Virus record (IMG/VR): IMGVR_UViG_3300043499_000073
Source of the DNA: a virus
Strand: one strand, 5' to 3'
Length of the DNA stretch: 48,440 bases
In this document: piece after piece, positions 1 to 48,440 of the stretch
How positions within the stretch are numbered: position 1 is the stretch's first letter
How the letters are laid out: each line of letters starts with the position of its first letter
Translations under genes and position numbers: made by a program
The notes under the pieces: model-generated
What the model was told of the DNA's origin: nothing
Database searches by the model: none
Seen by the model: the letters and a program-made list of their open reading frames with translations, nothing else

Positions 1-127
1 GCAACGCGGCCTGTTGTCGGACCGCATTGTTCTGCGCCATCGCCTTGTCCATGCGCTCTCGCGAGTACATGGCCGCGGCTTGTGTCGTCATATGCCCCTG
101 CTGCACTGACTGCTGCAGATCAGGGGG
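1..127. repeat. Terminal duplication, copy 1 (identical to 48314-48440)
   Basis: Both window ends compared base by base: 127/127 identical. The repeat lies inside the scaffold reading frame. Confidence 0.95.
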
Positions 128-652
128 AAGCGAGATGCCGAGGTACTCCTCGCAAAGTTTCATGTAGGGGCGCGTCCCCTCATAGAACTTCACGAAGTCA
201 CCGCGGCGCATCGCCGCCATCAGCTCAAGGCCAAACAGGAAATCGTCCTGACCGATATCGTTCTTGCGAAGATAATCGGTGACCTTGCGCGCCATATCAG
301 CGTCCGGCTCGAGCGCCTTCAGTCGCTGCACCTCGCCCGACAACTTCTGTCGTTGCGAATTGAGCTTCTTGATGCGCCGTTGCGCGGCTTTGGAAAGCTT
401 GGCTAGTTCGTCAGGTGTCGGCTCTTCCGACAATTCGGGTTCGCGTTCGGACTTCCTTGCGACTTGGGATGGCGGATCCCCCTTTGAGCCGTCGGTGTCT
501 GAGTAGTCGTCATCCTGTCGCAGCTCAGGCACTGCGCTCTGGATGGCGTCTAGAAGACTACCGCCGGTATCGCCGGCGTCCGTACCTGGCGAAGGTACCT
601 GCTCGATCGACGGCACTACCTCGGCGGGTAGTTGCTTGTCGTCATCTGCCAT
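1..652 (-). CDS. Scaffolding-like protein, N-terminal ~217 codons; the gene wraps the window edge and continues at 48313..47928 (345 aa in total)
   Basis: Absent from the ORF track because there is no stop before the left edge. ATG at 652-650 is preceded by GGGGGAATTAAGT. Translation starts MADDDKQLPAEVVPSIEQ, with an acidic N-terminus followed by KLSKAAQRRIKKLNSQRQKLSGEVQRLKALE. It runs in frame through the 127-bp overlap into track ORF 47928..48419. It sits between the portal and capsid genes. Confidence 0.8.
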   Translation of the reverse strand, partial: MADDDKQLPAEVVPSIEQVPSPGTDAGDTGGSLLDAIQSAVPELRQDDDYSDTDGSKGDPPSQVARKSEREPELSEEPTPDELAKLSKAAQRRIKKLNSQRQKLSGEVQRLKALEPDADMARKVTDYLRKNDIGQDDFLFGLELMAAMRRGDFVKFYEGTRPYMKLCEEYLGISLPPDLQQSVQQGHMTTQAAAMYSRERMDKAMAQNNAVRQQAAL

Positions 653-665
653 ACTTAATTCCCCC

Positions 666-681
666 GGTGCCGATCGGCACC
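666..681 (-). promoter_or_regulatory. Perfect 16-bp palindrome GGTGCCGATCGGCACC (6-bp stem hairpin) between portal stop and scaffold ribosome-binding site
   Basis: Self-complementary on reading. It directly abuts the GGGGG Shine-Dalgarno-like run of the scaffold gene. No U tract follows. Confidence 0.3.
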
Positions 682-718
682 TTCAAGCGATCATTACGTC
701 AATTCAGGTTGTTTGTCA

Positions 719-3304
719 TCAACCCGGCATGGTCGGCATCGTCACCTGCTGCGGCATCGGATGCGGCCGAGGCGGCGGCGCGCCTGACAGTGTCTGCTGC
801 GCATCAGGCGCCGACGGTGGCGGCGCCGCCTTGGCGCCGCCATCTGGCGCGTTGACGGCACCCTGCGGCCCCATAGCCGCGCCCGGTGCAGCGCCTGCAC
901 CGGCCGCGGTTGGGCCGGCGCTGCCAGACATAGCACCGTTCATCGCAACGATACTCGGCAGCGAGGACTTGAATGCCTCGGTCAGATCGAGCCGATCGTC
1001 GAGCCGGCGCAGCGTGTCCTTGGCCAGGAACTCCGGGTCGATGCCGGGAAGTTGAATGAGCAGCGGCATCAGCCGCTGGGCGTTGGCGATCTCCTGCGCC
1101 TGGTTGGGGCGGCCCATGGAGCCCGCCTCGATCTCGAGCAGGATCTCGTTGGCGATGTCCTGGGCGACTGGCTCGGCCGGCCACACCGCGCCCTGGCCGA
1201 CGATCTTCTTCACCCGGTCCTGGCTCATCTCGCGCATCAGTATCTGGCCACCGTTGCGCGCCAGCTGCGTCAGCAGGTCGTTGAGGTCGTCGATGTTGGA
1301 CCCCATCGATGTCATGCGGCTGCCTTCGGCAATCTGTGCCTGGGTCGCCGTGGTGTTGGAAGTACCACCCAGGTTGGCTTCCTGAATACCTGTCGTCCGC
1401 AGAATGTCTTCGTAGACGGGATTGACCTCGTACAAGTTCGGATCGATGCCGGGACCGGCGTAGGGCTGCAACAGTTGCTTCACATCCTGCTGCGGCTGCA
1501 GCGCGTTGAACTCGATCACCGCATTGGCTTCGCGGTTGGTCAGCTTCTCCATGTCCTCCTCGTCCATGGAGCCCGCCACTACCGCGGTGAACGGCCGGCC
1601 GGCGATCCGCTGCTCTTTCAGGCCCTCGCGGCAGCGGTTGTACTCGAGCTGCATGTCGCGCATTAACCTGACGTCGCTCGGCGGGAACAGCTCGTTCTCA
1701 TCCTCGATGCCATTGAAGATCAAGGCGTACCAGGGATAGAACCGCTCGTTGTAGATCTCCGGCGAGGCCGGCTCTTTCAGGAACTCGCGGTAGCCATCGC
1801 ACACCACATAAACCAAACCATCGTTCCTATTGTAGATCTCCCAGACAAGCGCGTTCGGCTCGCCGCGGTTCTTGTCTTTGTCCTTGGCGCTCATCCAGTC
1901 TTCCATCGCCTTGGATGGATCGGTGTCGGTGTCGCTGCCGTATTCGGTGCAGTGACCCCTAACATCTACGCCATAGATCTCTTCGATCTCGCTGACGGAT
2001 AGCAGATACTCCTCGGCGACCCAGCCGGCGGCGACCCAGTTGCGCAGATCGATGCACTTGATGTCCGGGATGATCCGGGTCGACAACGGGAAATCAAAGG
2101 TAAGCCCTTCCCGCACCACCGCGCCGCGCGCATTGGTTAGATCCTTCAGCAACAGCCGCAGCTGCTCGGCTTCCATGTCGCTGTCGTCGGTGATGGCGTC
2201 GGTGGCGTCGGCCGCCAGGCGCTCGAGGGTGGCCAGTCGCTCGTTGGCGTCGGCGATGCCCTTCTCCAGGTCGGGCCGCAGCTGCATCACCCGCTCGAAC
2301 CCGAGCTTCACATAGGCCACGCCGTTGGTGACGGCGCGCCGCACCGACATCTTCAGCATTGATTTGAACGGATGCGGCTGGTTGTCGACCTCGTAGGCGT
2401 AGAGCAGCTCGAGTGTCCGAGCGAGCTTGTCCATCATAATGTTCTCGGCTTTGACCCGAGCCGCATCCATCATGATGTCGATGCCGGAACCGACCGCCTG
2501 GGCGACCATCGGCGAGCCCGGCGGCACCATGCCGCCGGCGGCGGCACCGGCCGCAGCCTGGCCGAGCTGGTCGCCCAGCCCCTGCGGCTGCTGCATTTCG
2601 CCAGGGATCGGACCGGCGCCCATGCCGGGCATGGTGGCGCCGCCCAGCGCGGCGCCCACCTGGCCGGAGATCTGATTGATGTCGGGCGACGGCGCCATCG
2701 CCGGGCTGGGCGGCGGACCGCCGCCGGCCATCAGCATGCCGATGTCGGGCGGCTGCCCGGTTGCCATCGGCATCATGCCCTGGATCGCGTTGCCGGCCTG
2801 ACCCATCATTCCTGGCGGCATGCCGCCGGCCATCGGCCCCATGGCGCCAGTCGCCTGCGCCTGCTGCATCATCATGGCGGCAGACTGCATCAGCTGGTTC
2901 AGGGTGGTCTGGCTCTCGTCCCAGCTGGTGGCATTGAGCCGCGGCCGTTTTCTCGCGACGGCTTTTGGATTTTTGGCGTACAGAAACGCCGTCTTTTGCG
3001 CCACCAACCTGAGGGTGAGGTTGGCGACGTAACGCTTGTCCTTGGCTTCCTTGGACCACTGCTTGCCGAAGCAGAACTCTTGATCTTCCCGCATCCGGTC
3101 GAATGAAGGTTTCCAGTACCGCTTGGCCTTCTTGACCTTGGATGTCCAGTCGCGGACCAGGTTGCGGCGGCGGTCCGGCGGATCCGGGTTGGCGCGCGGG
3201 ATCGAGTTTGGCTTGCCGGTGGTCGGATTGATATCCGGCTCGCTGGATTTCTCGTCGAAGCCGGCAAACACACGCATCATGTCGTCTTGGAAGGCGTCTA
3301 CCAT
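719..3304 (-). CDS. Portal (head-tail connector) protein, 861 aa, with an internal Met/Gly/Pro-rich low-complexity insert and a Pro/Ala-rich C-terminal tail
   Basis: Largest head-module ORF. Its start overlaps the terL stop by 7 nt, and scaffold and capsid genes follow. The call rests on size and synteny; there is no catalytic motif to verify. Confidence 0.75.
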   Translation of the reverse strand: MVDAFQDDMMRVFAGFDEKSSEPDINPTTGKPNSIPRANPDPPDRRRNLVRDWTSKVKKAKRYWKPSFDRMREDQEFCFGKQWSKEAKDKRYVANLTLRLVAQKTAFLYAKNPKAVARKRPRLNATSWDESQTTLNQLMQSAAMMMQQAQATGAMGPMAGGMPPGMMGQAGNAIQGMMPMATGQPPDIGMLMAGGGPPPSPAMAPSPDINQISGQVGAALGGATMPGMGAGPIPGEMQQPQGLGDQLGQAAAGAAAGGMVPPGSPMVAQAVGSGIDIMMDAARVKAENIMMDKLARTLELLYAYEVDNQPHPFKSMLKMSVRRAVTNGVAYVKLGFERVMQLRPDLEKGIADANERLATLERLAADATDAITDDSDMEAEQLRLLLKDLTNARGAVVREGLTFDFPLSTRIIPDIKCIDLRNWVAAGWVAEEYLLSVSEIEEIYGVDVRGHCTEYGSDTDTDPSKAMEDWMSAKDKDKNRGEPNALVWEIYNRNDGLVYVVCDGYREFLKEPASPEIYNERFYPWYALIFNGIEDENELFPPSDVRLMRDMQLEYNRCREGLKEQRIAGRPFTAVVAGSMDEEDMEKLTNREANAVIEFNALQPQQDVKQLLQPYAGPGIDPNLYEVNPVYEDILRTTGIQEANLGGTSNTTATQAQIAEGSRMTSMGSNIDDLNDLLTQLARNGGQILMREMSQDRVKKIVGQGAVWPAEPVAQDIANEILLEIEAGSMGRPNQAQEIANAQRLMPLLIQLPGIDPEFLAKDTLRRLDDRLDLTEAFKSSLPSIVAMNGAMSGSAGPTAAGAGAAPGAAMGPQGAVNAPDGGAKAAPPPSAPDAQQTLSGAPPPRPHPMPQQVTMPTMPG

Positions 3305-4872
3305 CCTTGCAGGCCCCTCGCCCGAAGATCTCGACCCTCACGCCGGCGCGTGTTTGCAAACAGCTCGCGGTAGGTGCCGGTCAAGACTTCCGGCTCGACC
3401 TTCCTGCCGCGGGTTCGCCCGTGCATCTTCGACAGTCCTAGCCCAACCAGGCTCAAAGTGTCGACCACGTCGTCGTTACTGCCGTGCGGAAACTTCAGGA
3501 TTTGGTCCTGCATCTCCGACCATGAACGGATGAATCCTGGGAAGTGTACCATCTTCATGCTGGTGCGGGCCTGGATCGCCTGCGCGCGCTGCTGCTTGTC
3601 GGCCGCGGGATTGATCGGATCGATCGCACAGAACGCCTGCTTCTCGGCCATGCGCCGGCGCAGGAAGGGACCGAGGCTCTTGGTGATGGCGCCACCCTCG
3701 GCCCACCAGAACATCGGCTTATATTTCTTCATCAGCACGATCATGCTCTCGACCGCCTGATGCGAATCCAGCCGGTCCCAGACCATGTCCGGCATGATCC
3801 AGATGTTATCCTTCTCGTCGACGCCGACGATCATCAGACAGGTCTTGTCGGCGGACTTGGCTACCGACACCGCGTGGTCCGACGCCCCATAGAATCTAAG
3901 GGTATGAAACGCCGGGACGTCATCCATTTTATTGTAGGTGACCAGGTCGCTATCCTTGAAGAAGGCCCCATCCTTTGGCCCTGGACGGCCCTGATACAGC
4001 GCAGCAAATCCACGCGGATCGGTGGCACGAATATCCTCCAGATATTGCTTGGTGAACCGCTCCGGCCATAACGCTTCGCCGGGTTTGCGGCCGAGCACGT
4101 CGTTGTCTTCGGCTAGCGCCGGCAGATCAATCTTGCGCCAGGCTTTGGCTTCTTCGACGTTGTAGTACGGATTAAGCGGGTCGATAAGCCGGCCAACGAG
4201 ATCGTCTTCGGTCCACCGGGTTTGGACGATGACGATAGTGCCAGTCGAATCCATGAGGCGAGTTCGGAGGACTTGATTGTACCACTGCCACAGCTTCTCT
4301 CGAACGATGACTGAGTCAGCTTCAGTTCGATCCTTAATAGGGTCATCCAATAGGATGCAGTGGCCACCGCGGCCGGTGATCGAGGAACCGCGTCCCACAG
4401 AGAAGACCACGCCATCACGGGTGGTTTGGACTCGGTTGACAGCATTTGCTCCAACCTTGATCTCGACATCGGGGAAGACCTGCTTGTATTCTGGTGTCTC
4501 CATGATGTCGCGGACGCGACGACCCAAGTCCCAGGAGTAATGCTCATTATATGTTGCGACGATAATGCTCCTGTCGGGATGGCGACCAACGTACCAGGCG
4601 GGGAACATCGCACTTGCCAGAGTAGTCTTGCCAAATCTGGGTCCGACATTGATCATCAATCTCCGGTAGTCGCCGCGCTCGACCTCTTCAAGCGAGCGAC
4701 CGATCATGCGGTGGAACGGTTGTGGCTTGTACAGCGACTGCCCGACATCGTCATCGTAGTTGGGATCAGGCATCATCAATTCTGTAAACGCTATCAAATC
4801 ATCGCGGGCGATGAGGATTGCGCGTTTACGCTTCAGCAGTTTCCGTTGGACGTCCTTTTCAGAGTCCGTCAT
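3298..4872 (-). CDS. terL: Terminase large subunit, 524 aa
   Basis: Walker A GPRFGKTT and Walker B-like HCILLDDP are present. The C-terminal nuclease-type half ends DKQQRAQAIQARTSMKMVHFP, as in large terminases. The gene lies directly upstream of the portal. Confidence 0.9.
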   Translation of the reverse strand: MTDSEKDVQRKLLKRKRAILIARDDLIAFTELMMPDPNYDDDVGQSLYKPQPFHRMIGRSLEEVERGDYRRLMINVGPRFGKTTLASAMFPAWYVGRHPDRSIIVATYNEHYSWDLGRRVRDIMETPEYKQVFPDVEIKVGANAVNRVQTTRDGVVFSVGRGSSITGRGGHCILLDDPIKDRTEADSVIVREKLWQWYNQVLRTRLMDSTGTIVIVQTRWTEDDLVGRLIDPLNPYYNVEEAKAWRKIDLPALAEDNDVLGRKPGEALWPERFTKQYLEDIRATDPRGFAALYQGRPGPKDGAFFKDSDLVTYNKMDDVPAFHTLRFYGASDHAVSVAKSADKTCLMIVGVDEKDNIWIMPDMVWDRLDSHQAVESMIVLMKKYKPMFWWAEGGAITKSLGPFLRRRMAEKQAFCAIDPINPAADKQQRAQAIQARTSMKMVHFPGFIRSWSEMQDQILKFPHGSNDDVVDTLSLVGLGLSKMHGRTRGRKVEPEVLTGTYRELFANTRRREGRDLRARGLQGW

Positions 4873-5086
4873 CGGTGTGCTTATACTTCGCCGCCGGCAC
4901 GTCCGGCATCTTCTTGATCGACGCCTTCGGCTTGGAGCTGATCGTGCTCGGCTCGACCGGGGTCGGCTGCGGTCCCTTCACTGGCGAGGTGTGATGCGTG
5001 AAGTTGTCCTGGGTCTTAGACACTGGCGGCGGCTTGGCCACCGGCGGCGCCTTGATGTTCACAGTCTTACCGATCTTGGATGGCAT
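4859..5086 (-). CDS. Hypothetical Pro/Lys-rich 75-aa protein immediately upstream of terL
   Basis: Track ORF with AGGGGAACCTC before the ATG at 5086. Its 3' end overlaps the terL start by 14 nt. Composition is low-complexity and gives no basis for calling it a small terminase. Confidence 0.5.
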   Translation of the reverse strand: MPSKIGKTVNIKAPPVAKPPPVSKTQDNFTHHTSPVKGPQPTPVEPSTISSKPKASIKKMPDVPAAKYKHTDDGL

Positions 5087-5125
5087 GAGGTTCCCCTAGG
5101 TTGAAAATCCGAAAAAATTTTTGGG

Positions 5126-5287
5126 CTAGGTCGCGTCTTCGTCGTCGTCCTGCATCAGCACGCCGACACCGTTGACGGTGATCTGCAAGTCGACGCCGTC
5201 TGGCACGGTCAGTGCGATCTCGATCCGCGGCGTGAGCGGCTTGACGATGGGATTCTCGGGTGTGAACACATCCTGCGGCGGCTTCAT
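5126..5287 (-). CDS. Hypothetical 53-aa protein (short form of track ORF 5126..5368)
   Basis: The ATG at 5287 is preceded by AGGAGATAAC, a strong Shine-Dalgarno. The 80-aa long form would overlap the lipobox ORF out of frame. C-terminus is acidic (DDDEDAT). Confidence 0.55.
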   Translation of the reverse strand: MKPPQDVFTPENPIVKPLTPRIEIALTVPDGVDLQITVNGVGVLMQDDDEDAT

Positions 5288-5288
5288 G

Positions 5289-5465
5289 TTATCTCCTGAC
5301 TGTGCAGCGTTCCATCTGGATAAGGTTTCGCGCCAGTTGTCGGCAGGCGGTTTCGGCATTGATGGCATCGATCTCGTAGCGGGAATAAAACGGCGGTCGT
5401 TCGGTCACGGTGGTCACGATACAACCGGATAACAGGACGGCGAGCATGGCCAGGACGAGGATCAT
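5289..5465 (-). CDS. Small lipoprotein, 58 aa (o-spanin-like or Llp/Cor-like); below the ORF-track size cut-off
   Basis: Hand translation gives MILVLAMLAVLLSGCIVTTVTERPPFYSRYEIDAINAETACRQLARNLIQMERCTVRR. It has a hydrophobic leader ending in the lipobox L-S-G-C. Its ATG directly abuts the TAG of the upstream membrane-protein gene, and its TAA overlaps the RBS/ATG of the next gene. Confidence 0.65.
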   Translation of the reverse strand: MILVLAMLAVLLSGCIVTTVTERPPFYSRYEIDAINAETACRQLARNLIQMERCTVRR

Positions 5466-5669
5466 CTAGAGCCTCATTGGTGTCACCACACCCAACAGGC
5501 CGGCGATGATGTAGACGATGATCAACACCACGATGACGGTGATCAGCACTGACACCACAGTTCTAAACTGCGGCGGCATTGGCACCATGGGCAACAGGGC
5601 TTGCACCGCCCACAGGATGACGCCGAGCACCACCAGCAGCAGGACGATCGAGATCAGCGTACCGATCAT
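5466..5669 (-). CDS. Small membrane protein with two hydrophobic helices (holin-like), 67 aa
   Basis: Almost entirely hydrophobic: MIGTLISIVLLLVVLGVILWAV and VVSVLITVIVVLIIVYIIAGLLGVV are separated by PMVPMPPQFR. It is followed without a gap by the lipoprotein ORF. Confidence 0.6.
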   Translation of the reverse strand: MIGTLISIVLLLVVLGVILWAVQALLPMVPMPPQFRTVVSVLITVIVVLIIVYIIAGLLGVVTPMRL

Positions 5670-5678
5670 GCTAGCCCC

Positions 5679-6251
5679 CTAGCGTCGGCGCGGAATCACC
5701 TTCTGGCCGACGAATTGCGGCTCGATCATATACTTTGTTTCGTCAATGGTAATGGGGCCACCGGCACTAATCGGCGTGCCGTCCGGCACCGGCGGTGGGG
5801 CTTCACCCTCACCCTGTTCAAAGCCAATCTGATTATAGGTTGATTTGACATCATAGGCGCGGTTGAGCGCATCGGCGGCACCCATCCGCTCGACGAACAC
5901 ATTGAGCGGGCCTTGCAGTTCTGGGACAGCCGCACCGGCGGCAAAGTTGGCGACCAGGTCGGTGTCGGAGGTGAGGCTGAACGTATAAATCGGGTACATC
6001 GACGCGACCAGGCCGTTGATGTAGGTCCACTGCACGAAGTGCTTATCGACGTTTGGCGTGGCTTGCACCGTCACCGTGGCGCCGATCGGATAGACGCCGC
6101 CGCCGCTGGTCATGCCAGCGTCAGGCGGCGAGGCGATGGTTGAAAGGGTTCTGGTGGTCGCTTGCGGGTCGACAACAACGACAACCGGCGGCGGCGTTTC
6201 CGTCGCCACCGGGTGCGGCTCAAAGTCAGGATTTTTAGGCCAGTCGGTCAC
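5679..6251 (-). CDS. Hypothetical 190-aa protein with an InlB B-repeat-like beta domain
   Basis: GTG start in a GTGA overlap with the upstream stop. The segment GGGVYPIGATVTVQATPNVDKHFVQWTYINGLVASMYPIYTFSLTSDTDLVANF resembles the G-x-Y-x-G-x-V-T-L-x-A-x-P...F-x-x-W...A-x-F repeat fold. Confidence 0.5.
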   Translation of the reverse strand: MTDWPKNPDFEPHPVATETPPPVVVVVDPQATTRTLSTIASPPDAGMTSGGGVYPIGATVTVQATPNVDKHFVQWTYINGLVASMYPIYTFSLTSDTDLVANFAAGAAVPELQGPLNVFVERMGAADALNRAYDVKSTYNQIGFEQGEGEAPPPVPDGTPISAGGPITIDETKYMIEPQFVGQKVIPRRR

Positions 6252-6589
6252 TTATTCCTTCGCTCCGGGTCTTCCTCCACTGGCGGATTGGGCGCCTGCG
6301 GGTTGTCGGGCGGCTGGCCCATCGGGTCGATGCCGCTATGCTGCTTCTTGGCCAGTTCGACCGGATCGGACGTCTGACCCGGCGTGTCAGGGTGCTCCGG
6401 CTGGTCACCCGCAGTCCGCCGGTGTTGCTGTTCTTGGTGCTTGGTTGCAGTGCGGGGTTCGTCGTCGTCATCACTCGACTTCTTGGACATCTTAGATTTC
6501 CTCCGCTTTCGGGGTGTGGCCGGCTTCCTCCGCGCAGTCACCTTGCGCTTGCGCGCAACAACCGGGCGCTTTCGCTTGGCCTTCTTCAT
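6248..6589 (-). CDS. Polybasic/disordered 113-aa protein
   Basis: N-terminus is MKKAKRKRPVVARKRKVTARRKPATPRKRRKSK (19 K/R in the first 33 residues by my count), followed by SSDDDDE and a Pro/Gln-rich tail. Its stop is coupled (GTGA) to the next gene. Confidence 0.55.
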   Translation of the reverse strand: MKKAKRKRPVVARKRKVTARRKPATPRKRRKSKMSKKSSDDDDEPRTATKHQEQQHRRTAGDQPEHPDTPGQTSDPVELAKKQHSGIDPMGQPPDNPQAPNPPVEEDPERRNK

Positions 6590-6617
6590 AACAGCACATG
6601 CTCCGTATCGTTGCAGC

Positions 6618-6830
6618 TCATTTTGCTTTTTCGCTAATGGGCTGGCAGGACTTAGCTAATTCGGCGATTAAGCTGTCGCGCCGCTCCGACGCAGATGAAA
6701 TATGGTAGAGCGTAAAAAACACCACGCCAAGGCAGACGATGTTGATGATGACGAGCGGCAACGCCAGCGGTCCCGCGGCCGCCAATCCCTTAGCAACCTC
6801 GCCCGCCACCTTGCCGGTGTACTCAATCAC
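6618..6830 (-). CDS. Single-pass membrane protein, 70 aa (holin or spanin-like candidate)
   Basis: GTG start in a GTGA overlap. One hydrophobic helix, LALPLVIINIVCLGVVFFTLY, is followed by a charged amphipathic tail SERRDSLIAELAKS. Confidence 0.55.
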   Translation of the reverse strand: MIEYTGKVAGEVAKGLAAAGPLALPLVIINIVCLGVVFFTLYHISSASERRDSLIAELAKSCQPISEKAK

Positions 6831-7345
6831 TTTTTCCTGGCTTCCAGCGCCTTGACGCGCTTCTCCAAAGCATCGAGCCGCTCGTCCGGCGATATATACA
6901 CCGGCAGCGGCGGCGGATCCGACAGCGTGTTGGTCTTCGGATCGTAGGTCTTGCCGCCGAAATCCTTCTGCGGATCGTCGCCGGTGTAGCCGGTAATCTC
7001 GATCACCCGCTGATTGATCGAGTGGATCGCGGTCGGATCGTAGGTGGCGGCGCCGACGATACTCCGATTGAAATGTGGGTGGTGGTAAATGTTGCAGACC
7101 ACGCTGCCAGGCTTGAAGTTCGGCACCGGCTTCGGCCTGTCATCGACCAGCAACGCGCCGGTGGTCGGGTGATAGGTCGACGGTTTCGGCGGCTGCATCA
7201 GTAGGAAGTTGGGCCGGACGTAGTCGTACCAATCAACCAGGTCGGCCTGGCGCCTGGCATAGACGGCGCCGCGCGGCGCATCCTTCTGCGGCTGCACCGG
7301 CTGGTATTTGACCCACACGCCGTGGTCGATGATTTCCATGGTCAT
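6827..7345 (-). CDS. Hypothetical 172-aa protein downstream of a fibre gene (possible fibre accessory or assembly factor)
   Basis: Track ORF coupled at both ends. C-terminal coiled-coil-like DERLDALEKRVKALEARKK. Function is inferred from position only. Confidence 0.5.
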   Translation of the reverse strand: MTMEIIDHGVWVKYQPVQPQKDAPRGAVYARRQADLVDWYDYVRPNFLLMQPPKPSTYHPTTGALLVDDRPKPVPNFKPGSVVCNIYHHPHFNRSIVGAATYDPTAIHSINQRVIEITGYTGDDPQKDFGGKTYDPKTNTLSDPPPLPVYISPDERLDALEKRVKALEARKK

Positions 7346-8634
7346 GCCGCTTCCGATGCGTAGTAGCCGCCAGCGGTCTTAACCTGCAGCACACGGTAAC
7401 GCTGCGTTAAAAAAGAGCCGCCGAAACCGCTCGGAATAGCGCCGCTGCCGCCGGTTTGGCAGGCGGTCGGGCCAAACGGTTCAGTCAGTCCCTCGTCGCT
7501 GCTGTGGACATAATCGCCGACATAAACCAGGCGGGTCTGAATCAGCGGCTCGCCGTCGCGGGTGGTAAAAAACCGATAGGCGATGCCCTCACCGTGCGAC
7601 CAGCCGCCCATATAGAACTGGCCGTCAGTCGCCATGCCGAAGTTGCAGGCGAAGTAGCCGGCGCAGTGGAACGCCATGGTCGGATAAGGCGGACCTTGCA
7701 GCATGACGCTGGAGGGTGTCGCCGAGGCGAAATAGACGCTGTTGTTGAAGAAAGTGTGATTGGTGTTGCTGGGATGGGAAGATCCGCCGTTAGCCGACAA
7801 CGTACCGCTGAAAGTGGCAACGCCTGCACTGAGGCCGGCGCCGACCACCAGGCCGCCGTTCGGCATCTGATAGTTGGTGCCATCAAAGCCGACATAATGG
7901 GCCTGGTTGCTGCCGAGGAAGGCGTAGCCGACATTTGCGCTGCGGTAGGCGTAAAAGTCGGCAGCGACCTTCAAATCGCCAATCATGGTATCGCCGGTCT
8001 TGCTAACCTTGCCGGCGGCGGTCGTGGCGACAGCGGCGTCAGCTGCGTCGACGTAGTCCTTGCGCACGGCATTGGCCGCGGCCGGCGACGTCGGCAACGA
8101 TAAATGCCCAGTCATAGTCGAACCGGCCTTGGCGACCTTCTCGGCTTCCAGCTCGGCGATCGCCGCCTGCACGTTGGTGGCAGCGATATCGCCAGTCGGT
8201 ACCGACGGCACCAGGTTGGCGGCCGGCGGCGGCGGCGCGGAATCGTCGACGTATTTCTTGGTAGCGGCTTCCAGGTTGGTGGTCGGCGGTCCGGCCAGGG
8301 TAAGCGGCCCACTCAGAGTGCCGCCGGTCAGGAGCAGGTAGCCACTGCCCGGCGCCTGCGTGGCCATGCGCCACTGCGTCGGATTGAACGAGCCCGGCTG
8401 GACGACATTGAGCGCAACATAAAGAGCGTCCTGGTAGACGACAAAGTCATTGAGCAAATACTGCGCTTTCGGGTCGAAGTAGCGCACCGCGATCAAGGCC
8501 AGCGGCAGCCCCTCGGGGTCGCCAACCGCGATCTGCCGGGTCGACGTATTGACGATGATTTCGCCCTTCTCGATCGGATGCGGGAACACCACGGTCGGAT
8601 CGCTGTCGCGGCGGTGGCGGTAGTGTGAAGTCAT
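7342..8634 (-). CDS. Tail fibre / receptor-binding protein, 430 aa (shares its N-terminal anchor with 12811..13677)
   Basis: The N-terminal ~115 aa aligns with the 288-aa fibre (YRHRR...GE..VNT..RQ.A.GD...PL.LIAVRYFD...FNP). It carries the LLTGGTLSGPLTL motif common in phage fibres. The C-terminal half is Gly/Ala-rich. Confidence 0.75.
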   Translation of the reverse strand: MTSHYRHRRDSDPTVVFPHPIEKGEIIVNTSTRQIAVGDPEGLPLALIAVRYFDPKAQYLLNDFVVYQDALYVALNVVQPGSFNPTQWRMATQAPGSGYLLLTGGTLSGPLTLAGPPTTNLEAATKKYVDDSAPPPPAANLVPSVPTGDIAATNVQAAIAELEAEKVAKAGSTMTGHLSLPTSPAAANAVRKDYVDAADAAVATTAAGKVSKTGDTMIGDLKVAADFYAYRSANVGYAFLGSNQAHYVGFDGTNYQMPNGGLVVGAGLSAGVATFSGTLSANGGSSHPSNTNHTFFNNSVYFASATPSSVMLQGPPYPTMAFHCAGYFACNFGMATDGQFYMGGWSHGEGIAYRFFTTRDGEPLIQTRLVYVGDYVHSSDEGLTEPFGPTACQTGGSGAIPSGFGGSFLTQRYRVLQVKTAGGYYASEAA

Positions 8635-8643
8635 CGCATCCCC

Positions 8644-11600
8644 CTAGATCCGCTTCCAGACGCCGCCATCCTTGACGAAACTGGCGATCGGCAGCGTCCA
8701 GGTGCCGCCGACCTTAACGTAGGTCGTGGTTTCCTTCCACACGCCGCCGGTCTTCACCCAGGTCTTGCCGACCGGCACGCCGACGGCAAAAACCGGCGTG
8801 ATCGGCTGGCCGGCGATCGGCACCACACCGGCCGTCAGGATTTCCTTGCGGGCAAACACATCAGTCAGCGCCAGCCCAACCAGTGGCACGGCAGCCGGAC
8901 TGATTATCTCGGTGTAGTTAATGCCGCCGGCCGAGAAGATCGGCGTGATAGTGAGGCCGCCGATCGGCAACGCGCCAGCCGTCAGCGTGTCGGTGTATTT
9001 CTTGCTGAAGACCGGCGTGACGGTCGAGCCGACGATCGGCACTGCGCTTGGCGCGATCGTGTCGGTGTATTTCTTACTGAACGCCGGCGTGACGGTCTGC
9101 CCAGTGATCGGTACCGCACTCGGCGTGAGCGTGTCGCTGCGGGCGTAGACATCAGCAGCCGCGGCGCCGACGATCGGCACGCTGCTGGGCGCAATCGTAT
9201 CGCTGCGGGCGTAAACATCGGCGACAGCTGCGCCGGCAACCGGCACGGCGGCCGCGGTGATCGTATCAGTGTAATTGATGCCGGTGGTAGCGCCCTCACC
9301 CATCCATGACTTGAAACCGGATGGAACAGGGAAAACTAACGCGGCAAGCTCAGTGCGGATTGTTACTTCTGTAGGACCGATAAAACTGTTTGCCTGTAGG
9401 GCCTGAATACTGTAGCCGCTGGAAGTGATACCGCCGCTGTTGGTTGCCGGATCGTCGGTCGAAACGCCGTTCCAGTAACCGTTATTAAGCCGCAGCCATA
9501 CTTTGTTGTTGAGTGTGTCGGTGGCAACGCAGACCGTGTCTCCATCGACAATTGCAGCTGTGCCAAGTCCGGTCGCGCCGCCAAAGGCGTAGATTGTGCC
9601 GTTCTGGTAGAGAGAAATAGCGAAGCCATAATCATTCGCAATCAATGCGGGCGGCGGCCCCCTGGAAACACCAGCCATGACACCACTGGCCTGGACACAC
9701 AGAAACTCGCCGTAATATTTCTCGTCGTCGGCAACATCATGCAGCGTCGTAGATCGGACACCATCGCCAGCGGTCAGTGTTGCCGTCTTGTCGGCATTTG
9801 ACAGCGTTACGCCTGCGGTCTTGTCGTTGACGTTCCACGCATTGGCAATACTGGTAGCAGCGCCGGCATAGACCGGATTGATCGTTGCGCCGACGATCGG
9901 CAGCGTGCTGGTAGTGATAGTGTCGGTGTAATTGATAGGACCGGCGACATAGACCGGAGTGATCGTTGCGCCGACGATCGGCAGCGCACTAGCAGTGATC
10001 GTGTCGGTATAATTGATACCGGCGGCTGGTGCCGCCGACCGGACTTCGATGATCTCGACAAACGACGGGACGTTGGCGAAGAACGGCGCGTAGCCGGTCT
10101 TGTCGACCAGTGCCGCCTCGGCCACACCGTTCTTGTAGTAAAGCGAGCCGCCCAAGGCCGGTGCAGCGCCGTAGTGGATGTCGACCGTGCCGCCGGGAGG
10201 AAATTGAGCCGAAACAGCGTAGTTCTTGGTGTTGTCCCAGTCATCCGGCAACGGCACCCAGTCGGACAGCACATAGCCGGTAACGCCATCGAACGTCAGC
10301 GTGTCGCTGCCGCCAAACATGAGACGAGCTGGCGTGCCAGCCTTGAAATCATAGGCATCGCCGGATGCCGCCGCCTGATTGATGTAGCAGACAGCCGTCT
10401 GTCCAGCGGCTGTCGTGGGATGGAAGTACAGTCCGACACGCACCTCCGAGCCGGTGCCGGCGCGCAGATTGGCGGCGAGATGCGTGGTGACGAACGTGTA
10501 GTTCTGCCAGCCAGCGTTGATGCTGGACATAGTGTACGCGCCATAAACAGCCTTGATGTTGTCGGGCAAGACAACCCAGTCGCTGTAGGCGACGGCACCG
10601 TTGCTCAGCGTGATGTTGGCAACGCCACTCCACTTTAATTGGACCGGCGTGAATGTCGTGCTGCCAAGGTATGGCGAATTAGGATCGTTGGTGCCGTTCC
10701 AGATGCCGACAGAGGCGGTGGTTATGATGACGGACGAAGCCGACGGCGCTTCCAGGCGAACGCGAACCTCGCGTGTGGCACCAGAGCCTCTGATCTGGAT
10801 CTCGTTGACGAAGGCACTGTAGCCATCGATCTTGGCGCTGCCCTCGTGTGCATGATTGTACTGAGAAACTGGCGGCCCGGTGTAGGCCACCAGCGCCCCA
10901 CTGCCGGGACCGCTGATGGTTCCCTGGCCGGTGGTCAGGCGCAGATCGGATGGCGAACCGAGGTCGGTGACGACAACAAGATGCGTGGCATCCGCCATGC
11001 TGGTGACAGGCACCACAGAGCGCATGGCGTAACCGCCCCAGCCGGCACTATCGCTGGTGGACGCGACTGAGTAGATCGTCGTTTCGGTTAACGACCCGCC
11101 ATAAACTGGCGTGATGCTCGATCCGGTGATCGGCACGCTGCCTGGCGTGATCGTATCGGTATATGCATGTGTTTCATGCAACGGTGTGATCGTTGCGCCG
11201 GCGATCGGCACGCTGCTCGGCGTGATGGTGTCGGTATAAGCGACGAACGGAACGAAGTTGGGCGTGACGATCGCGCCGGCGCTCTCGATGTAAAACACCG
11301 CATCGGCGTTGTTGCTGCCGGATGTGCCAATGATGCTCCACTCGCACATCACCCACAGGTATTCGTTGGTGAGCGTGACGGTGGCGCCGGGCGTCCACGT
11401 CACGGTCGACACGCCGGACGCCGTGGTAGTCAGCGCGGCGGTGGTGGTGCCGGCCACCGACGAACCCATAATGCCAGCTATTCCGGTCGAACCGTCAGCA
11501 GACGCAGACCTGTAAAGTCTGACCCGCATCTGCCCGGTCTGCGACGAGGCGGCAGACACCGCGCGCATGCGAAACGTGAATGTCCAATTGGTATTGGCAA

Positions 11601-11859
11601 ATACGCCGGTAAGCGGCGATTCACTACGGAAGCAACCATTTGCCGAAAACGAAGTCAGCGCATCGCCAGCAGCAAACGTGTTTGATGCACGCTTGGACCC
11701 GGCAATCATCAACGACATGTTGGTGGCGGCCAGCTTGGCCACGGTCCAGCCGGTGGTGGTGATGCCGGTCGCCGGAGCTGTGCCGCCGTCTTGCAGGCTC
11801 AGTGATGTCGATGAGCCACTCGGCGCCGCGTTCTTGAAGTAGAAGGTCTTAGTTGCCAT
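8644..11859 (-). CDS. Large multidomain tail fibre/tailspike-like protein, 1071 aa, with ~11 copies of a ~22-aa YTDTITPxxVPIxGxxITPVF repeat and a SPRY-like domain
   Basis: Repeat clusters lie at 11095-11241, 9865-10017 and 8770-9279. The segment NAWNVNDKTAGVTLS...EKYYGEFLCVQ...GDTVCVATDTLNNKVWLRLNNGYW matches the SPRY/B30.2 pattern. The C-terminus has GGxWK repeats. Confidence 0.75.
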   Translation of the reverse strand: MATKTFYFKNAAPSGSSTSLSLQDGGTAPATGITTTGWTVAKLAATNMSLMIAGSKRASNTFAAGDALTSFSANGCFRSESPLTGVFANTNWTFTFRMRAVSAASSQTGQMRVRLYRSASADGSTGIAGIMGSSVAGTTTAALTTTASGVSTVTWTPGATVTLTNEYLWVMCEWSIIGTSGSNNADAVFYIESAGAIVTPNFVPFVAYTDTITPSSVPIAGATITPLHETHAYTDTITPGSVPITGSSITPVYGGSLTETTIYSVASTSDSAGWGGYAMRSVVPVTSMADATHLVVVTDLGSPSDLRLTTGQGTISGPGSGALVAYTGPPVSQYNHAHEGSAKIDGYSAFVNEIQIRGSGATREVRVRLEAPSASSVIITTASVGIWNGTNDPNSPYLGSTTFTPVQLKWSGVANITLSNGAVAYSDWVVLPDNIKAVYGAYTMSSINAGWQNYTFVTTHLAANLRAGTGSEVRVGLYFHPTTAAGQTAVCYINQAAASGDAYDFKAGTPARLMFGGSDTLTFDGVTGYVLSDWVPLPDDWDNTKNYAVSAQFPPGGTVDIHYGAAPALGGSLYYKNGVAEAALVDKTGYAPFFANVPSFVEIIEVRSAAPAAGINYTDTITASALPIVGATITPVYVAGPINYTDTITTSTLPIVGATINPVYAGAATSIANAWNVNDKTAGVTLSNADKTATLTAGDGVRSTTLHDVADDEKYYGEFLCVQASGVMAGVSRGPPPALIANDYGFAISLYQNGTIYAFGGATGLGTAAIVDGDTVCVATDTLNNKVWLRLNNGYWNGVSTDDPATNSGGITSSGYSIQALQANSFIGPTEVTIRTELAALVFPVPSGFKSWMGEGATTGINYTDTITAAAVPVAGAAVADVYARSDTIAPSSVPIVGAAAADVYARSDTLTPSAVPITGQTVTPAFSKKYTDTIAPSAVPIVGSTVTPVFSKKYTDTLTAGALPIGGLTITPIFSAGGINYTEIISPAAVPLVGLALTDVFARKEILTAGVVPIAGQPITPVFAVGVPVGKTWVKTGGVWKETTTYVKVGGTWTLPIASFVKDGGVWKRI

Positions 11860-12112
11860 CGCTCACCCACACGAAGGTGTAGGTGCAGCGTGAATACTCC
11901 TGAACATGCTCAGGGCTAGTCGGCCACACGTTGCAGCCGCCGCGGTAGTACGGATGCCCATCGTGTCCATTGCAGTGACCATGCCCCTCGATCGTGCGAT
12001 AGAGCGCGCAGTAGCCTTGCACCGGCGGCGGCCCCAGCTCGCCGTCGAACGGATCTCTGCCGCGGCAGCAGTCGCCGCACTGGCAGCACTCGCCGTTGCG
12101 GACCCAGGTCAT
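11849..12112 (-). CDS. Cys-rich CxxCxxCC (YkgJ-like zinc/iron-chelating domain) protein, 87 aa
   Basis: Sequence starts MTWVRNGECCQCGDCCRGRD, with an exact C-x2-C-x2-CC. Further Cys/His residues follow (HGHCNGHDGH, GGCNVW, SRCTY). ATGA-coupled upstream, and it overlaps the big fibre start by 11 nt. Confidence 0.6.
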   Translation of the reverse strand: MTWVRNGECCQCGDCCRGRDPFDGELGPPPVQGYCALYRTIEGHGHCNGHDGHPYYRGGCNVWPTSPEHVQEYSRCTYTFVWVSDGN

Positions 12113-12345
12113 GGCGGGCGAAACCGCCCCTTCCGGGCCAGGTTCAGCAGCTCTTTAGCCAGCGCCTGCGCCTGATCCGGCGTGAAGTTGACCACCAGCG
12201 AGCCGTTGGTCCGCACTTCGGCGCCGGTAACGCCGATCTTGATGTTGTCCTTGATGCAGCCAAGCACCTGCAGCTGGAGCATGCTGACGGTGTGACCCGC
12301 CAGGATGAACGGCCGCTGCTTCAGATCGGTGACGTAGTCGACCAT
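12109..12345 (-). CDS. Hypothetical 78-aa protein
   Basis: Track ORF, tightly coupled on both sides inside the fibre cluster. Confidence 0.55.
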   Translation of the reverse strand: MVDYVTDLKQRPFILAGHTVSMLQLQVLGCIKDNIKIGVTGAEVRTNGSLVVNFTPDQAQALAKELLNLARKGRFRPP

Positions 12346-12346
12346 G

Positions 12347-12796
12347 TCAGTTGATGGTGAATAACGCCCCTTGCGGGATCGTATAAGTGTCGGTGATCGC
12401 CATGGTGATGCCGGAGCCGTGATTAATCCAGCCGATCACCGGATTGAGCGGCGTGGTCGGCGTGTCGTTCCACCAAATCGCATATTGGAACGTCGGAATG
12501 GCGCCGGTCGCGACCCACTGCACCGAGCCGGCCGGACCGGCGCCGGTGTGCGACACGGTGGTGACCTGACCGGAGCGGGTAAACGACATCGTCGTCGCCA
12601 TGCCAACGCCGTCGGCGGCCTGGGTGTAGCCGTTGCCGCCGGCAATCTGCGTCGGCGACACGTTCGACAGCAGAAACGACCCGGTGAGCGATGGCGCGGT
12701 ATTGGTCAACAGCAGCCGGAACTGGTCGCTGTTGAAATCATGCACTTTGTTGGCAATATCCTCACTCAAACAGTCCGGCTCGATGAAGGTGGCCAT
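12347..12796 (-). CDS. Hypothetical 149-aa fibre-cluster protein
   Basis: The ATG at 12796 (MATFIEPDCLSED) is preceded by AGGAGACTGCAA. The longer track form would overlap the upstream fibre gene. Confidence 0.6.
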   Translation of the reverse strand: MATFIEPDCLSEDIANKVHDFNSDQFRLLLTNTAPSLTGSFLLSNVSPTQIAGGNGYTQAADGVGMATTMSFTRSGQVTTVSHTGAGPAGSVQWVATGAIPTFQYAIWWNDTPTTPLNPVIGWINHGSGITMAITDTYTIPQGALFTIN

Positions 12797-12810
12797 TTGC
12801 AGTCTCCTAG

Positions 12811-13677
12811 TTACGGGGCAACTTGATACCAAACATCGCCATCGGCGCCGCCGCTCGGCGGCGAGGTCGAAACTGTCGCCTTGGGCGCCTTGGTGTCGAC
12901 GTAGGCTTTGGTCGGCACCTGGTCGGCGTCAACGATCGCGACCGGATTGGTGAGCTTAACCTTGCCGCTACTGGCGATGCGCAGTCGCTCGATGCCGCCG
13001 GCAGATGCCCCTGTGTAGAATGACAACGCAGTAGGTAGCGAATTGGCACTTGGCGCACTATCGACTATGGCGCCAACGCCAGCACTCTGCGGCCAATCGT
13101 AGACACCATCCACCACTGGCGAAGCTTCGCCGCCAAACCCAAGCCAGCCGATCCAATCATTGAGCTGAAGCGGAACTGAACCGCCGTCGAGTGTGCCACG
13201 CGCACGGTTAAGGATGAAGTTTGCACTGGCATTTGGAGCGTTGTCGTAGCGGTCTAATTCAAACACTCCTCCTGGGCCATAAACGTAAAGCTCCATTCCA
13301 GTGATGTTGTTTACATCGAACGGAATATAGCTTTCGCTAGCGATGTACAGCGGCCCGGTCAGCGTGCCGCCGGTCAGCGGCAGATAGACGCCGGCGCCGG
13401 CTGCCGTGAAGTTCGCCGGGTTGAACCCGGCCGGGCCGTGCGCCGCGGTGCATTTGTAGATGGTGCCGGAATAGACCACATGGTCGCCGGCCGCGTAGAT
13501 GCCGCGGGCATCAAAGTAGCGCACGGCGATCAATGGCAGGGGCAGGCCAACGCTGCCGGCGTTGGCATCGCCGGCGGCAAGCTGGCGATTGGCAGTGTTG
13601 ACCGAAAGCTCGCCCGGCTCGAGCATCGGAAACGGATTGGACGGATTGGCGCTGCGCCTATGGCGGTACTGCTTCAT
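12811..13677 (-). CDS. Tail fibre / receptor-binding protein, 288 aa (paralogous N-terminus to 7342..8634)
   Basis: GGAGGGAG Shine-Dalgarno 6 nt before the ATG. N-terminus MKQYRHRRSANPSNPFPMLEPGELSVNTANRQLAAGD...LIAVRYFD, and the LPLTGGTLTGPLYI fibre motif. Confidence 0.75.
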   Translation of the reverse strand: MKQYRHRRSANPSNPFPMLEPGELSVNTANRQLAAGDANAGSVGLPLPLIAVRYFDARGIYAAGDHVVYSGTIYKCTAAHGPAGFNPANFTAAGAGVYLPLTGGTLTGPLYIASESYIPFDVNNITGMELYVYGPGGVFELDRYDNAPNASANFILNRARGTLDGGSVPLQLNDWIGWLGFGGEASPVVDGVYDWPQSAGVGAIVDSAPSANSLPTALSFYTGASAGGIERLRIASSGKVKLTNPVAIVDADQVPTKAYVDTKAPKATVSTSPPSGGADGDVWYQVAP

Positions 13678-13718
13678 TCATGGCTCCCTCCTCAAGTCAG
13701 AGCCTGGTAAAAGTCAGT

Positions 13719-14111
13719 CTAACGTTTGCGACTGCGCGCCGCGCTCTCGGTGAAAGTAAAATCCAGCGTGTTGCTCTTCATGCTGCCGGTGCGAACGCCG
13801 ACCGGACAGGTGGCGGCGACCGCGAATATGCTCGGTTTGACGCCGGTGGTGATTTCGGTGGAACTCCTAAACTTGGTCGGCTCGTCGTGGCCGTTGAAGA
13901 CGATCTTGGTCACTTCGGTGAAATTCTCGCCGCTGACGACCAGCTCCAGGTCACCCTCGCCGCAAACCGCGGTGTCCGGCTCGAGCAGCTCAATGGTCGG
14001 CGGCTTCGCCTCGCTGAAAACGATATTGTCGGCGGCGCCGCCGGTGATGTCGACCTTGCCGGGACCGGACACGGTCAGAACCTGGTGCTCGCCGATGTGA
14101 TGGATCGTCAT
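13719..14111 (-). CDS. IPT/TIG (Ig-like) domain protein, 130 aa
   Basis: PTIELLEPDTAVCGEGDLELVVSGENFTEVTKIVFNGHDEPTKFRSSTEITTGVKP follows the P-x-I-x-x-I-x-P...G-x-x-F...V-x-F pattern of IPT/TIG domains. Confidence 0.6.
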   Translation of the reverse strand: MTIHHIGEHQVLTVSGPGKVDITGGAADNIVFSEAKPPTIELLEPDTAVCGEGDLELVVSGENFTEVTKIVFNGHDEPTKFRSSTEITTGVKPSIFAVAATCPVGVRTGSMKSNTLDFTFTESAARSRKR

Positions 14112-14123
14112 TGGGTATCCCTT

Positions 14124-14342
14124 TCAGAATGTGCCGCCGTCGAGCTTATCCCATATCCCGTTAGTGCGAACATACGCTTCACCGTCGAGCGGCGCCTCGG
14201 CTATTCCGCCGGCACTGCTGGCGGCGAACTGCGAAGCGATGCGCTTGTTGGCGGTCGGCGCCGCGGTAGTCTGAATGGCATTGCCGATCGCCGCCGGGTC
14301 GACGTTGGGTACCCAAAGCGCAACTCGCAGATTTTGGCTCAT
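14124..14342 (-). CDS. Hypothetical 72-aa fibre-associated protein
   Basis: ATGA-coupled to the upstream fibre. The C-terminal EAPLDGEAYVRTNGIWDKL resembles a motif recurrent in phage fibre proteins. Confidence 0.5.
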   Translation of the reverse strand: MSQNLRVALWVPNVDPAAIGNAIQTTAAPTANKRIASQFAASSAGGIAEAPLDGEAYVRTNGIWDKLDGGTF

Positions 14343-15751
14343 GGCGGTAGCACCACAGGAATATGCGGCCGGAACCAGACTGCCCAGAACCTGGAATCGG
14401 CCGGCGGCGCCACGGTCATCGCCAGGGTCGCGTCAATGCCGGTGAAATCAACGCCGGGCTCCTGCACAACACCATCCAGACTGACGATCAGCTGCGCGCT
14501 GTTGCCGATCGTGGTCGCGACCGCCGGCGGGCCGACGGTCGGATCGATGTAGCTCAGAGTGAAGATCTTGGTGGTGCCATCTGGTGTGAGCGGCTGCACT
14601 TTGAAGGCGTCGACCTTGGCGGAATTGATTTGGTCGGGCGGGATCATCAAATCCCACTGCACCACGGCGCCGGCGCCAGGCGCCTCGACCATGGTCATGC
14701 TATCGGCCGTCGGGTTGGTGGTGTAGTCGACGGTCGGCACCAGCCGCACGCCGTTCAAGTAAACGTCATGCCCCTCATTGGTAAAAAGCGGCGCGCGACC
14801 GCTGCTATCCATGCCGGAGAAGGTGACCTGGCCGGCGGTCGCGACGTAGACGTAACGCGCACGGAAACCTGGCGCGACGGTGATGCCGGGCTCCTGCCAG
14901 GAGGTGCCGTTCCAGATCATGATCGAGTTTTTTGCGGTGTCGTAGTAGAAACTGCCGACCGCTAACGGATCCGGCACGGTTTCGCCGGTGTTGGGGTTGG
15001 TTTCGCCAGGAACCGGCGGCACCGACCACGGCCCGAGGTAGTAAAAACCGATATTGCCGACCAATTGCTGGCAATAAATGGCCCACCACTTGGCCGACCA
15101 CAAACCACCGACGCCACCCATGCCGGAAACCGGCTGGTAGAACAGTCCTTGCGGAAATGCCGAGGCATTTATGAAATCCAGCGCGTGGCTGTTATCGACA
15201 ACAGGTCCGGCTAGATACTCTGCCCATTGAAGCGCCTCATCTTTGGCGGCAATGGCGTTGTCGGACTGCGCATGTGAGTAATTTGCCGAATTTTCCGAGG
15301 CAATCGCCGCGGATTCGGCCCGATCGGCGGAATTTTCCGCGTCAGAGGCGGAATCCAGCGCGTTGACGTTGCCGTGACTGATCGCGCTGAGCATTTGCGC
15401 CGCGCTGACGGCCGCCGCTTCAGCATCGGTGGCGCGCAAATCGGTCTCGCGACCGCTTTTGATGACAATCTGGATGGCGTCGGCGGCTTTTTCCGCTGCA
15501 GCGGCAATGCGGCGCTCGGTTTCGTCGATTTCGGCGCGATCGAGCTTCCATTCCGGCGTCAGTTGCTCCTGGCCGACGCTGTTATTGACCAGTTTGCCGT
15601 CGTCGCGGCGAATATCCGCAAGTGCTTGCTGGGTGGACTGGATTGCTTCGACTAGATTGTGGATCTGCGCGTCGAGCAGGTCGGCCTGGATCTGGCCGCG
15701 CGGGCGGTCGGAGAATAAAATCTTCTGCTGCGGCCGCACGATCGCTGGCAT
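14339..15751 (-). CDS. Tail fibre-like protein, 470 aa; first gene of the late super-operon
   Basis: The N-terminus (LFSDRPRGQIQADLLDAQIHNLVEAIQSTQQALADIRRDDGKLVNNSVGQEQL) is typical of fibre N-terminal helices. A long Ala/Ser/Asp coiled region follows, then a beta-rich C-terminal half. Confidence 0.65.
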   Translation of the reverse strand: MPAIVRPQQKILFSDRPRGQIQADLLDAQIHNLVEAIQSTQQALADIRRDDGKLVNNSVGQEQLTPEWKLDRAEIDETERRIAAAAEKAADAIQIVIKSGRETDLRATDAEAAAVSAAQMLSAISHGNVNALDSASDAENSADRAESAAIASENSANYSHAQSDNAIAAKDEALQWAEYLAGPVVDNSHALDFINASAFPQGLFYQPVSGMGGVGGLWSAKWWAIYCQQLVGNIGFYYLGPWSVPPVPGETNPNTGETVPDPLAVGSFYYDTAKNSIMIWNGTSWQEPGITVAPGFRARYVYVATAGQVTFSGMDSSGRAPLFTNEGHDVYLNGVRLVPTVDYTTNPTADSMTMVEAPGAGAVVQWDLMIPPDQINSAKVDAFKVQPLTPDGTTKIFTLSYIDPTVGPPAVATTIGNSAQLIVSLDGVVQEPGVDFTGIDATLAMTVAPPADSRFWAVWFRPHIPVVLPP

Positions 15752-15814
15752 GGCGCGTTTTCCGTTGCGGACAGGCTGCAGTTTATCGCATTGAACCGGA
15801 AAAGGGGAAGCAAC

Positions 15815-16345
15815 ATGATCTCAGCTGAAGCACTCGCTGCGTTATCCGGCCTGGAACACGGCGCGCACTACAACACGCTGCACTCGATCGCCCGCGAATT
15901 GATCGAGGCCGGCTATGCCTGCGAGGATTGGGGCCAGCTCAACATGACCGAGGCCGGGCGGGTCTATCTGCGGCGGGGTAAATTCAACATCAGGATCACT
16001 GGCGATGAGCATGTGTCAGACATGTCGGTCACGCACATGCGGATCCCCGATGCGCCGATCGATCGCAGACCGTCGAAATTCTGGAAGAACCGCGCTGGCG
16101 ATTTCGAACAGCCGCACCGCACCCGCGGCGACTTCGATCCGACGGTCGCGCTCGACACCACCACGGTTGCAACGAGGCCGCTCGAGCTGGTGCAAGAGGC
16201 GCCGGCCGAGCCGCTGCCGGCCGCGACCGATCGCATGCAGGAGATGTTGCGCGCGGCCGGTGTGGCGTCGGGCATCACTGGCGTGTGGCCGGACGAAAGA
16301 TGGGTGCTCGAGTTCGTGAAGGCGCTAGATAATCCGGCTCCGTAG
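15815..16345 (+). CDS. Hypothetical 176-aa early protein, possible N-terminal winged-helix
   Basis: The ATG at 15815 is preceded by AAAAGGGGAAGCAAC. It is transcribed divergently from the late operon. The N-terminal segment LHSIARELIEAGYACEDWGQLNMTEAGRVYL looks wHTH-like, which is weak evidence. Confidence 0.6.
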   Translation: MISAEALAALSGLEHGAHYNTLHSIARELIEAGYACEDWGQLNMTEAGRVYLRRGKFNIRITGDEHVSDMSVTHMRIPDAPIDRRPSKFWKNRAGDFEQPHRTRGDFDPTVALDTTTVATRPLELVQEAPAEPLPAATDRMQEMLRAAGVASGITGVWPDERWVLEFVKALDNPAP

Positions 16346-16593
16346 CAGCCCCAACTAACAAAAAATTTGCCACGCAGCATTGCGGCTGCCGGCGCCCGAG
16401 CGACTCGGCCCCGCCGGGGGGCGGTTAGCAGTAGGTCATTGGTATTACTACGCTTTCGCCGCTTGATTGACCGCGGCGCGCGCGGCGCGCGGCCTACCAT
16501 CTATCTGTGTATCAGATGCTATCGGCCAGCTAACGTATTGATTTTATTAGCTTTCGGTTTTTCCGCCAGCACCATTGGGATGCAGTTGGGATG

Positions 16594-16851
16594 CTATTCG
16601 CCCAATTGCGCTAGCGCCGCGTCGAGCTCGGCTGCGGTCATGTCAGCGCCGCGGCGCCGCGATTGGCCGCTGTCATCAGTAAAGAATTGTAGCAACGTGC
16701 GGCCAGCTGATGCTTTCGCGGCCGCGCTAGCTGATTCATCTTTAAGCACGCTTAGCAGAGCTTCGCGGACTATTGTCCTTAGAGTGGCTTGATTGTTTGA
16801 ATCGTCGCTTGGCTTGTTGGCTTGCTCGATTAACCGCGGTTTCATTGGCAT
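16594..16851 (-). CDS. Hypothetical 85-aa protein (overlaps the next ORF by 110 nt in another frame)
   Basis: Track ORF in a lower-GC stretch. The relationship to 16742..17104 is unresolved. Confidence 0.4.
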   Translation of the reverse strand: MPMKPRLIEQANKPSDDSNNQATLRTIVREALLSVLKDESASAAAKASAGRTLLQFFTDDSGQSRRRGADMTAAELDAALAQLGE

Positions 16852-17104
16852 TGCGCTTTGCTTCCCAATTGCGCCTTTGCGCTTGCATCATATTCCCACC
16901 ATGCCAGCGACAACATGGAACGCCACGCATTGCTAGCTGGCCACACGGGCGCCCGCTATGGCGCGCGATCGCCACACACCGCATGCGATTCGCATAATTG
17001 GGCTGTATCGCGTGCTTGCGCATTGCTGCTTTCCAAGCCGCGTTTCCCCATTGCGGCTTGCGCTTTAAATTATTTTTCAAATTATTTGTGTTTTGCTCTT
17101 GCAT
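16742..17104 (-). CDS. Cys/HGG-motif protein, 120 aa
   Basis: RCVAIARHSGRPCGQLAMRGVPCCRWHGG matches the C-x-A...G-x-x-C...G-x-x-C-R-x-HGG motif seen in many proteobacterial phage and plasmid proteins. The true 3' end is uncertain because of the overlap. Confidence 0.5.
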   Translation of the reverse strand: MQEQNTNNLKNNLKRKPQWGNAAWKAAMRKHAIQPNYANRMRCVAIARHSGRPCGQLAMRGVPCCRWHGGNMMQAQRRNWEAKRNANETAVNRASQQAKRRFKQSSHSKDNSPRSSAKRA

Positions 17105-17126
17105 TATGTCCCGATCGGGATATGTT
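17099..17126 (+). promoter_or_regulatory. Candidate sigma70-type promoter (TTGCAT, 16-nt spacer, TATGTT) whose spacer holds the 12-bp palindrome TCCCGATCGGGA (17109-17120)
   Basis: Hexamers and palindrome were read directly. The site lies in the 59-bp divergent gap between 17104(-) and 17164(+). Confidence 0.35.
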
Positions 17127-17163
17127 GCTAATCACTGAAACGAACCTAACAGGAAACGCCAAC

Positions 17164-17814
17164 ATGCTGATTAAAGACGCGATCGCGATCGCCGGACCAT
17201 TAGGCTACCCATCAAAAATGCCCGGCACAAGCTATGGCATCAGCGCCAAAGCTTGCATCACCGGCGCCAAATTGAATCTAGTTGAGGGTTCAACATGCCA
17301 TGGATGCTATGCGCTTAAAGGCAATTACATCTATCCAAGCGTAAAGATGGCGCACGAAAAGCGTATCGCCGGCATTGCTCATGAGCAATGGGTTAACGCA
17401 ATGGTGGTGCTGCTAAAGGCTGCACACAAGCCACGCAAAGTAGGTTTGCCGTTGTCGGCCCATCATCGCTGGCATGATAGTGGCGACTTGCAATCAGAGA
17501 CTCATCTGGCCCGCATTTGTGAAGTAGCAGCACAGACTCCAGAATTGTCACACTGGCTTCCCACGCGCGAAATTGGAATCCTGTCCCGTTTCATCAAAAA
17601 CGGCGGCAAGGTTCCGGCGAATCTGACAATTCGCGTTAGTGCAACAATGGTGGATGGCGCCGCAACAAAGGCGTGGCCGATTACATCCACAGTGCATCAG
17701 CACGAAACCGCGCGCGGTCACGTATGCCCGGCGCCCGAGCAGGATAACAATTGCGGCGCATGCCGTGCATGCTGGTCACAGGATATCCCTAACGTTTCCT
17801 ACCATAAGCATTGA
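17164..17814 (+). CDS. Conserved Cys-rich phage protein, GP88-like, 216 aa
   Basis: The ATG at 17164 follows AGGAAACGCCAAC. GYPSKMPGTSYGISAKACITG...STCHGCYALKGNYIYPSV...HHRWHDSGDL...NCGACRACW resembles the gene-product-88 family pattern (recalled from memory). Confidence 0.55.
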   Translation: MLIKDAIAIAGPLGYPSKMPGTSYGISAKACITGAKLNLVEGSTCHGCYALKGNYIYPSVKMAHEKRIAGIAHEQWVNAMVVLLKAAHKPRKVGLPLSAHHRWHDSGDLQSETHLARICEVAAQTPELSHWLPTREIGILSRFIKNGGKVPANLTIRVSATMVDGAATKAWPITSTVHQHETARGHVCPAPEQDNNCGACRACWSQDIPNVSYHKH

Positions 17815-17822
17815 TTGCAGTG

Positions 17823-17852
17823 CATGCCGCGCGGACTAATCCGCGCGGCATG
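17823..17852 (+). terminator. Perfect 13-bp GC-rich hairpin CATGCCGCGCGGA-CTAA-TCCGCGCGGCATG after the GP88-like gene; no U tract
   Basis: Arms are exact reverse complements with a 4-nt loop. The hairpin starts 9 nt after the stop codon. Confidence 0.35.
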
Positions 17853-17888
17853 AGCGGCCATCATGCCGAAAACAGAAAAGGATCGAAC

Positions 17889-18083
17889 ATGAAAACGCCA
17901 ACACCTATCGACGCGCTAGAAGTGCGCATTGCGGCCAATATTACATCCAGCCGTGAATTAAACCACGGCCGCGTGCAGTGGTTTATTGAGGCAAAGGGCT
18001 TTGCCCATGCCGGACATGGTGCCACCGCGGCCGCGGCCGCGCACGATTTTCTAATCCGTAATCACCTGGAATCGGAGGGTTAA
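17889..18083 (+). CDS. Hypothetical 64-aa protein
   Basis: The ATG at 17889 is preceded by AAAAGGATCGAAC. The longer track form starts inside the hairpin region. Confidence 0.55.
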   Translation: MKTPTPIDALEVRIAANITSSRELNHGRVQWFIEAKGFAHAGHGATAAAAAHDFLIRNHLESEG

Positions 18084-18275
18084 ATGCGCACAATCAAAAT
18101 CGCACAAGCTTTCCCGCATTGGGCAGCATCGTTCGAACCCGGAAACCCATGGACAATGCCGGCGGAAGGCTACCTGCCGTTACCCTATGCGGTGTTCAAA
18201 ACCTCATGGCCACAGCTGCAGAAAAAGCTAGCCAAACAATACCCGGGCTGTGTGCTCGAGCCCATGGCCAAGTAA
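18084..18275 (+). CDS. Hypothetical 63-aa protein
   Basis: Track ORF. Its ATG immediately follows the upstream TAA. Confidence 0.5.
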   Translation: MRTIKIAQAFPHWAASFEPGNPWTMPAEGYLPLPYAVFKTSWPQLQKKLAKQYPGCVLEPMAK

Positions 18276-18311
18276 CTGGCGATTTTTTCCGAAAACATGA
18301 AAGGACAGAAT

Positions 18312-18593
18312 ATGAAACGCACCCCACGGCCAGGCACCAAAGCTTGGAAAGTGTTTATTGCGAACGCCATGGCCAAGGCGCCGGCCAATCGCACGCCGCA
18401 GGAAGTGGTAGCGATACGTAAGGAAACCACAGGCAGCGTAATGCTAACTGAGGTCGACCGCTTTGCCGCGGCACGCGAACTAGGTAAACGCGCGGCCGCA
18501 GTAGGCTACCCCGCAACCGATAATCCATTCGCCACGCCGGCCATGCAAGCCGCATGGGAAACCGCACGTCTTGAAGCCCTGAAAGGCAACTAA
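18312..18593 (+). CDS. Hypothetical 93-aa protein, possibly Rmf/CrpP-like
   Basis: AAAGGACAGAAT precedes the ATG at 18312. The segment [24 protein letters not shown] loosely resembles the GY...NP[FY]...W..G core of Rmf/CrpP-type small proteins. Confidence 0.45.
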
Positions 18594-18594
18594 C

Positions 18595-18954
18595 ATGAAA
18601 CTAAAACAACCGCCGGCCATTCGCTACATAGTCCGCGACAAGGCCACCCAAGGCTGCGACTTCCTGATGTGGGGCGACAATGACCCCGCCGCGGCAAAAT
18701 ACACCCTGGACCAGGCCCTGGCCGATAGCCTCGACGTCGAGCTGGTCACCATGCCAGCCGACGATATGGACGAGCACACGCGGCGCCTAATCGAAGGCGA
18801 GCAACCCTGGATGATTCGCTACTTCAACGCCGATGATGTGCCGGCGGACTGTCACCCTGATTTTTTCGCAACGCAATCCGCAGCATTAGCTGAAGCACCG
18901 CGGTTCATGGCCACCCTCAATTGGGCCACCCGGTTCGAGGTATACCGATCATGA
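18595..18954 (+). CDS. Hypothetical 119-aa protein
   Basis: Track ORF, starting 2 nt after the upstream stop. Confidence 0.6.
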
Positions 18955-19250
18955 GCCTGTCAGACACAGCCAAGGGCGCCCTCGCGGGCGCCTACGCTTC
19001 CCGCGGGCGTCACCGCGGCCAGCTGCTAGCCCGTTGCCCCAAATCGCACACGCTCGCAGCCGCGGCCTGGCAGGGTGCCATGCTGGTATGCAACCCGTAT
19101 CAAGTATCGATCGGCGCCGTGTTGTTCATGACCGCAGAGCAGCGCGCCATACTCGAGGAGGTGCGCGCCCACTTCGAAACCCTGCCGCGCGAGTACCAGG
19201 TGCTCGCCCAGCGCGATCGCGAAGCCCTCGAACGGCTCGGAGTATGGTGA
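18951..19250 (+). CDS. Hypothetical 99-aa protein
   Basis: ATGA overlap with the upstream stop at 18951-18954. Translation starts [13 protein letters not shown]. Confidence 0.55.
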
Positions 19251-19627
19251 TGGCTAAATATTGTAAATTGGCAGTGGACCGTGAAATTAGAAAAACCGAC
19301 GCCACTGCGGACGAGGCCAGCAAAATCCACCGCCTATTATCCGGCCGGCATGAGCAAAGGCCGCAGCCGAAACCGCTGGCGGAAAAATCCGCCAGCAGGC
19401 CAGGGGGTAAAATCGGCCGGCGGGCTAAGCCCGCCATGTCCAAGGATAGGTTCCTGGCTGGGATTGCCGCGCTCGGCCACAACGTCAACACCGCCAACCA
19501 ACTATTGGGCATTGGCCGGTCGACCATCTATCGGATGGCCAGCGGCCAGGCTGCAGTGCCACCCGTGATCGCCCGCCTGATGGACATGTACGAGCGGCAC
19601 GGGATCCCGCCGGAGCACCAGCCATGA
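19250..19627 (+). CDS. Helix-turn-helix DNA-binding protein, 125 aa
   Basis: TGATG overlap start, with GGAG 8 nt upstream. The C-terminal NTANQLLGIGRSTIYRMASGQ is a classic HTH. The gene lies directly upstream of the iteron array. Confidence 0.6.
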   Translation: MAKYCKLAVDREIRKTDATADEASKIHRLLSGRHEQRPQPKPLAEKSASRPGGKIGRRAKPAMSKDRFLAGIAALGHNVNTANQLLGIGRSTIYRMASGQAAVPPVIARLMDMYERHGIPPEHQP

Positions 19628-19746
19628 GCCTGCTCGGTATCATCCTCGGCGTAGTCAATTATGAGAACGCCGGCGGCATCGAGGCTGCCCTGTCTGCGGT
19701 CGCGGTCATAGTCTTGATTGCACTCTGCCGCACGGAAGGGGGTTAG
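19624..19746 (+). CDS. Possible 40-aa hydrophobic peptide (below track cut-off)
   Basis: ATGA overlap with the HTH gene stop. Hand translation: MSLLGIILGVVNYENAGGIEAALSAVAVIVLIALCRTEGG. Confidence 0.3.
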   Translation: MSLLGIILGVVNYENAGGIEAALSAVAVIVLIALCRTEGG

Positions 19747-19758
19747 CCGGCCGGAGGC

Positions 19759-20027
19759 TATGGACCCTATGGACCCTAGTTGGGGGGGTAACAACAGATA
19801 TATAAAAAGATGTTTTATATGAATCCTTTTAAATATAGGGTCCATAAGGTCCACACTTGGGCGTTATGCGTATGAAATCAATCGTTTACTTATGGCCCGG
19901 ACTATGGCCCGGAAGGCTACTATGGACCCCCACTTTAGGGTCCATAGGATCATTTTCATAGTGTTTTGCCACATTTCACCCGTTGTGCCACCCCTATGGA
20001 CCCTGAAATTCATTTTAGGGGTCCACA
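19759..20027. repeat. Iteron array: 11 copies (both orientations) of TATGGACCC and variants around an AT-rich core; candidate origin of replication or packaging/regulatory site
   Basis: Forward copies at 19759, 19768, 19891 (TATGGCCCG), 19903 (TATGGCCCG), 19921 and 19995. Reverse copies at 19838, 19847 (AGGTCCACA), 19938 and 20019 (GGGTCCACA). The AT-rich stretch is 19791-19837. This is the largest non-coding gap in the genome. Confidence 0.7.
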
Positions 20028-21473
20028 CTATTCGGTATCGTTTTTGACTGCCCGCAGCACCGTCTGGATGTCGTCGATTGGACCCCATTTGGCTGCATGC
20101 TCACGCCGCCCGGTCTCGTTCAACGCATCGGCCGCGGCCGCCCGGCTGCGGAAGCAGTACAGGGTGTAGCGCCGCTTGCTGATCAGGATCTTCGCTTTAC
20201 CCCTGCCGCTCGATAGTTTCACTGGCGTACAAAACGTGGCGAAGGCGCCGGCCAGCTGCCCCTGCCAGGTTGTGTCGCGCCGGCCGATCCGCTCGCCGTC
20301 GCCATTGACGTGCGTGTCGATCTCCCGCTCGAGCGCCGGCTTGGTGAACACCAACCCTCGCTCGTCATCCTCGGCGTAGTCGGTCAGCAGGTGCTCGACA
20401 TCGTTGAGGGCGAGGTCGGCCATCTCGTCCTTTTCCTCGGTATGTAGTGGCCGGAACATATCGAACTGGGAGAGGTCGCTAGTCTGCTCCAGGTAGGTAG
20501 CCAGCGCAGCGATGTTGGCCGGCTTGTTCATCCACGCATCAAGCTTGTCGGCTTCCTCCTTGGTCATCGGCCGGCCGTTGCGCAGCACCGAGATCCGCCG
20601 ATCGTTAGCGGGAATGGCCGCGGCATTGATGTGGTTGGTGAATACCATCAGCGAGTTGAACGACATCGCGTCGAACGCTTGCAGGCGTTTGACTTTGAAC
20701 GTGCGCCGCCGCGGCGCCGGGTCGATACAGTTCTTCAGCGCCGTGTACACACTGCGCTTTTCGCCGGATCGATAGGCGGTCGGCGAGGTGTGCGCCTCGT
20801 CGACAATGGTCAGCACGCTGTATGCCTGCCAGTCCGTATACACCGCCTGCGACGAGGTGCCGGTGATGATGCTGAAGTCCTCGAACTTGCAGTAGGTCTC
20901 GCCCAGTAGCTTGGCGCATATCTTGCCAAACATGCCGCGGCCGACGCCGAAGGTGTCATTGGCCACATGCCACGGCGAGGTGCCGGGGATCTCCGGGTGC
21001 AGCCACTTATGTGCCAGCCAGTCCAGCTGCCAGTCGCGCTGTACAGCATCAGGCAGGAACCGATGCATGAAGTCCTCGAACGGCGCGATATCGCCAGTGC
21101 CGTCGTCGACATGGACCGGCCTGCGGTAGATATTCTTGAACACTTCGCCATCTTCTATGTAGGTCGGGAAGTTCTTGTCCGGCCGCATCCGCACGCCGGC
21201 GATGCTCTCGCGCCGCGGATGCATCTGCCAGGCCGTAGTCGCCGAGATCTTCTTCGGCTTGCCACTCTGCTGCGGCTGCAGCTCAAACCAGGAGGCGTAC
21301 TCGGTCTCGAACGCTTTGAGGCCCATGCTGCAGTAGGCGCTCGGCTCGTACAGCATGATCACCCGATCGGCCCGGGAATCAAAGCCGTGCGTCCGCACCA
21401 GCCACTCGATCTTGTCCTTGATCGGGTCGGTCTCTTTCGGCTTGGCCGGCATCGGCTTGGCAAACGTCACCAT
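20028..21473 (-). CDS. SF3-type (D5/P4-like) replicative helicase/NTPase, 481 aa
   Basis: The ATG at 21473 (MVTFAKPMPAK) lies 2 nt after the upstream stop. Walker A-like GVGRGMFGK and Walker B LTIVDEA are present. It follows the Prim-Pol gene. Confidence 0.65.
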   Translation of the reverse strand: MVTFAKPMPAKPKETDPIKDKIEWLVRTHGFDSRADRVIMLYEPSAYCSMGLKAFETEYASWFELQPQQSGKPKKISATTAWQMHPRRESIAGVRMRPDKNFPTYIEDGEVFKNIYRRPVHVDDGTGDIAPFEDFMHRFLPDAVQRDWQLDWLAHKWLHPEIPGTSPWHVANDTFGVGRGMFGKICAKLLGETYCKFEDFSIITGTSSQAVYTDWQAYSVLTIVDEAHTSPTAYRSGEKRSVYTALKNCIDPAPRRRTFKVKRLQAFDAMSFNSLMVFTNHINAAAIPANDRRISVLRNGRPMTKEEADKLDAWMNKPANIAALATYLEQTSDLSQFDMFRPLHTEEKDEMADLALNDVEHLLTDYAEDDERGLVFTKPALEREIDTHVNGDGERIGRRDTTWQGQLAGAFATFCTPVKLSSGRGKAKILISKRRYTLYCFRSRAAAADALNETGRREHAAKWGPIDDIQTVLRAVKNDTE

Positions 21474-21475
21474 GA

Positions 21476-22447
21476 TCACCCCTCCCAGGATTGCTTGAAG
21501 TCCTGCGCCACCTCGAACAGTTGCTGCTGCAGTTCGCGATCCTCTGCCGGCGACAGCGATTCCCAACGATGTGACACGCCGGTCTTGGTATCCCACAGTG
21601 TGAGCCCGGCGCCGCCGGAGTGATTGACCAGCACCCGATCGCGGGTCTTGGATGCCTTATCCCAGATGTTGGCGTAGCCTTTGATCCGCGTCACACCGGC
21701 GCGCTTCTCCAGCTCGGACAATTTGATATGTTCGCCATCTGACAGCACCATCACGTCATCTGGTTTGAGATCATACACCCGATCGCCGGGCAGATGCGCG
21801 TGCTCGGTTTTAATCTGCTCGAGCCCGAGGTCGACCATCACCTGCTCGCACTCGCCAATCATCGAAGGGATGTCGATCTCGGGAAACCATGGCAATGATT
21901 CCAGCGGCGCTTCGAGGATTGAGCGTCCCTGGTAGCCGTAGATACGACCTGGTGAGTGATAGCCATGTACCGCGACATACCGTTTGTCGTTGCCGGTGAA
22001 GTACTCGACCAGGTGCGGTTTCTCTTCCTTGGATTTAAACCGTGCTGTCCAGCGCCGCTTGCGGGCGGTAGCGCACTGGCCGATCAGCGCCAGTGTTGTG
22101 CTGCCGGAGGTCCGCCGCAGGCACTGCGCCATGAAGTCCGGCCAGCGTTGTGCCAGACAGCGCATCAGCGCCTGCCGCACATCCAAATCACGCACGTCGA
22201 GGTCGATGATGAAACAACTCGACCCAAACATGCGTATGCCGGCGGTTTTGCCGCTCCACCGCTCGATCGCGGCGTCGTCATTGGGTTGGCTAGGCCAGCC
22301 GCGGAATGGCCCGTCGCGGCCGCGCAGTGGGATCACATCATAGCCGTTGTCGCGGATTTTGCGCCATATCTTGCGGTATTCATGCGCTGGCTTCGGCTGC
22401 AGCGGTATCGCTTGCGCCGTCTGGCCGGGATGGTATTGATTGCTCAC
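21476..22447 (-). CDS. Archaeo-eukaryotic-type primase (bifunctional Prim-Pol N-terminal domain), ~323 aa
   Basis: NGYDVIPLRGRDGPFRGWP...IERWSGKTAGIRMF...CFIIDLDVRD matches the Prim-Pol N-terminal pattern. I prefer the GTG at 22447, preceded by AGAGGAGCTAAACC, over the track start at 22501. Confidence 0.65.
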   Translation of the reverse strand: MSNQYHPGQTAQAIPLQPKPAHEYRKIWRKIRDNGYDVIPLRGRDGPFRGWPSQPNDDAAIERWSGKTAGIRMFGSSCFIIDLDVRDLDVRQALMRCLAQRWPDFMAQCLRRTSGSTTLALIGQCATARKRRWTARFKSKEEKPHLVEYFTGNDKRYVAVHGYHSPGRIYGYQGRSILEAPLESLPWFPEIDIPSMIGECEQVMVDLGLEQIKTEHAHLPGDRVYDLKPDDVMVLSDGEHIKLSELEKRAGVTRIKGYANIWDKASKTRDRVLVNHSGGAGLTLWDTKTGVSHRWESLSPAEDRELQQQLFEVAQDFKQSWEG

Positions 22448-22504
22448 TGGTTTAGCTCCTCTGGGGTTGCACTGGTCACCTAGGGATGGGTGGGACTGCA
22501 CTTA

Positions 22505-22533
22505 AGCCGGCAGGGTTTCGCCCCCTGCCGGCT
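22505..22533 (-). terminator. Perfect 11-bp stem hairpin AGCCGGCAGGG-(7 nt)-CCCTGCCGGCT between VRR-NUC and Prim-Pol genes
   Basis: Exact inverted repeat. A T-rich run (TATTTCATTTC) follows only on the plus strand, so it may act as an attenuator or RNA-processing site. Confidence 0.35.
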
Positions 22534-22536
22534 ATT

Positions 22537-22824
22537 TCATTTCAGCAACACGTCAATATCCGCTGAGTTCTTCACGATCGCAATCGCTACCCCTAGCTCG
22601 TTAAATCGCTCATGCCACAACATCTGGTGTGCCGCCGTGCGGCCGCCCCTAGGCCGCTTCACTTCGACGAATACCACGCGGCCGCCGGGCAGGGTCACCA
22701 GCCGATCGAAGAACCCGCGCCGCCCCAGCACAGTAACTTTAACGCATTCGCCACCAGCGGCCTCGACCCGCTCGCGCAGTTCGCGTTCGATTTTATTCTC
22801 TCTCACAGATAATTTGACAGCCAT
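22537..22824 (-). CDS. VRR-NUC domain nuclease, 95 aa
   Basis: GRRGFFDRLVTLPGGRVVFVEVKRPRGGRTAAHQMLWHERFNELG carries the PD-(D/E)xK D...E-V-K core and the Q-x-x-W motif of VRR-NUC. Confidence 0.75.
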   Translation of the reverse strand: MAVKLSVRENKIERELRERVEAAGGECVKVTVLGRRGFFDRLVTLPGGRVVFVEVKRPRGGRTAAHQMLWHERFNELGVAIAIVKNSADIDVLLK

Positions 22825-22870
22825 CGCGATCTATGCCCTGTTGTCTGCAGCAAACAGAACAGAGGATAAC

Positions 22871-24136
22871 ATGTCTCTTCACTCCAATATTGTCGGCGGC
22901 TCGACCGCTGACCGTTTATTGAATTGCCCCGGCAGCTTTCAGCTGCTGCAGCGGATCCCCGACCAGGCCGAGATGCCGAGCGAATATGCCGACTACGGCA
23001 GCGCCATGCATGCGGTCATGGATGGTTTGATGACGCTATATGCCGACGGCTTTCCGAGCATTGAGCATATGTTCGAAGATGCCGAGCACATGCTCGATAG
23101 TACCTTCTACGATCGTGTGCTCGAGCAGCACCACCTCGATGATTCGATCTTTCCGGCGATCGAGTCCTTGTATGAATTGATGAACGAATACGGTGGCGGA
23201 TTCCATGTTGCCGCCAATGAGTTGCGGGTGAAATTCCCGGGCGTGCCGGGCGCTTTCGGCACCGCCGACCTGTTACTGGCGAGCAAGAAATTCGTGCTGA
23301 TGGTCGACTGGAAATTCGGCGCCGGCGTGCCGGTCAAGGCGGTTTACAAGGACGAGCACGGCGAGCGGGTGAATCCGCAATTGTTGTTCTATTTCGCTGG
23401 CGCCATGGAGGAGCTGCCCTCCATGTTCAATAAGAAGCGGTACGCCGTGGCAGTGATCCAGCCGCGCACCACCGAGCGCCTGACGCATACCGTCATCACC
23501 CGTACCGAGATCGATATGTTCATTGAAGATATGGACTTAGCGATCATCGCCGCGCTCGGTAAAAACCCCAAGCTGCACGCCGGCGAGCACTGCCGTTGGT
23601 GTCCGGCCCGGCCGTGTTGCCCCGAGCACACCAAGCCGCTGTTTGATCTGGTCAACATGGAAATCATGCCGGCGCAGTTGACTGCTTCCGTAGTCGACGA
23701 CGGTAACGCGGCCGCTTACGGTGAGTTTCTGGCTAAGGCCAAGTACCTGGCCGATCTGGCCGCCGAATATAAAAAGCAGGTGGATGAAGCAATCCACAGC
23801 TATTTGTCGAACGGCGGCACTGTGCCGGGTTGGAAGCTGAAGCAGAAGACCAAATTACGCCAGTGGATCGATAGCGACACCGTCGCCTTCAACTTGAAAC
23901 GATTAGGTTTTGAGGAAGAAGATATCTGGCAGGACAAGCTGCAAACCTTCGGCCACGTCGACCGGGTTGCCAAGCGGCTCGGCGTCAAGATTCCCGACAC
24001 ATTGCGCGCCGCACCCGAGACCGACGAGACCGTGATCGCACCGGAGAGCGATCCGGCGCCGGCGATCGATCGCGCCAAGGCGACCCTCGAGTTCGCCGCG
24101 GCGCTCAAGCAATTGCGTCACGAACAAAATCCGTGA
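22871..24136 (+). CDS. PD-(D/E)XK exonuclease, DUF2800/Cas4-like, with a four-Cys cluster, 421 aa
   Basis: The ATG at 22871 follows AGAGGATAAC. The N-terminus GGSTADRLLNCPGSFQ, together with the C-terminal HCRWCPARPCCPEH, gives the C...C-x2-C-x4-CC arrangement of Cas4/AddB-type Fe-S nucleases. Confidence 0.65.
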   Translation: MSLHSNIVGGSTADRLLNCPGSFQLLQRIPDQAEMPSEYADYGSAMHAVMDGLMTLYADGFPSIEHMFEDAEHMLDSTFYDRVLEQHHLDDSIFPAIESLYELMNEYGGGFHVAANELRVKFPGVPGAFGTADLLLASKKFVLMVDWKFGAGVPVKAVYKDEHGERVNPQLLFYFAGAMEELPSMFNKKRYAVAVIQPRTTERLTHTVITRTEIDMFIEDMDLAIIAALGKNPKLHAGEHCRWCPARPCCPEHTKPLFDLVNMEIMPAQLTASVVDDGNAAAYGEFLAKAKYLADLAAEYKKQVDEAIHSYLSNGGTVPGWKLKQKTKLRQWIDSDTVAFNLKRLGFEEEDIWQDKLQTFGHVDRVAKRLGVKIPDTLRAAPETDETVIAPESDPAPAIDRAKATLEFAAALKQLRHEQNP

Positions 24137-24203
24137 CACAATACCTGGCCGGTTTTGGTATTTGCGCCGGTCACTAGAACTGAACCCGAAAGGACACGCG
24201 AAA

Positions 24204-24983
24204 ATGAATGAGATTGCAAAACGTAACCTTGGTTCGACAGCACTGTCGCTGCCGGACGACCTCGCCGACCGGCTGCTAGCTGGCATTGAGGACAGCCAGG
24301 CCACCACCCTGGTAGCCGGCGGCGGCAAGGATCTGATCAAGCTCTCCAAGAACGACGGCACCTGGAATATCGGCCAGGCCGACGAGCCGATGCAGGTCGG
24401 CTCCAAGTGGTGGATCAATGTCGTATCGATCTGCCACGGCTTCATCTGCTGGTCCAATTACCAAGGCAGCCGCAAGAATGAGCGGCTCGGCGAGGTGATG
24501 GTGCCGATGTACGAGCCCAAGCCGCAGAAGCCCGGCCCGATCGAGGGCTTCCCGTTCCAGGAGCAGCGCAGCTTTGAAGCGGTGTGCTTGAACGGCGAGG
24601 ATGAGGGTGCCGAGGTCCAGTTCAAGAACGGATCCGTTGGCACCATGAAGGGCTTTAAAAAGCTCGAGGATGCGGTCAAGGCCCAGCTCAGGACCGACCG
24701 TAAATTCCCCTGTCCGGTGATCCAATTCAAGTCGGAGAAATACAAGCACTCCGACTATGGCTGGATCTGGAACCCGGTGTTCGAGGTGGTCGACTGGGCC
24801 GACATGCAGGGCAACCTGAAGTCGGAAGGCGGGGCCGAGGCTCCGGCCGAGCCCGATGCGCCGAAGCCGGCGCCCGCGGCGGCCGCGGCCAAGCCCCGCA
24901 CCAAGCCGGCGCTGGTTGAGGATGCCCCTACTGCCGAGGCTGCGCCTCGGCCGGCGCAGCGGCGCCGTCCGCCAGCGGCTTAA
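24204..24983 (+). CDS. Hypothetical 259-aa protein (position suggests an ssDNA-binding or annealing partner)
   Basis: The ATG at 24204 follows AAAGGACACGCGAAA. It lies between the exonuclease and the polymerase. It has a Pro/Ala-rich basic C-terminal tail and no motif I can name. Confidence 0.6.
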   Translation: MNEIAKRNLGSTALSLPDDLADRLLAGIEDSQATTLVAGGGKDLIKLSKNDGTWNIGQADEPMQVGSKWWINVVSICHGFICWSNYQGSRKNERLGEVMVPMYEPKPQKPGPIEGFPFQEQRSFEAVCLNGEDEGAEVQFKNGSVGTMKGFKKLEDAVKAQLRTDRKFPCPVIQFKSEKYKHSDYGWIWNPVFEVVDWADMQGNLKSEGGAEAPAEPDAPKPAPAAAAAKPRTKPALVEDAPTAEAAPRPAQRRRPPAA

Positions 24984-24992
24984 TCGTTGCAA

Positions 24993-25027
24993 CGGGGGGT
25001 GGCTGAAAACCACCCCCCGGTTTGTGG
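24993..25027 (+). terminator. Hairpin CGGGGGGTGG-CTGAAAA-CCACCCCCCG followed by GTTTGTGG (weak intrinsic terminator or attenuator before the polymerase gene)
   Basis: 10-bp perfect stem and 7-nt loop, beginning 10 nt after the TAA at 24981-24983. Confidence 0.4.
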
Positions 25028-25063
25028 ACACCTCTTCCCTTCCATCCCGGGGAATGCCCTGCC

Positions 25064-27226
25064 ATGCCGCCGCGCACCTTCGATTCCGATAAAATCTGCT
25101 GGTTCGACTTCGAAACGAGGTCGGGCGAGGATCTCCAGAAAGCCGGCGCCACCCGCTACGCTTGCGATGATGATGCCGCGGCGATCATCCTGACCTACGC
25201 GATCGGCCACGGGCCGGTGCGGCTGATCACGGCGCCGCTTGCGGCGGACTGGGCCTTGTCCTGGCACCACCTGCCGCTGGATTTTACTGAGTTCTATTAT
25301 CGGGTTGAGGCCAGTCCGGCGCACGGCACCTTTGCCGCGTTCAATGCCGGGTTTGACCGAAACGTATGGAATTTTGCGTTGCGCGATGCGCCGCAGCTGT
25401 TCCCCGACATGTGCATCGACCCCTCGGTGCAGGCCACCGCGGCCGGCCTGCCGCCGGACCTGGCCGGCGCCTGCAAGGCCAGCGGATCCACTGCCAAGGT
25501 CGAAGACGGTGGCATCTATATCAAGTTGTTCTGCATGCCGGATTCGACAGCTACGCCGCAGAGCCACCCGGCGGAATGGGCGGCGTTTTGCGCCTACGCG
25601 ATCGGCGACATCGAGGCGATGCGCAGTCTGTTCCTGCGGACCCGGCAGCTGCCGCTGCGCGAATGGGAAGAATACTGGACCGCTGAAGCCATCAATGACC
25701 GCGGCATTGGCGTCGACATCAAGTTCGCCAGGAGGGCCGACCGGCTCGCCGGCACTGCCAAGACCCGCGCCGGCAACGAGCTGCGCGAGATCACCGGCGG
25801 CGCCGTCGCCACCGTCGGCCAGGTCAAGCAGCTGACCCAATGGCTGCTGCATCAGCTGCCGGACGAAGGCGTCGACATGCTGACCAAGCGGGAGGAAGAG
25901 GAGTCCGACGACGGCACCATCATCCGCCCGGCCAAGTACAGCCTGACCCGGTCGCGGATCGAGAAGCTGATCCCATACTGTCAGGCGATCGGCCACCACA
26001 AGGCGCTGCGCGCCCTCCAGATCCGTTTGTATGGCGGGTCGACCACACCGGCCAAGTATTCAAAGATTCTCGCTCAGGAGGTGAATGGCGCGGTTTTCGG
26101 CCAGTACGTTTTCAATGGTGCGCCGCAAACCGGCCGGTTCTCCTCCCGCGGCGTGCAGATCCAGAACCTGGCGCGGTCGTTCCTCACCTACGAGCACGAA
26201 GCGATCGAGGCGATCCTCAACGGCGCCGACTATGACGAGCTGGAGCGGCTCGGCGACGACACGCCTGTGGTGCGTAAATTGGCGTTGCTGATTCGGCCCA
26301 CATTCGTTCCCCAGGGAACGAATCAGTTCGTGGTCAGCGACTTCGCACAGATTGAAGCGCGAATATTGCCCTGGCTGGCCGGTCCACAGTCCGAGGGCGC
26401 CCAGCGGCGGTTGAACATCTTTCGCGAGGTCGACGACAACCCCAAGCTGCCGGACCTCTACACCCGTACGGCGGGTGAAATCTCCGGCATCAAGCTACTC
26501 GGCGAGGTCACCAAGGCGCTGCGGCAGCGCGGCAAGGTCGCCGAGCTGGCGCTCGGCTTCGGCGGCGGCATCGGCGCGCTCGCTGCCATGGGTGCAAATT
26601 ACGGGCTTTATCTGCCGCGGCGTGAGGCCAGAGACCTGGTTCAGGCGTGGCGTGAGGCCAACGGCTGGTGTGTCAGGTTCTGGGGCGCCCACACCGACGA
26701 CGGCATCAGCAACGGCCTGTGGGGCGCCGCCAACCGGGCGTTGGATGAGCCCGGCATCGTCCAGACGGCCGGGCGGCTGGCCTACATCTACCTGCCGCAG
26801 ATCCTCAAAGGCACGCTGTACTGCCAGTTGCCGTCCGGCCGCTGCCTGGCTTACCGCGGCATCAAGTACGAGAAGGTCAAGGAGCTGGATGACGACGATA
26901 ACGTCATCGGCGAAACAACCCAGCTGCGGTTCTGGAAGGGTCATAGCCGGGCCAAGATTTGGCACGGCACGCTTTGTGAAAACGTCGTGCAGGCGACTGC
27001 CGCGGATATCCTGCGCGGCACGCTGGTGCGGCTCGAGCAGGCCGGCATGAACGTCAGGCTGCATTCCCATGACGAGGTGCTGATCGAGTGTGCTGAGGAG
27101 GATGTGCCGGGTGTGGCGAACTCGTTACGCTACATCATGCGCAAGGGCTTTCCTTGGACCGACGGCCTGCCGCTGATGTCGGAAGAGAACATCCAGTCCT
27201 ACTATTCGAAGTGGGAGGGCAAGTGA
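25064..27226 (+). CDS. Family A DNA polymerase with 3'-5' exonuclease domain, 720 aa
   Basis: Exonuclease motifs: WFDFETRS, FNAGFDRNVW, YAIGDIEAM. Polymerase motifs: A VVSDFAQIEARIL, B RQRGKVAELALGFGGG, C LHSHDEVLIEC. Confidence 0.9.
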   Translation: MPPRTFDSDKICWFDFETRSGEDLQKAGATRYACDDDAAAIILTYAIGHGPVRLITAPLAADWALSWHHLPLDFTEFYYRVEASPAHGTFAAFNAGFDRNVWNFALRDAPQLFPDMCIDPSVQATAAGLPPDLAGACKASGSTAKVEDGGIYIKLFCMPDSTATPQSHPAEWAAFCAYAIGDIEAMRSLFLRTRQLPLREWEEYWTAEAINDRGIGVDIKFARRADRLAGTAKTRAGNELREITGGAVATVGQVKQLTQWLLHQLPDEGVDMLTKREEEESDDGTIIRPAKYSLTRSRIEKLIPYCQAIGHHKALRALQIRLYGGSTTPAKYSKILAQEVNGAVFGQYVFNGAPQTGRFSSRGVQIQNLARSFLTYEHEAIEAILNGADYDELERLGDDTPVVRKLALLIRPTFVPQGTNQFVVSDFAQIEARILPWLAGPQSEGAQRRLNIFREVDDNPKLPDLYTRTAGEISGIKLLGEVTKALRQRGKVAELALGFGGGIGALAAMGANYGLYLPRREARDLVQAWREANGWCVRFWGAHTDDGISNGLWGAANRALDEPGIVQTAGRLAYIYLPQILKGTLYCQLPSGRCLAYRGIKYEKVKELDDDDNVIGETTQLRFWKGHSRAKIWHGTLCENVVQATAADILRGTLVRLEQAGMNVRLHSHDEVLIECAEEDVPGVANSLRYIMRKGFPWTDGLPLMSEENIQSYYSKWEGK

Positions 27227-27651
27227 TGGTCGCCTCAACCAAAGTCCGGCCGCTGCCACCGGGGGTACGCACGCGGCTCGATAAGATGCTGTTGCTGCTT
27301 GGTTCCGACAATGACGGCGAGCGGGCGGCGGCGTCCGGCATGATCACCAACCTGCTGCGCGAGCACGGCCTGGACTGGCATGACATCGTCGGCTCGATCG
27401 GCCAGCCTGCGGCGGCGGCGGCGCCAAAGCCGCCGCCACGCAACCCAGTGCCGATGCCTGTCGGTCATGAAATAACTGCGGATGAACTCAAGCGGTTGGT
27501 GCATTTGATTTTACGTAGTCCTCTCAATAAGCGGGCGCGGGAGTTCCTGGCCGGCATGATGGACCGTGCCAACATCTACGACCTGGTTTTTTTATCCGAC
27601 AAGCAATGGATTTGGCTGCGTGACTTAGCGCGGCGAGCGGGGGCGATATGA
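27226..27651 (+). CDS. Hypothetical 141-aa protein, DUF2786-like N-terminus
   Basis: TGATG overlap with the polymerase stop, with GGGAGGG upstream. LDKMLLLLGSDNDGERAAASGMITNLLREHGLDW resembles the DUF2786 helix pattern. Confidence 0.55.
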   Translation: MVASTKVRPLPPGVRTRLDKMLLLLGSDNDGERAAASGMITNLLREHGLDWHDIVGSIGQPAAAAAPKPPPRNPVPMPVGHEITADELKRLVHLILRSPLNKRAREFLAGMMDRANIYDLVFLSDKQWIWLRDLARRAGAI

Positions 27652-28379
27652 AGCATGTCATAGCACTATCTGGCGGCAAGGATTCCACCGCTATGGCGCT
27701 GCGGCTGAAGGAGCTGCACCCGCACACCGACTACACCTACGTCTGCACGCCGACCGGCGACGAGCTGCCGGAGATGTTCGAGCACTGGCGATCGCTCGGC
27801 GATCGCCTCGGCAAGAAGATTCTGCCGGTTATGCACAGCACTGGGCTTAAAGGTGTGATCCGCAAAGAGCAGATGCTGCCGAATTTCCGCGCCAGGTTCT
27901 GTACGCGGATCCTAAAGATCGAGCCGTACCGGCGCTGGCTGCAAGCTAACACGCCGTGCGTATCCTACGTCGGGCTCCGTGCCGACGAAGCGGGCCGGGC
28001 CGGCGGCGCCTACGCCGACATTGCCGGCGTCGAGATGCGCTTTCCTCTGCGCGAGTGGGGCTGGACCGAGCGGCATGTGTGGACGTACCTGGCTGATAAC
28101 CAGGTACAGATCCCGCCGCGTACCGACTGTGCGCGTTGTTACCACCAGCGGATTGGCGAGTGGTGGCAGCTGTGGAAGGAATTTCCCGAGCTGTGGGCCG
28201 ATGCCGAGGCCGATGAAGAGGAACTCAAGGCCACCTACCGCACGCCCGGCCGCGATACCTGGCCGACCGCATTGAAGGATCTACGCGCCGTATTCGAAGG
28301 CGGCCGGTTGCCACGCACGGTGAAGGACACTGCTGATGGCCTACGTAACGTCGGCGCCTGCCGGGTGTGTACGCTATGA
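27648..28379 (+). CDS. PP-loop ATP pyrophosphatase, PAPS-reductase family, 243 aa
   Basis: The N-terminal HVIALSGGKDSTAMAL is the SGGKDS PP-loop. Two C-terminal Cys pairs are present, CARCYH and CRVCTL. Confidence 0.8.
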   Translation: MKHVIALSGGKDSTAMALRLKELHPHTDYTYVCTPTGDELPEMFEHWRSLGDRLGKKILPVMHSTGLKGVIRKEQMLPNFRARFCTRILKIEPYRRWLQANTPCVSYVGLRADEAGRAGGAYADIAGVEMRFPLREWGWTERHVWTYLADNQVQIPPRTDCARCYHQRIGEWWQLWKEFPELWADAEADEEELKATYRTPGRDTWPTALKDLRAVFEGGRLPRTVKDTADGLRNVGACRVCTL

Positions 28380-28654
28380 GCACACAAGACGACGCTCCAG
28401 GCGAACGGGCGCGGGTCTACAGCAAGATCGCGCCGATCATCATGGAGTTCTACCGCGAGTACACCGGCGCGACATTCCACATGGAAGACCTGCGCCGCTA
28501 TGTCATTAGCCGCGCCCCGGAGATTGCACCGGACAGTCCGAGTCGAATCCTGCGCGAGCTGCGACTGGAGAACCGGCTTAACTACGTGGTGCTGAGCCGG
28601 TACGAGTCGCTGTACCAGTTCCGACGCCGCGTCAAACCGCCTTTGGATGTGTGA
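28376..28654 (+). CDS. Hypothetical 92-aa protein, possible winged-helix
   Basis: ATGA overlap with the PP-loop gene stop. EDLRRYVISRAPEIAPDSPSRILRELRLENRLNYV looks wHTH-like, which is weak evidence. Confidence 0.5.
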   Translation: MSTQDDAPGERARVYSKIAPIIMEFYREYTGATFHMEDLRRYVISRAPEIAPDSPSRILRELRLENRLNYVVLSRYESLYQFRRRVKPPLDV

Positions 28655-30059
28655 CATGCGTCAGAAATCGGAGATGCGGCCGTACCAGGACCGGATCGCC
28701 AGTGCGCTCTACGAGAACGATGAGAAGATCGCGGTCGCTCGGCCCGGCGGCGGCAAGACCGTTGCGGCGCTGACCGCGATCGGCGAGTTGATCCGCGACA
28801 AGCATATTCGCCACGCGCTGGTGATCGCGCCCAAGCGTGTGGCCCGCATGGTATGGCCGGACGAGATTGCGCTATGGGCGCATACCGCCGGGCTGTCTTA
28901 CCAGGTGCTCACCGGCACGCCGCAGCAGCGGGCGATCGGCCTGGCCGAGGCACACGCTGGTCTCTACGACATCACCATCGTCGGCATCGACATTGTCGAG
29001 TGGCTGGTCGACACCCTGGTTAAGCTGCCGGACGATTCGCGGCTGTTCGATCTCTTGGTGATCGACGAGGTGTCCCGTCTGCGCAATCCCTCCGGTGTGC
29101 GCGCCCGGCGGCTACTCCGATACGCCAAGCGGTGGCGCATGGTTTGGGGTCTGACCGGCACCCTGCGGCCGTCCGGCGCCGAGGATCTGTTTATGCCGGC
29201 CACGGTGGTAACCCGCGCCAAGCTTTGGGGTAAGTCGTTCTACCGTTGGCGTAAGGATCGCTTCTACCCGCTTGATTACAATGGCTACACATGGGCGCCG
29301 CTGCCGGGTGCGGAGGAACGCATCAATGCCGAGCTGGCACCGCTTTGCGTCACCCTGCGCGACGACGAGCTGCCGCAGCTGCCGGAACTGTCGATCATCT
29401 TCGACCGGGTCGAGCTGCCGGCCGCCGCCCGCAAGCAGTACCAGGACATGGAGGAGAAGCTGATGCTGTGGGATGGCGGCGGCGAGGCTATCCTGGCTGC
29501 CTCGGCCGCGGTCGCTACTGGCAAGCTCGCGCAGATTGCCAACGGTTTCGTCTACGATGACGGTGTGACCCATCGGATCCACGGCGAGAAGGAGCAGTGG
29601 GCACAAGACATCATTGACGACGCGGACGGGTCGGTGCTGTTCATTTACGAATATCGCCAGGACTTGGAAATGCTGCGTGTGCTGCTCGGCCAGGATCTTC
29701 CTTACCTCGGTGACGGGGTCACCGACGCGGCATCTGATCATAATATCACCCAATGGAATGCGGGCATGCTGCCGTTCATGGCAATGCATCCCGCCAGTGG
29801 CGGACACGGATTGAATCTACAGCACGGCGGCTCAGACATGGCCTGGATCTGCCCGACCTGGTCTCCTGAACTGTGGGAGCAAACGATCGCTCGCCTGCAT
29901 CGTTCCGGGCAGACTAAACCAGTCATCGTCCGTGTCTGTACGGCAGCGGACACAGTGGACCAGATGAAGATCGATCGGGTGTACCGGAAAATGACGGCGC
30001 AGCAGGCGTTCGAAGCCTACCTGCGGCGCCATCAAGTAGAGGGATTCGTCAACGCCTAG
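28647..30059 (+). CDS. SNF2-family (SF2) helicase/translocase, ~470 aa
   Basis: Motifs: I ARPGGGKT, Ia LVIAPKRV, II LLVIDEVSRL, III GLTGTL, V SGGHGLNLQ, VI RLHRSGQTKPV. The start is either 28647 or 28656. Confidence 0.85.
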   Translation: MCDMRQKSEMRPYQDRIASALYENDEKIAVARPGGGKTVAALTAIGELIRDKHIRHALVIAPKRVARMVWPDEIALWAHTAGLSYQVLTGTPQQRAIGLAEAHAGLYDITIVGIDIVEWLVDTLVKLPDDSRLFDLLVIDEVSRLRNPSGVRARRLLRYAKRWRMVWGLTGTLRPSGAEDLFMPATVVTRAKLWGKSFYRWRKDRFYPLDYNGYTWAPLPGAEERINAELAPLCVTLRDDELPQLPELSIIFDRVELPAAARKQYQDMEEKLMLWDGGGEAILAASAAVATGKLAQIANGFVYDDGVTHRIHGEKEQWAQDIIDDADGSVLFIYEYRQDLEMLRVLLGQDLPYLGDGVTDAASDHNITQWNAGMLPFMAMHPASGGHGLNLQHGGSDMAWICPTWSPELWEQTIARLHRSGQTKPVIVRVCTAADTVDQMKIDRVYRKMTAQQAFEAYLRRHQVEGFVNA

Positions 30060-30268
30060 AGTGTAGCAGCCTTCTCTAGGCTGAGCACCAACTGGGCGCC
30101 GTCGTCGTCAAATTTGTTTTTGGTTAGGATCTCAACGATCTCTTCGTTGAGCCTGAATAGTTGATCGCGGTTGATGCGGTACCGGGTGTGGGTGTCGTCG
30201 GAAGTGATGTTGAGAACGACGGTGTTGCGTTGGGGTATGGTTAGATAGACGAAACGCACTGGCGGCAT
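30056..30268 (-). CDS. Hypothetical 70-aa protein
   Basis: The ATG at 30268 (MPPVRFVYL) is preceded by ACGAGGCCCACC. Its stop overlaps the SNF2 stop (convergent CTAG). Confidence 0.5.
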   Translation of the reverse strand: MPPVRFVYLTIPQRNTVVLNITSDDTHTRYRINRDQLFRLNEEIVEILTKNKFDDDGAQLVLSLEKAATL

Positions 30269-30319
30269 GGTGGGCCTCGTTATCCGTTTGGAGCGTGAAG
30301 TCACCACCATACTCTTCCA

Positions 30320-30514
30320 TTAATCCCGTTCCAGTGCGCGCTGCGCAATCCCCATACTTTCATCAGCACTGACGTCATGCAAATTTGCAATTTCGCGCAG
30401 GGCTTCGCGCAGTTTCTCGTTCTTTTCCGCCAACCGCATAAGCTCGCGCAGGCCAATATTGAGCTGCCGTTCGATTTCAGTCAGCGCCGCGTACATCTCC
30501 TTCTCATGGGACAT
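30320..30514 (-). CDS. Hypothetical 64-aa helical protein
   Basis: Track ORF with coiled-coil-like ALTEIERQLNIGLRELMRLAEKNEKLREALREI. It overlaps the methyltransferase stop by 11 nt. Confidence 0.55.
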   Translation of the reverse strand: MSHEKEMYAALTEIERQLNIGLRELMRLAEKNEKLREALREIANLHDVSADESMGIAQRALERD

Positions 30515-31070
30515 CGCGGTGCATCCACTTCAGTTCTGGACGGCCGGTCCATTTGTGGTCGAACACCAACCAGCAATAGTCCGACTTGCCGCCGCCCACC
30601 TTGCCGCCCGAGGTGATGACATGGCCGGGCGGCATCGACGGCCGCGGGGTCAGCAGCCACACGCTTTGTAGTGGTTTGTTATCTAGCCAGCGGGCGGCAT
30701 TGAGCCGGGCGGTTGGCATGATCAGCGCCACCTTGTTGCGGGCGCGATCCAGCGCGTGCTTGGTAAACTCCTGGAACCTGTCGAACGGCGGGTTGCTGAC
30801 GATATTGTTGGGCGTGGTGATGTGGTTTTGAAAAAAGTCCTGCACATCGCCGCGGCCGCGACGATCGATCATGTCGGCGCCGTGTGCCAGGTAGCCGGCC
30901 TTGATCGCGGAATCGATAATGCGGCCGAAGCCGCAGGCGGGATCGTAGATGTCACCGACAAAGTGCTCTTCTTCGAACAGCCGCTCGCTGACCCAGAACG
31001 GCTCGACGTAGTGCTCGTCGACGCGGGGATAGGCTTTGGCGCCGGCGGTGTGGGTCCACGGCTGGCTCAT
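30504..31070 (-). CDS. Compact N6-adenine DNA methyltransferase (motif I before motif IV), 188 aa
   Basis: Motif I is IYDPACGFGRI and motif IV is VSNPPF. The ATG at 31070 is in an ATGA overlap with the upstream stop. Confidence 0.7.
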   Translation of the reverse strand: MSQPWTHTAGAKAYPRVDEHYVEPFWVSERLFEEEHFVGDIYDPACGFGRIIDSAIKAGYLAHGADMIDRRGRGDVQDFFQNHITTPNNIVSNPPFDRFQEFTKHALDRARNKVALIMPTARLNAARWLDNKPLQSVWLLTPRPSMPPGHVITSGGKVGGGKSDYCWLVFDHKWTGRPELKWMHRDVP

Positions 31071-31279
31071 CGCACGTCCTCGTTCCACTTCCACTTACCC
31101 TTGACCCAGTGGCCGTTGACCGGATCCTCACACTCGACGGCGCGGACTTCGCGTGCCGAGGTCCAACGTTGTTCCAGGTCACGGGCGTAAGCCATTGCTT
31201 CGGCTTCGGTTTCGCAGCGCACCGCGTTGTCGTACCACTTCGGGTCGTTGTGGACGCGCACCTCCGGTTTCCAGGCCAT
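31067..31279 (-). CDS. Hypothetical 70-aa Trp-rich protein
   Basis: Track ORF, coupled at both ends. Confidence 0.55.
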   Translation of the reverse strand: MAWKPEVRVHNDPKWYDNAVRCETEAEAMAYARDLEQRWTSAREVRAVECEDPVNGHWVKGKWKWNEDVR

Positions 31280-31575
31280 CAGGCGCTCCCCTGGACGTCG
31301 TCCAGCAGTGCTGCCGCGTTGCGCGTCATCTCTTCGTCCACGTCCTTGAACATCTGGTTCATCACTGCGGACAGCTCGGCCATACCGATCTTGGCCGCCT
31401 GGTCGATGCTCATGAACGACTGCGCGGCGCCCATGAAGTAAGCTGACCGCATGGCGCTGATCTGGTCTTCACCGGATCCGGCTTCGCGCAGGCTGCCGGC
31501 GAACGCGGTCCATCCCGCTTTCAACGTTAGGTCCGGGTCCAGTTCACCTTTGATAACTTTGAAGATTTCAGCCAT
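31279..31575 (-). CDS. Hypothetical 98-aa protein
   Basis: Track ORF, coupled at both ends. Confidence 0.55.
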   Translation of the reverse strand: MAEIFKVIKGELDPDLTLKAGWTAFAGSLREAGSGEDQISAMRSAYFMGAAQSFMSIDQAAKIGMAELSAVMNQMFKDVDEEMTRNAAALLDDVQGSA

Positions 31576-31960
31576 CGGCTTTCTCCAGCTGTTTGGCGCC
31601 GAGATCGGCGGCTAGCTCGTTCAATGCCGCGGTGGTTGGCGTCGGCGCCCGGTCCAGCTCGTTGACACTGGCGACAAAATCCTCGGCCCGGCGTGTCAGC
31701 AATCCGATATTAGCCATTTGCGTGGTCAGTTCGATCAGCATCTTATGTAGCCGCAGCGATTCGTGGCGGTAGCGATCGCGTTCTTCGACCATCATCTGCA
31801 CCCGGTCATGCTCGCGGTTTAAATCAATACGCATCTGGCTGATGGTGTTCTGGGCGTTGATCAGGTCTTCGTGCATCTGCGTGACCTTGGCCAGCGCAGC
31901 CACGCGGTGGTCGTTCTCGACGTCGGGCAGCGGACGTGTCTGTTGCCGAGGTGCGTTCAT
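31568..31960 (-). CDS. Hypothetical 130-aa coiled-coil protein
   Basis: The ATG at 31960 (MNAPRQQTRPL) is preceded by CAGAAAGGCGAAAACC. The longer track form would run through the hairpin and into the Cro-like gene. Confidence 0.6.
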   Translation of the reverse strand: MNAPRQQTRPLPDVENDHRVAALAKVTQMHEDLINAQNTISQMRIDLNREHDRVQMMVEERDRYRHESLRLHKMLIELTTQMANIGLLTRRAEDFVASVNELDRAPTPTTAALNELAADLGAKQLEKADG

Positions 31961-31986
31961 GGTTTTCGCCTTTCTGTTGTGAAGCT

Positions 31987-32015
31987 GCTGCGCCGGGTAG
32001 ATCACCCGGCGCAGC
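31987..32015 (-). terminator. Perfect 12-bp stem hairpin GCTGCGCCGGGT-(5 nt)-ACCCGGCGCAGC just after the Cro-like gene; no U tract
   Basis: Exact inverted repeat lying between the stop at 32031 and the RBS of the next gene. Confidence 0.35.
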
Positions 32016-32030
32016 ATGACCGCGGACGCA

Positions 32031-32261
32031 TTACCTTTTCGCAGCCTTTTTCGGAGCTGTTCGCATAGGCCATAGATGGTCAGGTGCATCGTGGCCGATC
32101 TCTTTCAGTTCATCTTTGAGTAGCCGGTAAGTGTCTGCTGGGAATTGCTTTCCCGCTCGCCAGTTGTAGACGCCGTTCTCCGAAGTTCCGGTTAGCTCGG
32201 CCATCGCCTCGATGCCGCCGAGCGCGTCGATGATTTCAGATGTCGTTCGTAAGGTCGTCAT
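32031..32261 (-). CDS. Cro/YdaS-like HTH regulator, 76 aa
   Basis: IIDALGGIEAMAELTGTSENGVYNWRAGKQFP fits the small Cro/YdaS-type HTH pattern. It is the first gene leftward of a divergent operator-bearing promoter region. Confidence 0.55.
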   Translation of the reverse strand: MTTLRTTSEIIDALGGIEAMAELTGTSENGVYNWRAGKQFPADTYRLLKDELKEIGHDAPDHLWPMRTAPKKAAKR

Positions 32262-32274
32262 ATGGAATCAGTCC

Positions 32275-32329
32275 TATCTCAACATTTTTGAGGGTGCAAG
32301 CTTGTATCTCAAAATAGTTGAATTATAGT
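32275..32329. promoter_or_regulatory. Divergent control region: two operator-like sites TATCTCAA-N5-TTGAG/A spaced 30 bp apart, plus overlapping back-to-back -10 elements
   Basis: O1 has CTCAA at 32278-32282 and TTGAG at 32288-32292. O2 has CTCAA at 32308-32312 and TTGAA at 32318-32322. Plus strand: TTGTAT (32302-32307), 16-nt spacer, TATAGT (32324-32329). Minus strand: TATAAT, the reverse complement of 32322-32327. Confidence 0.5.
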
Positions 32330-32337
32330 CGGGTACA

Positions 32338-32532
32338 ATGGCCGACCCGGAAACCCAGCTGCGCGAGCTGATGATGGAGGATGCGAAGGTCTATCGCATC
32401 CGCAATCAGATCGCGGAGAAGACCGATCCGCAGGCCAATAAAAATAAAGCGTACAGGTCGAAGGCGAAGGCTAAGAAGGCTGTTAATGTTGAACCTGTCG
32501 ACGAACACCCAACAGAGGAACCACCCCAATGA
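32338..32532 (+). CDS. Hypothetical 64-aa charged protein (possibly leaderless)
   Basis: Track ORF. Its ATG lies 8 nt after the candidate -10, and there is no clear Shine-Dalgarno. Confidence 0.5.
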   Translation: MADPETQLRELMMEDAKVYRIRNQIAEKTDPQANKNKAYRSKAKAKKAVNVEPVDEHPTEEPPQ

Positions 32533-33314
32533 ATAAATTGCTTGGCACCGCGTTCGCGGTGTCTCTCGCTACATTTGCACTGGCGCTGCCGGCGCAGGCT
32601 GCCACCCGTATCCTCGGCGGCCAGACTTGGACGATCGGCGGCACTGACCTGACACTCGGCGGCGTCCCGGCCGGCAATCAACCGCAGAACGCGCCCTGCG
32701 TCATCTGCGGCGCGAACCAACCAAACCAAACCAACGTCGACCAGAATTTTGGTTATACGGACTATGGCAACCAGGGGAATTTAACCTCTGAGACTTACTT
32801 TTCGTCCGGTATTCTCAGGGACACGGTGCTTGGTGCCGATACCATCTCGGCGGTCAACTACAGCGGCACACAGTTGATCAACCTGATCACTGCGTTGGGT
32901 GGCCAGCAGACGTTCAGCATCGGCATCGATCTGAACCAGGCTAGTGGGCAGGGGCCGCAGACGCTGGAGAGCTTCTTCTTCCTCGACCTGACCAGCAAGA
33001 CGGTCCTGGCGTCGTTCCTGCCGGACATTAATGACGGCATTGCGCTCAATAGCATCAACAATGGCACGGGCTTTCCCGACTACCTATTAAACGGCCTGAC
33101 CACTGCCGGGTTGGATCCCAACCATCAGTATGCGTTCTTTGCCCGCATGACCAACATCAATGACGGCCCTGACAGCTTCTTCATTGTGCCGGGTACTCAG
33201 GTGGCGGCGGTGCCGCTGCCGGCGGTCGGCGCCGGACTGCCCGCCCTGATCGCGGGGATGTTTGGCTTGGTTGGGCTGCATCGCCGTCGGAAGCAGCGGT
33301 TGTTGTCGGCTTGA
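32529..33314 (+). CDS. Secreted protein with Sec signal peptide and C-terminal PEP-CTERM (VPLPA-type) sorting domain, 261 aa
   Basis: N-terminus MNKLLGTAFAVSLATFALALPAQA-AT. C-terminus AAVPLPAVGAGLPALIAGMFGLVGLHRRRKQR (motif, hydrophobic helix, basic cluster). ATGA-coupled to the upstream ORF. Confidence 0.75.
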   Translation: MNKLLGTAFAVSLATFALALPAQAATRILGGQTWTIGGTDLTLGGVPAGNQPQNAPCVICGANQPNQTNVDQNFGYTDYGNQGNLTSETYFSSGILRDTVLGADTISAVNYSGTQLINLITALGGQQTFSIGIDLNQASGQGPQTLESFFFLDLTSKTVLASFLPDINDGIALNSINNGTGFPDYLLNGLTTAGLDPNHQYAFFARMTNINDGPDSFFIVPGTQVAAVPLPAVGAGLPALIAGMFGLVGLHRRRKQRLLSA

Positions 33315-33397
33315 CCTTGCTGGCTCCGGCGGCGTGCATGTGAAGCGTCGCCGGGGTCGAGCTTCAAAAATGCAAAAAAATTTTGGGCGGTCTAAAC

Positions 33398-33553
33398 GAT
33401 GCTGTGGGTTTTGCTAATAGGATCGGTCTGGGCGATCACCGGCTACCCGAGCAAAGAGGCGTGCCTCGAGGCATCGCGGACATCCAACTTCAGCTACGTC
33501 ACATGGTGCGTGCCGATGCAGAGCACCGGCACAGTGGTGTCTGGTCACCGTTA
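33398..33553 (+). CDS. Possible 51-aa peptide with hydrophobic N-terminus (below track cut-off)
   Basis: Hand translation: MLWVLLIGSVWAITGYPSKEACLEASRTSNFSYVTWCVPMQSTGTVVSGHR. The RBS is weak. Confidence 0.25.
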
Positions 33554-33554
33554 A

Positions 33555-36500
33555 TTACCAACCGCCAGTACTGCCCATCGGCATCGAGAATCCGCCACCA
33601 CCCATATCGAAGCCACCGCCGCCACCCCAGTCGAGGCCGGCGCCGATGTTGCCGCCACCCCAACCCCAGCCACCGAGAACCTGCGGTGAGATCGGTGACA
33701 ACCCGCCGACCATGCCGCCGGACGCGGCTGTCTGATTGAGCAACGGACTCGAGTAGGTGCTGTTCTCAATGGGCGGCAGCACACCCGCCAAGGCTATGCT
33801 GCCGCCCTGGCTGCCGGGCGCGCCCGGTGCCACCGCGCCGGTCGGGATCGAACTTAATCCCGGCGGCGCAAGAGACAGCCCGCCGGCGGTACCACCGGCG
33901 GGCGTGGCGGGCTGCGCCGGAAGCACCGGCTGGGCATCAGCCGGTGGTGGGCTCGGATCCGGCGCAACCCGGCTTCCTTCATCGTTGTAGACATCGGTCA
34001 GGGCTTGGGCGATCTCCGGCGTCATCACCAGTTGCGGAGTTTGCGACGGTTCTGCGTAGCGCGCGTTCTTGCCGGTTGGCACACCCGGATCGGCGTCGAT
34101 GTTGGTGTGTTGTTTAATGTCGTAGAAACCGGCGTCGTTAGCGAGGGCGTCTGTCCGGCCAAGCTTAGAACGATTTTGTCCGCCTTTTCTCTTGTATGGA
34201 TCGCCCATATACGGATCGGATTCGGATTCAACATACATTCTGCGGTCATGAATGTTTGTCGACTCTGGCATCCGCGATGTGTCGATCGGTTTGAACGATC
34301 CGAGATGCTCGATAAATCCTGTGTTCTCTCGGTTGATGTATTCGGCCATTGCAGGATCGACATCAGGCAATGCGACAGCGCCACCTGAAGACGAGAAGTT
34401 CTGCGCCGGCAGTTCTGGCGCGTCGACCGCGGCGGTTGCGCCAGGTTTCTGGTCAGCAGCCGGTGTAACCTCCTCAGTGACGGCCGCTCCGGCGGCCGCC
34501 GCGGTCGGCTCTGGTGCCAGCCGCTTGCTGGCGCTGAAGTCGGTGGCACCCGAGGTGCCGAGGTCGAGGTCGCTGCGCTTGCCGACTGCCGCCGGCTTCG
34601 GCGCGCCCTCCTTCACCGCGGCGTCAAACTGCTGCTGGGTGATGCCCATCTTCGGCAGGTAGGGTTGCACGCCGGCGGCGATCTGGCTGCCGATGAACGG
34701 CGTGTTCATTGCCTCACGCAAGGTCTTGTTGCCGATGAAGTCCGGCACTTGACTGACCTTGCTCGGATCCCCCCGCTTGACCAGCTCGATCACCTTGGTG
34801 TCGAGCAGCGCGTGTGCCGGGTTGACCGCGGGAGCGGCTGGCGGCGCCGGCTTGGCGACCGGCGGCGGCGCAGGGGGCGCGGCTGCCGGAGGTTTGACCG
34901 GCGCCGCTGCTGCCGCAGCCGGGGTAGTAGGGGTAGGCACTACGGCCGCGGGAGGTGGAGCTTGGGCTGCTGGTGTCGCTGCCGGTTCTTCCGGCAGCAA
35001 TGTTTCCGGTTCGGTCGCCGCGATTGCGGCAGCACCCGGCGGCGCACTTGGCGTGGGTGCCGCCGCCGGAGCCGCAGCCGGCGCAGGCTTCGCTTCAGCT
35101 TGCGGGGGCTGGGCGGGAGCCTGTGCCGGAGCTGTTTTTGGTGTCGCTGCTGGATCCTGTTTGCCGCCCCAGTCCTGGGCCGCGGTCGTTCCGGCGTTTG
35201 GATTCTTGTAATAGTTCGGATTGTCGAACGCCTGCGCTTCCTGGCCGCGGCGAATGGTCAGGCCGTGCAACGGCTTCTTGGCGCCGGATGCGTCGGTGAC
35301 CTTGTCGTACTGGACGAAGATCTCTTTAGCCTGCTTCCAGTCGCCGGCCTTCACCGCGGCAGCCAGGCCGGTGTTGTTCAAGGCGGCGCCGCCGGTGTTG
35401 AAGCCGAGCGAGGCGAGCGAGTTGCGGATCGCCGGCGGGGTGTTGGGGTTGAGCGCATCGATCGTTGCCAGGTGCCGGCTCAGTTCGGCGTTCATCTCAG
35501 CCCTGGCGGTCGGCTCGTCGATGCTGGTGCGGCCCTTGGCGGCGGTGCCGTAGCCGATGTTGGTGGTGCCATAGTCGGCGAACGACTTCGGCGTGAAGTT
35601 CTCCTTCTTGGCCACCCACTCGGTCAGCTCCGGCGGCACGCCAGCGGCGTGCGGGCCTGTCGCGGATGTAGCGGATGTAGCGGATGCCGGGTTGGAGAAC
35701 GATTGCCCTTTATAGCCAGGATTGATCTGGACGTGCGGCGCGTCACCCTTGACCGGGAAGTGGACGCCAAACTTGTCCTGGTTGCCGGCGTTCAACCACT
35801 GCCGGAACGGGCTGTCGGGCAGGTCGCCGGCGCTACCCTTCTGGTGCTGCGAGTGGCCGGCCTTGGCGGCGATGCCGCCGGTGCCGGCCTCGTACTTGTC
35901 GCGGTAGATCTGCTGCACGTCGGCGCCGCGGGAGAACTCGCCGTACTGCGCCCGCTTGCCGGGGTTCTCCTTCTCGAACGCCTCGCCAGCGGCACGCAGC
36001 CGGGCGGCCAGTTCGGGATCAATCCCCTGGTAGCTGCCGGCCGCGGTCAGCGGCGCGTCGACGATCTTGCCGTCCTTCAACACACTGTGGTGACCGCCAC
36101 GCTCCTGTAAGAACTTGAGATCGGCTTGGTAGGTCGGGCCTTCGGCCGATCGCTCGACCGGCGCCCTGAGCCTGGCGCGGTTGGCGCCCGGCCCAGGCGG
36201 CCGCTCCGGCATGGCCGGCGGTGTCGGCGGCTTCACCTGCTGCTGTGCCTGCAGCTTCTGCTGCAGGGCCTTGTCCTTGGCGGCGCCGAAGCCGCCCGAG
36301 ATCGTTTCACCGATGCTATCGTCACTCTGCATCGGCCGCTGCAGCGACGAGGTGACCTGGCCGACCAGCGGCTGCACCTGCAGCGGCTTGGTTTCGTCGA
36401 CGTGGATGTCTTTCGCGCTCGGCCCCTTGAGTATGCGCTCGAGGAATTGGGTCATCTGGCTGGGCTGTGTGCCGGGTGGCACCACACCCAGGTTGACGCC

Positions 36501-36611
36501 GAGCGCGTGCAGCGCACGCGAAGTATCATCGCCGAGCAGCGGCTGCTTGCCGGCGATCATCGTCTGCTTGCTCTTCTCGCGCTCGAGCGCCTGTTCGTCC
36601 ATGTAGGCCAT
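33555..36611 (-). CDS. Internal virion/ejection protein (T7 gp16 position), 1018 aa, with M15 (VanY-like) peptidase and GH24 T4-lysozyme-like domains
   Basis: S254-Q-H-Q-K-G-S-A-G-D263 fits S-x-H-x-x-G-x-A-x-D, and DAPH293 is also present. E337-x8-D346-x5-N-IGYG corresponds to the T4 lysozyme E-x8-D-x5-T-IGIG. There is a ~130-aa Pro/Ala linker and a Gly/Trp-rich C-terminus. Confidence 0.8.
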   Translation of the reverse strand: MAYMDEQALEREKSKQTMIAGKQPLLGDDTSRALHALGVNLGVVPPGTQPSQMTQFLERILKGPSAKDIHVDETKPLQVQPLVGQVTSSLQRPMQSDDSIGETISGGFGAAKDKALQQKLQAQQQVKPPTPPAMPERPPGPGANRARLRAPVERSAEGPTYQADLKFLQERGGHHSVLKDGKIVDAPLTAAGSYQGIDPELAARLRAAGEAFEKENPGKRAQYGEFSRGADVQQIYRDKYEAGTGGIAAKAGHSQHQKGSAGDLPDSPFRQWLNAGNQDKFGVHFPVKGDAPHVQINPGYKGQSFSNPASATSATSATGPHAAGVPPELTEWVAKKENFTPKSFADYGTTNIGYGTAAKGRTSIDEPTARAEMNAELSRHLATIDALNPNTPPAIRNSLASLGFNTGGAALNNTGLAAAVKAGDWKQAKEIFVQYDKVTDASGAKKPLHGLTIRRGQEAQAFDNPNYYKNPNAGTTAAQDWGGKQDPAATPKTAPAQAPAQPPQAEAKPAPAAAPAAAPTPSAPPGAAAIAATEPETLLPEEPAATPAAQAPPPAAVVPTPTTPAAAAAAPVKPPAAAPPAPPPVAKPAPPAAPAVNPAHALLDTKVIELVKRGDPSKVSQVPDFIGNKTLREAMNTPFIGSQIAAGVQPYLPKMGITQQQFDAAVKEGAPKPAAVGKRSDLDLGTSGATDFSASKRLAPEPTAAAAGAAVTEEVTPAADQKPGATAAVDAPELPAQNFSSSGGAVALPDVDPAMAEYINRENTGFIEHLGSFKPIDTSRMPESTNIHDRRMYVESESDPYMGDPYKRKGGQNRSKLGRTDALANDAGFYDIKQHTNIDADPGVPTGKNARYAEPSQTPQLVMTPEIAQALTDVYNDEGSRVAPDPSPPPADAQPVLPAQPATPAGGTAGGLSLAPPGLSSIPTGAVAPGAPGSQGGSIALAGVLPPIENSTYSSPLLNQTAASGGMVGGLSPISPQVLGGWGWGGGNIGAGLDWGGGGGFDMGGGGFSMPMGSTGGW

Positions 36612-38710
36612 TAGCGTCGTGGCCCCGCTAGTGGTGGTCCGCCCGGCCCGGATGCCGCCGCTGAGGCGGCGGTGATTGCTGCTGCCAGGTCAGCGATGGT
36701 GTAATCGCGCTGGAAGGGCTGGCCCTCCAGTGCATTGAGCGCGGTCGGCGACTGCATCATCCGGCCGCCGATCGCCCGCCGGATCGGCCCGAGCGAGTAG
36801 CCGGCGATCCGTCCGGCGGTGTTGCCGCCGGGTACGCCGGTCACGGCGCTGACCGCGCTGCCGATCTGGCCGCCGACCTCGCCGGCAGTCAAACCGCCGA
36901 CGACGCCTTGACTGAGATTGCCCATGGTCTGGCCAAGCCCTCCTTGTCTGGTGGGTTGGTTCAGTGCCTGGGCGATCAGTGCCAGGCGGTCGACCCGGTC
37001 GCGCTGCGGGCCTGCTATCACATCCAGCGATTCGTCCGCTATGCCCCGGACCCGGGTGGCAAGCTGCCGCGGCCCCGGCGCGCCCTGGTTCGGGCTGTTG
37101 ATAGTCTGGTTGCCGAGCAGGCGCAGGTAGTCACCGAAAGTCTGGTCGAGCGGCGACGGCCCCTGCCCGCGTGCGACCGGCTGGCTGGTGGCTTCCAGCA
37201 TGCGCAGCCGGGTCGGATCCTGCTCACCCTGCTTGAGGTAGTTGTAGCCGGACGCGGCATTGGTACCGGCCCGCTCGGCTACGCCGGTGAGCTGCTCATG
37301 CGGTCCGCCCTCACCCATCGCGGCGGCGTAGCGTTCCTGGGTGCGATCGAACACGGCCGGCGGCACGCCCTGATTGACCGCGGTGCCGCGCATCTCGCGG
37401 GTAGCAGCGGCTTCGACATCGCCGGCGTAGCGGCTCGGGATCGGATCCATACCTTCGCCGGCGATCCGGGTGCCGCTGCGGAAGTCGCGCAATTGATTGT
37501 AGGTGCCACTGGTATCGAGGATGGCGCCGGTGACCGGGTCGCGTGGGAACCGCGCCTCGATCGCGTTGGCGCGGGTCTCCAGCGGCCGGGCGGTGATCGG
37601 ATCGGTCTGACCTGCAGCCTGGCGCAGCGCGTCCAGCACCGGCTGCCAGTCGGCCACGGCGCCCGGCCCGACCGTCTGTGCCAGGGCTTCCTGCGGCGCC
37701 GCCACCCGGGTCCGCAGGTCGTCGGCGTTGGTCCTGGCGATGTCGCCTACCGCGGCGCCGATGTCGGCCGGCGCCGGCGTCGGATTGACCGAGCCTCTGG
37801 CGTCGGCCATGTCGTCCCAGGCGGCGCCGGTCTGGTCGCGGGCATTCATGCGGCGGTTCTGGGTGAAGGTAGACGCGCCGAAACGGTTGGCGTTGGCATT
37901 CTCCCGCATCCGTATGGTGTCGTTGCCGAGCGCGCTGGCCGGTAGTTGGACGCCCTCGACCCGCGCCGCCTGCGCAATCTGCGGTGCTTCCGGCCGGCCC
38001 ATGCCGCGGTACTTCCAGTCGATGTAGCTGCGCGGCGCCTGGCCGGCGGCACTGGCGCCACCGCCGCCGAGGATCGCGCCGAATAGCGCGCTGGTCTCCG
38101 GGTCGACGCCGGCCGTCCGGCCGACCTTCTCGCCGATGTCGGCGCCATAGTGCGAGCCGACTGTCGGCGCCACTGTGGTAGTGCCGAGCCGGGTCAATGC
38201 GGCGCGCACCGCCGCCAGCGCGTTCGGCGCCGCGGCCACGCCGCGGGCGATCGCCGACGCGCCGCCGCCGAGCAGGGCGCTGGCGCCGCCTTCGAGCAGT
38301 TGCCGGATCGTGCTGGCATCGGCCGGCAGTGGCTCGGCGCCGACCGCGTTCAGCGCCATCGGCCCGAGGTAGGGGATCTTGGTCTCGGGAAAGATCCCGG
38401 CCCGGGATCCGGCATTGCCGACGGCGATCGCCAGGTCGGGTATGCCGGTCAGCGCGCCGCCGCCGATCCGCGCGGCGGTGTTGTAGGCGGAATAGGGATC
38501 GCTCGGCGTGGCTGGAGCTGCGGCCGGTGCCGGAGCGGGTGTCGGCTCCGCAGTCGGTGCCGATGCCGCGGTGCCGGCCGGCGGCGCTGGCGCGGCGCCG
38601 TCCCGCAGCTGCTTGTATTGATCGGTCTTGGCCTGGAACTCAGGCGTGCCTTTCAGGTGCTGATTCTCGGTGGCCCACTGCACCAGGCTTTCCAGGGTGT
38701 CGGCCATCAC
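36611..38710 (-). CDS. Internal virion/ejection protein (gp15 position), 699 aa
   Basis: Large coupled ORF in the ejection-protein chain. No motif recognised. Confidence 0.6.
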   Translation of the reverse strand: MMADTLESLVQWATENQHLKGTPEFQAKTDQYKQLRDGAAPAPPAGTAASAPTAEPTPAPAPAAAPATPSDPYSAYNTAARIGGGALTGIPDLAIAVGNAGSRAGIFPETKIPYLGPMALNAVGAEPLPADASTIRQLLEGGASALLGGGASAIARGVAAAPNALAAVRAALTRLGTTTVAPTVGSHYGADIGEKVGRTAGVDPETSALFGAILGGGGASAAGQAPRSYIDWKYRGMGRPEAPQIAQAARVEGVQLPASALGNDTIRMRENANANRFGASTFTQNRRMNARDQTGAAWDDMADARGSVNPTPAPADIGAAVGDIARTNADDLRTRVAAPQEALAQTVGPGAVADWQPVLDALRQAAGQTDPITARPLETRANAIEARFPRDPVTGAILDTSGTYNQLRDFRSGTRIAGEGMDPIPSRYAGDVEAAATREMRGTAVNQGVPPAVFDRTQERYAAAMGEGGPHEQLTGVAERAGTNAASGYNYLKQGEQDPTRLRMLEATSQPVARGQGPSPLDQTFGDYLRLLGNQTINSPNQGAPGPRQLATRVRGIADESLDVIAGPQRDRVDRLALIAQALNQPTRQGGLGQTMGNLSQGVVGGLTAGEVGGQIGSAVSAVTGVPGGNTAGRIAGYSLGPIRRAIGGRMMQSPTALNALEGQPFQRDYTIADLAAAITAASAAASGPGGPPLAGPRR

Positions 38711-40308
38711 TGCACTCCGAATGCTTCGTTACCGCGTTGGACCACCGGCGGCACTGCCGGGGCGGCAGCGCCGCGCCGCGCGCCAGTGGCTGGTGTTGCG
38801 GTGGCGGCGGCTGGATCTACGGCCCGGCCCCGCTGCAGGATGGCTTCCTTGTCGAACGGATGCATCTCCGGCATCTTCGGCACCGCCACGTTCGGGTCGA
38901 CGCCGCGGCTCTTCGACACCGTGTCGCGGAAGTGATCGGTGACCACGTTGCGGTTCTGCTCGTACTCCTTCATGCGGACGTAGCCCTGCTCGATCAGGTT
39001 GGCGCGGGTCTCCGCACTCATCATGCCCTGGTCGGTGAACAGCTTGGAGTACAGCGCCGCCATCTGCTGCGCCATGGTGCCGGCGCCCTGGGTCAATTTG
39101 ATTTCGCCTTCGCGCACCACCGAGCCCGGGTCGAACAGCTTGGCGATCGCGTAGACGATCTGCAGATCGGTGGTGTTGTTGATCGGCCGGTTGGTGGCCT
39201 CGATCAGTGAGTTGTAGCTGGGTATTGCTGACAGGTAGTCTTTAACCTCCTGGGTCCGCATGACGCGGTCGGAGATGTCCAGCGGATCTCCTGCCAGGCT
39301 GCCGGTGACCCGTGACGCATTCGGATCGACCGGCGTCCCGGTGCCGGACGTCGACAGCATGCCACCGCGGCCGAGCAGGTCGACCACATGCGGCGGCATC
39401 TCCTGGGTGTGGACGTACTTCTCTTGCTTGACGCCGTTGGCTTCCTCGAGCACGCGCGAGGATGGGTAGGCGGTCGGCGCAAAGATCGCGATGTTCATGC
39501 GCTCGGCCTGGGTGAGATCGCGGCCGACGCTTTGCCGGGCGATCACTGCCAGCCGCTCGCGGGCGGTGGATTCATCCAGCTTCGGCGTAAGATCCGTAGG
39601 TCCGGTGGTGGCGAGCGTGTGACCTGGCGGCACTGCACCGTTGGGGCCAAACAGCGGCCGGTTGGTGCCAAGCTCGGTCTTGTTGTTGTTGGTGGTGACC
39701 CGTTGCCCGGTCGGCTGGCCGTCGATGCCGATCACCGCGAGCGTGTGCGCGGCCGGTACGCTTTTCTCTTCGCCGGTGCGGAACCGGCCGGTGGTCAGGA
39801 ACTGCAAACGGTTCTGTTCGTCCTGATCGGTCGGCGCGCCGCTTAAACCGACGCGGGCCTTGGCATAGCCGCCAGGCAGGTCGCCGGCGCCCTGGTGCGC
39901 CTGCGCCCGGGCGGTCGCCTGGAAGAACGGCAGCTCGGCCTTGTAGCGTTCGGCCACCTTCGGATCGACGTACTTCTCCTGGTATGTGGTCGGCGGCAGG
40001 AAGGTCTCGCCCGGCAACGTGCTCGGGTCGGCCGGATTGACCGGCCCCTGCTGCTCGATCGGGATGTCGCGGGTGCTCTGTGGCGGCCCGGCAGTGGCAA
40101 TTGCTGCAGCCGCGGTGTCGCCGGCGGCGACGGCGGCGTCGAACTTGGCTTTGTCCTCGGCCTGCTTCTGTCGCAGCGCGACGATGTGCTCGACCGTCAG
40201 CTTCTGGTCGAGCGCCGCCTTCGGCGCGCCAGTGATGCTCTTGGCTATGTTAGTGGCGAGACTGCCCCAGGATGGATCCTGCTGGTAGGTGAGAAATTCC
40301 GATCCCAT
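38707..40308 (-). CDS. Internal virion protein, 533 aa
   Basis: GAGGG lies 5 nt before the ATG, and the stop is coupled to the next gene. No motif recognised. Confidence 0.6.
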   Translation of the reverse strand: MGSEFLTYQQDPSWGSLATNIAKSITGAPKAALDQKLTVEHIVALRQKQAEDKAKFDAAVAAGDTAAAAIATAGPPQSTRDIPIEQQGPVNPADPSTLPGETFLPPTTYQEKYVDPKVAERYKAELPFFQATARAQAHQGAGDLPGGYAKARVGLSGAPTDQDEQNRLQFLTTGRFRTGEEKSVPAAHTLAVIGIDGQPTGQRVTTNNNKTELGTNRPLFGPNGAVPPGHTLATTGPTDLTPKLDESTARERLAVIARQSVGRDLTQAERMNIAIFAPTAYPSSRVLEEANGVKQEKYVHTQEMPPHVVDLLGRGGMLSTSGTGTPVDPNASRVTGSLAGDPLDISDRVMRTQEVKDYLSAIPSYNSLIEATNRPINNTTDLQIVYAIAKLFDPGSVVREGEIKLTQGAGTMAQQMAALYSKLFTDQGMMSAETRANLIEQGYVRMKEYEQNRNVVTDHFRDTVSKSRGVDPNVAVPKMPEMHPFDKEAILQRGRAVDPAAATATPATGARRGAAAPAVPPVVQRGNEAFGVQ

Positions 40309-40315
40309 GCTGCCC

Positions 40316-41002
40316 TCATACGCTCGTAGCTAGCGCGTTGCCGAGGCCGGTCCCGGCAACGCTGGCGCCGGCTTGCGCTAATCCCCCAGCTGCACCGCCG
40401 CTGTACTGTGAAATCTTTATCGGCTCGACTGCCTTGGCGACGTTGTAGGCGGACAACTGTCCGGCGCGCTCGTTGCCGGCCAGGCGGATGTCCTGGCCTG
40501 CAGCATTAAAAATGCTGTTGGCGCGGTTGGTTAGGCCATACTGCGAGCCGCCGTAGGACTGCACGTTGGCGAGGGCGGCGATACGTTTCCTCGCTTCGAT
40601 CGCTGCCTGCTGGATATGCCCTTGAATGGCACTCTTCATCTCGTCGGAGCCGTTCTCCTGCCCGGAGAACATGGCAGAGGCGATCGCGTTGGGGTCGCCC
40701 TCGGCCTGGTTGGCGATGTCTTCCGGCGTCAGTGCCACCTTCAATCGATCGGCTTCGTTCTCCTGTGCCGCGGTCTGCTTCTTGGCGTCCAGCTCCTCGA
40801 GCGAGCCACTGCGCGCGGCCTCGGCATTGAGCCGCAGCTGCTCGTCGCGCTTCAGATATTCTTGGGATTGTCTTCGCTGGTAGGCGACCCACTGATCGTT
40901 GGCAGCATTTTGCTGCGAGGCCATGTCTTGCTGCTGCTGCATGTTGTACATCGACATGCCGATGCTGAAGCCAAGACCAATGATCGAGACGGGATCGCAC
41001 AT
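40316..41002 (-). CDS. Internal virion protein with hydrophobic N-terminus (gp14-like position), 228 aa
   Basis: The N-terminus MCDPVSIIGLGFSIGMSMY is followed by a Gln/Ala-rich helical region. Confidence 0.55.
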   Translation of the reverse strand: MCDPVSIIGLGFSIGMSMYNMQQQQDMASQQNAANDQWVAYQRRQSQEYLKRDEQLRLNAEAARSGSLEELDAKKQTAAQENEADRLKVALTPEDIANQAEGDPNAIASAMFSGQENGSDEMKSAIQGHIQQAAIEARKRIAALANVQSYGGSQYGLTNRANSIFNAAGQDIRLAGNERAGQLSAYNVAKAVEPIKISQYSGGAAGGLAQAGASVAGTGLGNALATSV

Positions 41003-41014
41003 GGTTCAGCTCGG

Positions 41015-41659
41015 TTACGTTATGGTTCCAGATCCAGCCTCGCGGCCGGTCCGGGCGGCGAGTGCCTTGTTAGCCTGATACTCTCCGACCGCCGGCGCGA
41101 CCGCCGAGCCCAGGCCGATGGCGATCGGCTTGAACATGTCGCCCAATGCGCCCGGGTTCGGCTGCTGCAATTGCGCGTTGCCGGCAGATGTCGCCGCGGT
41201 GTTGGCGGCGACGGTAGGGTCTTCGGTGGCGTACAGCTGGTTGTAGGCTTGCTGCTGCTGCGCCGCGATCGATTTGCGCAACTCAGCCGTATCAGTATCG
41301 GCCTTGGCCTTCAGCGCCGCCTCGTTGACGCCCTGCTGCTCGGTCAGCTTGTTCTGCACGAAGCCGGCGGCGCCGGAGCGTAACAACCCGGCGCGCGCCA
41401 GGTCCGCTTCGGAGGTGCGCTTGGCCTCGCCGTACTGCTTCTCCAGCTGCGGCAGTGTGTAGTCCAACCCGGCCTTGCGATACTTCTCATAGAAAGCATC
41501 GCCGAAGTTGTCGTTGCCAAAGATGCTATCGATCGCCGTCTTGCCCTGATTGAGCCGAGCCTGGCGCTCGTTCTCTTTGTCGCGAGCTTCCTGGGCGCGC
41601 TGCATCTCCAGCTGCACCATTTGATTGTTCGATGGTCCGCTTCCGCCTTTACCGCCCAT
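41015..41659 (-). CDS. Virion-module protein, 214 aa, N-terminus MGGKGGSG
   Basis: GAGGTGAGCAC precedes the ATG. It shares the MGGKGG start with the upstream gene. Confidence 0.6.
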   Translation of the reverse strand: MGGKGGSGPSNNQMVQLEMQRAQEARDKENERQARLNQGKTAIDSIFGNDNFGDAFYEKYRKAGLDYTLPQLEKQYGEAKRTSEADLARAGLLRSGAAGFVQNKLTEQQGVNEAALKAKADTDTAELRKSIAAQQQQAYNQLYATEDPTVAANTAATSAGNAQLQQPNPGALGDMFKPIAIGLGSAVAPAVGEYQANKALAARTGREAGSGTIT

Positions 41660-41668
41660 GTGCTCACC

Positions 41669-42019
41669 TCATACTTGCGCGTTCGGATCGACCGGCGCCG
41701 TCTTGCTGTAGTCTGCCCAGAAGCCGGGCGGCGTCAGCACCGACTTGGCGACGATGTTGCCGGTGGAATCCTTGGTGGTCTCGGTGCCGGACACGCCCTC
41801 GGCCGGTGCGGTCGTGGTGTCTGGCTTCGAAGTGTCTTCCGCGGGCTTTGCCGTAGCGTCAGTGGCCGCTTTCTTGACGTTGATGTTCGACTGGTACCCA
41901 GTCATATCCAGCGGCGCCTTCTTGGCCAGCGTCTGCTGTGCCTCTTCCAAGGTTGCATTGCCCGACTTGTCGAGCGGTTCCTGGTAGTACTGCTGTCCAC
42001 CGCCACCCTTGCCGCCCAT
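41669..42019 (-). CDS. Virion-module protein, 116 aa, N-terminus MGGKGGGG
   Basis: The ATG at 42019 is preceded by TAGGAGTAGTC. The longer track form lacks an RBS. Confidence 0.55.
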   Translation of the reverse strand: MGGKGGGGQQYYQEPLDKSGNATLEEAQQTLAKKAPLDMTGYQSNINVKKAATDATAKPAEDTSKPDTTTAPAEGVSGTETTKDSTGNIVAKSVLTPPGFWADYSKTAPVDPNAQV

Positions 42020-42027
42020 GACTACTC

Positions 42028-42498
42028 CTACTTGCTTATGCTGAGACTGCCTTGTGTGTTCGACGCTTTCTGTTTGCCCTGCGCATCCCAATTCGACGGC
42101 GGCGCCAGCAGTGTCGCGGCCAGCTGGTCGCCGGTGGTGGTCTGCAGTTTGCTGCCGCTGCTGATCGGACTGCCGGCCGAGATCGCCGGCCCGAGTGGCG
42201 CGTTCGGGTCGACTGCCGGCGCGGCCGGTGCCGCCGGTGCGGCGGCTGCGGGCGCGACGATCGGCGGCGCCACTGGTGCCGGTGCCGGCTCTGGTGCGGG
42301 TGCGGCTACGGGCTCTGGCGTCGCCTCCGGCGCGGGCGGCGCGATCCAGTTCGGATCGGTTTCTTTGTTCCAGAAGCCGCCGTAACCGTCATATTCGGGC
42401 GGCAGGGCCGGGTTTCTGATGTATCCGCCGTAGCCGTCGTAGATCGTGTCCGGTTCGATCCGGTAGCCGCCGTAACCATCATAGACTGAATATGGCAT
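42028..42498 (-). CDS. Pro/Ala-rich protein with three YDGYGG(Y/F) repeats, 156 aa (paralogue of 42506..42877)
   Basis: The N-terminus has DGYGGY, DGYGGY and DGYGGF. The C-terminal PLGPAISAGSPISSGSKLQ...LLAPPSNWDAQ aligns with its neighbour. Confidence 0.55.
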   Translation of the reverse strand: MPYSVYDGYGGYRIEPDTIYDGYGGYIRNPALPPEYDGYGGFWNKETDPNWIAPPAPEATPEPVAAPAPEPAPAPVAPPIVAPAAAAPAAPAAPAVDPNAPLGPAISAGSPISSGSKLQTTTGDQLAATLLAPPSNWDAQGKQKASNTQGSLSISK

Positions 42499-42505
42499 GG
42501 CCCAC

Positions 42506-42877
42506 CTATCTGGTTGTGCTGATGCTGCCAGGCGTGGTCGCCGGCCGCTGCGATTGATTTGCCCAAATCGACGGCGGTGGCAGCAGCGACCCAGCCAGGA
42601 GAGCGCCGGTGGATTGCGGCGGGCCGCCGCCAGGTTGCAGCTTGCTGACGATCGGACCGCCGGCCGGGATTGCCGGGCCGAGCGGCTCGACTGGCGCCGC
42701 GGCCGCGGGAGCGGCCGGTGCCACTGGCGGCGCCACCGGCGCCGGTGGCGGTGCCATCTGCGCCGGCGCCATCGGCAGGTTCAGTGGTGGCGGCGCCGCC
42801 GGTGCCGGTTCCGGTTCCGCTGCCCAGCCCGGTTCGGATCCCCAATGATAACCGCCGCCTATGTCGTTCCAAGGCAT
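42506..42877 (-). CDS. Pro/Ala-rich protein, 123 aa (paralogue of 42028..42498)
   Basis: TGATG coupling to the upstream stop. The C-terminal PLGPAIPAGGPIVSKLQ...LLPPPSIWANQ is shared with its neighbour. Confidence 0.55.
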   Translation of the reverse strand: MPWNDIGGGYHWGSEPGWAAEPEPAPAAPPPLNLPMAPAQMAPPPAPVAPPVAPAAPAAAAPVEPLGPAIPAGGPIVSKLQPGGGPPQSTGALLAGSLLPPPSIWANQSQRPATTPGSISTTR

Positions 42878-43395
42878 CAGAGCACCACCGTGAAAATCAT
42901 GCCGACCGGCTCGCCACCGAAGTGCCGACCGATCATGTTCATCAGTGAGTTCTGCTCCGGCATACCGGAGCAGATTGGGAAGTTGATCACCTTGCAGCCG
43001 TCGCGGCGGGCCAAGGTGATGACCATGTCGACCAAGCGGCGGCCGAGGTCGGTGCGCTGGTACTTCGGGATGGTGTAGGTCTCGTCCATCACGCCCATCG
43101 GCTCGGAGAACACATCGAACACATGGTAGCTGCAGACGCCGACCAGCTTGTTGTTGTCCAGCGTATCGAGCGCGATGACGTACATGGCGAACTGGGTGCC
43201 GACCGCGTTCGCTAAGTAGCGTTCGGATTTCTCCCGGTGATACTTCAGGTGCTTGGCCCAGCCGGACAGCTCGAAGAACTCGCCGAGGAAGTCGGCAAGC
43301 ATCGGAGCGTCGGCCGATTCCGCCATGCGGACGTTAATGTGCGGGGTACGCACCGTCCGCTTTGGTTTTGGTAGTTTGATAACCGGAATATTCAT
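42877..43395 (-). CDS. GNAT-like acetyltransferase-fold protein, ~172 aa
   Basis: AGGTGGCTGGCTG precedes the ATG at 43395; an alternative ATG at 43326 starts MAESADAPML. The core LVGVCSYHVF...YTIPKYQRTDLGRRLVDMVITLARRDGCKVINF follows the GNAT beta4-alpha3 pattern. Confidence 0.5.
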   Translation of the reverse strand: MNIPVIKLPKPKRTVRTPHINVRMAESADAPMLADFLGEFFELSGWAKHLKYHREKSERYLANAVGTQFAMYVIALDTLDNNKLVGVCSYHVFDVFSEPMGVMDETYTIPKYQRTDLGRRLVDMVITLARRDGCKVINFPICSGMPEQNSLMNMIGRHFGGEPVGMIFTVVL

Positions 43396-43852
43396 CAGCC
43401 AGCCACCTGTACGAAATGAAGTCCTCACCCTCGATGCCATAGCCGGACAGCACGCCTTCGGCCCTGGCGCCAATTAAACTCATGAATCTGCGGACATCAT
43501 CCCGGTGGCGTAGTGCCACCGCATCAACGCGGTGTATTCCGAGGTCGACCAACATCGGTAGAACGAAACCACGGATCTGCCGCATCATTGGTAACACGGC
43601 GCGACCCCAGTCGTCAGTGCCGAAGGCGAAGCCGGCAGCCACACCCTGGCGTTTCAGCACCGCGCCCCAGACTGAGATCGGGCCGCGGTCGAGGCTCCAG
43701 GCGCAATACACAAACAGCTTGTGCCGCATGATCAACCCTGGCAGCCGCTCCATGTCGGTGCCAGCCGCGGTCATCTCGGCTACGTCTTCCTCGCGCATGT
43801 GCTGCAGCACATGCCGGATTATGCCGACGTCGGCCTGCGCGATCTCGATCAT
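43334..43852 (-). CDS. Internal virion protein A-like (T7 gp13 / DUF2833-type, acetyltransferase-like fold), 172 aa
   Basis: ATGA overlap with the nozzle-position gene stop. MREEDVAEM...PISVWGAV...FGTDDW...RQIRGFVLPML...RFMSLIGARAEG follows the gp13-family pattern as I recall it, and synteny agrees. Confidence 0.5.
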   Translation of the reverse strand: MIEIAQADVGIIRHVLQHMREEDVAEMTAAGTDMERLPGLIMRHKLFVYCAWSLDRGPISVWGAVLKRQGVAAGFAFGTDDWGRAVLPMMRQIRGFVLPMLVDLGIHRVDAVALRHRDDVRRFMSLIGARAEGVLSGYGIEGEDFISYRWLADEYSGYQTTKTKADGAYPAH

Positions 43853-45285
43853 CCGGTCTCGGCCCCTGCGTAATGTACCACCATGTTGGACAGGGTTTGC
43901 GGTCCCAGCTCCTGCGACCGCAGCCGCAGCGACATGTGGGTGGCGTGGCCAAACAGCTGGATCTTGCCCTGTGGGAACGACGGTCCGTTGAACTCGCCGA
44001 TGACGTCCTCGATCGTGGGGTCGGCCACATTGAACGCGGCCGACACCTGCCACGGCACGCCGGAGCAGGTGGCATCCAACGCAGTGAAACCTTTGAAGGT
44101 GGCCACGCCCTCGCCGGCGTGAAATGGGAAGATCAGCTCGACCGGACAGTCGTCATAAATGGGTCCGACATCGGAGGTGCCGCCGTAGGCATAGACGGTG
44201 TTGTTATCGTCGCGCACCACCACGCGATTTTGATGGATACAGGCGGCGGTGATGACGAAGCCGGCATCGTACTCACTCCAAGCTGTGATCTTCGGCCCCG
44301 GGAACGCTGATAACACATAGATCTTAGAGGTTAAGGGGGCGGCGGCGTCGGCTTTTGAGCCAGACATAATGATCCAGAACCTTCCGGTTACCGGCTGCAG
44401 CAGTGCGATCGTGCCGCTCATCCAGTCCGGCCCCATGGCGCGGAATAGATCCTGCATCAGTGGATCCAGCGGCGAGCCGATGTCGGACACCGCCGCAGCC
44501 AGTGAAGAGTTTCTAGCGCGTAGTGATCTGACACCTGATTGCGACAGGTACATCACATCGCCGGAGCCGTACTGCATCACTGAGCGCCAGGCGGTGGTGC
44601 CGGCCTGGCGCAGCGTCTGCACGTATTGGTTCTTGGTGAAGTCGGGATCCATGATCCACAGCTGCACCGCGGTCGAGGAGAAGATCGCCAGCTTGTCGTA
44701 GTAGACCTCGAGCGCCACCGAATCTGTCATATCGGAATCGCCCATCGACAGGTCGATGAAGTTGGTCGGATTGGGCGGCGCCATGCCGGACCAGTCGCCG
44801 GCGTTACCGATCGCCGAGAAGTACAAGATGCTATGCTCGACCGTGTACATCTTGTTCTTGTAGGTGCGGCAGTAGAAACCGCGCGCCAGTGGCAGGTTCA
44901 GGCCGTCATAGTAGCGGCCGATGTTGCCGGCGGCGTCCTTCCACAGGATCACGAATACTTTGTTGTCGAACAGGTCGTAGTCGACGATCTCATAGATCGT
45001 CGCGGTCTGCTGACCGAGCACGCCGATCGACCAGACACCGGACGGCGGCTCGACCTTGTAGGGGCCGTTCGGGCCGAAGGTGTAAAGTTTCTGGTTGACC
45101 TCGACCAGGCCGCGACTGGCGCCGTCGACCGACCAGAACGGCACGAACGCCATGCGCTTCTCGATCTCACCACCCGGCGTGACATGGGCGTTGGTCATGC
45201 GGCGCAGCGTTCCCGCCGGCGCGGTCAGCTCACTGCGCCGTAGATCCAGACCGGCAGCGAAGTCGGTGATGGTGAAGTAGGGCAA
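43849..45285 (-). CDS. Tail tubular B / nozzle-position protein, 478 aa
   Basis: TTG start 6 nt after GGAGGGAG. The sequence is beta-rich. Position after the adaptor-position gene and before the gp13-like gene matches T7 order. Confidence 0.55.
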   Translation of the reverse strand: MPYFTITDFAAGLDLRRSELTAPAGTLRRMTNAHVTPGGEIEKRMAFVPFWSVDGASRGLVEVNQKLYTFGPNGPYKVEPPSGVWSIGVLGQQTATIYEIVDYDLFDNKVFVILWKDAAGNIGRYYDGLNLPLARGFYCRTYKNKMYTVEHSILYFSAIGNAGDWSGMAPPNPTNFIDLSMGDSDMTDSVALEVYYDKLAIFSSTAVQLWIMDPDFTKNQYVQTLRQAGTTAWRSVMQYGSGDVMYLSQSGVRSLRARNSSLAAAVSDIGSPLDPLMQDLFRAMGPDWMSGTIALLQPVTGRFWIIMSGSKADAAAPLTSKIYVLSAFPGPKITAWSEYDAGFVITAACIHQNRVVVRDDNNTVYAYGGTSDVGPIYDDCPVELIFPFHAGEGVATFKGFTALDATCSGVPWQVSAAFNVADPTIEDVIGEFNGPSFPQGKIQLFGHATHMSLRLRSQELGPQTLSNMVVHYAGAETG

Positions 45286-45297
45286 CTACTCCCTCCA

Positions 45298-46245
45298 TCA
45301 GTTCGGGATGTAGTCGAGATAGCGGACGCGGCTCGCGGACTTGTCGGGATCGAAGCCGCCGCGCTGATTGCCGCCCATGTTGTAGTTCTGCCTCTTGTCC
45401 GCCCCCTGGTCGGCCAGCACCCGCCGCAGCGCGTTCTGCGCCTTGGTCAGCTTCATCGGCGCTGCTTCACTCTTCTGCACAGCCAGCATCTCGGCCGCGG
45501 CAAACAGCACGATCACCTTGGAATCGATGATGCAGGTATCGGTTGACGCCACCAGCGGCGACAGCGGCGCCTGGCCCTCGAACCGCATTATCAAGTTGTC
45601 GGTGGTCGGCACCGGCATTATCCGCAACTGTCCAACCGGATTGGTTATCGGCGCGGCACCCGCCGTGTTGACGGTGACGACGTTGCCCCAACGTGTTGGA
45701 TTGCCGGAGTTAGACATCCCCGGGCGGACCATGTGCGCCTTGATGCCGTAGGACAGCGGCGTCCATGACGACTTGACGGTCAGTACCGGCGGCGGCACGG
45801 ATGATGCCGTCCAGAGTGTTGGAGCAGCTGCGCGCTGTTGTGCGAACGTCAGCGGCGGTGGGCCGTTGACTAGATCGAAGTTGAGCCGCCAGACCGAATT
45901 GTCGGCAATATCGCGTGCATAGGTACCAGCCGCGTAGAAGGTTGAATTTGCCCAGTACGGCACCGTGGTTGTTACCAGGCTACCTTGTGCCACCCAGATC
46001 TGGGCGATCTGATCGAACGCCATCGCCGGCGGGTAGGAGTAGATCTCCTGGTTGGAGATCAACGGTATGTCGACCCACATCTTCAGGTGCTGCCAATTGT
46101 AGGCGTCCCACAGCTCGCGCTGCTGCCGCGCCAGCAGGACATCGATCGTGTCCTGCGCCTGCACTCCCTGGGCAGGGTTGAGCGATGCGCCAATCTCGGC
46201 ACGTAGCTCGCGGCGCAGCTCCAGCAGCGTGACCCCCAGTGGCAC
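45298..46245 (-). CDS. Tail tubular A / adaptor-position protein, 315 aa
   Basis: GTG start overlapping the upstream TAG. The N-terminus LLELRRELRAEIGASLNPAQG...LLARQQRELWDAYNW is typical of podovirus adaptor-type proteins. The call is mainly from synteny. Confidence 0.5.
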   Translation of the reverse strand: MPLGVTLLELRRELRAEIGASLNPAQGVQAQDTIDVLLARQQRELWDAYNWQHLKMWVDIPLISNQEIYSYPPAMAFDQIAQIWVAQGSLVTTTVPYWANSTFYAAGTYARDIADNSVWRLNFDLVNGPPPLTFAQQRAAAPTLWTASSVPPPVLTVKSSWTPLSYGIKAHMVRPGMSNSGNPTRWGNVVTVNTAGAAPITNPVGQLRIMPVPTTDNLIMRFEGQAPLSPLVASTDTCIIDSKVIVLFAAAEMLAVQKSEAAPMKLTKAQNALRRVLADQGADKRQNYNMGGNQRGGFDPDKSASRVRYLDYIPN

Positions 46246-46721
46246 TAGCCGGCGTCCTTATGCTCCGGTGGCGGCGGTGTCCGGCGGCCGCGTGCCGGCC
46301 GGAAGATCGGCTCGAGTTGGGTTCCGGCCTTGGCGACTTCGTCCTCGCCGTCGTCTTCCTCGTCGTCGCCGTTGCCGTTGGTGATCGCTGGCGCGACCTT
46401 GGTGGAGATGGCGCCGCCTTCATAGTGCGGCAGGTTCACCTCTTCGGTCATCATGTAGTCCATGCGGAAGGCCCGCCCCGGGAAGCACCGCTCGACAACT
46501 TCACGGCCATAGATGCTCATCAGCCGGTTCTTCTCTTCGGTCGGCCACACTTCGCCGATGCCGATCGGCATGATGTCCATGACGTTCTCGTCGCCGTGCA
46601 GCGTCTGCAACACCTGGATCTCCGGCCAGGTCACCGGGTTATGTGCGCCATAGATCACGGTATGACAGTTCTGACCGGCAAGGTTGATCTTGCAGGCGCA
46701 GTATTGGATCTGCTTCGCCAT
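46245..46721 (-). CDS. Hypothetical head-module protein, 158 aa, acidic C-terminal region
   Basis: AGGGAGAGACT precedes the ATG. It is the first gene after the post-capsid terminator. Confidence 0.6.
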   Translation of the reverse strand: MAKQIQYCACKINLAGQNCHTVIYGAHNPVTWPEIQVLQTLHGDENVMDIMPIGIGEVWPTEEKNRLMSIYGREVVERCFPGRAFRMDYMMTEEVNLPHYEGGAISTKVAPAITNGNGDDEEDDGEDEVAKAGTQLEPIFRPARGRRTPPPPEHKDAG

Positions 46722-46736
46722 AGTCTCTCCCTAATG

Positions 46737-46781
46737 AAAAAGACCGGAGTGCTAAGAGTGTCCGCTCCCCGCACTCCGGTC
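46737..46781 (-). terminator. Intrinsic terminator after the major capsid gene: GACCGGAGTGC-(18 nt)-GCACTCCGGTC followed by TTTTT
   Basis: 11-bp perfect stem followed by a U5 run on the minus strand. It lies 11 nt after the capsid stop and just before the next RBS. Confidence 0.75.
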
Positions 46782-46792
46782 CCGCGCTGCGA

Positions 46793-47911
46793 TCAGACAA
46801 TATCCATGACGACAGCGCCGTTGAGGCGCCGCGCACAGAGTTGCCCGGTCGAAGTGATGGATCGATAGATCACGTACTTATCGGGTGCGCGATCCGGTGA
46901 GTGCTGGTGGCGCCACTCGTCCTGCATGGCGACCAGGTAGATGTCCCGCGAATCATACCAATAGCAACGCTTGCTCTTGCCGAGCTGGTCCAGCGTTGGG
47001 TCGTATTCGAAGTCGGTGCCGGCATAGGAAATTTGCCCGACACTGACATCCTTGGCGCCAGAGAAGCCCTGCATGCTGTAGTTACCGTTGGCGCGCAGTT
47101 CAGCTTCCAAGGCAGCAAGCCAGTCACTGCCACAGAAGCCGGTGTTCGGCTTGGCGCCGTACCGGGTGAGCTGGCGATACTCTTTCTGCAGCAGGGTGAT
47201 CAACGCGCCGCCGTTGGCGGCACTGGACGTAATTGGCCCGCCACCCCAGGCTGACAGTGCCGGCGTGCCGGTCACAGCCGTACCCATCGCCGAGGTATAG
47301 GCGCGGTTCCTCCACCACGGCTTCTGCGCCCGGTTGATGCCAGCGACGATGCCAACGCTTGGGTCGTCAGTGACCAGTGCCGCCATGCCGGCTAAAGCTT
47401 TGGCATCAGTGGCGCCGTTGGTCCACAGCAGGTTGTTCATGCAGCGGGCGTACTGCTCGCTGACATCTTGCAACGCATCCTGCAACAACCCGACCAGGAC
47501 GGTGTCGTCGCGGCCGGAGTGCTCGTTGACGTCGTCCATGTTGCCGGAGTCGGAGACGCTGATGCCGTCGGTCTTCAGCTCGGAGTGGGTGAGCATGATG
47601 CCGATGTGCATTTCCTTCCAGGGGAACACCGCCTGGGTCAGGTTCGCAGGGGTGTAGTAGGTGACCGCGTCGTCGAGCTGGTAGCCCTTGAGCTGGTCGT
47701 CAGTGCCTGGCGCCGCGGTATTACCGAAGTCACCCTTGACCGAGATGATGATATTCCCCTTGCCGCCGGGGAAGGTCTTCTTCTTGGATTCCATCGCCGC
47801 CAGCAGCGGCTTCTCCTGGATCGCCTCCTGGAAGGCGGTCCCTTTGTTCATCCAGTAGTCCAACGCCGCCGTAGTGATGTGGGCGAGCAGTGGCGCAGAA
47901 TAGGTAGGCAT
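46793..47911 (-). CDS. Major capsid protein, 372 aa
   Basis: It immediately follows the scaffold gene, with GAGGTG 6 nt before the ATG, and is followed by a strong terminator. Size fits HK97-fold capsid proteins. No similarity search was done. Confidence 0.75.
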   Translation of the reverse strand: MPTYSAPLLAHITTAALDYWMNKGTAFQEAIQEKPLLAAMESKKKTFPGGKGNIIISVKGDFGNTAAPGTDDQLKGYQLDDAVTYYTPANLTQAVFPWKEMHIGIMLTHSELKTDGISVSDSGNMDDVNEHSGRDDTVLVGLLQDALQDVSEQYARCMNNLLWTNGATDAKALAGMAALVTDDPSVGIVAGINRAQKPWWRNRAYTSAMGTAVTGTPALSAWGGGPITSSAANGGALITLLQKEYRQLTRYGAKPNTGFCGSDWLAALEAELRANGNYSMQGFSGAKDVSVGQISYAGTDFEYDPTLDQLGKSKRCYWYDSRDIYLVAMQDEWRHQHSPDRAPDKYVIYRSITSTGQLCARRLNGAVVMDIV

Positions 47912-47927
47912 TTAAGCACCTCTGGAA

Positions 47928-48440
47928 TTAGAGGCGCGGCGCTCCCTCGCGAGCAAATCTGACTGCTTCCAGCAGTGACGTAGGCTCGGGTGCCACACCA
48001 GCGGTTCTTCCGGTGCTGCTCGGGACGCGCGATGTGGGCATTCGCTGGGGTTGGGACCAAGCCTTGTACTGCTCGTTGACACGGCGAAGCGCCTCTTGGG
48101 CGATCTGGATGCCGTTCTCGGGCGACTTGGGTGGACCATATTCTCCGACGAGTGCCATCATCGTGGACTGAACAGCGGCTTTTTTCGCCGCATAGCGAGG
48201 GTCCGATCGCACTATTCCCAGTTCCCATTTATTGACGGCTATCGCCACCTTCTCGGCCAGGATCTCCCGCTGCCGTTGCTGCTGCTGGTTCTGCGACAAC
48301 TGCTGGTGCTGCTGCAACGCGGCCTGTTGTCGGACCGCATTGTTCTGCGCCATCGCCTTGTCCATGCGCTCTCGCGAGTACATGGCCGCGGCTTGTGTCG
48401 TCATATGCCCCTGCTGCACTGACTGCTGCAGATCAGGGGG
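47928..48440 (-). CDS. Scaffolding-like protein, C-terminal part (same gene as 1..652; bases 48314-48440 duplicate 1-127)
   Basis: The track ORF 47928..48419 begins at an internal GTG, but the frame stays open to the window edge and joins 652..1. Contains a Gln-rich QQHQQLSQNQQQQRQ stretch. Confidence 0.8.
   Translation of the reverse strand, partial: PPDLQQSVQQGHMTTQAAAMYSRERMDKAMAQNNAVRQQAALQQHQQLSQNQQQQRQREILAEKVAIAVNKWELGIVRSDPRYAAKKAAVQSTMMALVGEYGPPKSPENGIQIAQEALRRVNEQYKAWSQPQRMPTSRVPSSTGRTAGVAPEPTSLLEAVRFAREGAPRL
48314..48440. repeat. Terminal duplication, copy 2 (identical to 1-127)
   Basis: Direct comparison, 127/127 identical. Confidence 0.95.

Follow-up and report, generated by a model that had tools for sequence, protein, structure and literature searches.

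Repeats and genes at the locus

The window analyzed here is one strand of the IMG/VR virus record IMGVR_UViG_3300043499_000073 (48,440 nt). Within it, an array of short repeats filled a 280-nt gap at 19748-20027, flanked by convergent genes and starting at the helicase stop codon. The gap lay beside the helicase and primase genes and after a gene for an HTH protein, as described in the original prediction. The features considered below were as follows.

3298-4872: large terminase gene, 15 kb from the array, as is the portal gene
19250-19627, + strand: HTH_31 protein (Pfam HTH_31), 125 aa, 120 nt from the gap
19624-19747, + strand: hydrophobic ORF, 40 aa, whose end bounds the gap
19759-19776, + strand: distal tandem doublet, TATGGACCC TATGGACCC, abutting and exact, separated from the helicase gene by the AT-rich core
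19790-19836: AT-rich core and putative DNA unwinding element, 47 nt, 83% AT, with a small palindrome (ATATAAAA/TTTTATAT) inside it
19838-19855, - strand: proximal tandem doublet, GGGTCCATA exact, then AGGTCCACA with two mismatches
19847-19855, - strand: degenerate iteron TGTGGACCT, two mismatches
19876-19888, + strand: exact match (AATCAATCGTTTA) to the IHF consensus WATCAANNNNTTR, past the proximal doublet and before the direct-repeat block
19891-19911, + strand: direct 8-mer pair TATGGCCC(G) with 12-nt spacing, from repeat analysis; TATGGCCCG variants start at 19891 and 19903
19921-19946: inverted pair, both iterons exact, 8-nt spacer
19995-20027: inverted pair, TATGGACCC exact and GGGTCCACA with one mismatch, 15-nt spacer
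20019-20027, - strand: iteron TGTGGACCC, one mismatch, abutting the helicase stop codon (20028-20030)
20028-21473, - strand: SF3 helicase, D5/NrS-1-like (DUF5906), 481 aa
20077-20085: further degenerate copy ATTGGACCC, within the helicase ORF
21476-22501, - strand: Prim-Pol-like (AEP) primase, 341-aa ORF directly upstream of the helicase, with its true start probably near 22444
25022-27226: phage family-A DNA polymerase

Iterons. Six exact copies of the 9-mer (TATGGACCC/GGGTCCATA) occurred in the window, at 19759(+), 19768(+), 19838(-), 19921(+), 19938(-), and 19995(+). All six fell inside 245 nt (19759-20003), compared with 0.15 copies expected in the whole window, and none of 100 shuffles held six or more. 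Outside this single cluster, copies of TATGGACCC at one mismatch were no more frequent than chance, and the density of the 7-mer core GGGTCCA in the gap was ~219 times that in the remaining sequence of the window. The cluster, its coordinates, and the rarity of the 9-mer elsewhere were as first described, and so were the two exact abutting forward copies, the AT-rich stretch of 47 nt, and the two TATGGCCCG variants. The count of eleven copies was too high: 19759-20027 held ten sites of 8-9 nt, six of them exact. Two abutting reverse copies and two inverted pairs had also been claimed. All were present, but within them the copy at 19847 carried two mismatches and that at 20019 carried one, while 19838 and the 19921/19938 pair were exact. 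Eight of the ten copies lay on the helicase side of the AT-rich core and two on the far side, so the core was not central. Together the facing doublets made up an inverted repeat of 18 nt, its arms 94% complementary and 57 nt apart.

AT-rich core and other cis signals. Both the AT-richest 40-nt stretch (start 19798, 88% AT) and the AT-richest 100-nt stretch (start 19793, 69% AT) of the whole sequence began in the core, in a window with an overall AT content of 38%. The IHF consensus matched twice in the window (0.52 expected). At the place equivalent to 19876-19888 the match was perfect in one related lineage (L009) and partial in four others (L001, L006, L010, and L011), and we treat the site as a lead to possible DNA bending. 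DnaA boxes (TTATCCACA, at most one mismatch) were absent from 19000-20500 and numbered five in the whole window, near the 4.9 expected by chance. We rejected a DnaA-dependent (oriC-like) origin given the lack of such boxes near the unwinding element. Cumulative GC skew, which had been suggested as a check, had a local maximum at 16820 and a local minimum at 22964, with no inflection at the array; we consider such a result uninformative in a phage of 48 kb rather than a refutation. Rfam and tRNA scans of the window returned nothing.

The helicase and the Prim-Pol-like primase

Helicase. The 481-aa protein belongs to the D5-like SF3 family (DUF5906, or the C-terminal region of NrS-1) by both sequence and fold match. 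It scored 22.3 bits against Pfam DUF5906, under the 27.6 cut-off, and precomputed PF19263 matches are on record for most of its homologues. It also matched phrog_1156 and, in a PDB profile search, the helicase region of NrS-1 (E 5.5e-9); up to an E value of 1 that search returned only NrS-1 chains and one chance match. The AF2 model (pLDDT 85.7) had NrS-1 6k9c as its best fold match (Foldseek, 50 matches listed; E 1e-16, TM 0.53-0.60). Next among the 50 listed were poxvirus D5/E5 and ASFV PrimPol, with 8wh0 and 8apl at E 1e-9 to 1e-7, and identity to all of these folds, NrS-1 included, was 10-13%. The SaPI Rep chain appeared neither in the PDB sequence search nor among the 50 fold matches listed, and the helicase and SaPI Rep share the SF3 class only, without homology by these searches. 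The C-terminal domain of the helicase (about residues 336-468) had the modelled topology alpha-beta-alpha-alpha-beta-beta (AF2). Searched alone, its top fold matches were all winged-helix proteins, none of them significant (best E 0.2), and we call the domain winged-helix-like with that qualification.

Primase. The Prim-Pol ORF matched the N-terminal part of phrog_1156 and was collinear with the N-terminal 315 aa of a fused homologue, P0053, which bears PF09250 (E 4e-11). Judged by sequence, the Prim-Pol gene is the split-off N-terminal part of a primase-helicase. In relatives the protein was 320-326 aa long. Nothing useful came from NCBIfam searches of the replication proteins or from querying PDB sequences with Prim-Pol.

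Layout and iteron type among relatives

Nucleotide searches of the locus against GenBank phages, in near and distant modes, gave no match, and the phage has no close relative in culture. The sole exact IMG/VR match to the 18-mer doublet (L002) fell within coding sequence of an unrelated contig rich in AT and was judged to be chance. No helicase relative was found among 185,579 bacterial and archaeal genomes, and there was thus no sign of a prophage form.

We read eight related lineages in detail (L001, L003, L004, L006, L009, L010, L011, and L013; helicase identity 40-96%). All eight had a gap of 260-360 nt past the helicase stop, which ran from a block of direct repeats through a flipped tandem doublet and an AT-rich core to copies in the opposite orientation. 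This layout was common to every relative with a split helicase gene that we fetched. The distal doublet had an equivalent in relatives, either a doublet or a single copy and each with its own sequence; L006, L009, L010, and L013 had a single copy only on the distal side. Relatives carried GGGCCATAG..GGGCCATAGGTAAC at the place of the direct 8-mer pair, and the inverted pair straight after the stop codon also occurred in L004, L006, and L013. The 40-aa ORF that bounds the gap was kept as well, with genes of 39-49 aa at the same position in L003, L004, L009, L011, and L013, and was 70% identical to the L009 copy.

The AT-rich core of the eight detailed lineages reached 82-90% AT in a 40-nt window and lay 118-202 nt past the helicase stop. 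Across relatives overall the range was 65-90% AT, with at least 70% in 26 of 28 IMG/VR loci. Segments were tested automatically for an AT-richest core with inverted copies on its flanks; 25/28 IMG/VR downstream segments passed vs 14/335 control segments, and the full doublet-AT-doublet pattern was recognizable by eye at about 16 of the 28 loci. The layout rule is not universal across the wider family, since the fused-gene relative L012 had no gap after its gene and an Octadecabacter phage had only 68 nt.

The iterons themselves were lineage-specific 7-10-mers (GGGCCAT, TGGGCTCA, GGGACAC, GGGTCTG, and others). Their cores were GGGTCCA, AGGCCAC, GGGCCAT, GGGCCAC, GGGTCAG, GGGACAC, GGGTCTG, and GGGCTCA. 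Each core was enriched 41-219-fold in its own gap and absent from the gaps of other lineages, with the exception of the related GGCCA types.

In about eight lineages, judged by eye, iteron type appeared to follow the C-terminal domain of the helicase, and not its N-terminal domain, Prim-Pol, or the HTH protein. The C-terminal domain grouped L001, L004, and L006 (77-79%), all with GGCCA-type iterons. It also placed L009 together with L010 (75%), the iterons of these two being GGGTCA and GGGACA in flipped orientation. The helicase N-terminal domain instead grouped the window with L001 and L009. Prim-Pol was 92-93% identical among these same three despite their different iterons, and we rejected it as the specificity factor on that ground. 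The HTH motif of the 125-aa protein was invariant or nearly so in seven lineages whose iterons differ completely. The HTH protein had been put forward as a binder of the repeats, and this near-invariance led us to set that candidate aside. Between the window and L001, flanking genes had 90-100% nucleotide identity, the helicase gene from about 21120 downwards was 70-78% identical, and the gap could not be aligned.

A candidate replication origin and its alternatives

We propose, at a probability of about 0.74, that the 280-nt gap is the phage replication origin, the cis-acting part of a pri-rep-ori module of the iteron type with a self-loading initiator-helicase. The original prediction took iterons plus an unwinding element as the mark of an origin, and the comparative evidence favors that reading: the same layout recurs 3' of the helicase gene in relatives, each lineage has its own repeats, and repeat type follows the helicase C-terminal domain. 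From this we infer helicase binding, melting, helicase loading, and origin activity at the gap. The D5/NrS-1-like SF3 helicase would act as the self-loading initiator, with its C-terminal winged-helix-like domain recognizing the GGGTCCATA iterons. Helicase molecules occupying the block of direct repeats and both gene-proximal inverted pairs would raise the local protein concentration, and the opposed tandem doublets would position two helicase assemblies, one at either flank of the 47-nt core. The core would then melt, possibly with help from bending at the IHF-like site or from the 18-bp inverted repeat being extruded, after which the neighboring Prim-Pol would prime and the family-A DNA polymerase would extend.

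The closest precedent for such a design comes from SaPIs. Their origins lie immediately downstream of rep and consist of 6-12 iterons with a central AT-rich region (PMC9371898), flanked on each side by at least two iterons in opposed orientation (PMC9371898). The C-terminal winged-helix domain of SaPI Rep binds the iterons, and origin specificity resides in that domain and varies between related elements (PMC9371898). The window resembles this SaPI/PICI pri-rep-ori arrangement in several respects. The origin candidate sits immediately 3' of the helicase ORF, as it does in the relatives examined in detail, its ten sites are within the 6-12 range, and its AT core has an opposed iteron doublet on each side. 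The primase gene is adjacent (separate in the window, separate or fused in SaPI), and iteron type appears to follow the helicase C-terminal domain. In contrast to SaPI, the iterons here are 8-10 nt rather than penta- or hexanucleotides, and eight of the ten window copies are on the helicase side rather than half on each side. The window is also no satellite but a complete 48-kb phage that encodes a family-A DNA polymerase of its own, and the nearest solved relatives of its helicase, among the matches listed, are NrS-1 and poxvirus D5/E5.

The alpha protein of P4 is a multifunctional primase-helicase that binds origin repeats via a C-terminal winged-helix domain, unwinds, and primes (PMC4234260). 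The recognition proposed here, of origin repeats by the helicase C-terminal domain, would be analogous. Unlike the Toprim-type primase of P4, the window primase is AEP/Prim-Pol-like and encoded by a separate gene. P4 further needs two separated cis regions, ori and crr, compared with the one cluster in the window. Given the separate AEP-like primase and the single cluster, we rejected membership in the P4 ori/crr type.

In iteron origins of the lambda O/ori, pPS10, RK2, and R6K kind, iterons occur together with an AT-rich unwinding element and a cognate initiator, and IHF-type bending sites are common. Their initiator is not the helicase, host DnaB is recruited, and in lambda the iterons are part of the O gene; the window array, in contrast, is intergenic and without DnaA boxes, and its candidate initiator is itself an SF3 helicase. 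NrS-1, poxvirus D5/E5, and ASFV PrimPol are the closest solved folds to the window helicase among the matches listed, and we know of no iteron-type origin beside any of their genes. To our knowledge no origin has been described for phage D5/NrS-1-like primase-helicases. The design is familiar rather than conceptually new, and is found here in a new phage group.

The reading nearest to an iteron origin is a structure-specific origin of the pRN1 type, in which what counts is a large stem-loop or cruciform, with a stem of 18 bp and an AT-rich loop of 57 nt, and not the iteron sequence. The pRN1 origin also lies 3' of its primase-helicase gene and has no iteron structure according to its authors (PMC4234260). 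Origins of this type have a conserved stem-loop of ~100 nt. As a single-stranded DNA fold, 19750-19865 had a dG of -21.5 kcal/mol (z -4.28), and the dimensions of its stem-loop are near those of pRN1, with a 21-nt stem and 58-nt loop (PMC4234260). Such stem-loops sit 3' of AEP-primase/SF3-helicase/winged-helix genes, including that of Bordetella phage BIP-1 (PMC4234260), and the window shares with pRN1 ORF904/BIP-1 a sequence poorly conserved between relatives and a structure that is kept (PMC4234260). However, the window motif is reiterated ten times and extends well beyond the stem, with six further occurrences outside the stem arms in direct and inverted orientation. The L001 arms have unequal periods (9 and 8 nt) and pair imperfectly, and the single distal copy in L006, L009, L010, and L013 argues further against a required stem. 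pRN1 also differs in its archaeal host and in ORF904 being a fused protein. We consider a purely structure-specific site unlikely, and it would be a variant of the origin hypothesis rather than a true alternative to it.

There is little reason to prefer a transcriptional element, one that serves the convergent operons as a bidirectional terminator and/or as a set of operators that the neighboring HTH regulator binds, over the replication origin. The gap does lie between convergent genes with the HTH_31 gene 120 nt off, and the inverted pair at 19920-19947, followed by ATTTTC, scored as an intrinsic-terminator-like hairpin on the + strand in a terminator scan. A terminator, though, needs neither ten 9-mer copies nor doublets that face each other across the AT-richest segment of the genome, and the terminator-like pair was not conserved, with direct repeats at its place in L004. 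Binding by the HTH regulator fits poorly with a motif that is (nearly) invariant while the lineages' repeats differ completely, and no sigma-70-like promoter was found in the array region. Some of the hairpins may possibly double as terminators alongside an origin function.

Packaging was the second role suggested for the array: a packaging signal (pac or cos) or genome terminus, with the repeats as terminase recognition sites as at T7-like genome ends. Packaging sites can indeed carry arrays of short repeats, and the GenBank record of cyanophage Mel-JY33 ends inside its equivalent array. The same array is internal to the record of Nsp-JY18, which is closely related to Mel-JY33, and the ~48-kb contigs of relatives opened at varied points and never at the array locus. 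The window was itself a circular assembly whose 127-nt k-mer overlap sits away from the array, and the large terminase and portal genes are 15 kb distant. The array is also tied to the helicase gene and appears to follow its C-terminal domain, and we consider packaging very unlikely. Least probable of all is another DNA-transaction site (attP arm sites, a parS partition centromere, or a site for telomere or dimer resolution). Such sites, too, can have direct and inverted repeats about an AT-rich center, but no integrase, ParA/ParB, recombinase, or protelomerase was found among the ORFs scanned, which were the larger ones except several of 160-290 aa, the window has no tRNA gene, the genome search gave no sign of a prophage, and throughout the family the array goes with the helicase gene.

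If the gap is the replication origin, a clade of uncultured ~48-kb soil phages gains an origin and an initiator that can be tested, and so, more broadly, do phage D5/NrS-1-like primase-helicases. Dozens of natural pairs of helicase and iterons come from the family survey; rules of DNA recognition could be worked out from them, they could yield orthogonal origin/initiator sets for engineering, and the family rule could be reused as an origin predictor in genome annotation.

Beyond the origin itself, the helicase C-terminal domain and the iteron array may, tentatively and with the odds somewhat against it, form a single exchangeable specificity cassette that sorts co-circulating soil phages into mutually exclusive replication groups. 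Were this so, the clade would be a natural series of origin-specificity swaps, and the winged-helix/DNA code by which D5-like helicases recognize their sites could be read from it. Consistent with such a cassette, the N-terminal part of the helicase goes with its Prim-Pol partner and the C-terminal domain with the iterons, and the cassette is the fastest-diverging stretch in genomes that are otherwise 90-100% identical. The window lineage also appears to be mid-transition, with most of its sites carrying a one-base insertion (GGGCCA to GGGTCCA). Two sites of the L004/L006/L001 iteron form remain in the direct-repeat block of the window, the TATGGCCC(G) copies, which are without the extra base of the window's other copies.

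Array anatomy and gene neighbourhood

The window is a complete phage genome in a circular assembly, and no close relative was found among GenBank phages. Positions 1-127 are identical to 48314-48440, most likely as a k-mer overlap left by assembly of a circular contig, which would put the true genome length at ~48,313 nt and make the window ends arbitrary. Gene calls and family matches agree with the original prediction that the gap holding the array adjoins helicase/primase genes and an HTH gene.

Genes and iteron sites (window coordinates)
719-3304: portal gene, far from the array
3298-4872: large terminase gene, far from the array
46793-47911: major head protein gene, far from the array
19250-19627, plus: HTH_31 protein, 125 aa, left of the gap
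19624-19747, plus: conserved hydrophobic ORF, 40 aa, left border of the gap (19748-20027)
19759 and 19768, plus: exact iterons, TATGGACCC
19838, minus: exact iteron
19847-19855, minus: two-mismatch iteron
19891 and 19903: shorter-form iterons, TATGGCCC(G)
19921, plus, and 19938, minus: exact iterons
19995, plus: exact iteron
20019-20027, minus: one-mismatch iteron, TGTGGACCC
20028-21473, minus: D5-like SF3 helicase, 481 aa
21476-22501, minus: Prim-Pol-like ORF, 341 aa, directly upstream of the helicase gene

The right border of the gap is the stop codon of the helicase gene, whose true product length was set by comparison with relatives. The helicase had a weak Pfam match to DUF5906, matched the helicase part of phrog_1156, and hit the NrS-1 helicase region in a profile search of the PDB (E 5.5e-9). 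Its AlphaFold model was confident (pLDDT 85.7) and structurally closest to NrS-1 6k9c (E 1e-16), followed by poxvirus D5/E5 and ASFV PrimPol; the protein is a D5-like SF3 helicase. Since the 341-aa ORF matched the N-terminal region of phrog_1156 and aligns collinearly with the Prim-Pol portion of fused homologues, the two genes constitute a split primase-helicase. Beyond Prim-Pol, on the other strand, are a DUF2800 nuclease and a family-A DNA polymerase. Also in the replication module, a PAPS-reductase-domain gene, which may function in DNA modification, adjoins a phrog_62 helicase (27648-28379 and 28647-30059). The window contained no tRNA genes and no Rfam matches.

Counting both strands, the 48,440 nt of the window contain six exact copies of TATGGACCC (0.15 expected; no shuffle reached six), all within 19759-20003, and the GGGTCCA core is ~219 times as dense in the gap as in the rest of the window. 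Re-reading the sequence returned the same layout and the same confinement of the 9-mer as first described, but not the eleven copies claimed: ten sites lie in the interval, and the eleventh is a degenerate copy, ATTGGACCC, inside the adjoining ORF (20077-20085). The two copies at 19891-19911 retain the 8-mer TATGGCCC, as found in the iterons of lineages L004, L006, and L001 (metagenomic relatives); relative to this form, the remaining copies carry a one-base insertion, TATGGACCC. This mixture reflects either a specificity in transition or the presence of a second binding specificity.

The 47 nt between the facing doublets (19790-19836) hold the most AT-rich 40-nt (88%) and 100-nt (69%) stretches of the window, which is 38% AT overall, in keeping with the AT-rich stretch first noted there. 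Together the doublets make up an inverted repeat whose 18-nt arms are 94% complementary and 57 nt apart; as single-stranded DNA it folds far more stably than shuffled controls, with a dG of -21.5 kcal/mol (z -4.28). An exact IHF-consensus match lies at 19876-19888, one of 2 in the window (0.52 expected), and the L009 relative has a perfect one at the corresponding position. The other match of the window (16531-16543) is near 17057-17110, which ranks second in the genome for AT-richness (80% AT in 40 nt) and lies in a divergent intergenic region, probably a promoter region, upstream of a GP88-family gene. GC skew, proposed as a check, had no inflection at the array, which at a genome size of 48 kb speaks neither for nor against an origin.

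Conservation of the layout with changing iteron words

A protein search of metagenomes found 68 helicase homologues, and we fetched their loci. The gap of L003 is identical to that of the window at 279/280 bases, with 96% helicase identity. The other split-gene relatives fetched had a 260-360-nt gap after the helicase stop and one common layout.

Common layout, in helicase sense
1: two copies in inverted orientation at the stop codon
2: direct-repeat block of three or four copies
3: tandem doublet in flipped orientation
4: AT-rich core (40-nt AT content 82-90%), located 118-202 nt past the stop
5: return to the original orientation, with one to three copies

The iteron words were GGGTCCA (window, L003), AGGCCAC (L001), GGGCCAT (L004), GGGCCAC (L006), GGGCTCA (L013), GGGTCAG (L009), GGGACAC (L010), and GGGTCTG (L011). 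Each word was enriched 41-219-fold in its own gap and missing from the gaps of other lineages, except among the related GGCCA types.

In IMG/VR, a profile-based scan returned 28 loci. An automated test for opposite-orientation copies around the AT-richest 40-mer (at least 4 copies in total, at least 70% AT) was passed by 25/28 helicase-downstream segments, 14/335 control segments from the same loci, and 4/214 window tiles, one being the array itself; this is a lax test, and its passes include spurious ones. By eye, the full doublet-AT-doublet pattern was present in ~16/28 loci with its own word in each (e.g., GTGGACCAGTGGACCA, GTTGTCCACTGTCCAC, CTGCCACCGACTGCCACC, and GAGACCTGAGACC). The cultured cyanophages Mel-JY33 (Microcystis; L015 3946-4168) and Nsp-JY18 (Nostoc; L017 2946-3169), with a fused primase-helicase 29% identical, have inverted-orientation CCGGGTCC tandem doublets in a 222-nt gap that follows the gene, so isolates offer a testable equivalent. 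The gap after the gene is only 68 nt in an Octadecabacter phage and missing in the fused-gene relative L012, where GGGTCAC/GTGACCC-like words and a 67% AT patch (5385-5630) overlap both the end of the gene and the ORF called after it; this stretch might harbour an embedded origin.

Smaller features recur around the arrays. GC-rich CCGGCCGG-type palindromes lie behind the distal iterons in most relatives (window 19745-19758; L004 4760-4810; L009 4705-4730; L010 4700-4735; L011 4695-4725) and may be the converging operon's terminator or belong to the element. Three lineages conserve a AAAAAGTTCCATCG motif in the stretch that separates the direct-repeat block from the first inverted pair (L001 5665-5680; L004 4545-4560; L006 4525-4540), where the window carries AAAATGATCC. 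In two relatives, an extra ~130-aa gene on the helicase strand separates the array from the small hydrophobic ORF (L001 5944-6336, +; L009 4797-5183, +); this gene is absent from the window.

Candidate iteron reader and alternative functions

The most informative pair was the window and L001. Flanking genes are 90-100% identical in nucleotide sequence, the helicase gene drops to 70-78% from ~21120 to its stop, and the gap is not alignable. Protein identities to L001 were 93% for Prim-Pol, 94% for the HTH protein, 100% for the next protein, and 73% for the helicase; to L009 they were 92% for Prim-Pol and 59% for the helicase. Within the helicase, the window clusters with L001 and L009 by the N-terminal 125 residues (80-85%). 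In the C-terminal domain (CTD; residues 336-468), L001 instead groups with L004 and L006 (77-79%), the three GGCCA-type lineages, and L009 with L010 (75%), whose iterons, GGGTCA and GGGACA, are both flipped relative to the gene. The L011 CTD shares 20-31% identity with every other CTD, and L011 has yet another iteron. Iteron type therefore follows the CTD, and the family-wide series of matched CTD-iteron pairs is the most interesting by-product of the analysis. The modelled CTD, a putative winged-helix-like iteron reader, has a helix-strand-helix-helix-hairpin topology, and the top matches of a fold search were all winged-helix DNA binders (PadR, RTP, MarR, forkhead, ORC), none significant (best E 0.2). 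The helicase gene (20028-21473) is also a mosaic and divergence hotspot among L001, L003, L004, L006, L009, and L010; L003 is 100% identical to the window across 17140-19747 but 97.1% in the helicase. The different nearest relatives of the N- and C-terminal domains suggest recombination inside the gene.

The 125-aa HTH protein had been suggested as the binder. Its HTH motif is NTANQLLGIGRSTIYRMASG in the window, L001, and L009 alike and almost unchanged across the seven lineages compared despite their unrelated iterons, so this protein cannot set iteron specificity and was ruled out. The iteron binder is probably the helicase, judging from these sequence comparisons. The near-invariance of the HTH motif also disfavours an operator or terminator array, although the inverted pair at 19920-19947 is terminator-like on the plus strand and may double as a terminator. 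A packaging site, the other function first proposed, is disfavoured by the large terminase gene 15 kb away, the circular assembly, and relatives' contigs that opened elsewhere than the array. An attP, parS, or resolution site is opposed by the lack of a cognate enzyme among the larger window ORFs scanned (no integrase or ParA/ParB).

Origin model and known systems

The observed anatomy of the array, its conserved layout, and the iteron-CTD covariation make a phage replication origin a well-supported reading, and the comparative evidence thus bears out the origin originally predicted. The SF3 helicase would act as a self-loading initiator with its CTD on the iterons. Copies nearest the helicase gene would concentrate the helicase, the opposed doublets would seat two assemblies, one on either flank of the AT-rich core, the core would melt, and Prim-Pol would prime for extension by the phage polymerase. 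The IHF-consensus site at the array may contribute a bend. A consensus scan of the locus found no DnaA boxes, which fits independence from the host initiator.

SaPI origins lie immediately downstream of rep and have 6-12 iterons around an AT-rich centre, at least two on each side in opposite directions; the C-terminal winged-helix domain of Rep binds the iterons, and a primase is adjacent or fused (PMC9371898). The cis layout of the window matches almost point for point. However, its iterons are longer and asymmetric (8 on one side vs 2 on the other), it is a full phage, and homology of its helicase to SaPI Rep was not detected in a PDB sequence search or among the fold matches listed. In P4, the winged-helix domain of alpha binds the origin repeats (PMC4234260). 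The pRN1 origin, 3' of its primase-helicase gene, is a stem-loop whose stem of 21 nt and loop of 58 nt come very near the 18/57 of the window, and has no iterons as stated by its authors; Bordetella phage BIP-1 has similar stem-loops after its replication gene (PMC4234260). The element thus joins SaPI/P4 iteron logic with pRN1-like geometry, here in a D5/NrS-1-like helicase family. The array design belongs to a known kind, and its novelty is modest.

Follow-up and report, generated by a model that had tools for sequence, protein, structure and literature searches.

The window considered here, the entire 48,440-nucleotide stretch of IMG/VR virus record IMGVR_UViG_3300043499_000073, is a phage genome that encodes TerL (4e-98), a portal, a major head protein (8e-42), tail fibres, PolA, a helicase, a primase, and an exonuclease; the cultured relatives of TerL and PolA are all distant. 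No integrase or lysogeny module was detected among the approximately 30 larger open reading frames (ORFs) scanned, and the window carries no tRNA genes. With no integrase found and with replication genes of its own, the phage is probably virulent, judging from gene content, and lysogenic conversion by this phage was rejected because no integrase was found. At the junction of the early and structural modules lies a gene for a 261-amino acid (aa) protein, which was confirmed exactly where the original prediction had placed it and which is termed here the main gene. This gene and its neighbours are listed in Table 1.

Table 1. Features of the main gene and the surrounding region of the window.
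Feature	Coordinates	Strand	Remarks
HTH DNA-binding regulator, 76 aa	32031..32261	-	Divergent to the cassette; PHROG matches
Divergent intergenic region, 76 bp	32262..32337		Two operator-like repeats and a TATAGT box
Operator-like 17-nt repeats	32275..32291 and 32305..32321		TATCTCAAnATnnTTGA
orf64, hydrophilic, 64 aa	32338..32532	+	ATGA-coupled to the main gene; without family match
Main gene, 261 aa	32529..33314	+	Signal peptide, ectodomain, three-part tail
Signal peptide, predicted from sequence	32529..32600	+	Residues 1-24, MNKLLG...ALPAQA-AT; first ~10 codons are the left homology arm
Exchangeable ectodomain cassette	32560..33197	+	Here a beta-rich domain of the 'DGPDSFF' family; no homology to L121
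CxxC	32697..32708	+	C57 and C60
Last ectodomain strand, NDGPDSFF	33159..33182	+	Conserved
Linker and three-part C-terminal anchor/sorting signal	33198..33314	+	Right homology arm; L121 homology resumes at 33198
VPLPA	33210..33224	+	Residues 228-232
Hydrophobic helix	33225..33278	+	Residues 233-250
Basic cluster, HRRRKQR	33279..33299	+	
orf51, 51 aa	33399..33554	+	Hydrophobic N-terminus, two Cys; last gene of the plus-strand cassette

The divergently oriented regulator matches phrog_8008 (DNA binding protein; 1.2e-5), phrog_409 (transcriptional regulator; 7e-5), and phrog_35 (repressor; 3e-3) and is 89-100% identical across the sister phages L020, L023, and L121. The adjoining intergenic region, in which the TATAGT box stands directly upstream of the orf64 ATG, is kept in L020 and largely also in L023. 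A generic promoter scan of this region returned a single site, on the minus strand, and so did not exceed chance expectation; we therefore only infer its promoter function; that the main gene is expressed from an early switch, as originally proposed, would follow from its position. A terminator scan near the main gene likewise gave nothing above chance. The ATGA overlap with orf64 is real and is conserved in L020, L023, and L121, and orf64 itself recurs at the same position, with 52-95% identity, in L003, L020, L023, L109, and L121. The 51-aa ORF, originally put forward as a possible peptide, is probably a real gene since the sister phages L020, L109, L117, and L121 all carry it at 88-90% identity, and it probably encodes a small peptide that is secreted or sits in a membrane. 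Neither orf64 nor orf51 matched a curated family, PHROG included. The main gene is marginally less GC-rich than the window (0.595 versus 0.619), as had been suggested, and the adjacent early region stands at 0.589. Its GC3 of 0.756 lies within the range of the other phage genes (0.71-0.82), so that these values rule out a compositional island.

The encoded protein opens with a Sec-type n/h/c signal peptide, MNKLLGTAFAVSLATFALALPAQA, predicted to be cleaved before AT. Its AxA positions, A22 and A24, are at least 90% conserved among 73 aligned homologs, and residues 2-17 form a helix in the AF2 model (pLDDT 83.6, pTM 0.76). The beta-rich ectodomain that follows is approximately 200 aa long and contains an invariant CxxC that holds the only two Cys residues of the protein. 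It is succeeded by the tail, which runs QVAA, VPLPA, an 18-residue hydrophobic stretch (VGAGLPALIAGMFGLVGL), HRRRKQR, LLSA, and the stop codon. A hydropathy scan located hydrophobic segments at the N- and C-termini alone, with no internal transmembrane (TM) segment. The protein matched no family in PHROG, Pfam, or NCBIfam, and when its AF2 model was searched for similar folds in PDB and BFVD, nothing matched at E<=1e-3. A vague, below-threshold resemblance of the ectodomain to jelly-roll, lectin, or CBM-like folds was set aside and is not relied upon. With no recognisable fold relative, the ectodomain offers no pointer to a specific partner. Homologs of the protein number 507 at E<=1e-3, and all share the same architecture.

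This architecture resembles that of PEP-CTERM proteins, which are defined by a near-invariant Pro-Glu-Pro at the interface of periplasm and membrane and by a hydrophobic stretch of approximately 14 residues (Haft et al., 2006, PMC1569441). In the window protein, a signal peptide without internal TM segments and a hydrophobic stretch followed by a basic cluster, located four residues before the stop, agree with that layout, and the tripartite C-terminus of the original prediction is thus borne out as architecture of the PEP-CTERM type. In contrast, Leu replaces Glu in its V-P-L-P-A, and the hydrophobic stretch of 18 residues is longer than that of the definition. The claimed membership in the catalogued models failed. 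Against the VPLPA-CTERM model TIGR03370 (cutoff 25.35 bits), the tail scored 8.8 bits as a 49-aa and 9.9 bits as a 36-aa segment, and neither the full protein nor the isolated tail matched TIGR02595 or PF07589 at E<=10, whereas consensus controls scored 48.8 (VPLPA-CTERM), 37.8 (TIGR02595), and 40.2 bits (PF07589). It should be noted that failure of the C-terminus against the PEP-CTERM models is, in formal terms, the outcome that the original prediction had itself named as a refutation.

Models that do not recognize the window tail do recognize the tails of its orthologues. At E<=0.01, 18 of 110 orthologue tails passed the PEPxxWA-CTERM model (best 1e-11), 15 the VPLPA-CTERM model (best 2.5e-9), and 12 the PEP_CTERM model, all at the position that the tail occupies in the window protein. 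Across the more than 500 homologs, true PEPxxWA, VPLPA, or PEP-CTERM tails are present at this position in approximately 30%; among the 120 best, a VPE(P/L)xTW motif is found in 18 and the classic VPLPA-GVWLFGSG in nine. The orthologues whose tails pass one or another of these models are encoded by other phages. In every tail flavour, residues A227, V228, and P229 are invariant or at least 90% conserved. Additionally, composite VPGPxVGA-VPEPxTWAMM tails in L049, L050, and P0099 resemble traces left when one tail replaced another. Because homologs have true PEP-CTERM-type tails at the same position, the window tail is probably their functional equivalent as a sorting signal.

To place the window tail, a profile of the motif VPxPxxGAGLPxL-TM-RRR was made from independent metagenomic carriers, excluding the window tail itself. 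The window tail scored 34.6 bits against this profile, versus 8.8 bits for the best of 200 shuffles, and shares its invariant V, P, P, G, A, G, P, L, and R columns. Canonical PEP, VPLPA, and PEPxxWA tails reached at most 2.4 bits, with classic VPLPA tails between -1.7 and 1.9, indicating that the two classes are distinct. These scores decide against a genuine VPLPA-CTERM or PEP-CTERM protein that is served by a classical exosortase in an alphaproteobacterial host. Such a reading draws on the literal VPLPA pentapeptide within a three-part layout, on the classic VPLPA tails and TIGR03370 matches among the homologs, and on the Hyphomicrobiales-like nature of cellular contigs with the related tail class. 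However, it faces both the failed models, whose controls passed, and the high score on a profile that classic VPLPA tails do not match; it is refuted as far as model membership goes, and as a whole it is highly unlikely. The VPLPA string of the window is accordingly judged to be coincidental, and its tail to belong to another, uncatalogued class. What stands of the original reading is an exosortase-like architecture on a phage-borne protein whose orthologues carry true CTERM tails; what falls is VPLPA-CTERM membership. It did not anticipate that the ectodomain is exchangeable or that many other proteins, of phages and of cells, bear this tail.

By the profile search, this class is PEP-CTERM-like, large, and used by thousands of metagenomic proteins. 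The search recovered 6278 representative protein clusters at E<=1e-3 and 4028 at E<=1e-10, with matches at the extreme C-terminus and with all sampled carriers being metagenomic. In the carriers, a signal peptide and a varied ectodomain precede a tail that is nearly the same throughout; some of the genes stand in tandem. Cellular carriers lie in bacterial chromosome contexts, one of them adjoining a Wzz/ABC2-Wzt/glycosyltransferase polysaccharide locus. Among phages, at least nine unrelated ectodomain families carry the tail in approximately 200 viral contigs, including a second family whose ectodomain matches the NCBIfam 'FxDxF family PEP-CTERM protein' (E 6.9e-12, 45.9 bits; cutoff 50). The tail of the main gene is the only one of its kind in the window; an ORF at 13680-14552 that appeared to encode a second proved spurious.

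A more conservative explanation is that the protein is a plain bitopic inner-membrane protein. The tail would then be an uncleaved stop-transfer TM anchor with positive-inside residues, tethering a periplasmic ectodomain that might, for example, block DNA entry in the manner of inner-membrane exclusion proteins. This is consistent with the failure of the tail against every curated sorting-signal model and with the AF2 model, in which residues 236-260 form one confident helix. It is also consistent with searches for a cognate enzyme. Neither the window nor the related viral loci, 2.0 Mb in all, yielded an exosortase or other candidate, the apparent phage-encoded exosortases in those loci being just four Ala/Val/Pro-rich alternate-frame artefacts, and no processing enzyme was found in six cellular or mobile-element contexts of tail carriers. 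Further, the sub-flavour of the window tail, VP[LIV]PAVGxGxPxL, which is rarer than the VPGP flavour, was found on no protein in 185,579 species-representative genomes, the 17 matches all being chance or out of frame. A tblastn search of plasmids with a consensus tail, a weak test given low-complexity filtering and query length, returned no match. However, a plain anchor has no need for an invariant V-P-x-P...G-A-G-L-P at the membrane face across thousands of unrelated proteins, would not be exchanged among orthologues for genuine PEPxxWA, VPLPA, and PEP-CTERM tails, and would not occur on an ectodomain of the FxDxF PEP-CTERM family. It is thus possible, if rather doubtful, that the tail only anchors the protein.

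Comparison with sister phages bears on how the gene evolves. The closest, L121, has flanking genes that are 90-100% identical and an unrelated 190-aa ectodomain in the same slot. Its nucleotide homology to the window (91%) ends at 32559, after the first ten codons of the signal peptide, and returns (89%) only with the linker, 528 nt of unrelated ectodomain taking the place of the exchangeable segment. In L020, identity across that segment is 35-72%, versus 83-98% in the flanks, and at the protein level the ectodomains of L020 and L023 are approximately 50% identical to that of the window, their tails approximately 80%, and their flanks 82-97%. The reverse combination is seen in L001, where an 80-93% identical ectodomain is joined to a different tail on an unrelated backbone. 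Tail flavour tracks the phage backbone and not the ectodomain. These comparisons show that in this lineage the coding sequences for signal peptide and tail are conserved while the intervening ectodomain is either exchanged as a whole or diverging rapidly. Phages may thus have a modular means of changing the surface of the cells that they infect.

The family is carried by 198 IMG/VR contigs and was found only in phages. It was absent from the 185,579 species genomes, which also held no cellular homologs of the ectodomain, and neither the region nor the protein found a match in nucleotide and protein searches of deposited phages, INPHARED included; the homologs at NCBI are metagenome assemblies. 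The 155 immediate neighbours of family genes fall into 96 clusters, and the genes are located between those for the major capsid protein (MCP) and an adaptor, in the early/RecT region, or directly after TerL. At the equivalent junction of the nearest cultured relative, the main gene is absent. A location outside the core modules, variability among relatives, and occurrence at many positions and on many backbones are features of a moron or accessory gene.

These observations also bear on a possible role in lysis. Unimolecular spanins (u-spanins) of the T1 gp11 type have an N-terminal signal, a beta-rich periplasmic domain, and a C-terminal TM segment, and they bridge the periplasm from an N-terminal envelope-targeting signal to the inner membrane. 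The window protein resembles them in topology, and a homolog in L102 lies near a phage lysozyme gene. However, the lipobox Cys that defines u-spanins is missing after the signal peptide, and the likely lysis genes of this phage, encoding small holin-like TM proteins (5466-5669 and 6618-6830), are 26 kb away. Moreover, an essential lysis gene would not be found at many unrelated positions, be missing from cultured relatives, or be exchanged for unrelated ectodomains. A u-spanin is therefore an extremely improbable identity for this protein.

Several known systems offer points of comparison. With the PEP-CTERM/exosortase system (EpsH, XrtA; variants TIGR03370 and NF035944; Haft et al., 2006, PMC1569441), the window protein and its relatives share a signal peptide, an ectodomain of little known homology, a C-terminal proline motif at the membrane face followed by a TM helix and a basic cluster, and the use of one tail on many unrelated proteins, in addition to the true CTERM tails of orthologues and the one cellular carrier beside a polysaccharide export locus. 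They differ in having V-P-x-P-x-x-G-A-G-L-P-x-L instead of P-E-P, a longer hydrophobic stretch with internal Gly and Pro, and no match to the curated models; in addition, sampled carriers are metagenomic only, and the gene lies on a probably virulent phage and not in a cellular exopolysaccharide (EPS) regulon. The one comparable case from a virus-like element in the searchable literature is a passing mention of HOG10 of Dehalococcoides IME1, a protein with a signal peptide and a PEP-CTERM-type domain on a mobile element (bioRxiv 10.64898/2026.09.15.751708). IME1 is, however, integrative, no cassette behaviour is described for HOG10, and there is no evidence that it shares a protein family with the window protein. 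As the original prediction had supposed, no phage family of this kind was found in the searchable literature.

The NCBIfam 'choice-of-anchor' families comprise homologous ectodomains with alternative C-terminal sorting signals. The situation here is similar, with at least four tails on one ectodomain family and one tail on at least nine ectodomain families. It differs in that the shuffling takes place inside phage genomes and, in one lineage, at a fixed locus where signal-peptide and tail sequences would serve as recombination arms.

With regard to function, the closest parallels are the exclusion and receptor-blocking proteins Llp of T5, Cor of phi80 and HK022, Imm and Sp of T4, and SieA of P22 (reviewed in PMC11436027). 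These too are products of small accessory genes outside the core modules that are exported to the envelope; T5 Llp and T4 Imm/Sp are carried by virulent phages, and rapid diversification is expected of such conflict genes. No sequence or fold similarity links them to the window protein, which is anchored by a PEP-CTERM-like tail and has neither a lipobox nor a polytopic membrane domain. By analogy, its probable function is nevertheless superinfection exclusion or receptor masking, given envelope targeting, accessory status, and the hypervariability of the ectodomain between conserved flanks.

A mechanism can be outlined on this basis. Following Sec export and cleavage of the signal peptide, the tail would hold the protein in the inner membrane with its ectodomain on the periplasmic side. 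An exosortase-like enzyme of the host would then recognize VPxP at the membrane face and cleave there, and the ectodomain would be handed to the outer envelope or the polysaccharide layer. Since the phage has no detectable integrase or lysogeny module and encodes its own replication genes, the protein would most likely act during lytic infection, where, like T5 Llp or T4 Imm/Sp, it would probably block or mask a receptor or an entry step, excluding competing phages or protecting progeny. A swappable ectodomain would mirror an arms race with a variable partner. That the main gene is a mobile, moron-like accessory gene whose exported ectodomain is processed by an exosortase and blocks a receptor or entry in the lytic phase is a proposal in which we place roughly even confidence. 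The broader reading is offered more tentatively: soil phages may exploit an unrecognised, widespread exosortase-like pathway of uncultured, probably Hyphomicrobiales-like, bacteria by means of a plug-and-play display cassette. In such a cassette, the signal peptide and the VPxPxxGAGLPxL anchor would double as recombination arms, and the swapped ectodomains would be exported as receptor masks or exclusion factors.

If the broader reading is true, the tail defines a new family of C-terminal sorting signals, borne by thousands of substrates, and the tail profile is a concrete handle for seeking the cognate enzyme through phylogenetic profiling. A large unmodelled class of more than 6000 representative clusters, the sampled ones all metagenomic, would then join the catalogue of prokaryotic C-terminal sorting signals, and phages, one of them apparently virulent, would be carriers of substrates of such a pathway. 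The cassette of conserved signal peptide and anchor would likewise amount to a ready-made design for surface display. As tail flavour goes with the backbone of the phage, it could be used to mark host range among uncultured soil phages. Near-identical phages that differ just by the ectodomain would, if this interpretation is correct, constitute a natural experiment on the surface functions that phages need.

Features of the window protein (residues) and of the phage genome (nucleotides of the window, with strand)
Feature	Position	Sequence	Remarks
Gene	32529..33314 (+)		product of 261 aa
Signal peptide	residues 1-24	MNKLLGTAFAVSLATFALALPAQA	Sec-type, AxA site
Ectodomain	residues 25-~225		beta-rich
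Linker		IVPGTQVAA	between ectodomain and VPLPA
VPLPA motif	residues 228-232	VPLPA
Hydrophobic stretch		VGAGLPALIAGMFGLVGL	18 residues, directly after VPLPA
Basic cluster		HRRRKQR	then LLSA and the stop codon
64-aa ORF (orf64)	32338..32532 (+)		ATGA overlap with the gene
51-aa ORF (orf51)	33399..33554 (+)		88-90% conserved in sister phages
Small proteins	5466-5669 (-), 6618-6830 (-)		one or two TM segments each
190-aa ORF	5679-6251 (-)		between the two small TM proteins; no PHROG match
Nucleotidyltransferase	24162-24983 (+)		2.7e-13
PAPS-reductase-like protein	27648-28379 (+)		phrog_424, 7.7e-39
DNA methyltransferase	30504-31094 (-)		1.6e-37
Virion protein	33555-36611 (-)		1018 aa; lysozyme-like domain in centre (phrog_7, 1.4e-15)

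The reading frame, its signal peptide and its ATGA overlap with the 64-aa ORF, all part of the original prediction, were confirmed, and the possible peptide downstream is probably a real gene. The claim that the gene is less GC-rich than the genome holds only marginally, as it lies slightly below the window (0.595 vs 0.619) but not below the adjacent early region (0.589), and its GC3 falls inside the range of other phage genes. Together, orf64, the gene and orf51 form a plus-strand unit. A 76-aa HTH regulator (weak PHROG matches) is transcribed away from it on one side, and on the other the unit converges on the end of the structural module. Two operator-like 17-nt repeats and a TATAGT box lie in the 76-bp intergenic region, and sister phages keep them as far as the start codon of the gene; generic promoter and terminator scans around the gene returned no more than chance. 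Expression from an early switch, as had been proposed, is plausible. Modelled by AF2 from the family alignment, the protein gives a confident structure (pLDDT 83.6, pTM 0.76) with a beta-rich core (residues 26-221) and a C-terminal helix (236-260). Foldseek searches of this model against PDB and BFVD gave no match at E<=1e-3, and the fold therefore offers no lead on function.

The full-length window protein matched no NCBIfam or Pfam model, even at E<=10. On VPLPA-CTERM, whose cutoff is 25.35, its tail in isolation scored 8.8-9.9 bits, and it matched neither PEP_CTERM nor PF07589; consensus-like controls on the same models reached 48.8, 37.8 and 40.2 bits. The label of a VPLPA-type PEP-CTERM protein, which the original prediction had staked on such models, fails because the tail misses them. 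On a non-circular control profile built from 54 metagenomic carriers only, the window tail scored 34.6 bits, as compared to 8.8 for the best of 200 shuffles and at most 2.4 for canonical VPLPA, PEP and PEPxxWA tails. On the basis of these scores, the tail belongs to an uncatalogued class (VPxPxxGAGLPxL) and not to VPLPA-CTERM. An exhaustive search of 1.84 billion representatives with the tail profile yielded matches at the extreme C-terminus in 6,278 clusters with E<=1e-3 (4,028 with E<=1e-10), so that this apparently uncatalogued class is very large. Its carriers have a signal peptide, a diverse ectodomain of 120-400 aa and a near-invariant tail that ends in (K/Q)KIA; some occur as tandem genes or arrays, and one (P0245) carries the window's VPLPAVGTGLP motif. 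All sampled members were from JGI or ENA metagenomes and none from NCBI or UniRef. These proteins (P0241-P0373; loci L239-L241) lie outside the window, and JGI wrongly labels some of them 'LPXTG-motif cell wall-anchored protein', since they reach no model other than the generic LPXTG_anchor (18.2 bits).

Homologs of the window protein numbered 507 at E<=1e-3, all of them metagenomic and many on 40-47 kb contigs. They share one architecture throughout, in which a signal peptide precedes the same ectodomain and the tail has three parts. The ectodomain includes an NGTG motif, NDGPDSFF as its terminal strand and invariant C57/C60 within PC(I/V)ICGANQPNQT, a CxxC pair that probably forms a periplasmic disulfide. 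Tail flavours differ: among the best 120 homologs, 74 carry VPGPxxGAGxPGL, 18 the window's type (VP[LIV]PAVGxG), 18 VPE(P/L)xTWAMM, 9 VPLPA-GVWLFGSG and 1 another type. When 110 homolog tails were scanned at E<=0.01, PEPxxWA-CTERM matched 18 (best 1e-11), VPLPA-CTERM 15 (best 2.5e-9) and PEP_CTERM 12, and no model matched the majority flavour or that of the window. A227, V228 and P229 are kept across every flavour. These shared residues and the curated-model matches place the window's tail and genuine exosortase-type signals at one site of orthologous ectodomains. In L049, L050 and P0099 the tail is composite (VPGPxVGA-VPEPxTWAMM), as if left over from the replacement of one tail by another. 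The homolog tail of P0009, on an 84-kb contig, ends ...AVPGPAVGAGLPALVAGLLACSASIVCVVVV without a basic cluster, and its anchor may be frameshifted or decaying.

Comparisons of related phages indicate that ectodomain and tail assort INDEPENDENTLY. In two of them (L020 and L023), flanking genes are 71-97% identical to those of the window, and the protein itself is ~50% identical in the ectodomain and ~80% in the tail; the corresponding nucleotide values are 83-98% for flanks, 35-72% for the ectodomain and 80% or more for the tail, with the L023 alignment breaking at 32532 and resuming at 33134. Conversely, L001, on an unrelated backbone, has an ectodomain 80-93% identical to that of the window and a tail of another flavour. 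The closest sister, L121 (IMGVR_UViG_3300044492_000085; a 48,016-nt contig), is nearly identical in its HTH regulator (100%), orf173 (98%), orf64 (95%), helicase (95%), PolA (94%) and orf51 (90%), and encodes in the same slot an unrelated 190-aa ectodomain ('...ITDFEHFRIDVAP' family). Nucleotide homology (91%) ends at 32559, after the first ten codons of the signal peptide (MNKLLG) that both phages have, and restarts (89%) at 33198, exactly at QVAA-VPLPAVG. L109 and L117 have the same arrangement. Since the ectodomain varies or is replaced while flanks and tail stay conserved, the locus is an exchangeable-ectodomain cassette between a conserved leader and signal peptide and a conserved anchor. 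The ectodomains of L121, L109 and L117 (~190 aa) end in ...GGSITDFEH(F/Y)RIDVAP and match no Pfam or NCBIfam model.

A DNA-pattern scan of viral contigs gave 21 matches to the window-type tail and at least 120 to the VPGP type. Clustered by ectodomain, the 91 full-length carriers form nine groups with 33, 30, 7, 7, 6, 5, 1, 1 and 1 members, of which only the first is the window's family; the L121-type family accounts for 30/91. None of the other ectodomains contains a Pfam domain. Between residues 7 and 154, one matches the NCBIfam model 'FxDxF family PEP-CTERM protein' (E 6.9e-12; 45.9 bits against a cutoff of 50), which makes it a second, independent PEP-CTERM-associated ectodomain with the window's tail class. 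Several phages encode two tail-bearing genes in tandem. In L130, L142, L165, L185, L197 and L199 these are 560-780 nt apart and differ in ectodomain, and one member of such pairs is often from a ~150-aa 'GTGGGTxGYGGN' family that resembles the FxDxF family.

Relatives of the window protein are encoded on 198 IMG/VR contigs, in none of 185,579 species-representative bacterial and archaeal genomes and in no deposited phage; within the collections searched, the family is confined to phage contigs. The 155 immediate neighbours of homologs form 96 clusters. In an SU10-like podovirus (L098) the homolog lies between MCP and adaptor, elsewhere among RecT/early genes, and in eight loci directly after TerL. 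The genes that come next frequently encode other small proteins, secreted or with two TM segments. This variety of contexts shows the family to be mobile. Two partners unrelated to orf51 recur directly 3' of the homolog (L006, L007, L010, L014, L024, L032, L042, L045, L052, L057, L064, L065, L068 and L069): a signal-peptide protein with ~60 mature residues (...GTRTxYDPxGK...) and a small two-TM protein (...IRRID...WYY...GGLMF...WFF). L098 also encodes Acb2/Tad1-hairpin and Tad2-like anti-defence proteins (3156-3631) just upstream of terminase.

The window is a phage genome that encodes TerL (4e-98), portal, major head protein (8e-42), tail fibres, PolA, helicase, primase and exonuclease. The phage looks virulent, because a scan of its ~30 larger ORFs revealed neither an integrase nor a lysogeny module. 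Its closest cultured relative by TerL (50%), Microcystis phage Mae-Yong1326-1, has no gene in the equivalent junction. The 1018-aa virion protein, whose C-terminus is rich in Gly and Trp (GGWGWGGG...) and which contains long low-complexity stretches of mainly Ala and Pro, is probably an internal protein that the virion ejects; its counterpart in the Microcystis phage is a giant 'peptidoglycan transglycosylase'. The PAPS-reductase-like protein, nucleotidyltransferase and methyltransferase suggest a DNA-modification or anti-restriction module, and the genes at 5466-6830 are a candidate holin/lysis cassette distant from the gene.

A handful of contexts suggests that the tail class is also cellular. 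On bacterial chromosomes it occurs near histidine kinases, T6SS Hcp, LysR, an ABC substrate-binding protein and TPP enzymes, and several carriers lie in mobile-element or decayed-prophage regions. A single carrier (L241:10001-20201) directly adjoins a polysaccharide locus (Wzz/AAA_31 chain-length determinant, NusG-like protein, epimerase, ABC2_membrane/Wzt transporter and glycosyltransferases), a setting of the sort traditionally associated with PEP-CTERM systems. Two of the carrier contigs are most similar in nucleotide sequence to Bradyrhizobium, Shinella, Rhizobium and Sinorhizobium replicons (~72-75%), a rough pointer to Hyphomicrobiales. The main alternative to processing is that the tail serves as a plain bitopic anchor and stays uncleaved. 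Two results favor this: no cognate enzyme turned up in the window, the related viral loci or the cellular contexts retrieved, and the exact window sub-flavour, the one scanned for there, is absent from species-representative genomes.

Sorting signals with three parts at the C-terminus have precedents, as do accessory envelope proteins of phages; what is new is the tail class, together with the hot-swappable cassette in phages. The literature searched describes no phage family of exosortase-type substrates, the sole related item being a brief mention that a Dehalococcoides IME1 gene carries a PEP-CTERM domain. The product is unlikely to be spanin-like, since it has no lipobox and its gene can be dispensed with and swapped. 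Beyond the architecture, tail-class membership, family mobility and cassette exchange that the sequences show, processing could proceed as follows. After Sec export and signal-peptide cleavage, the tail would tether the protein in the inner membrane with its basic cluster on the cytoplasmic side. A host exosortase-like enzyme would then recognize VPxP at the membrane face and pass the protein outward, as proposed for PEP-CTERM (PMC1569441). By analogy with Llp or Imm/Sp, the protein may act in lytic infection by masking the receptor or blocking entry, and conflict with a variable partner would drive the swapping of ectodomains.
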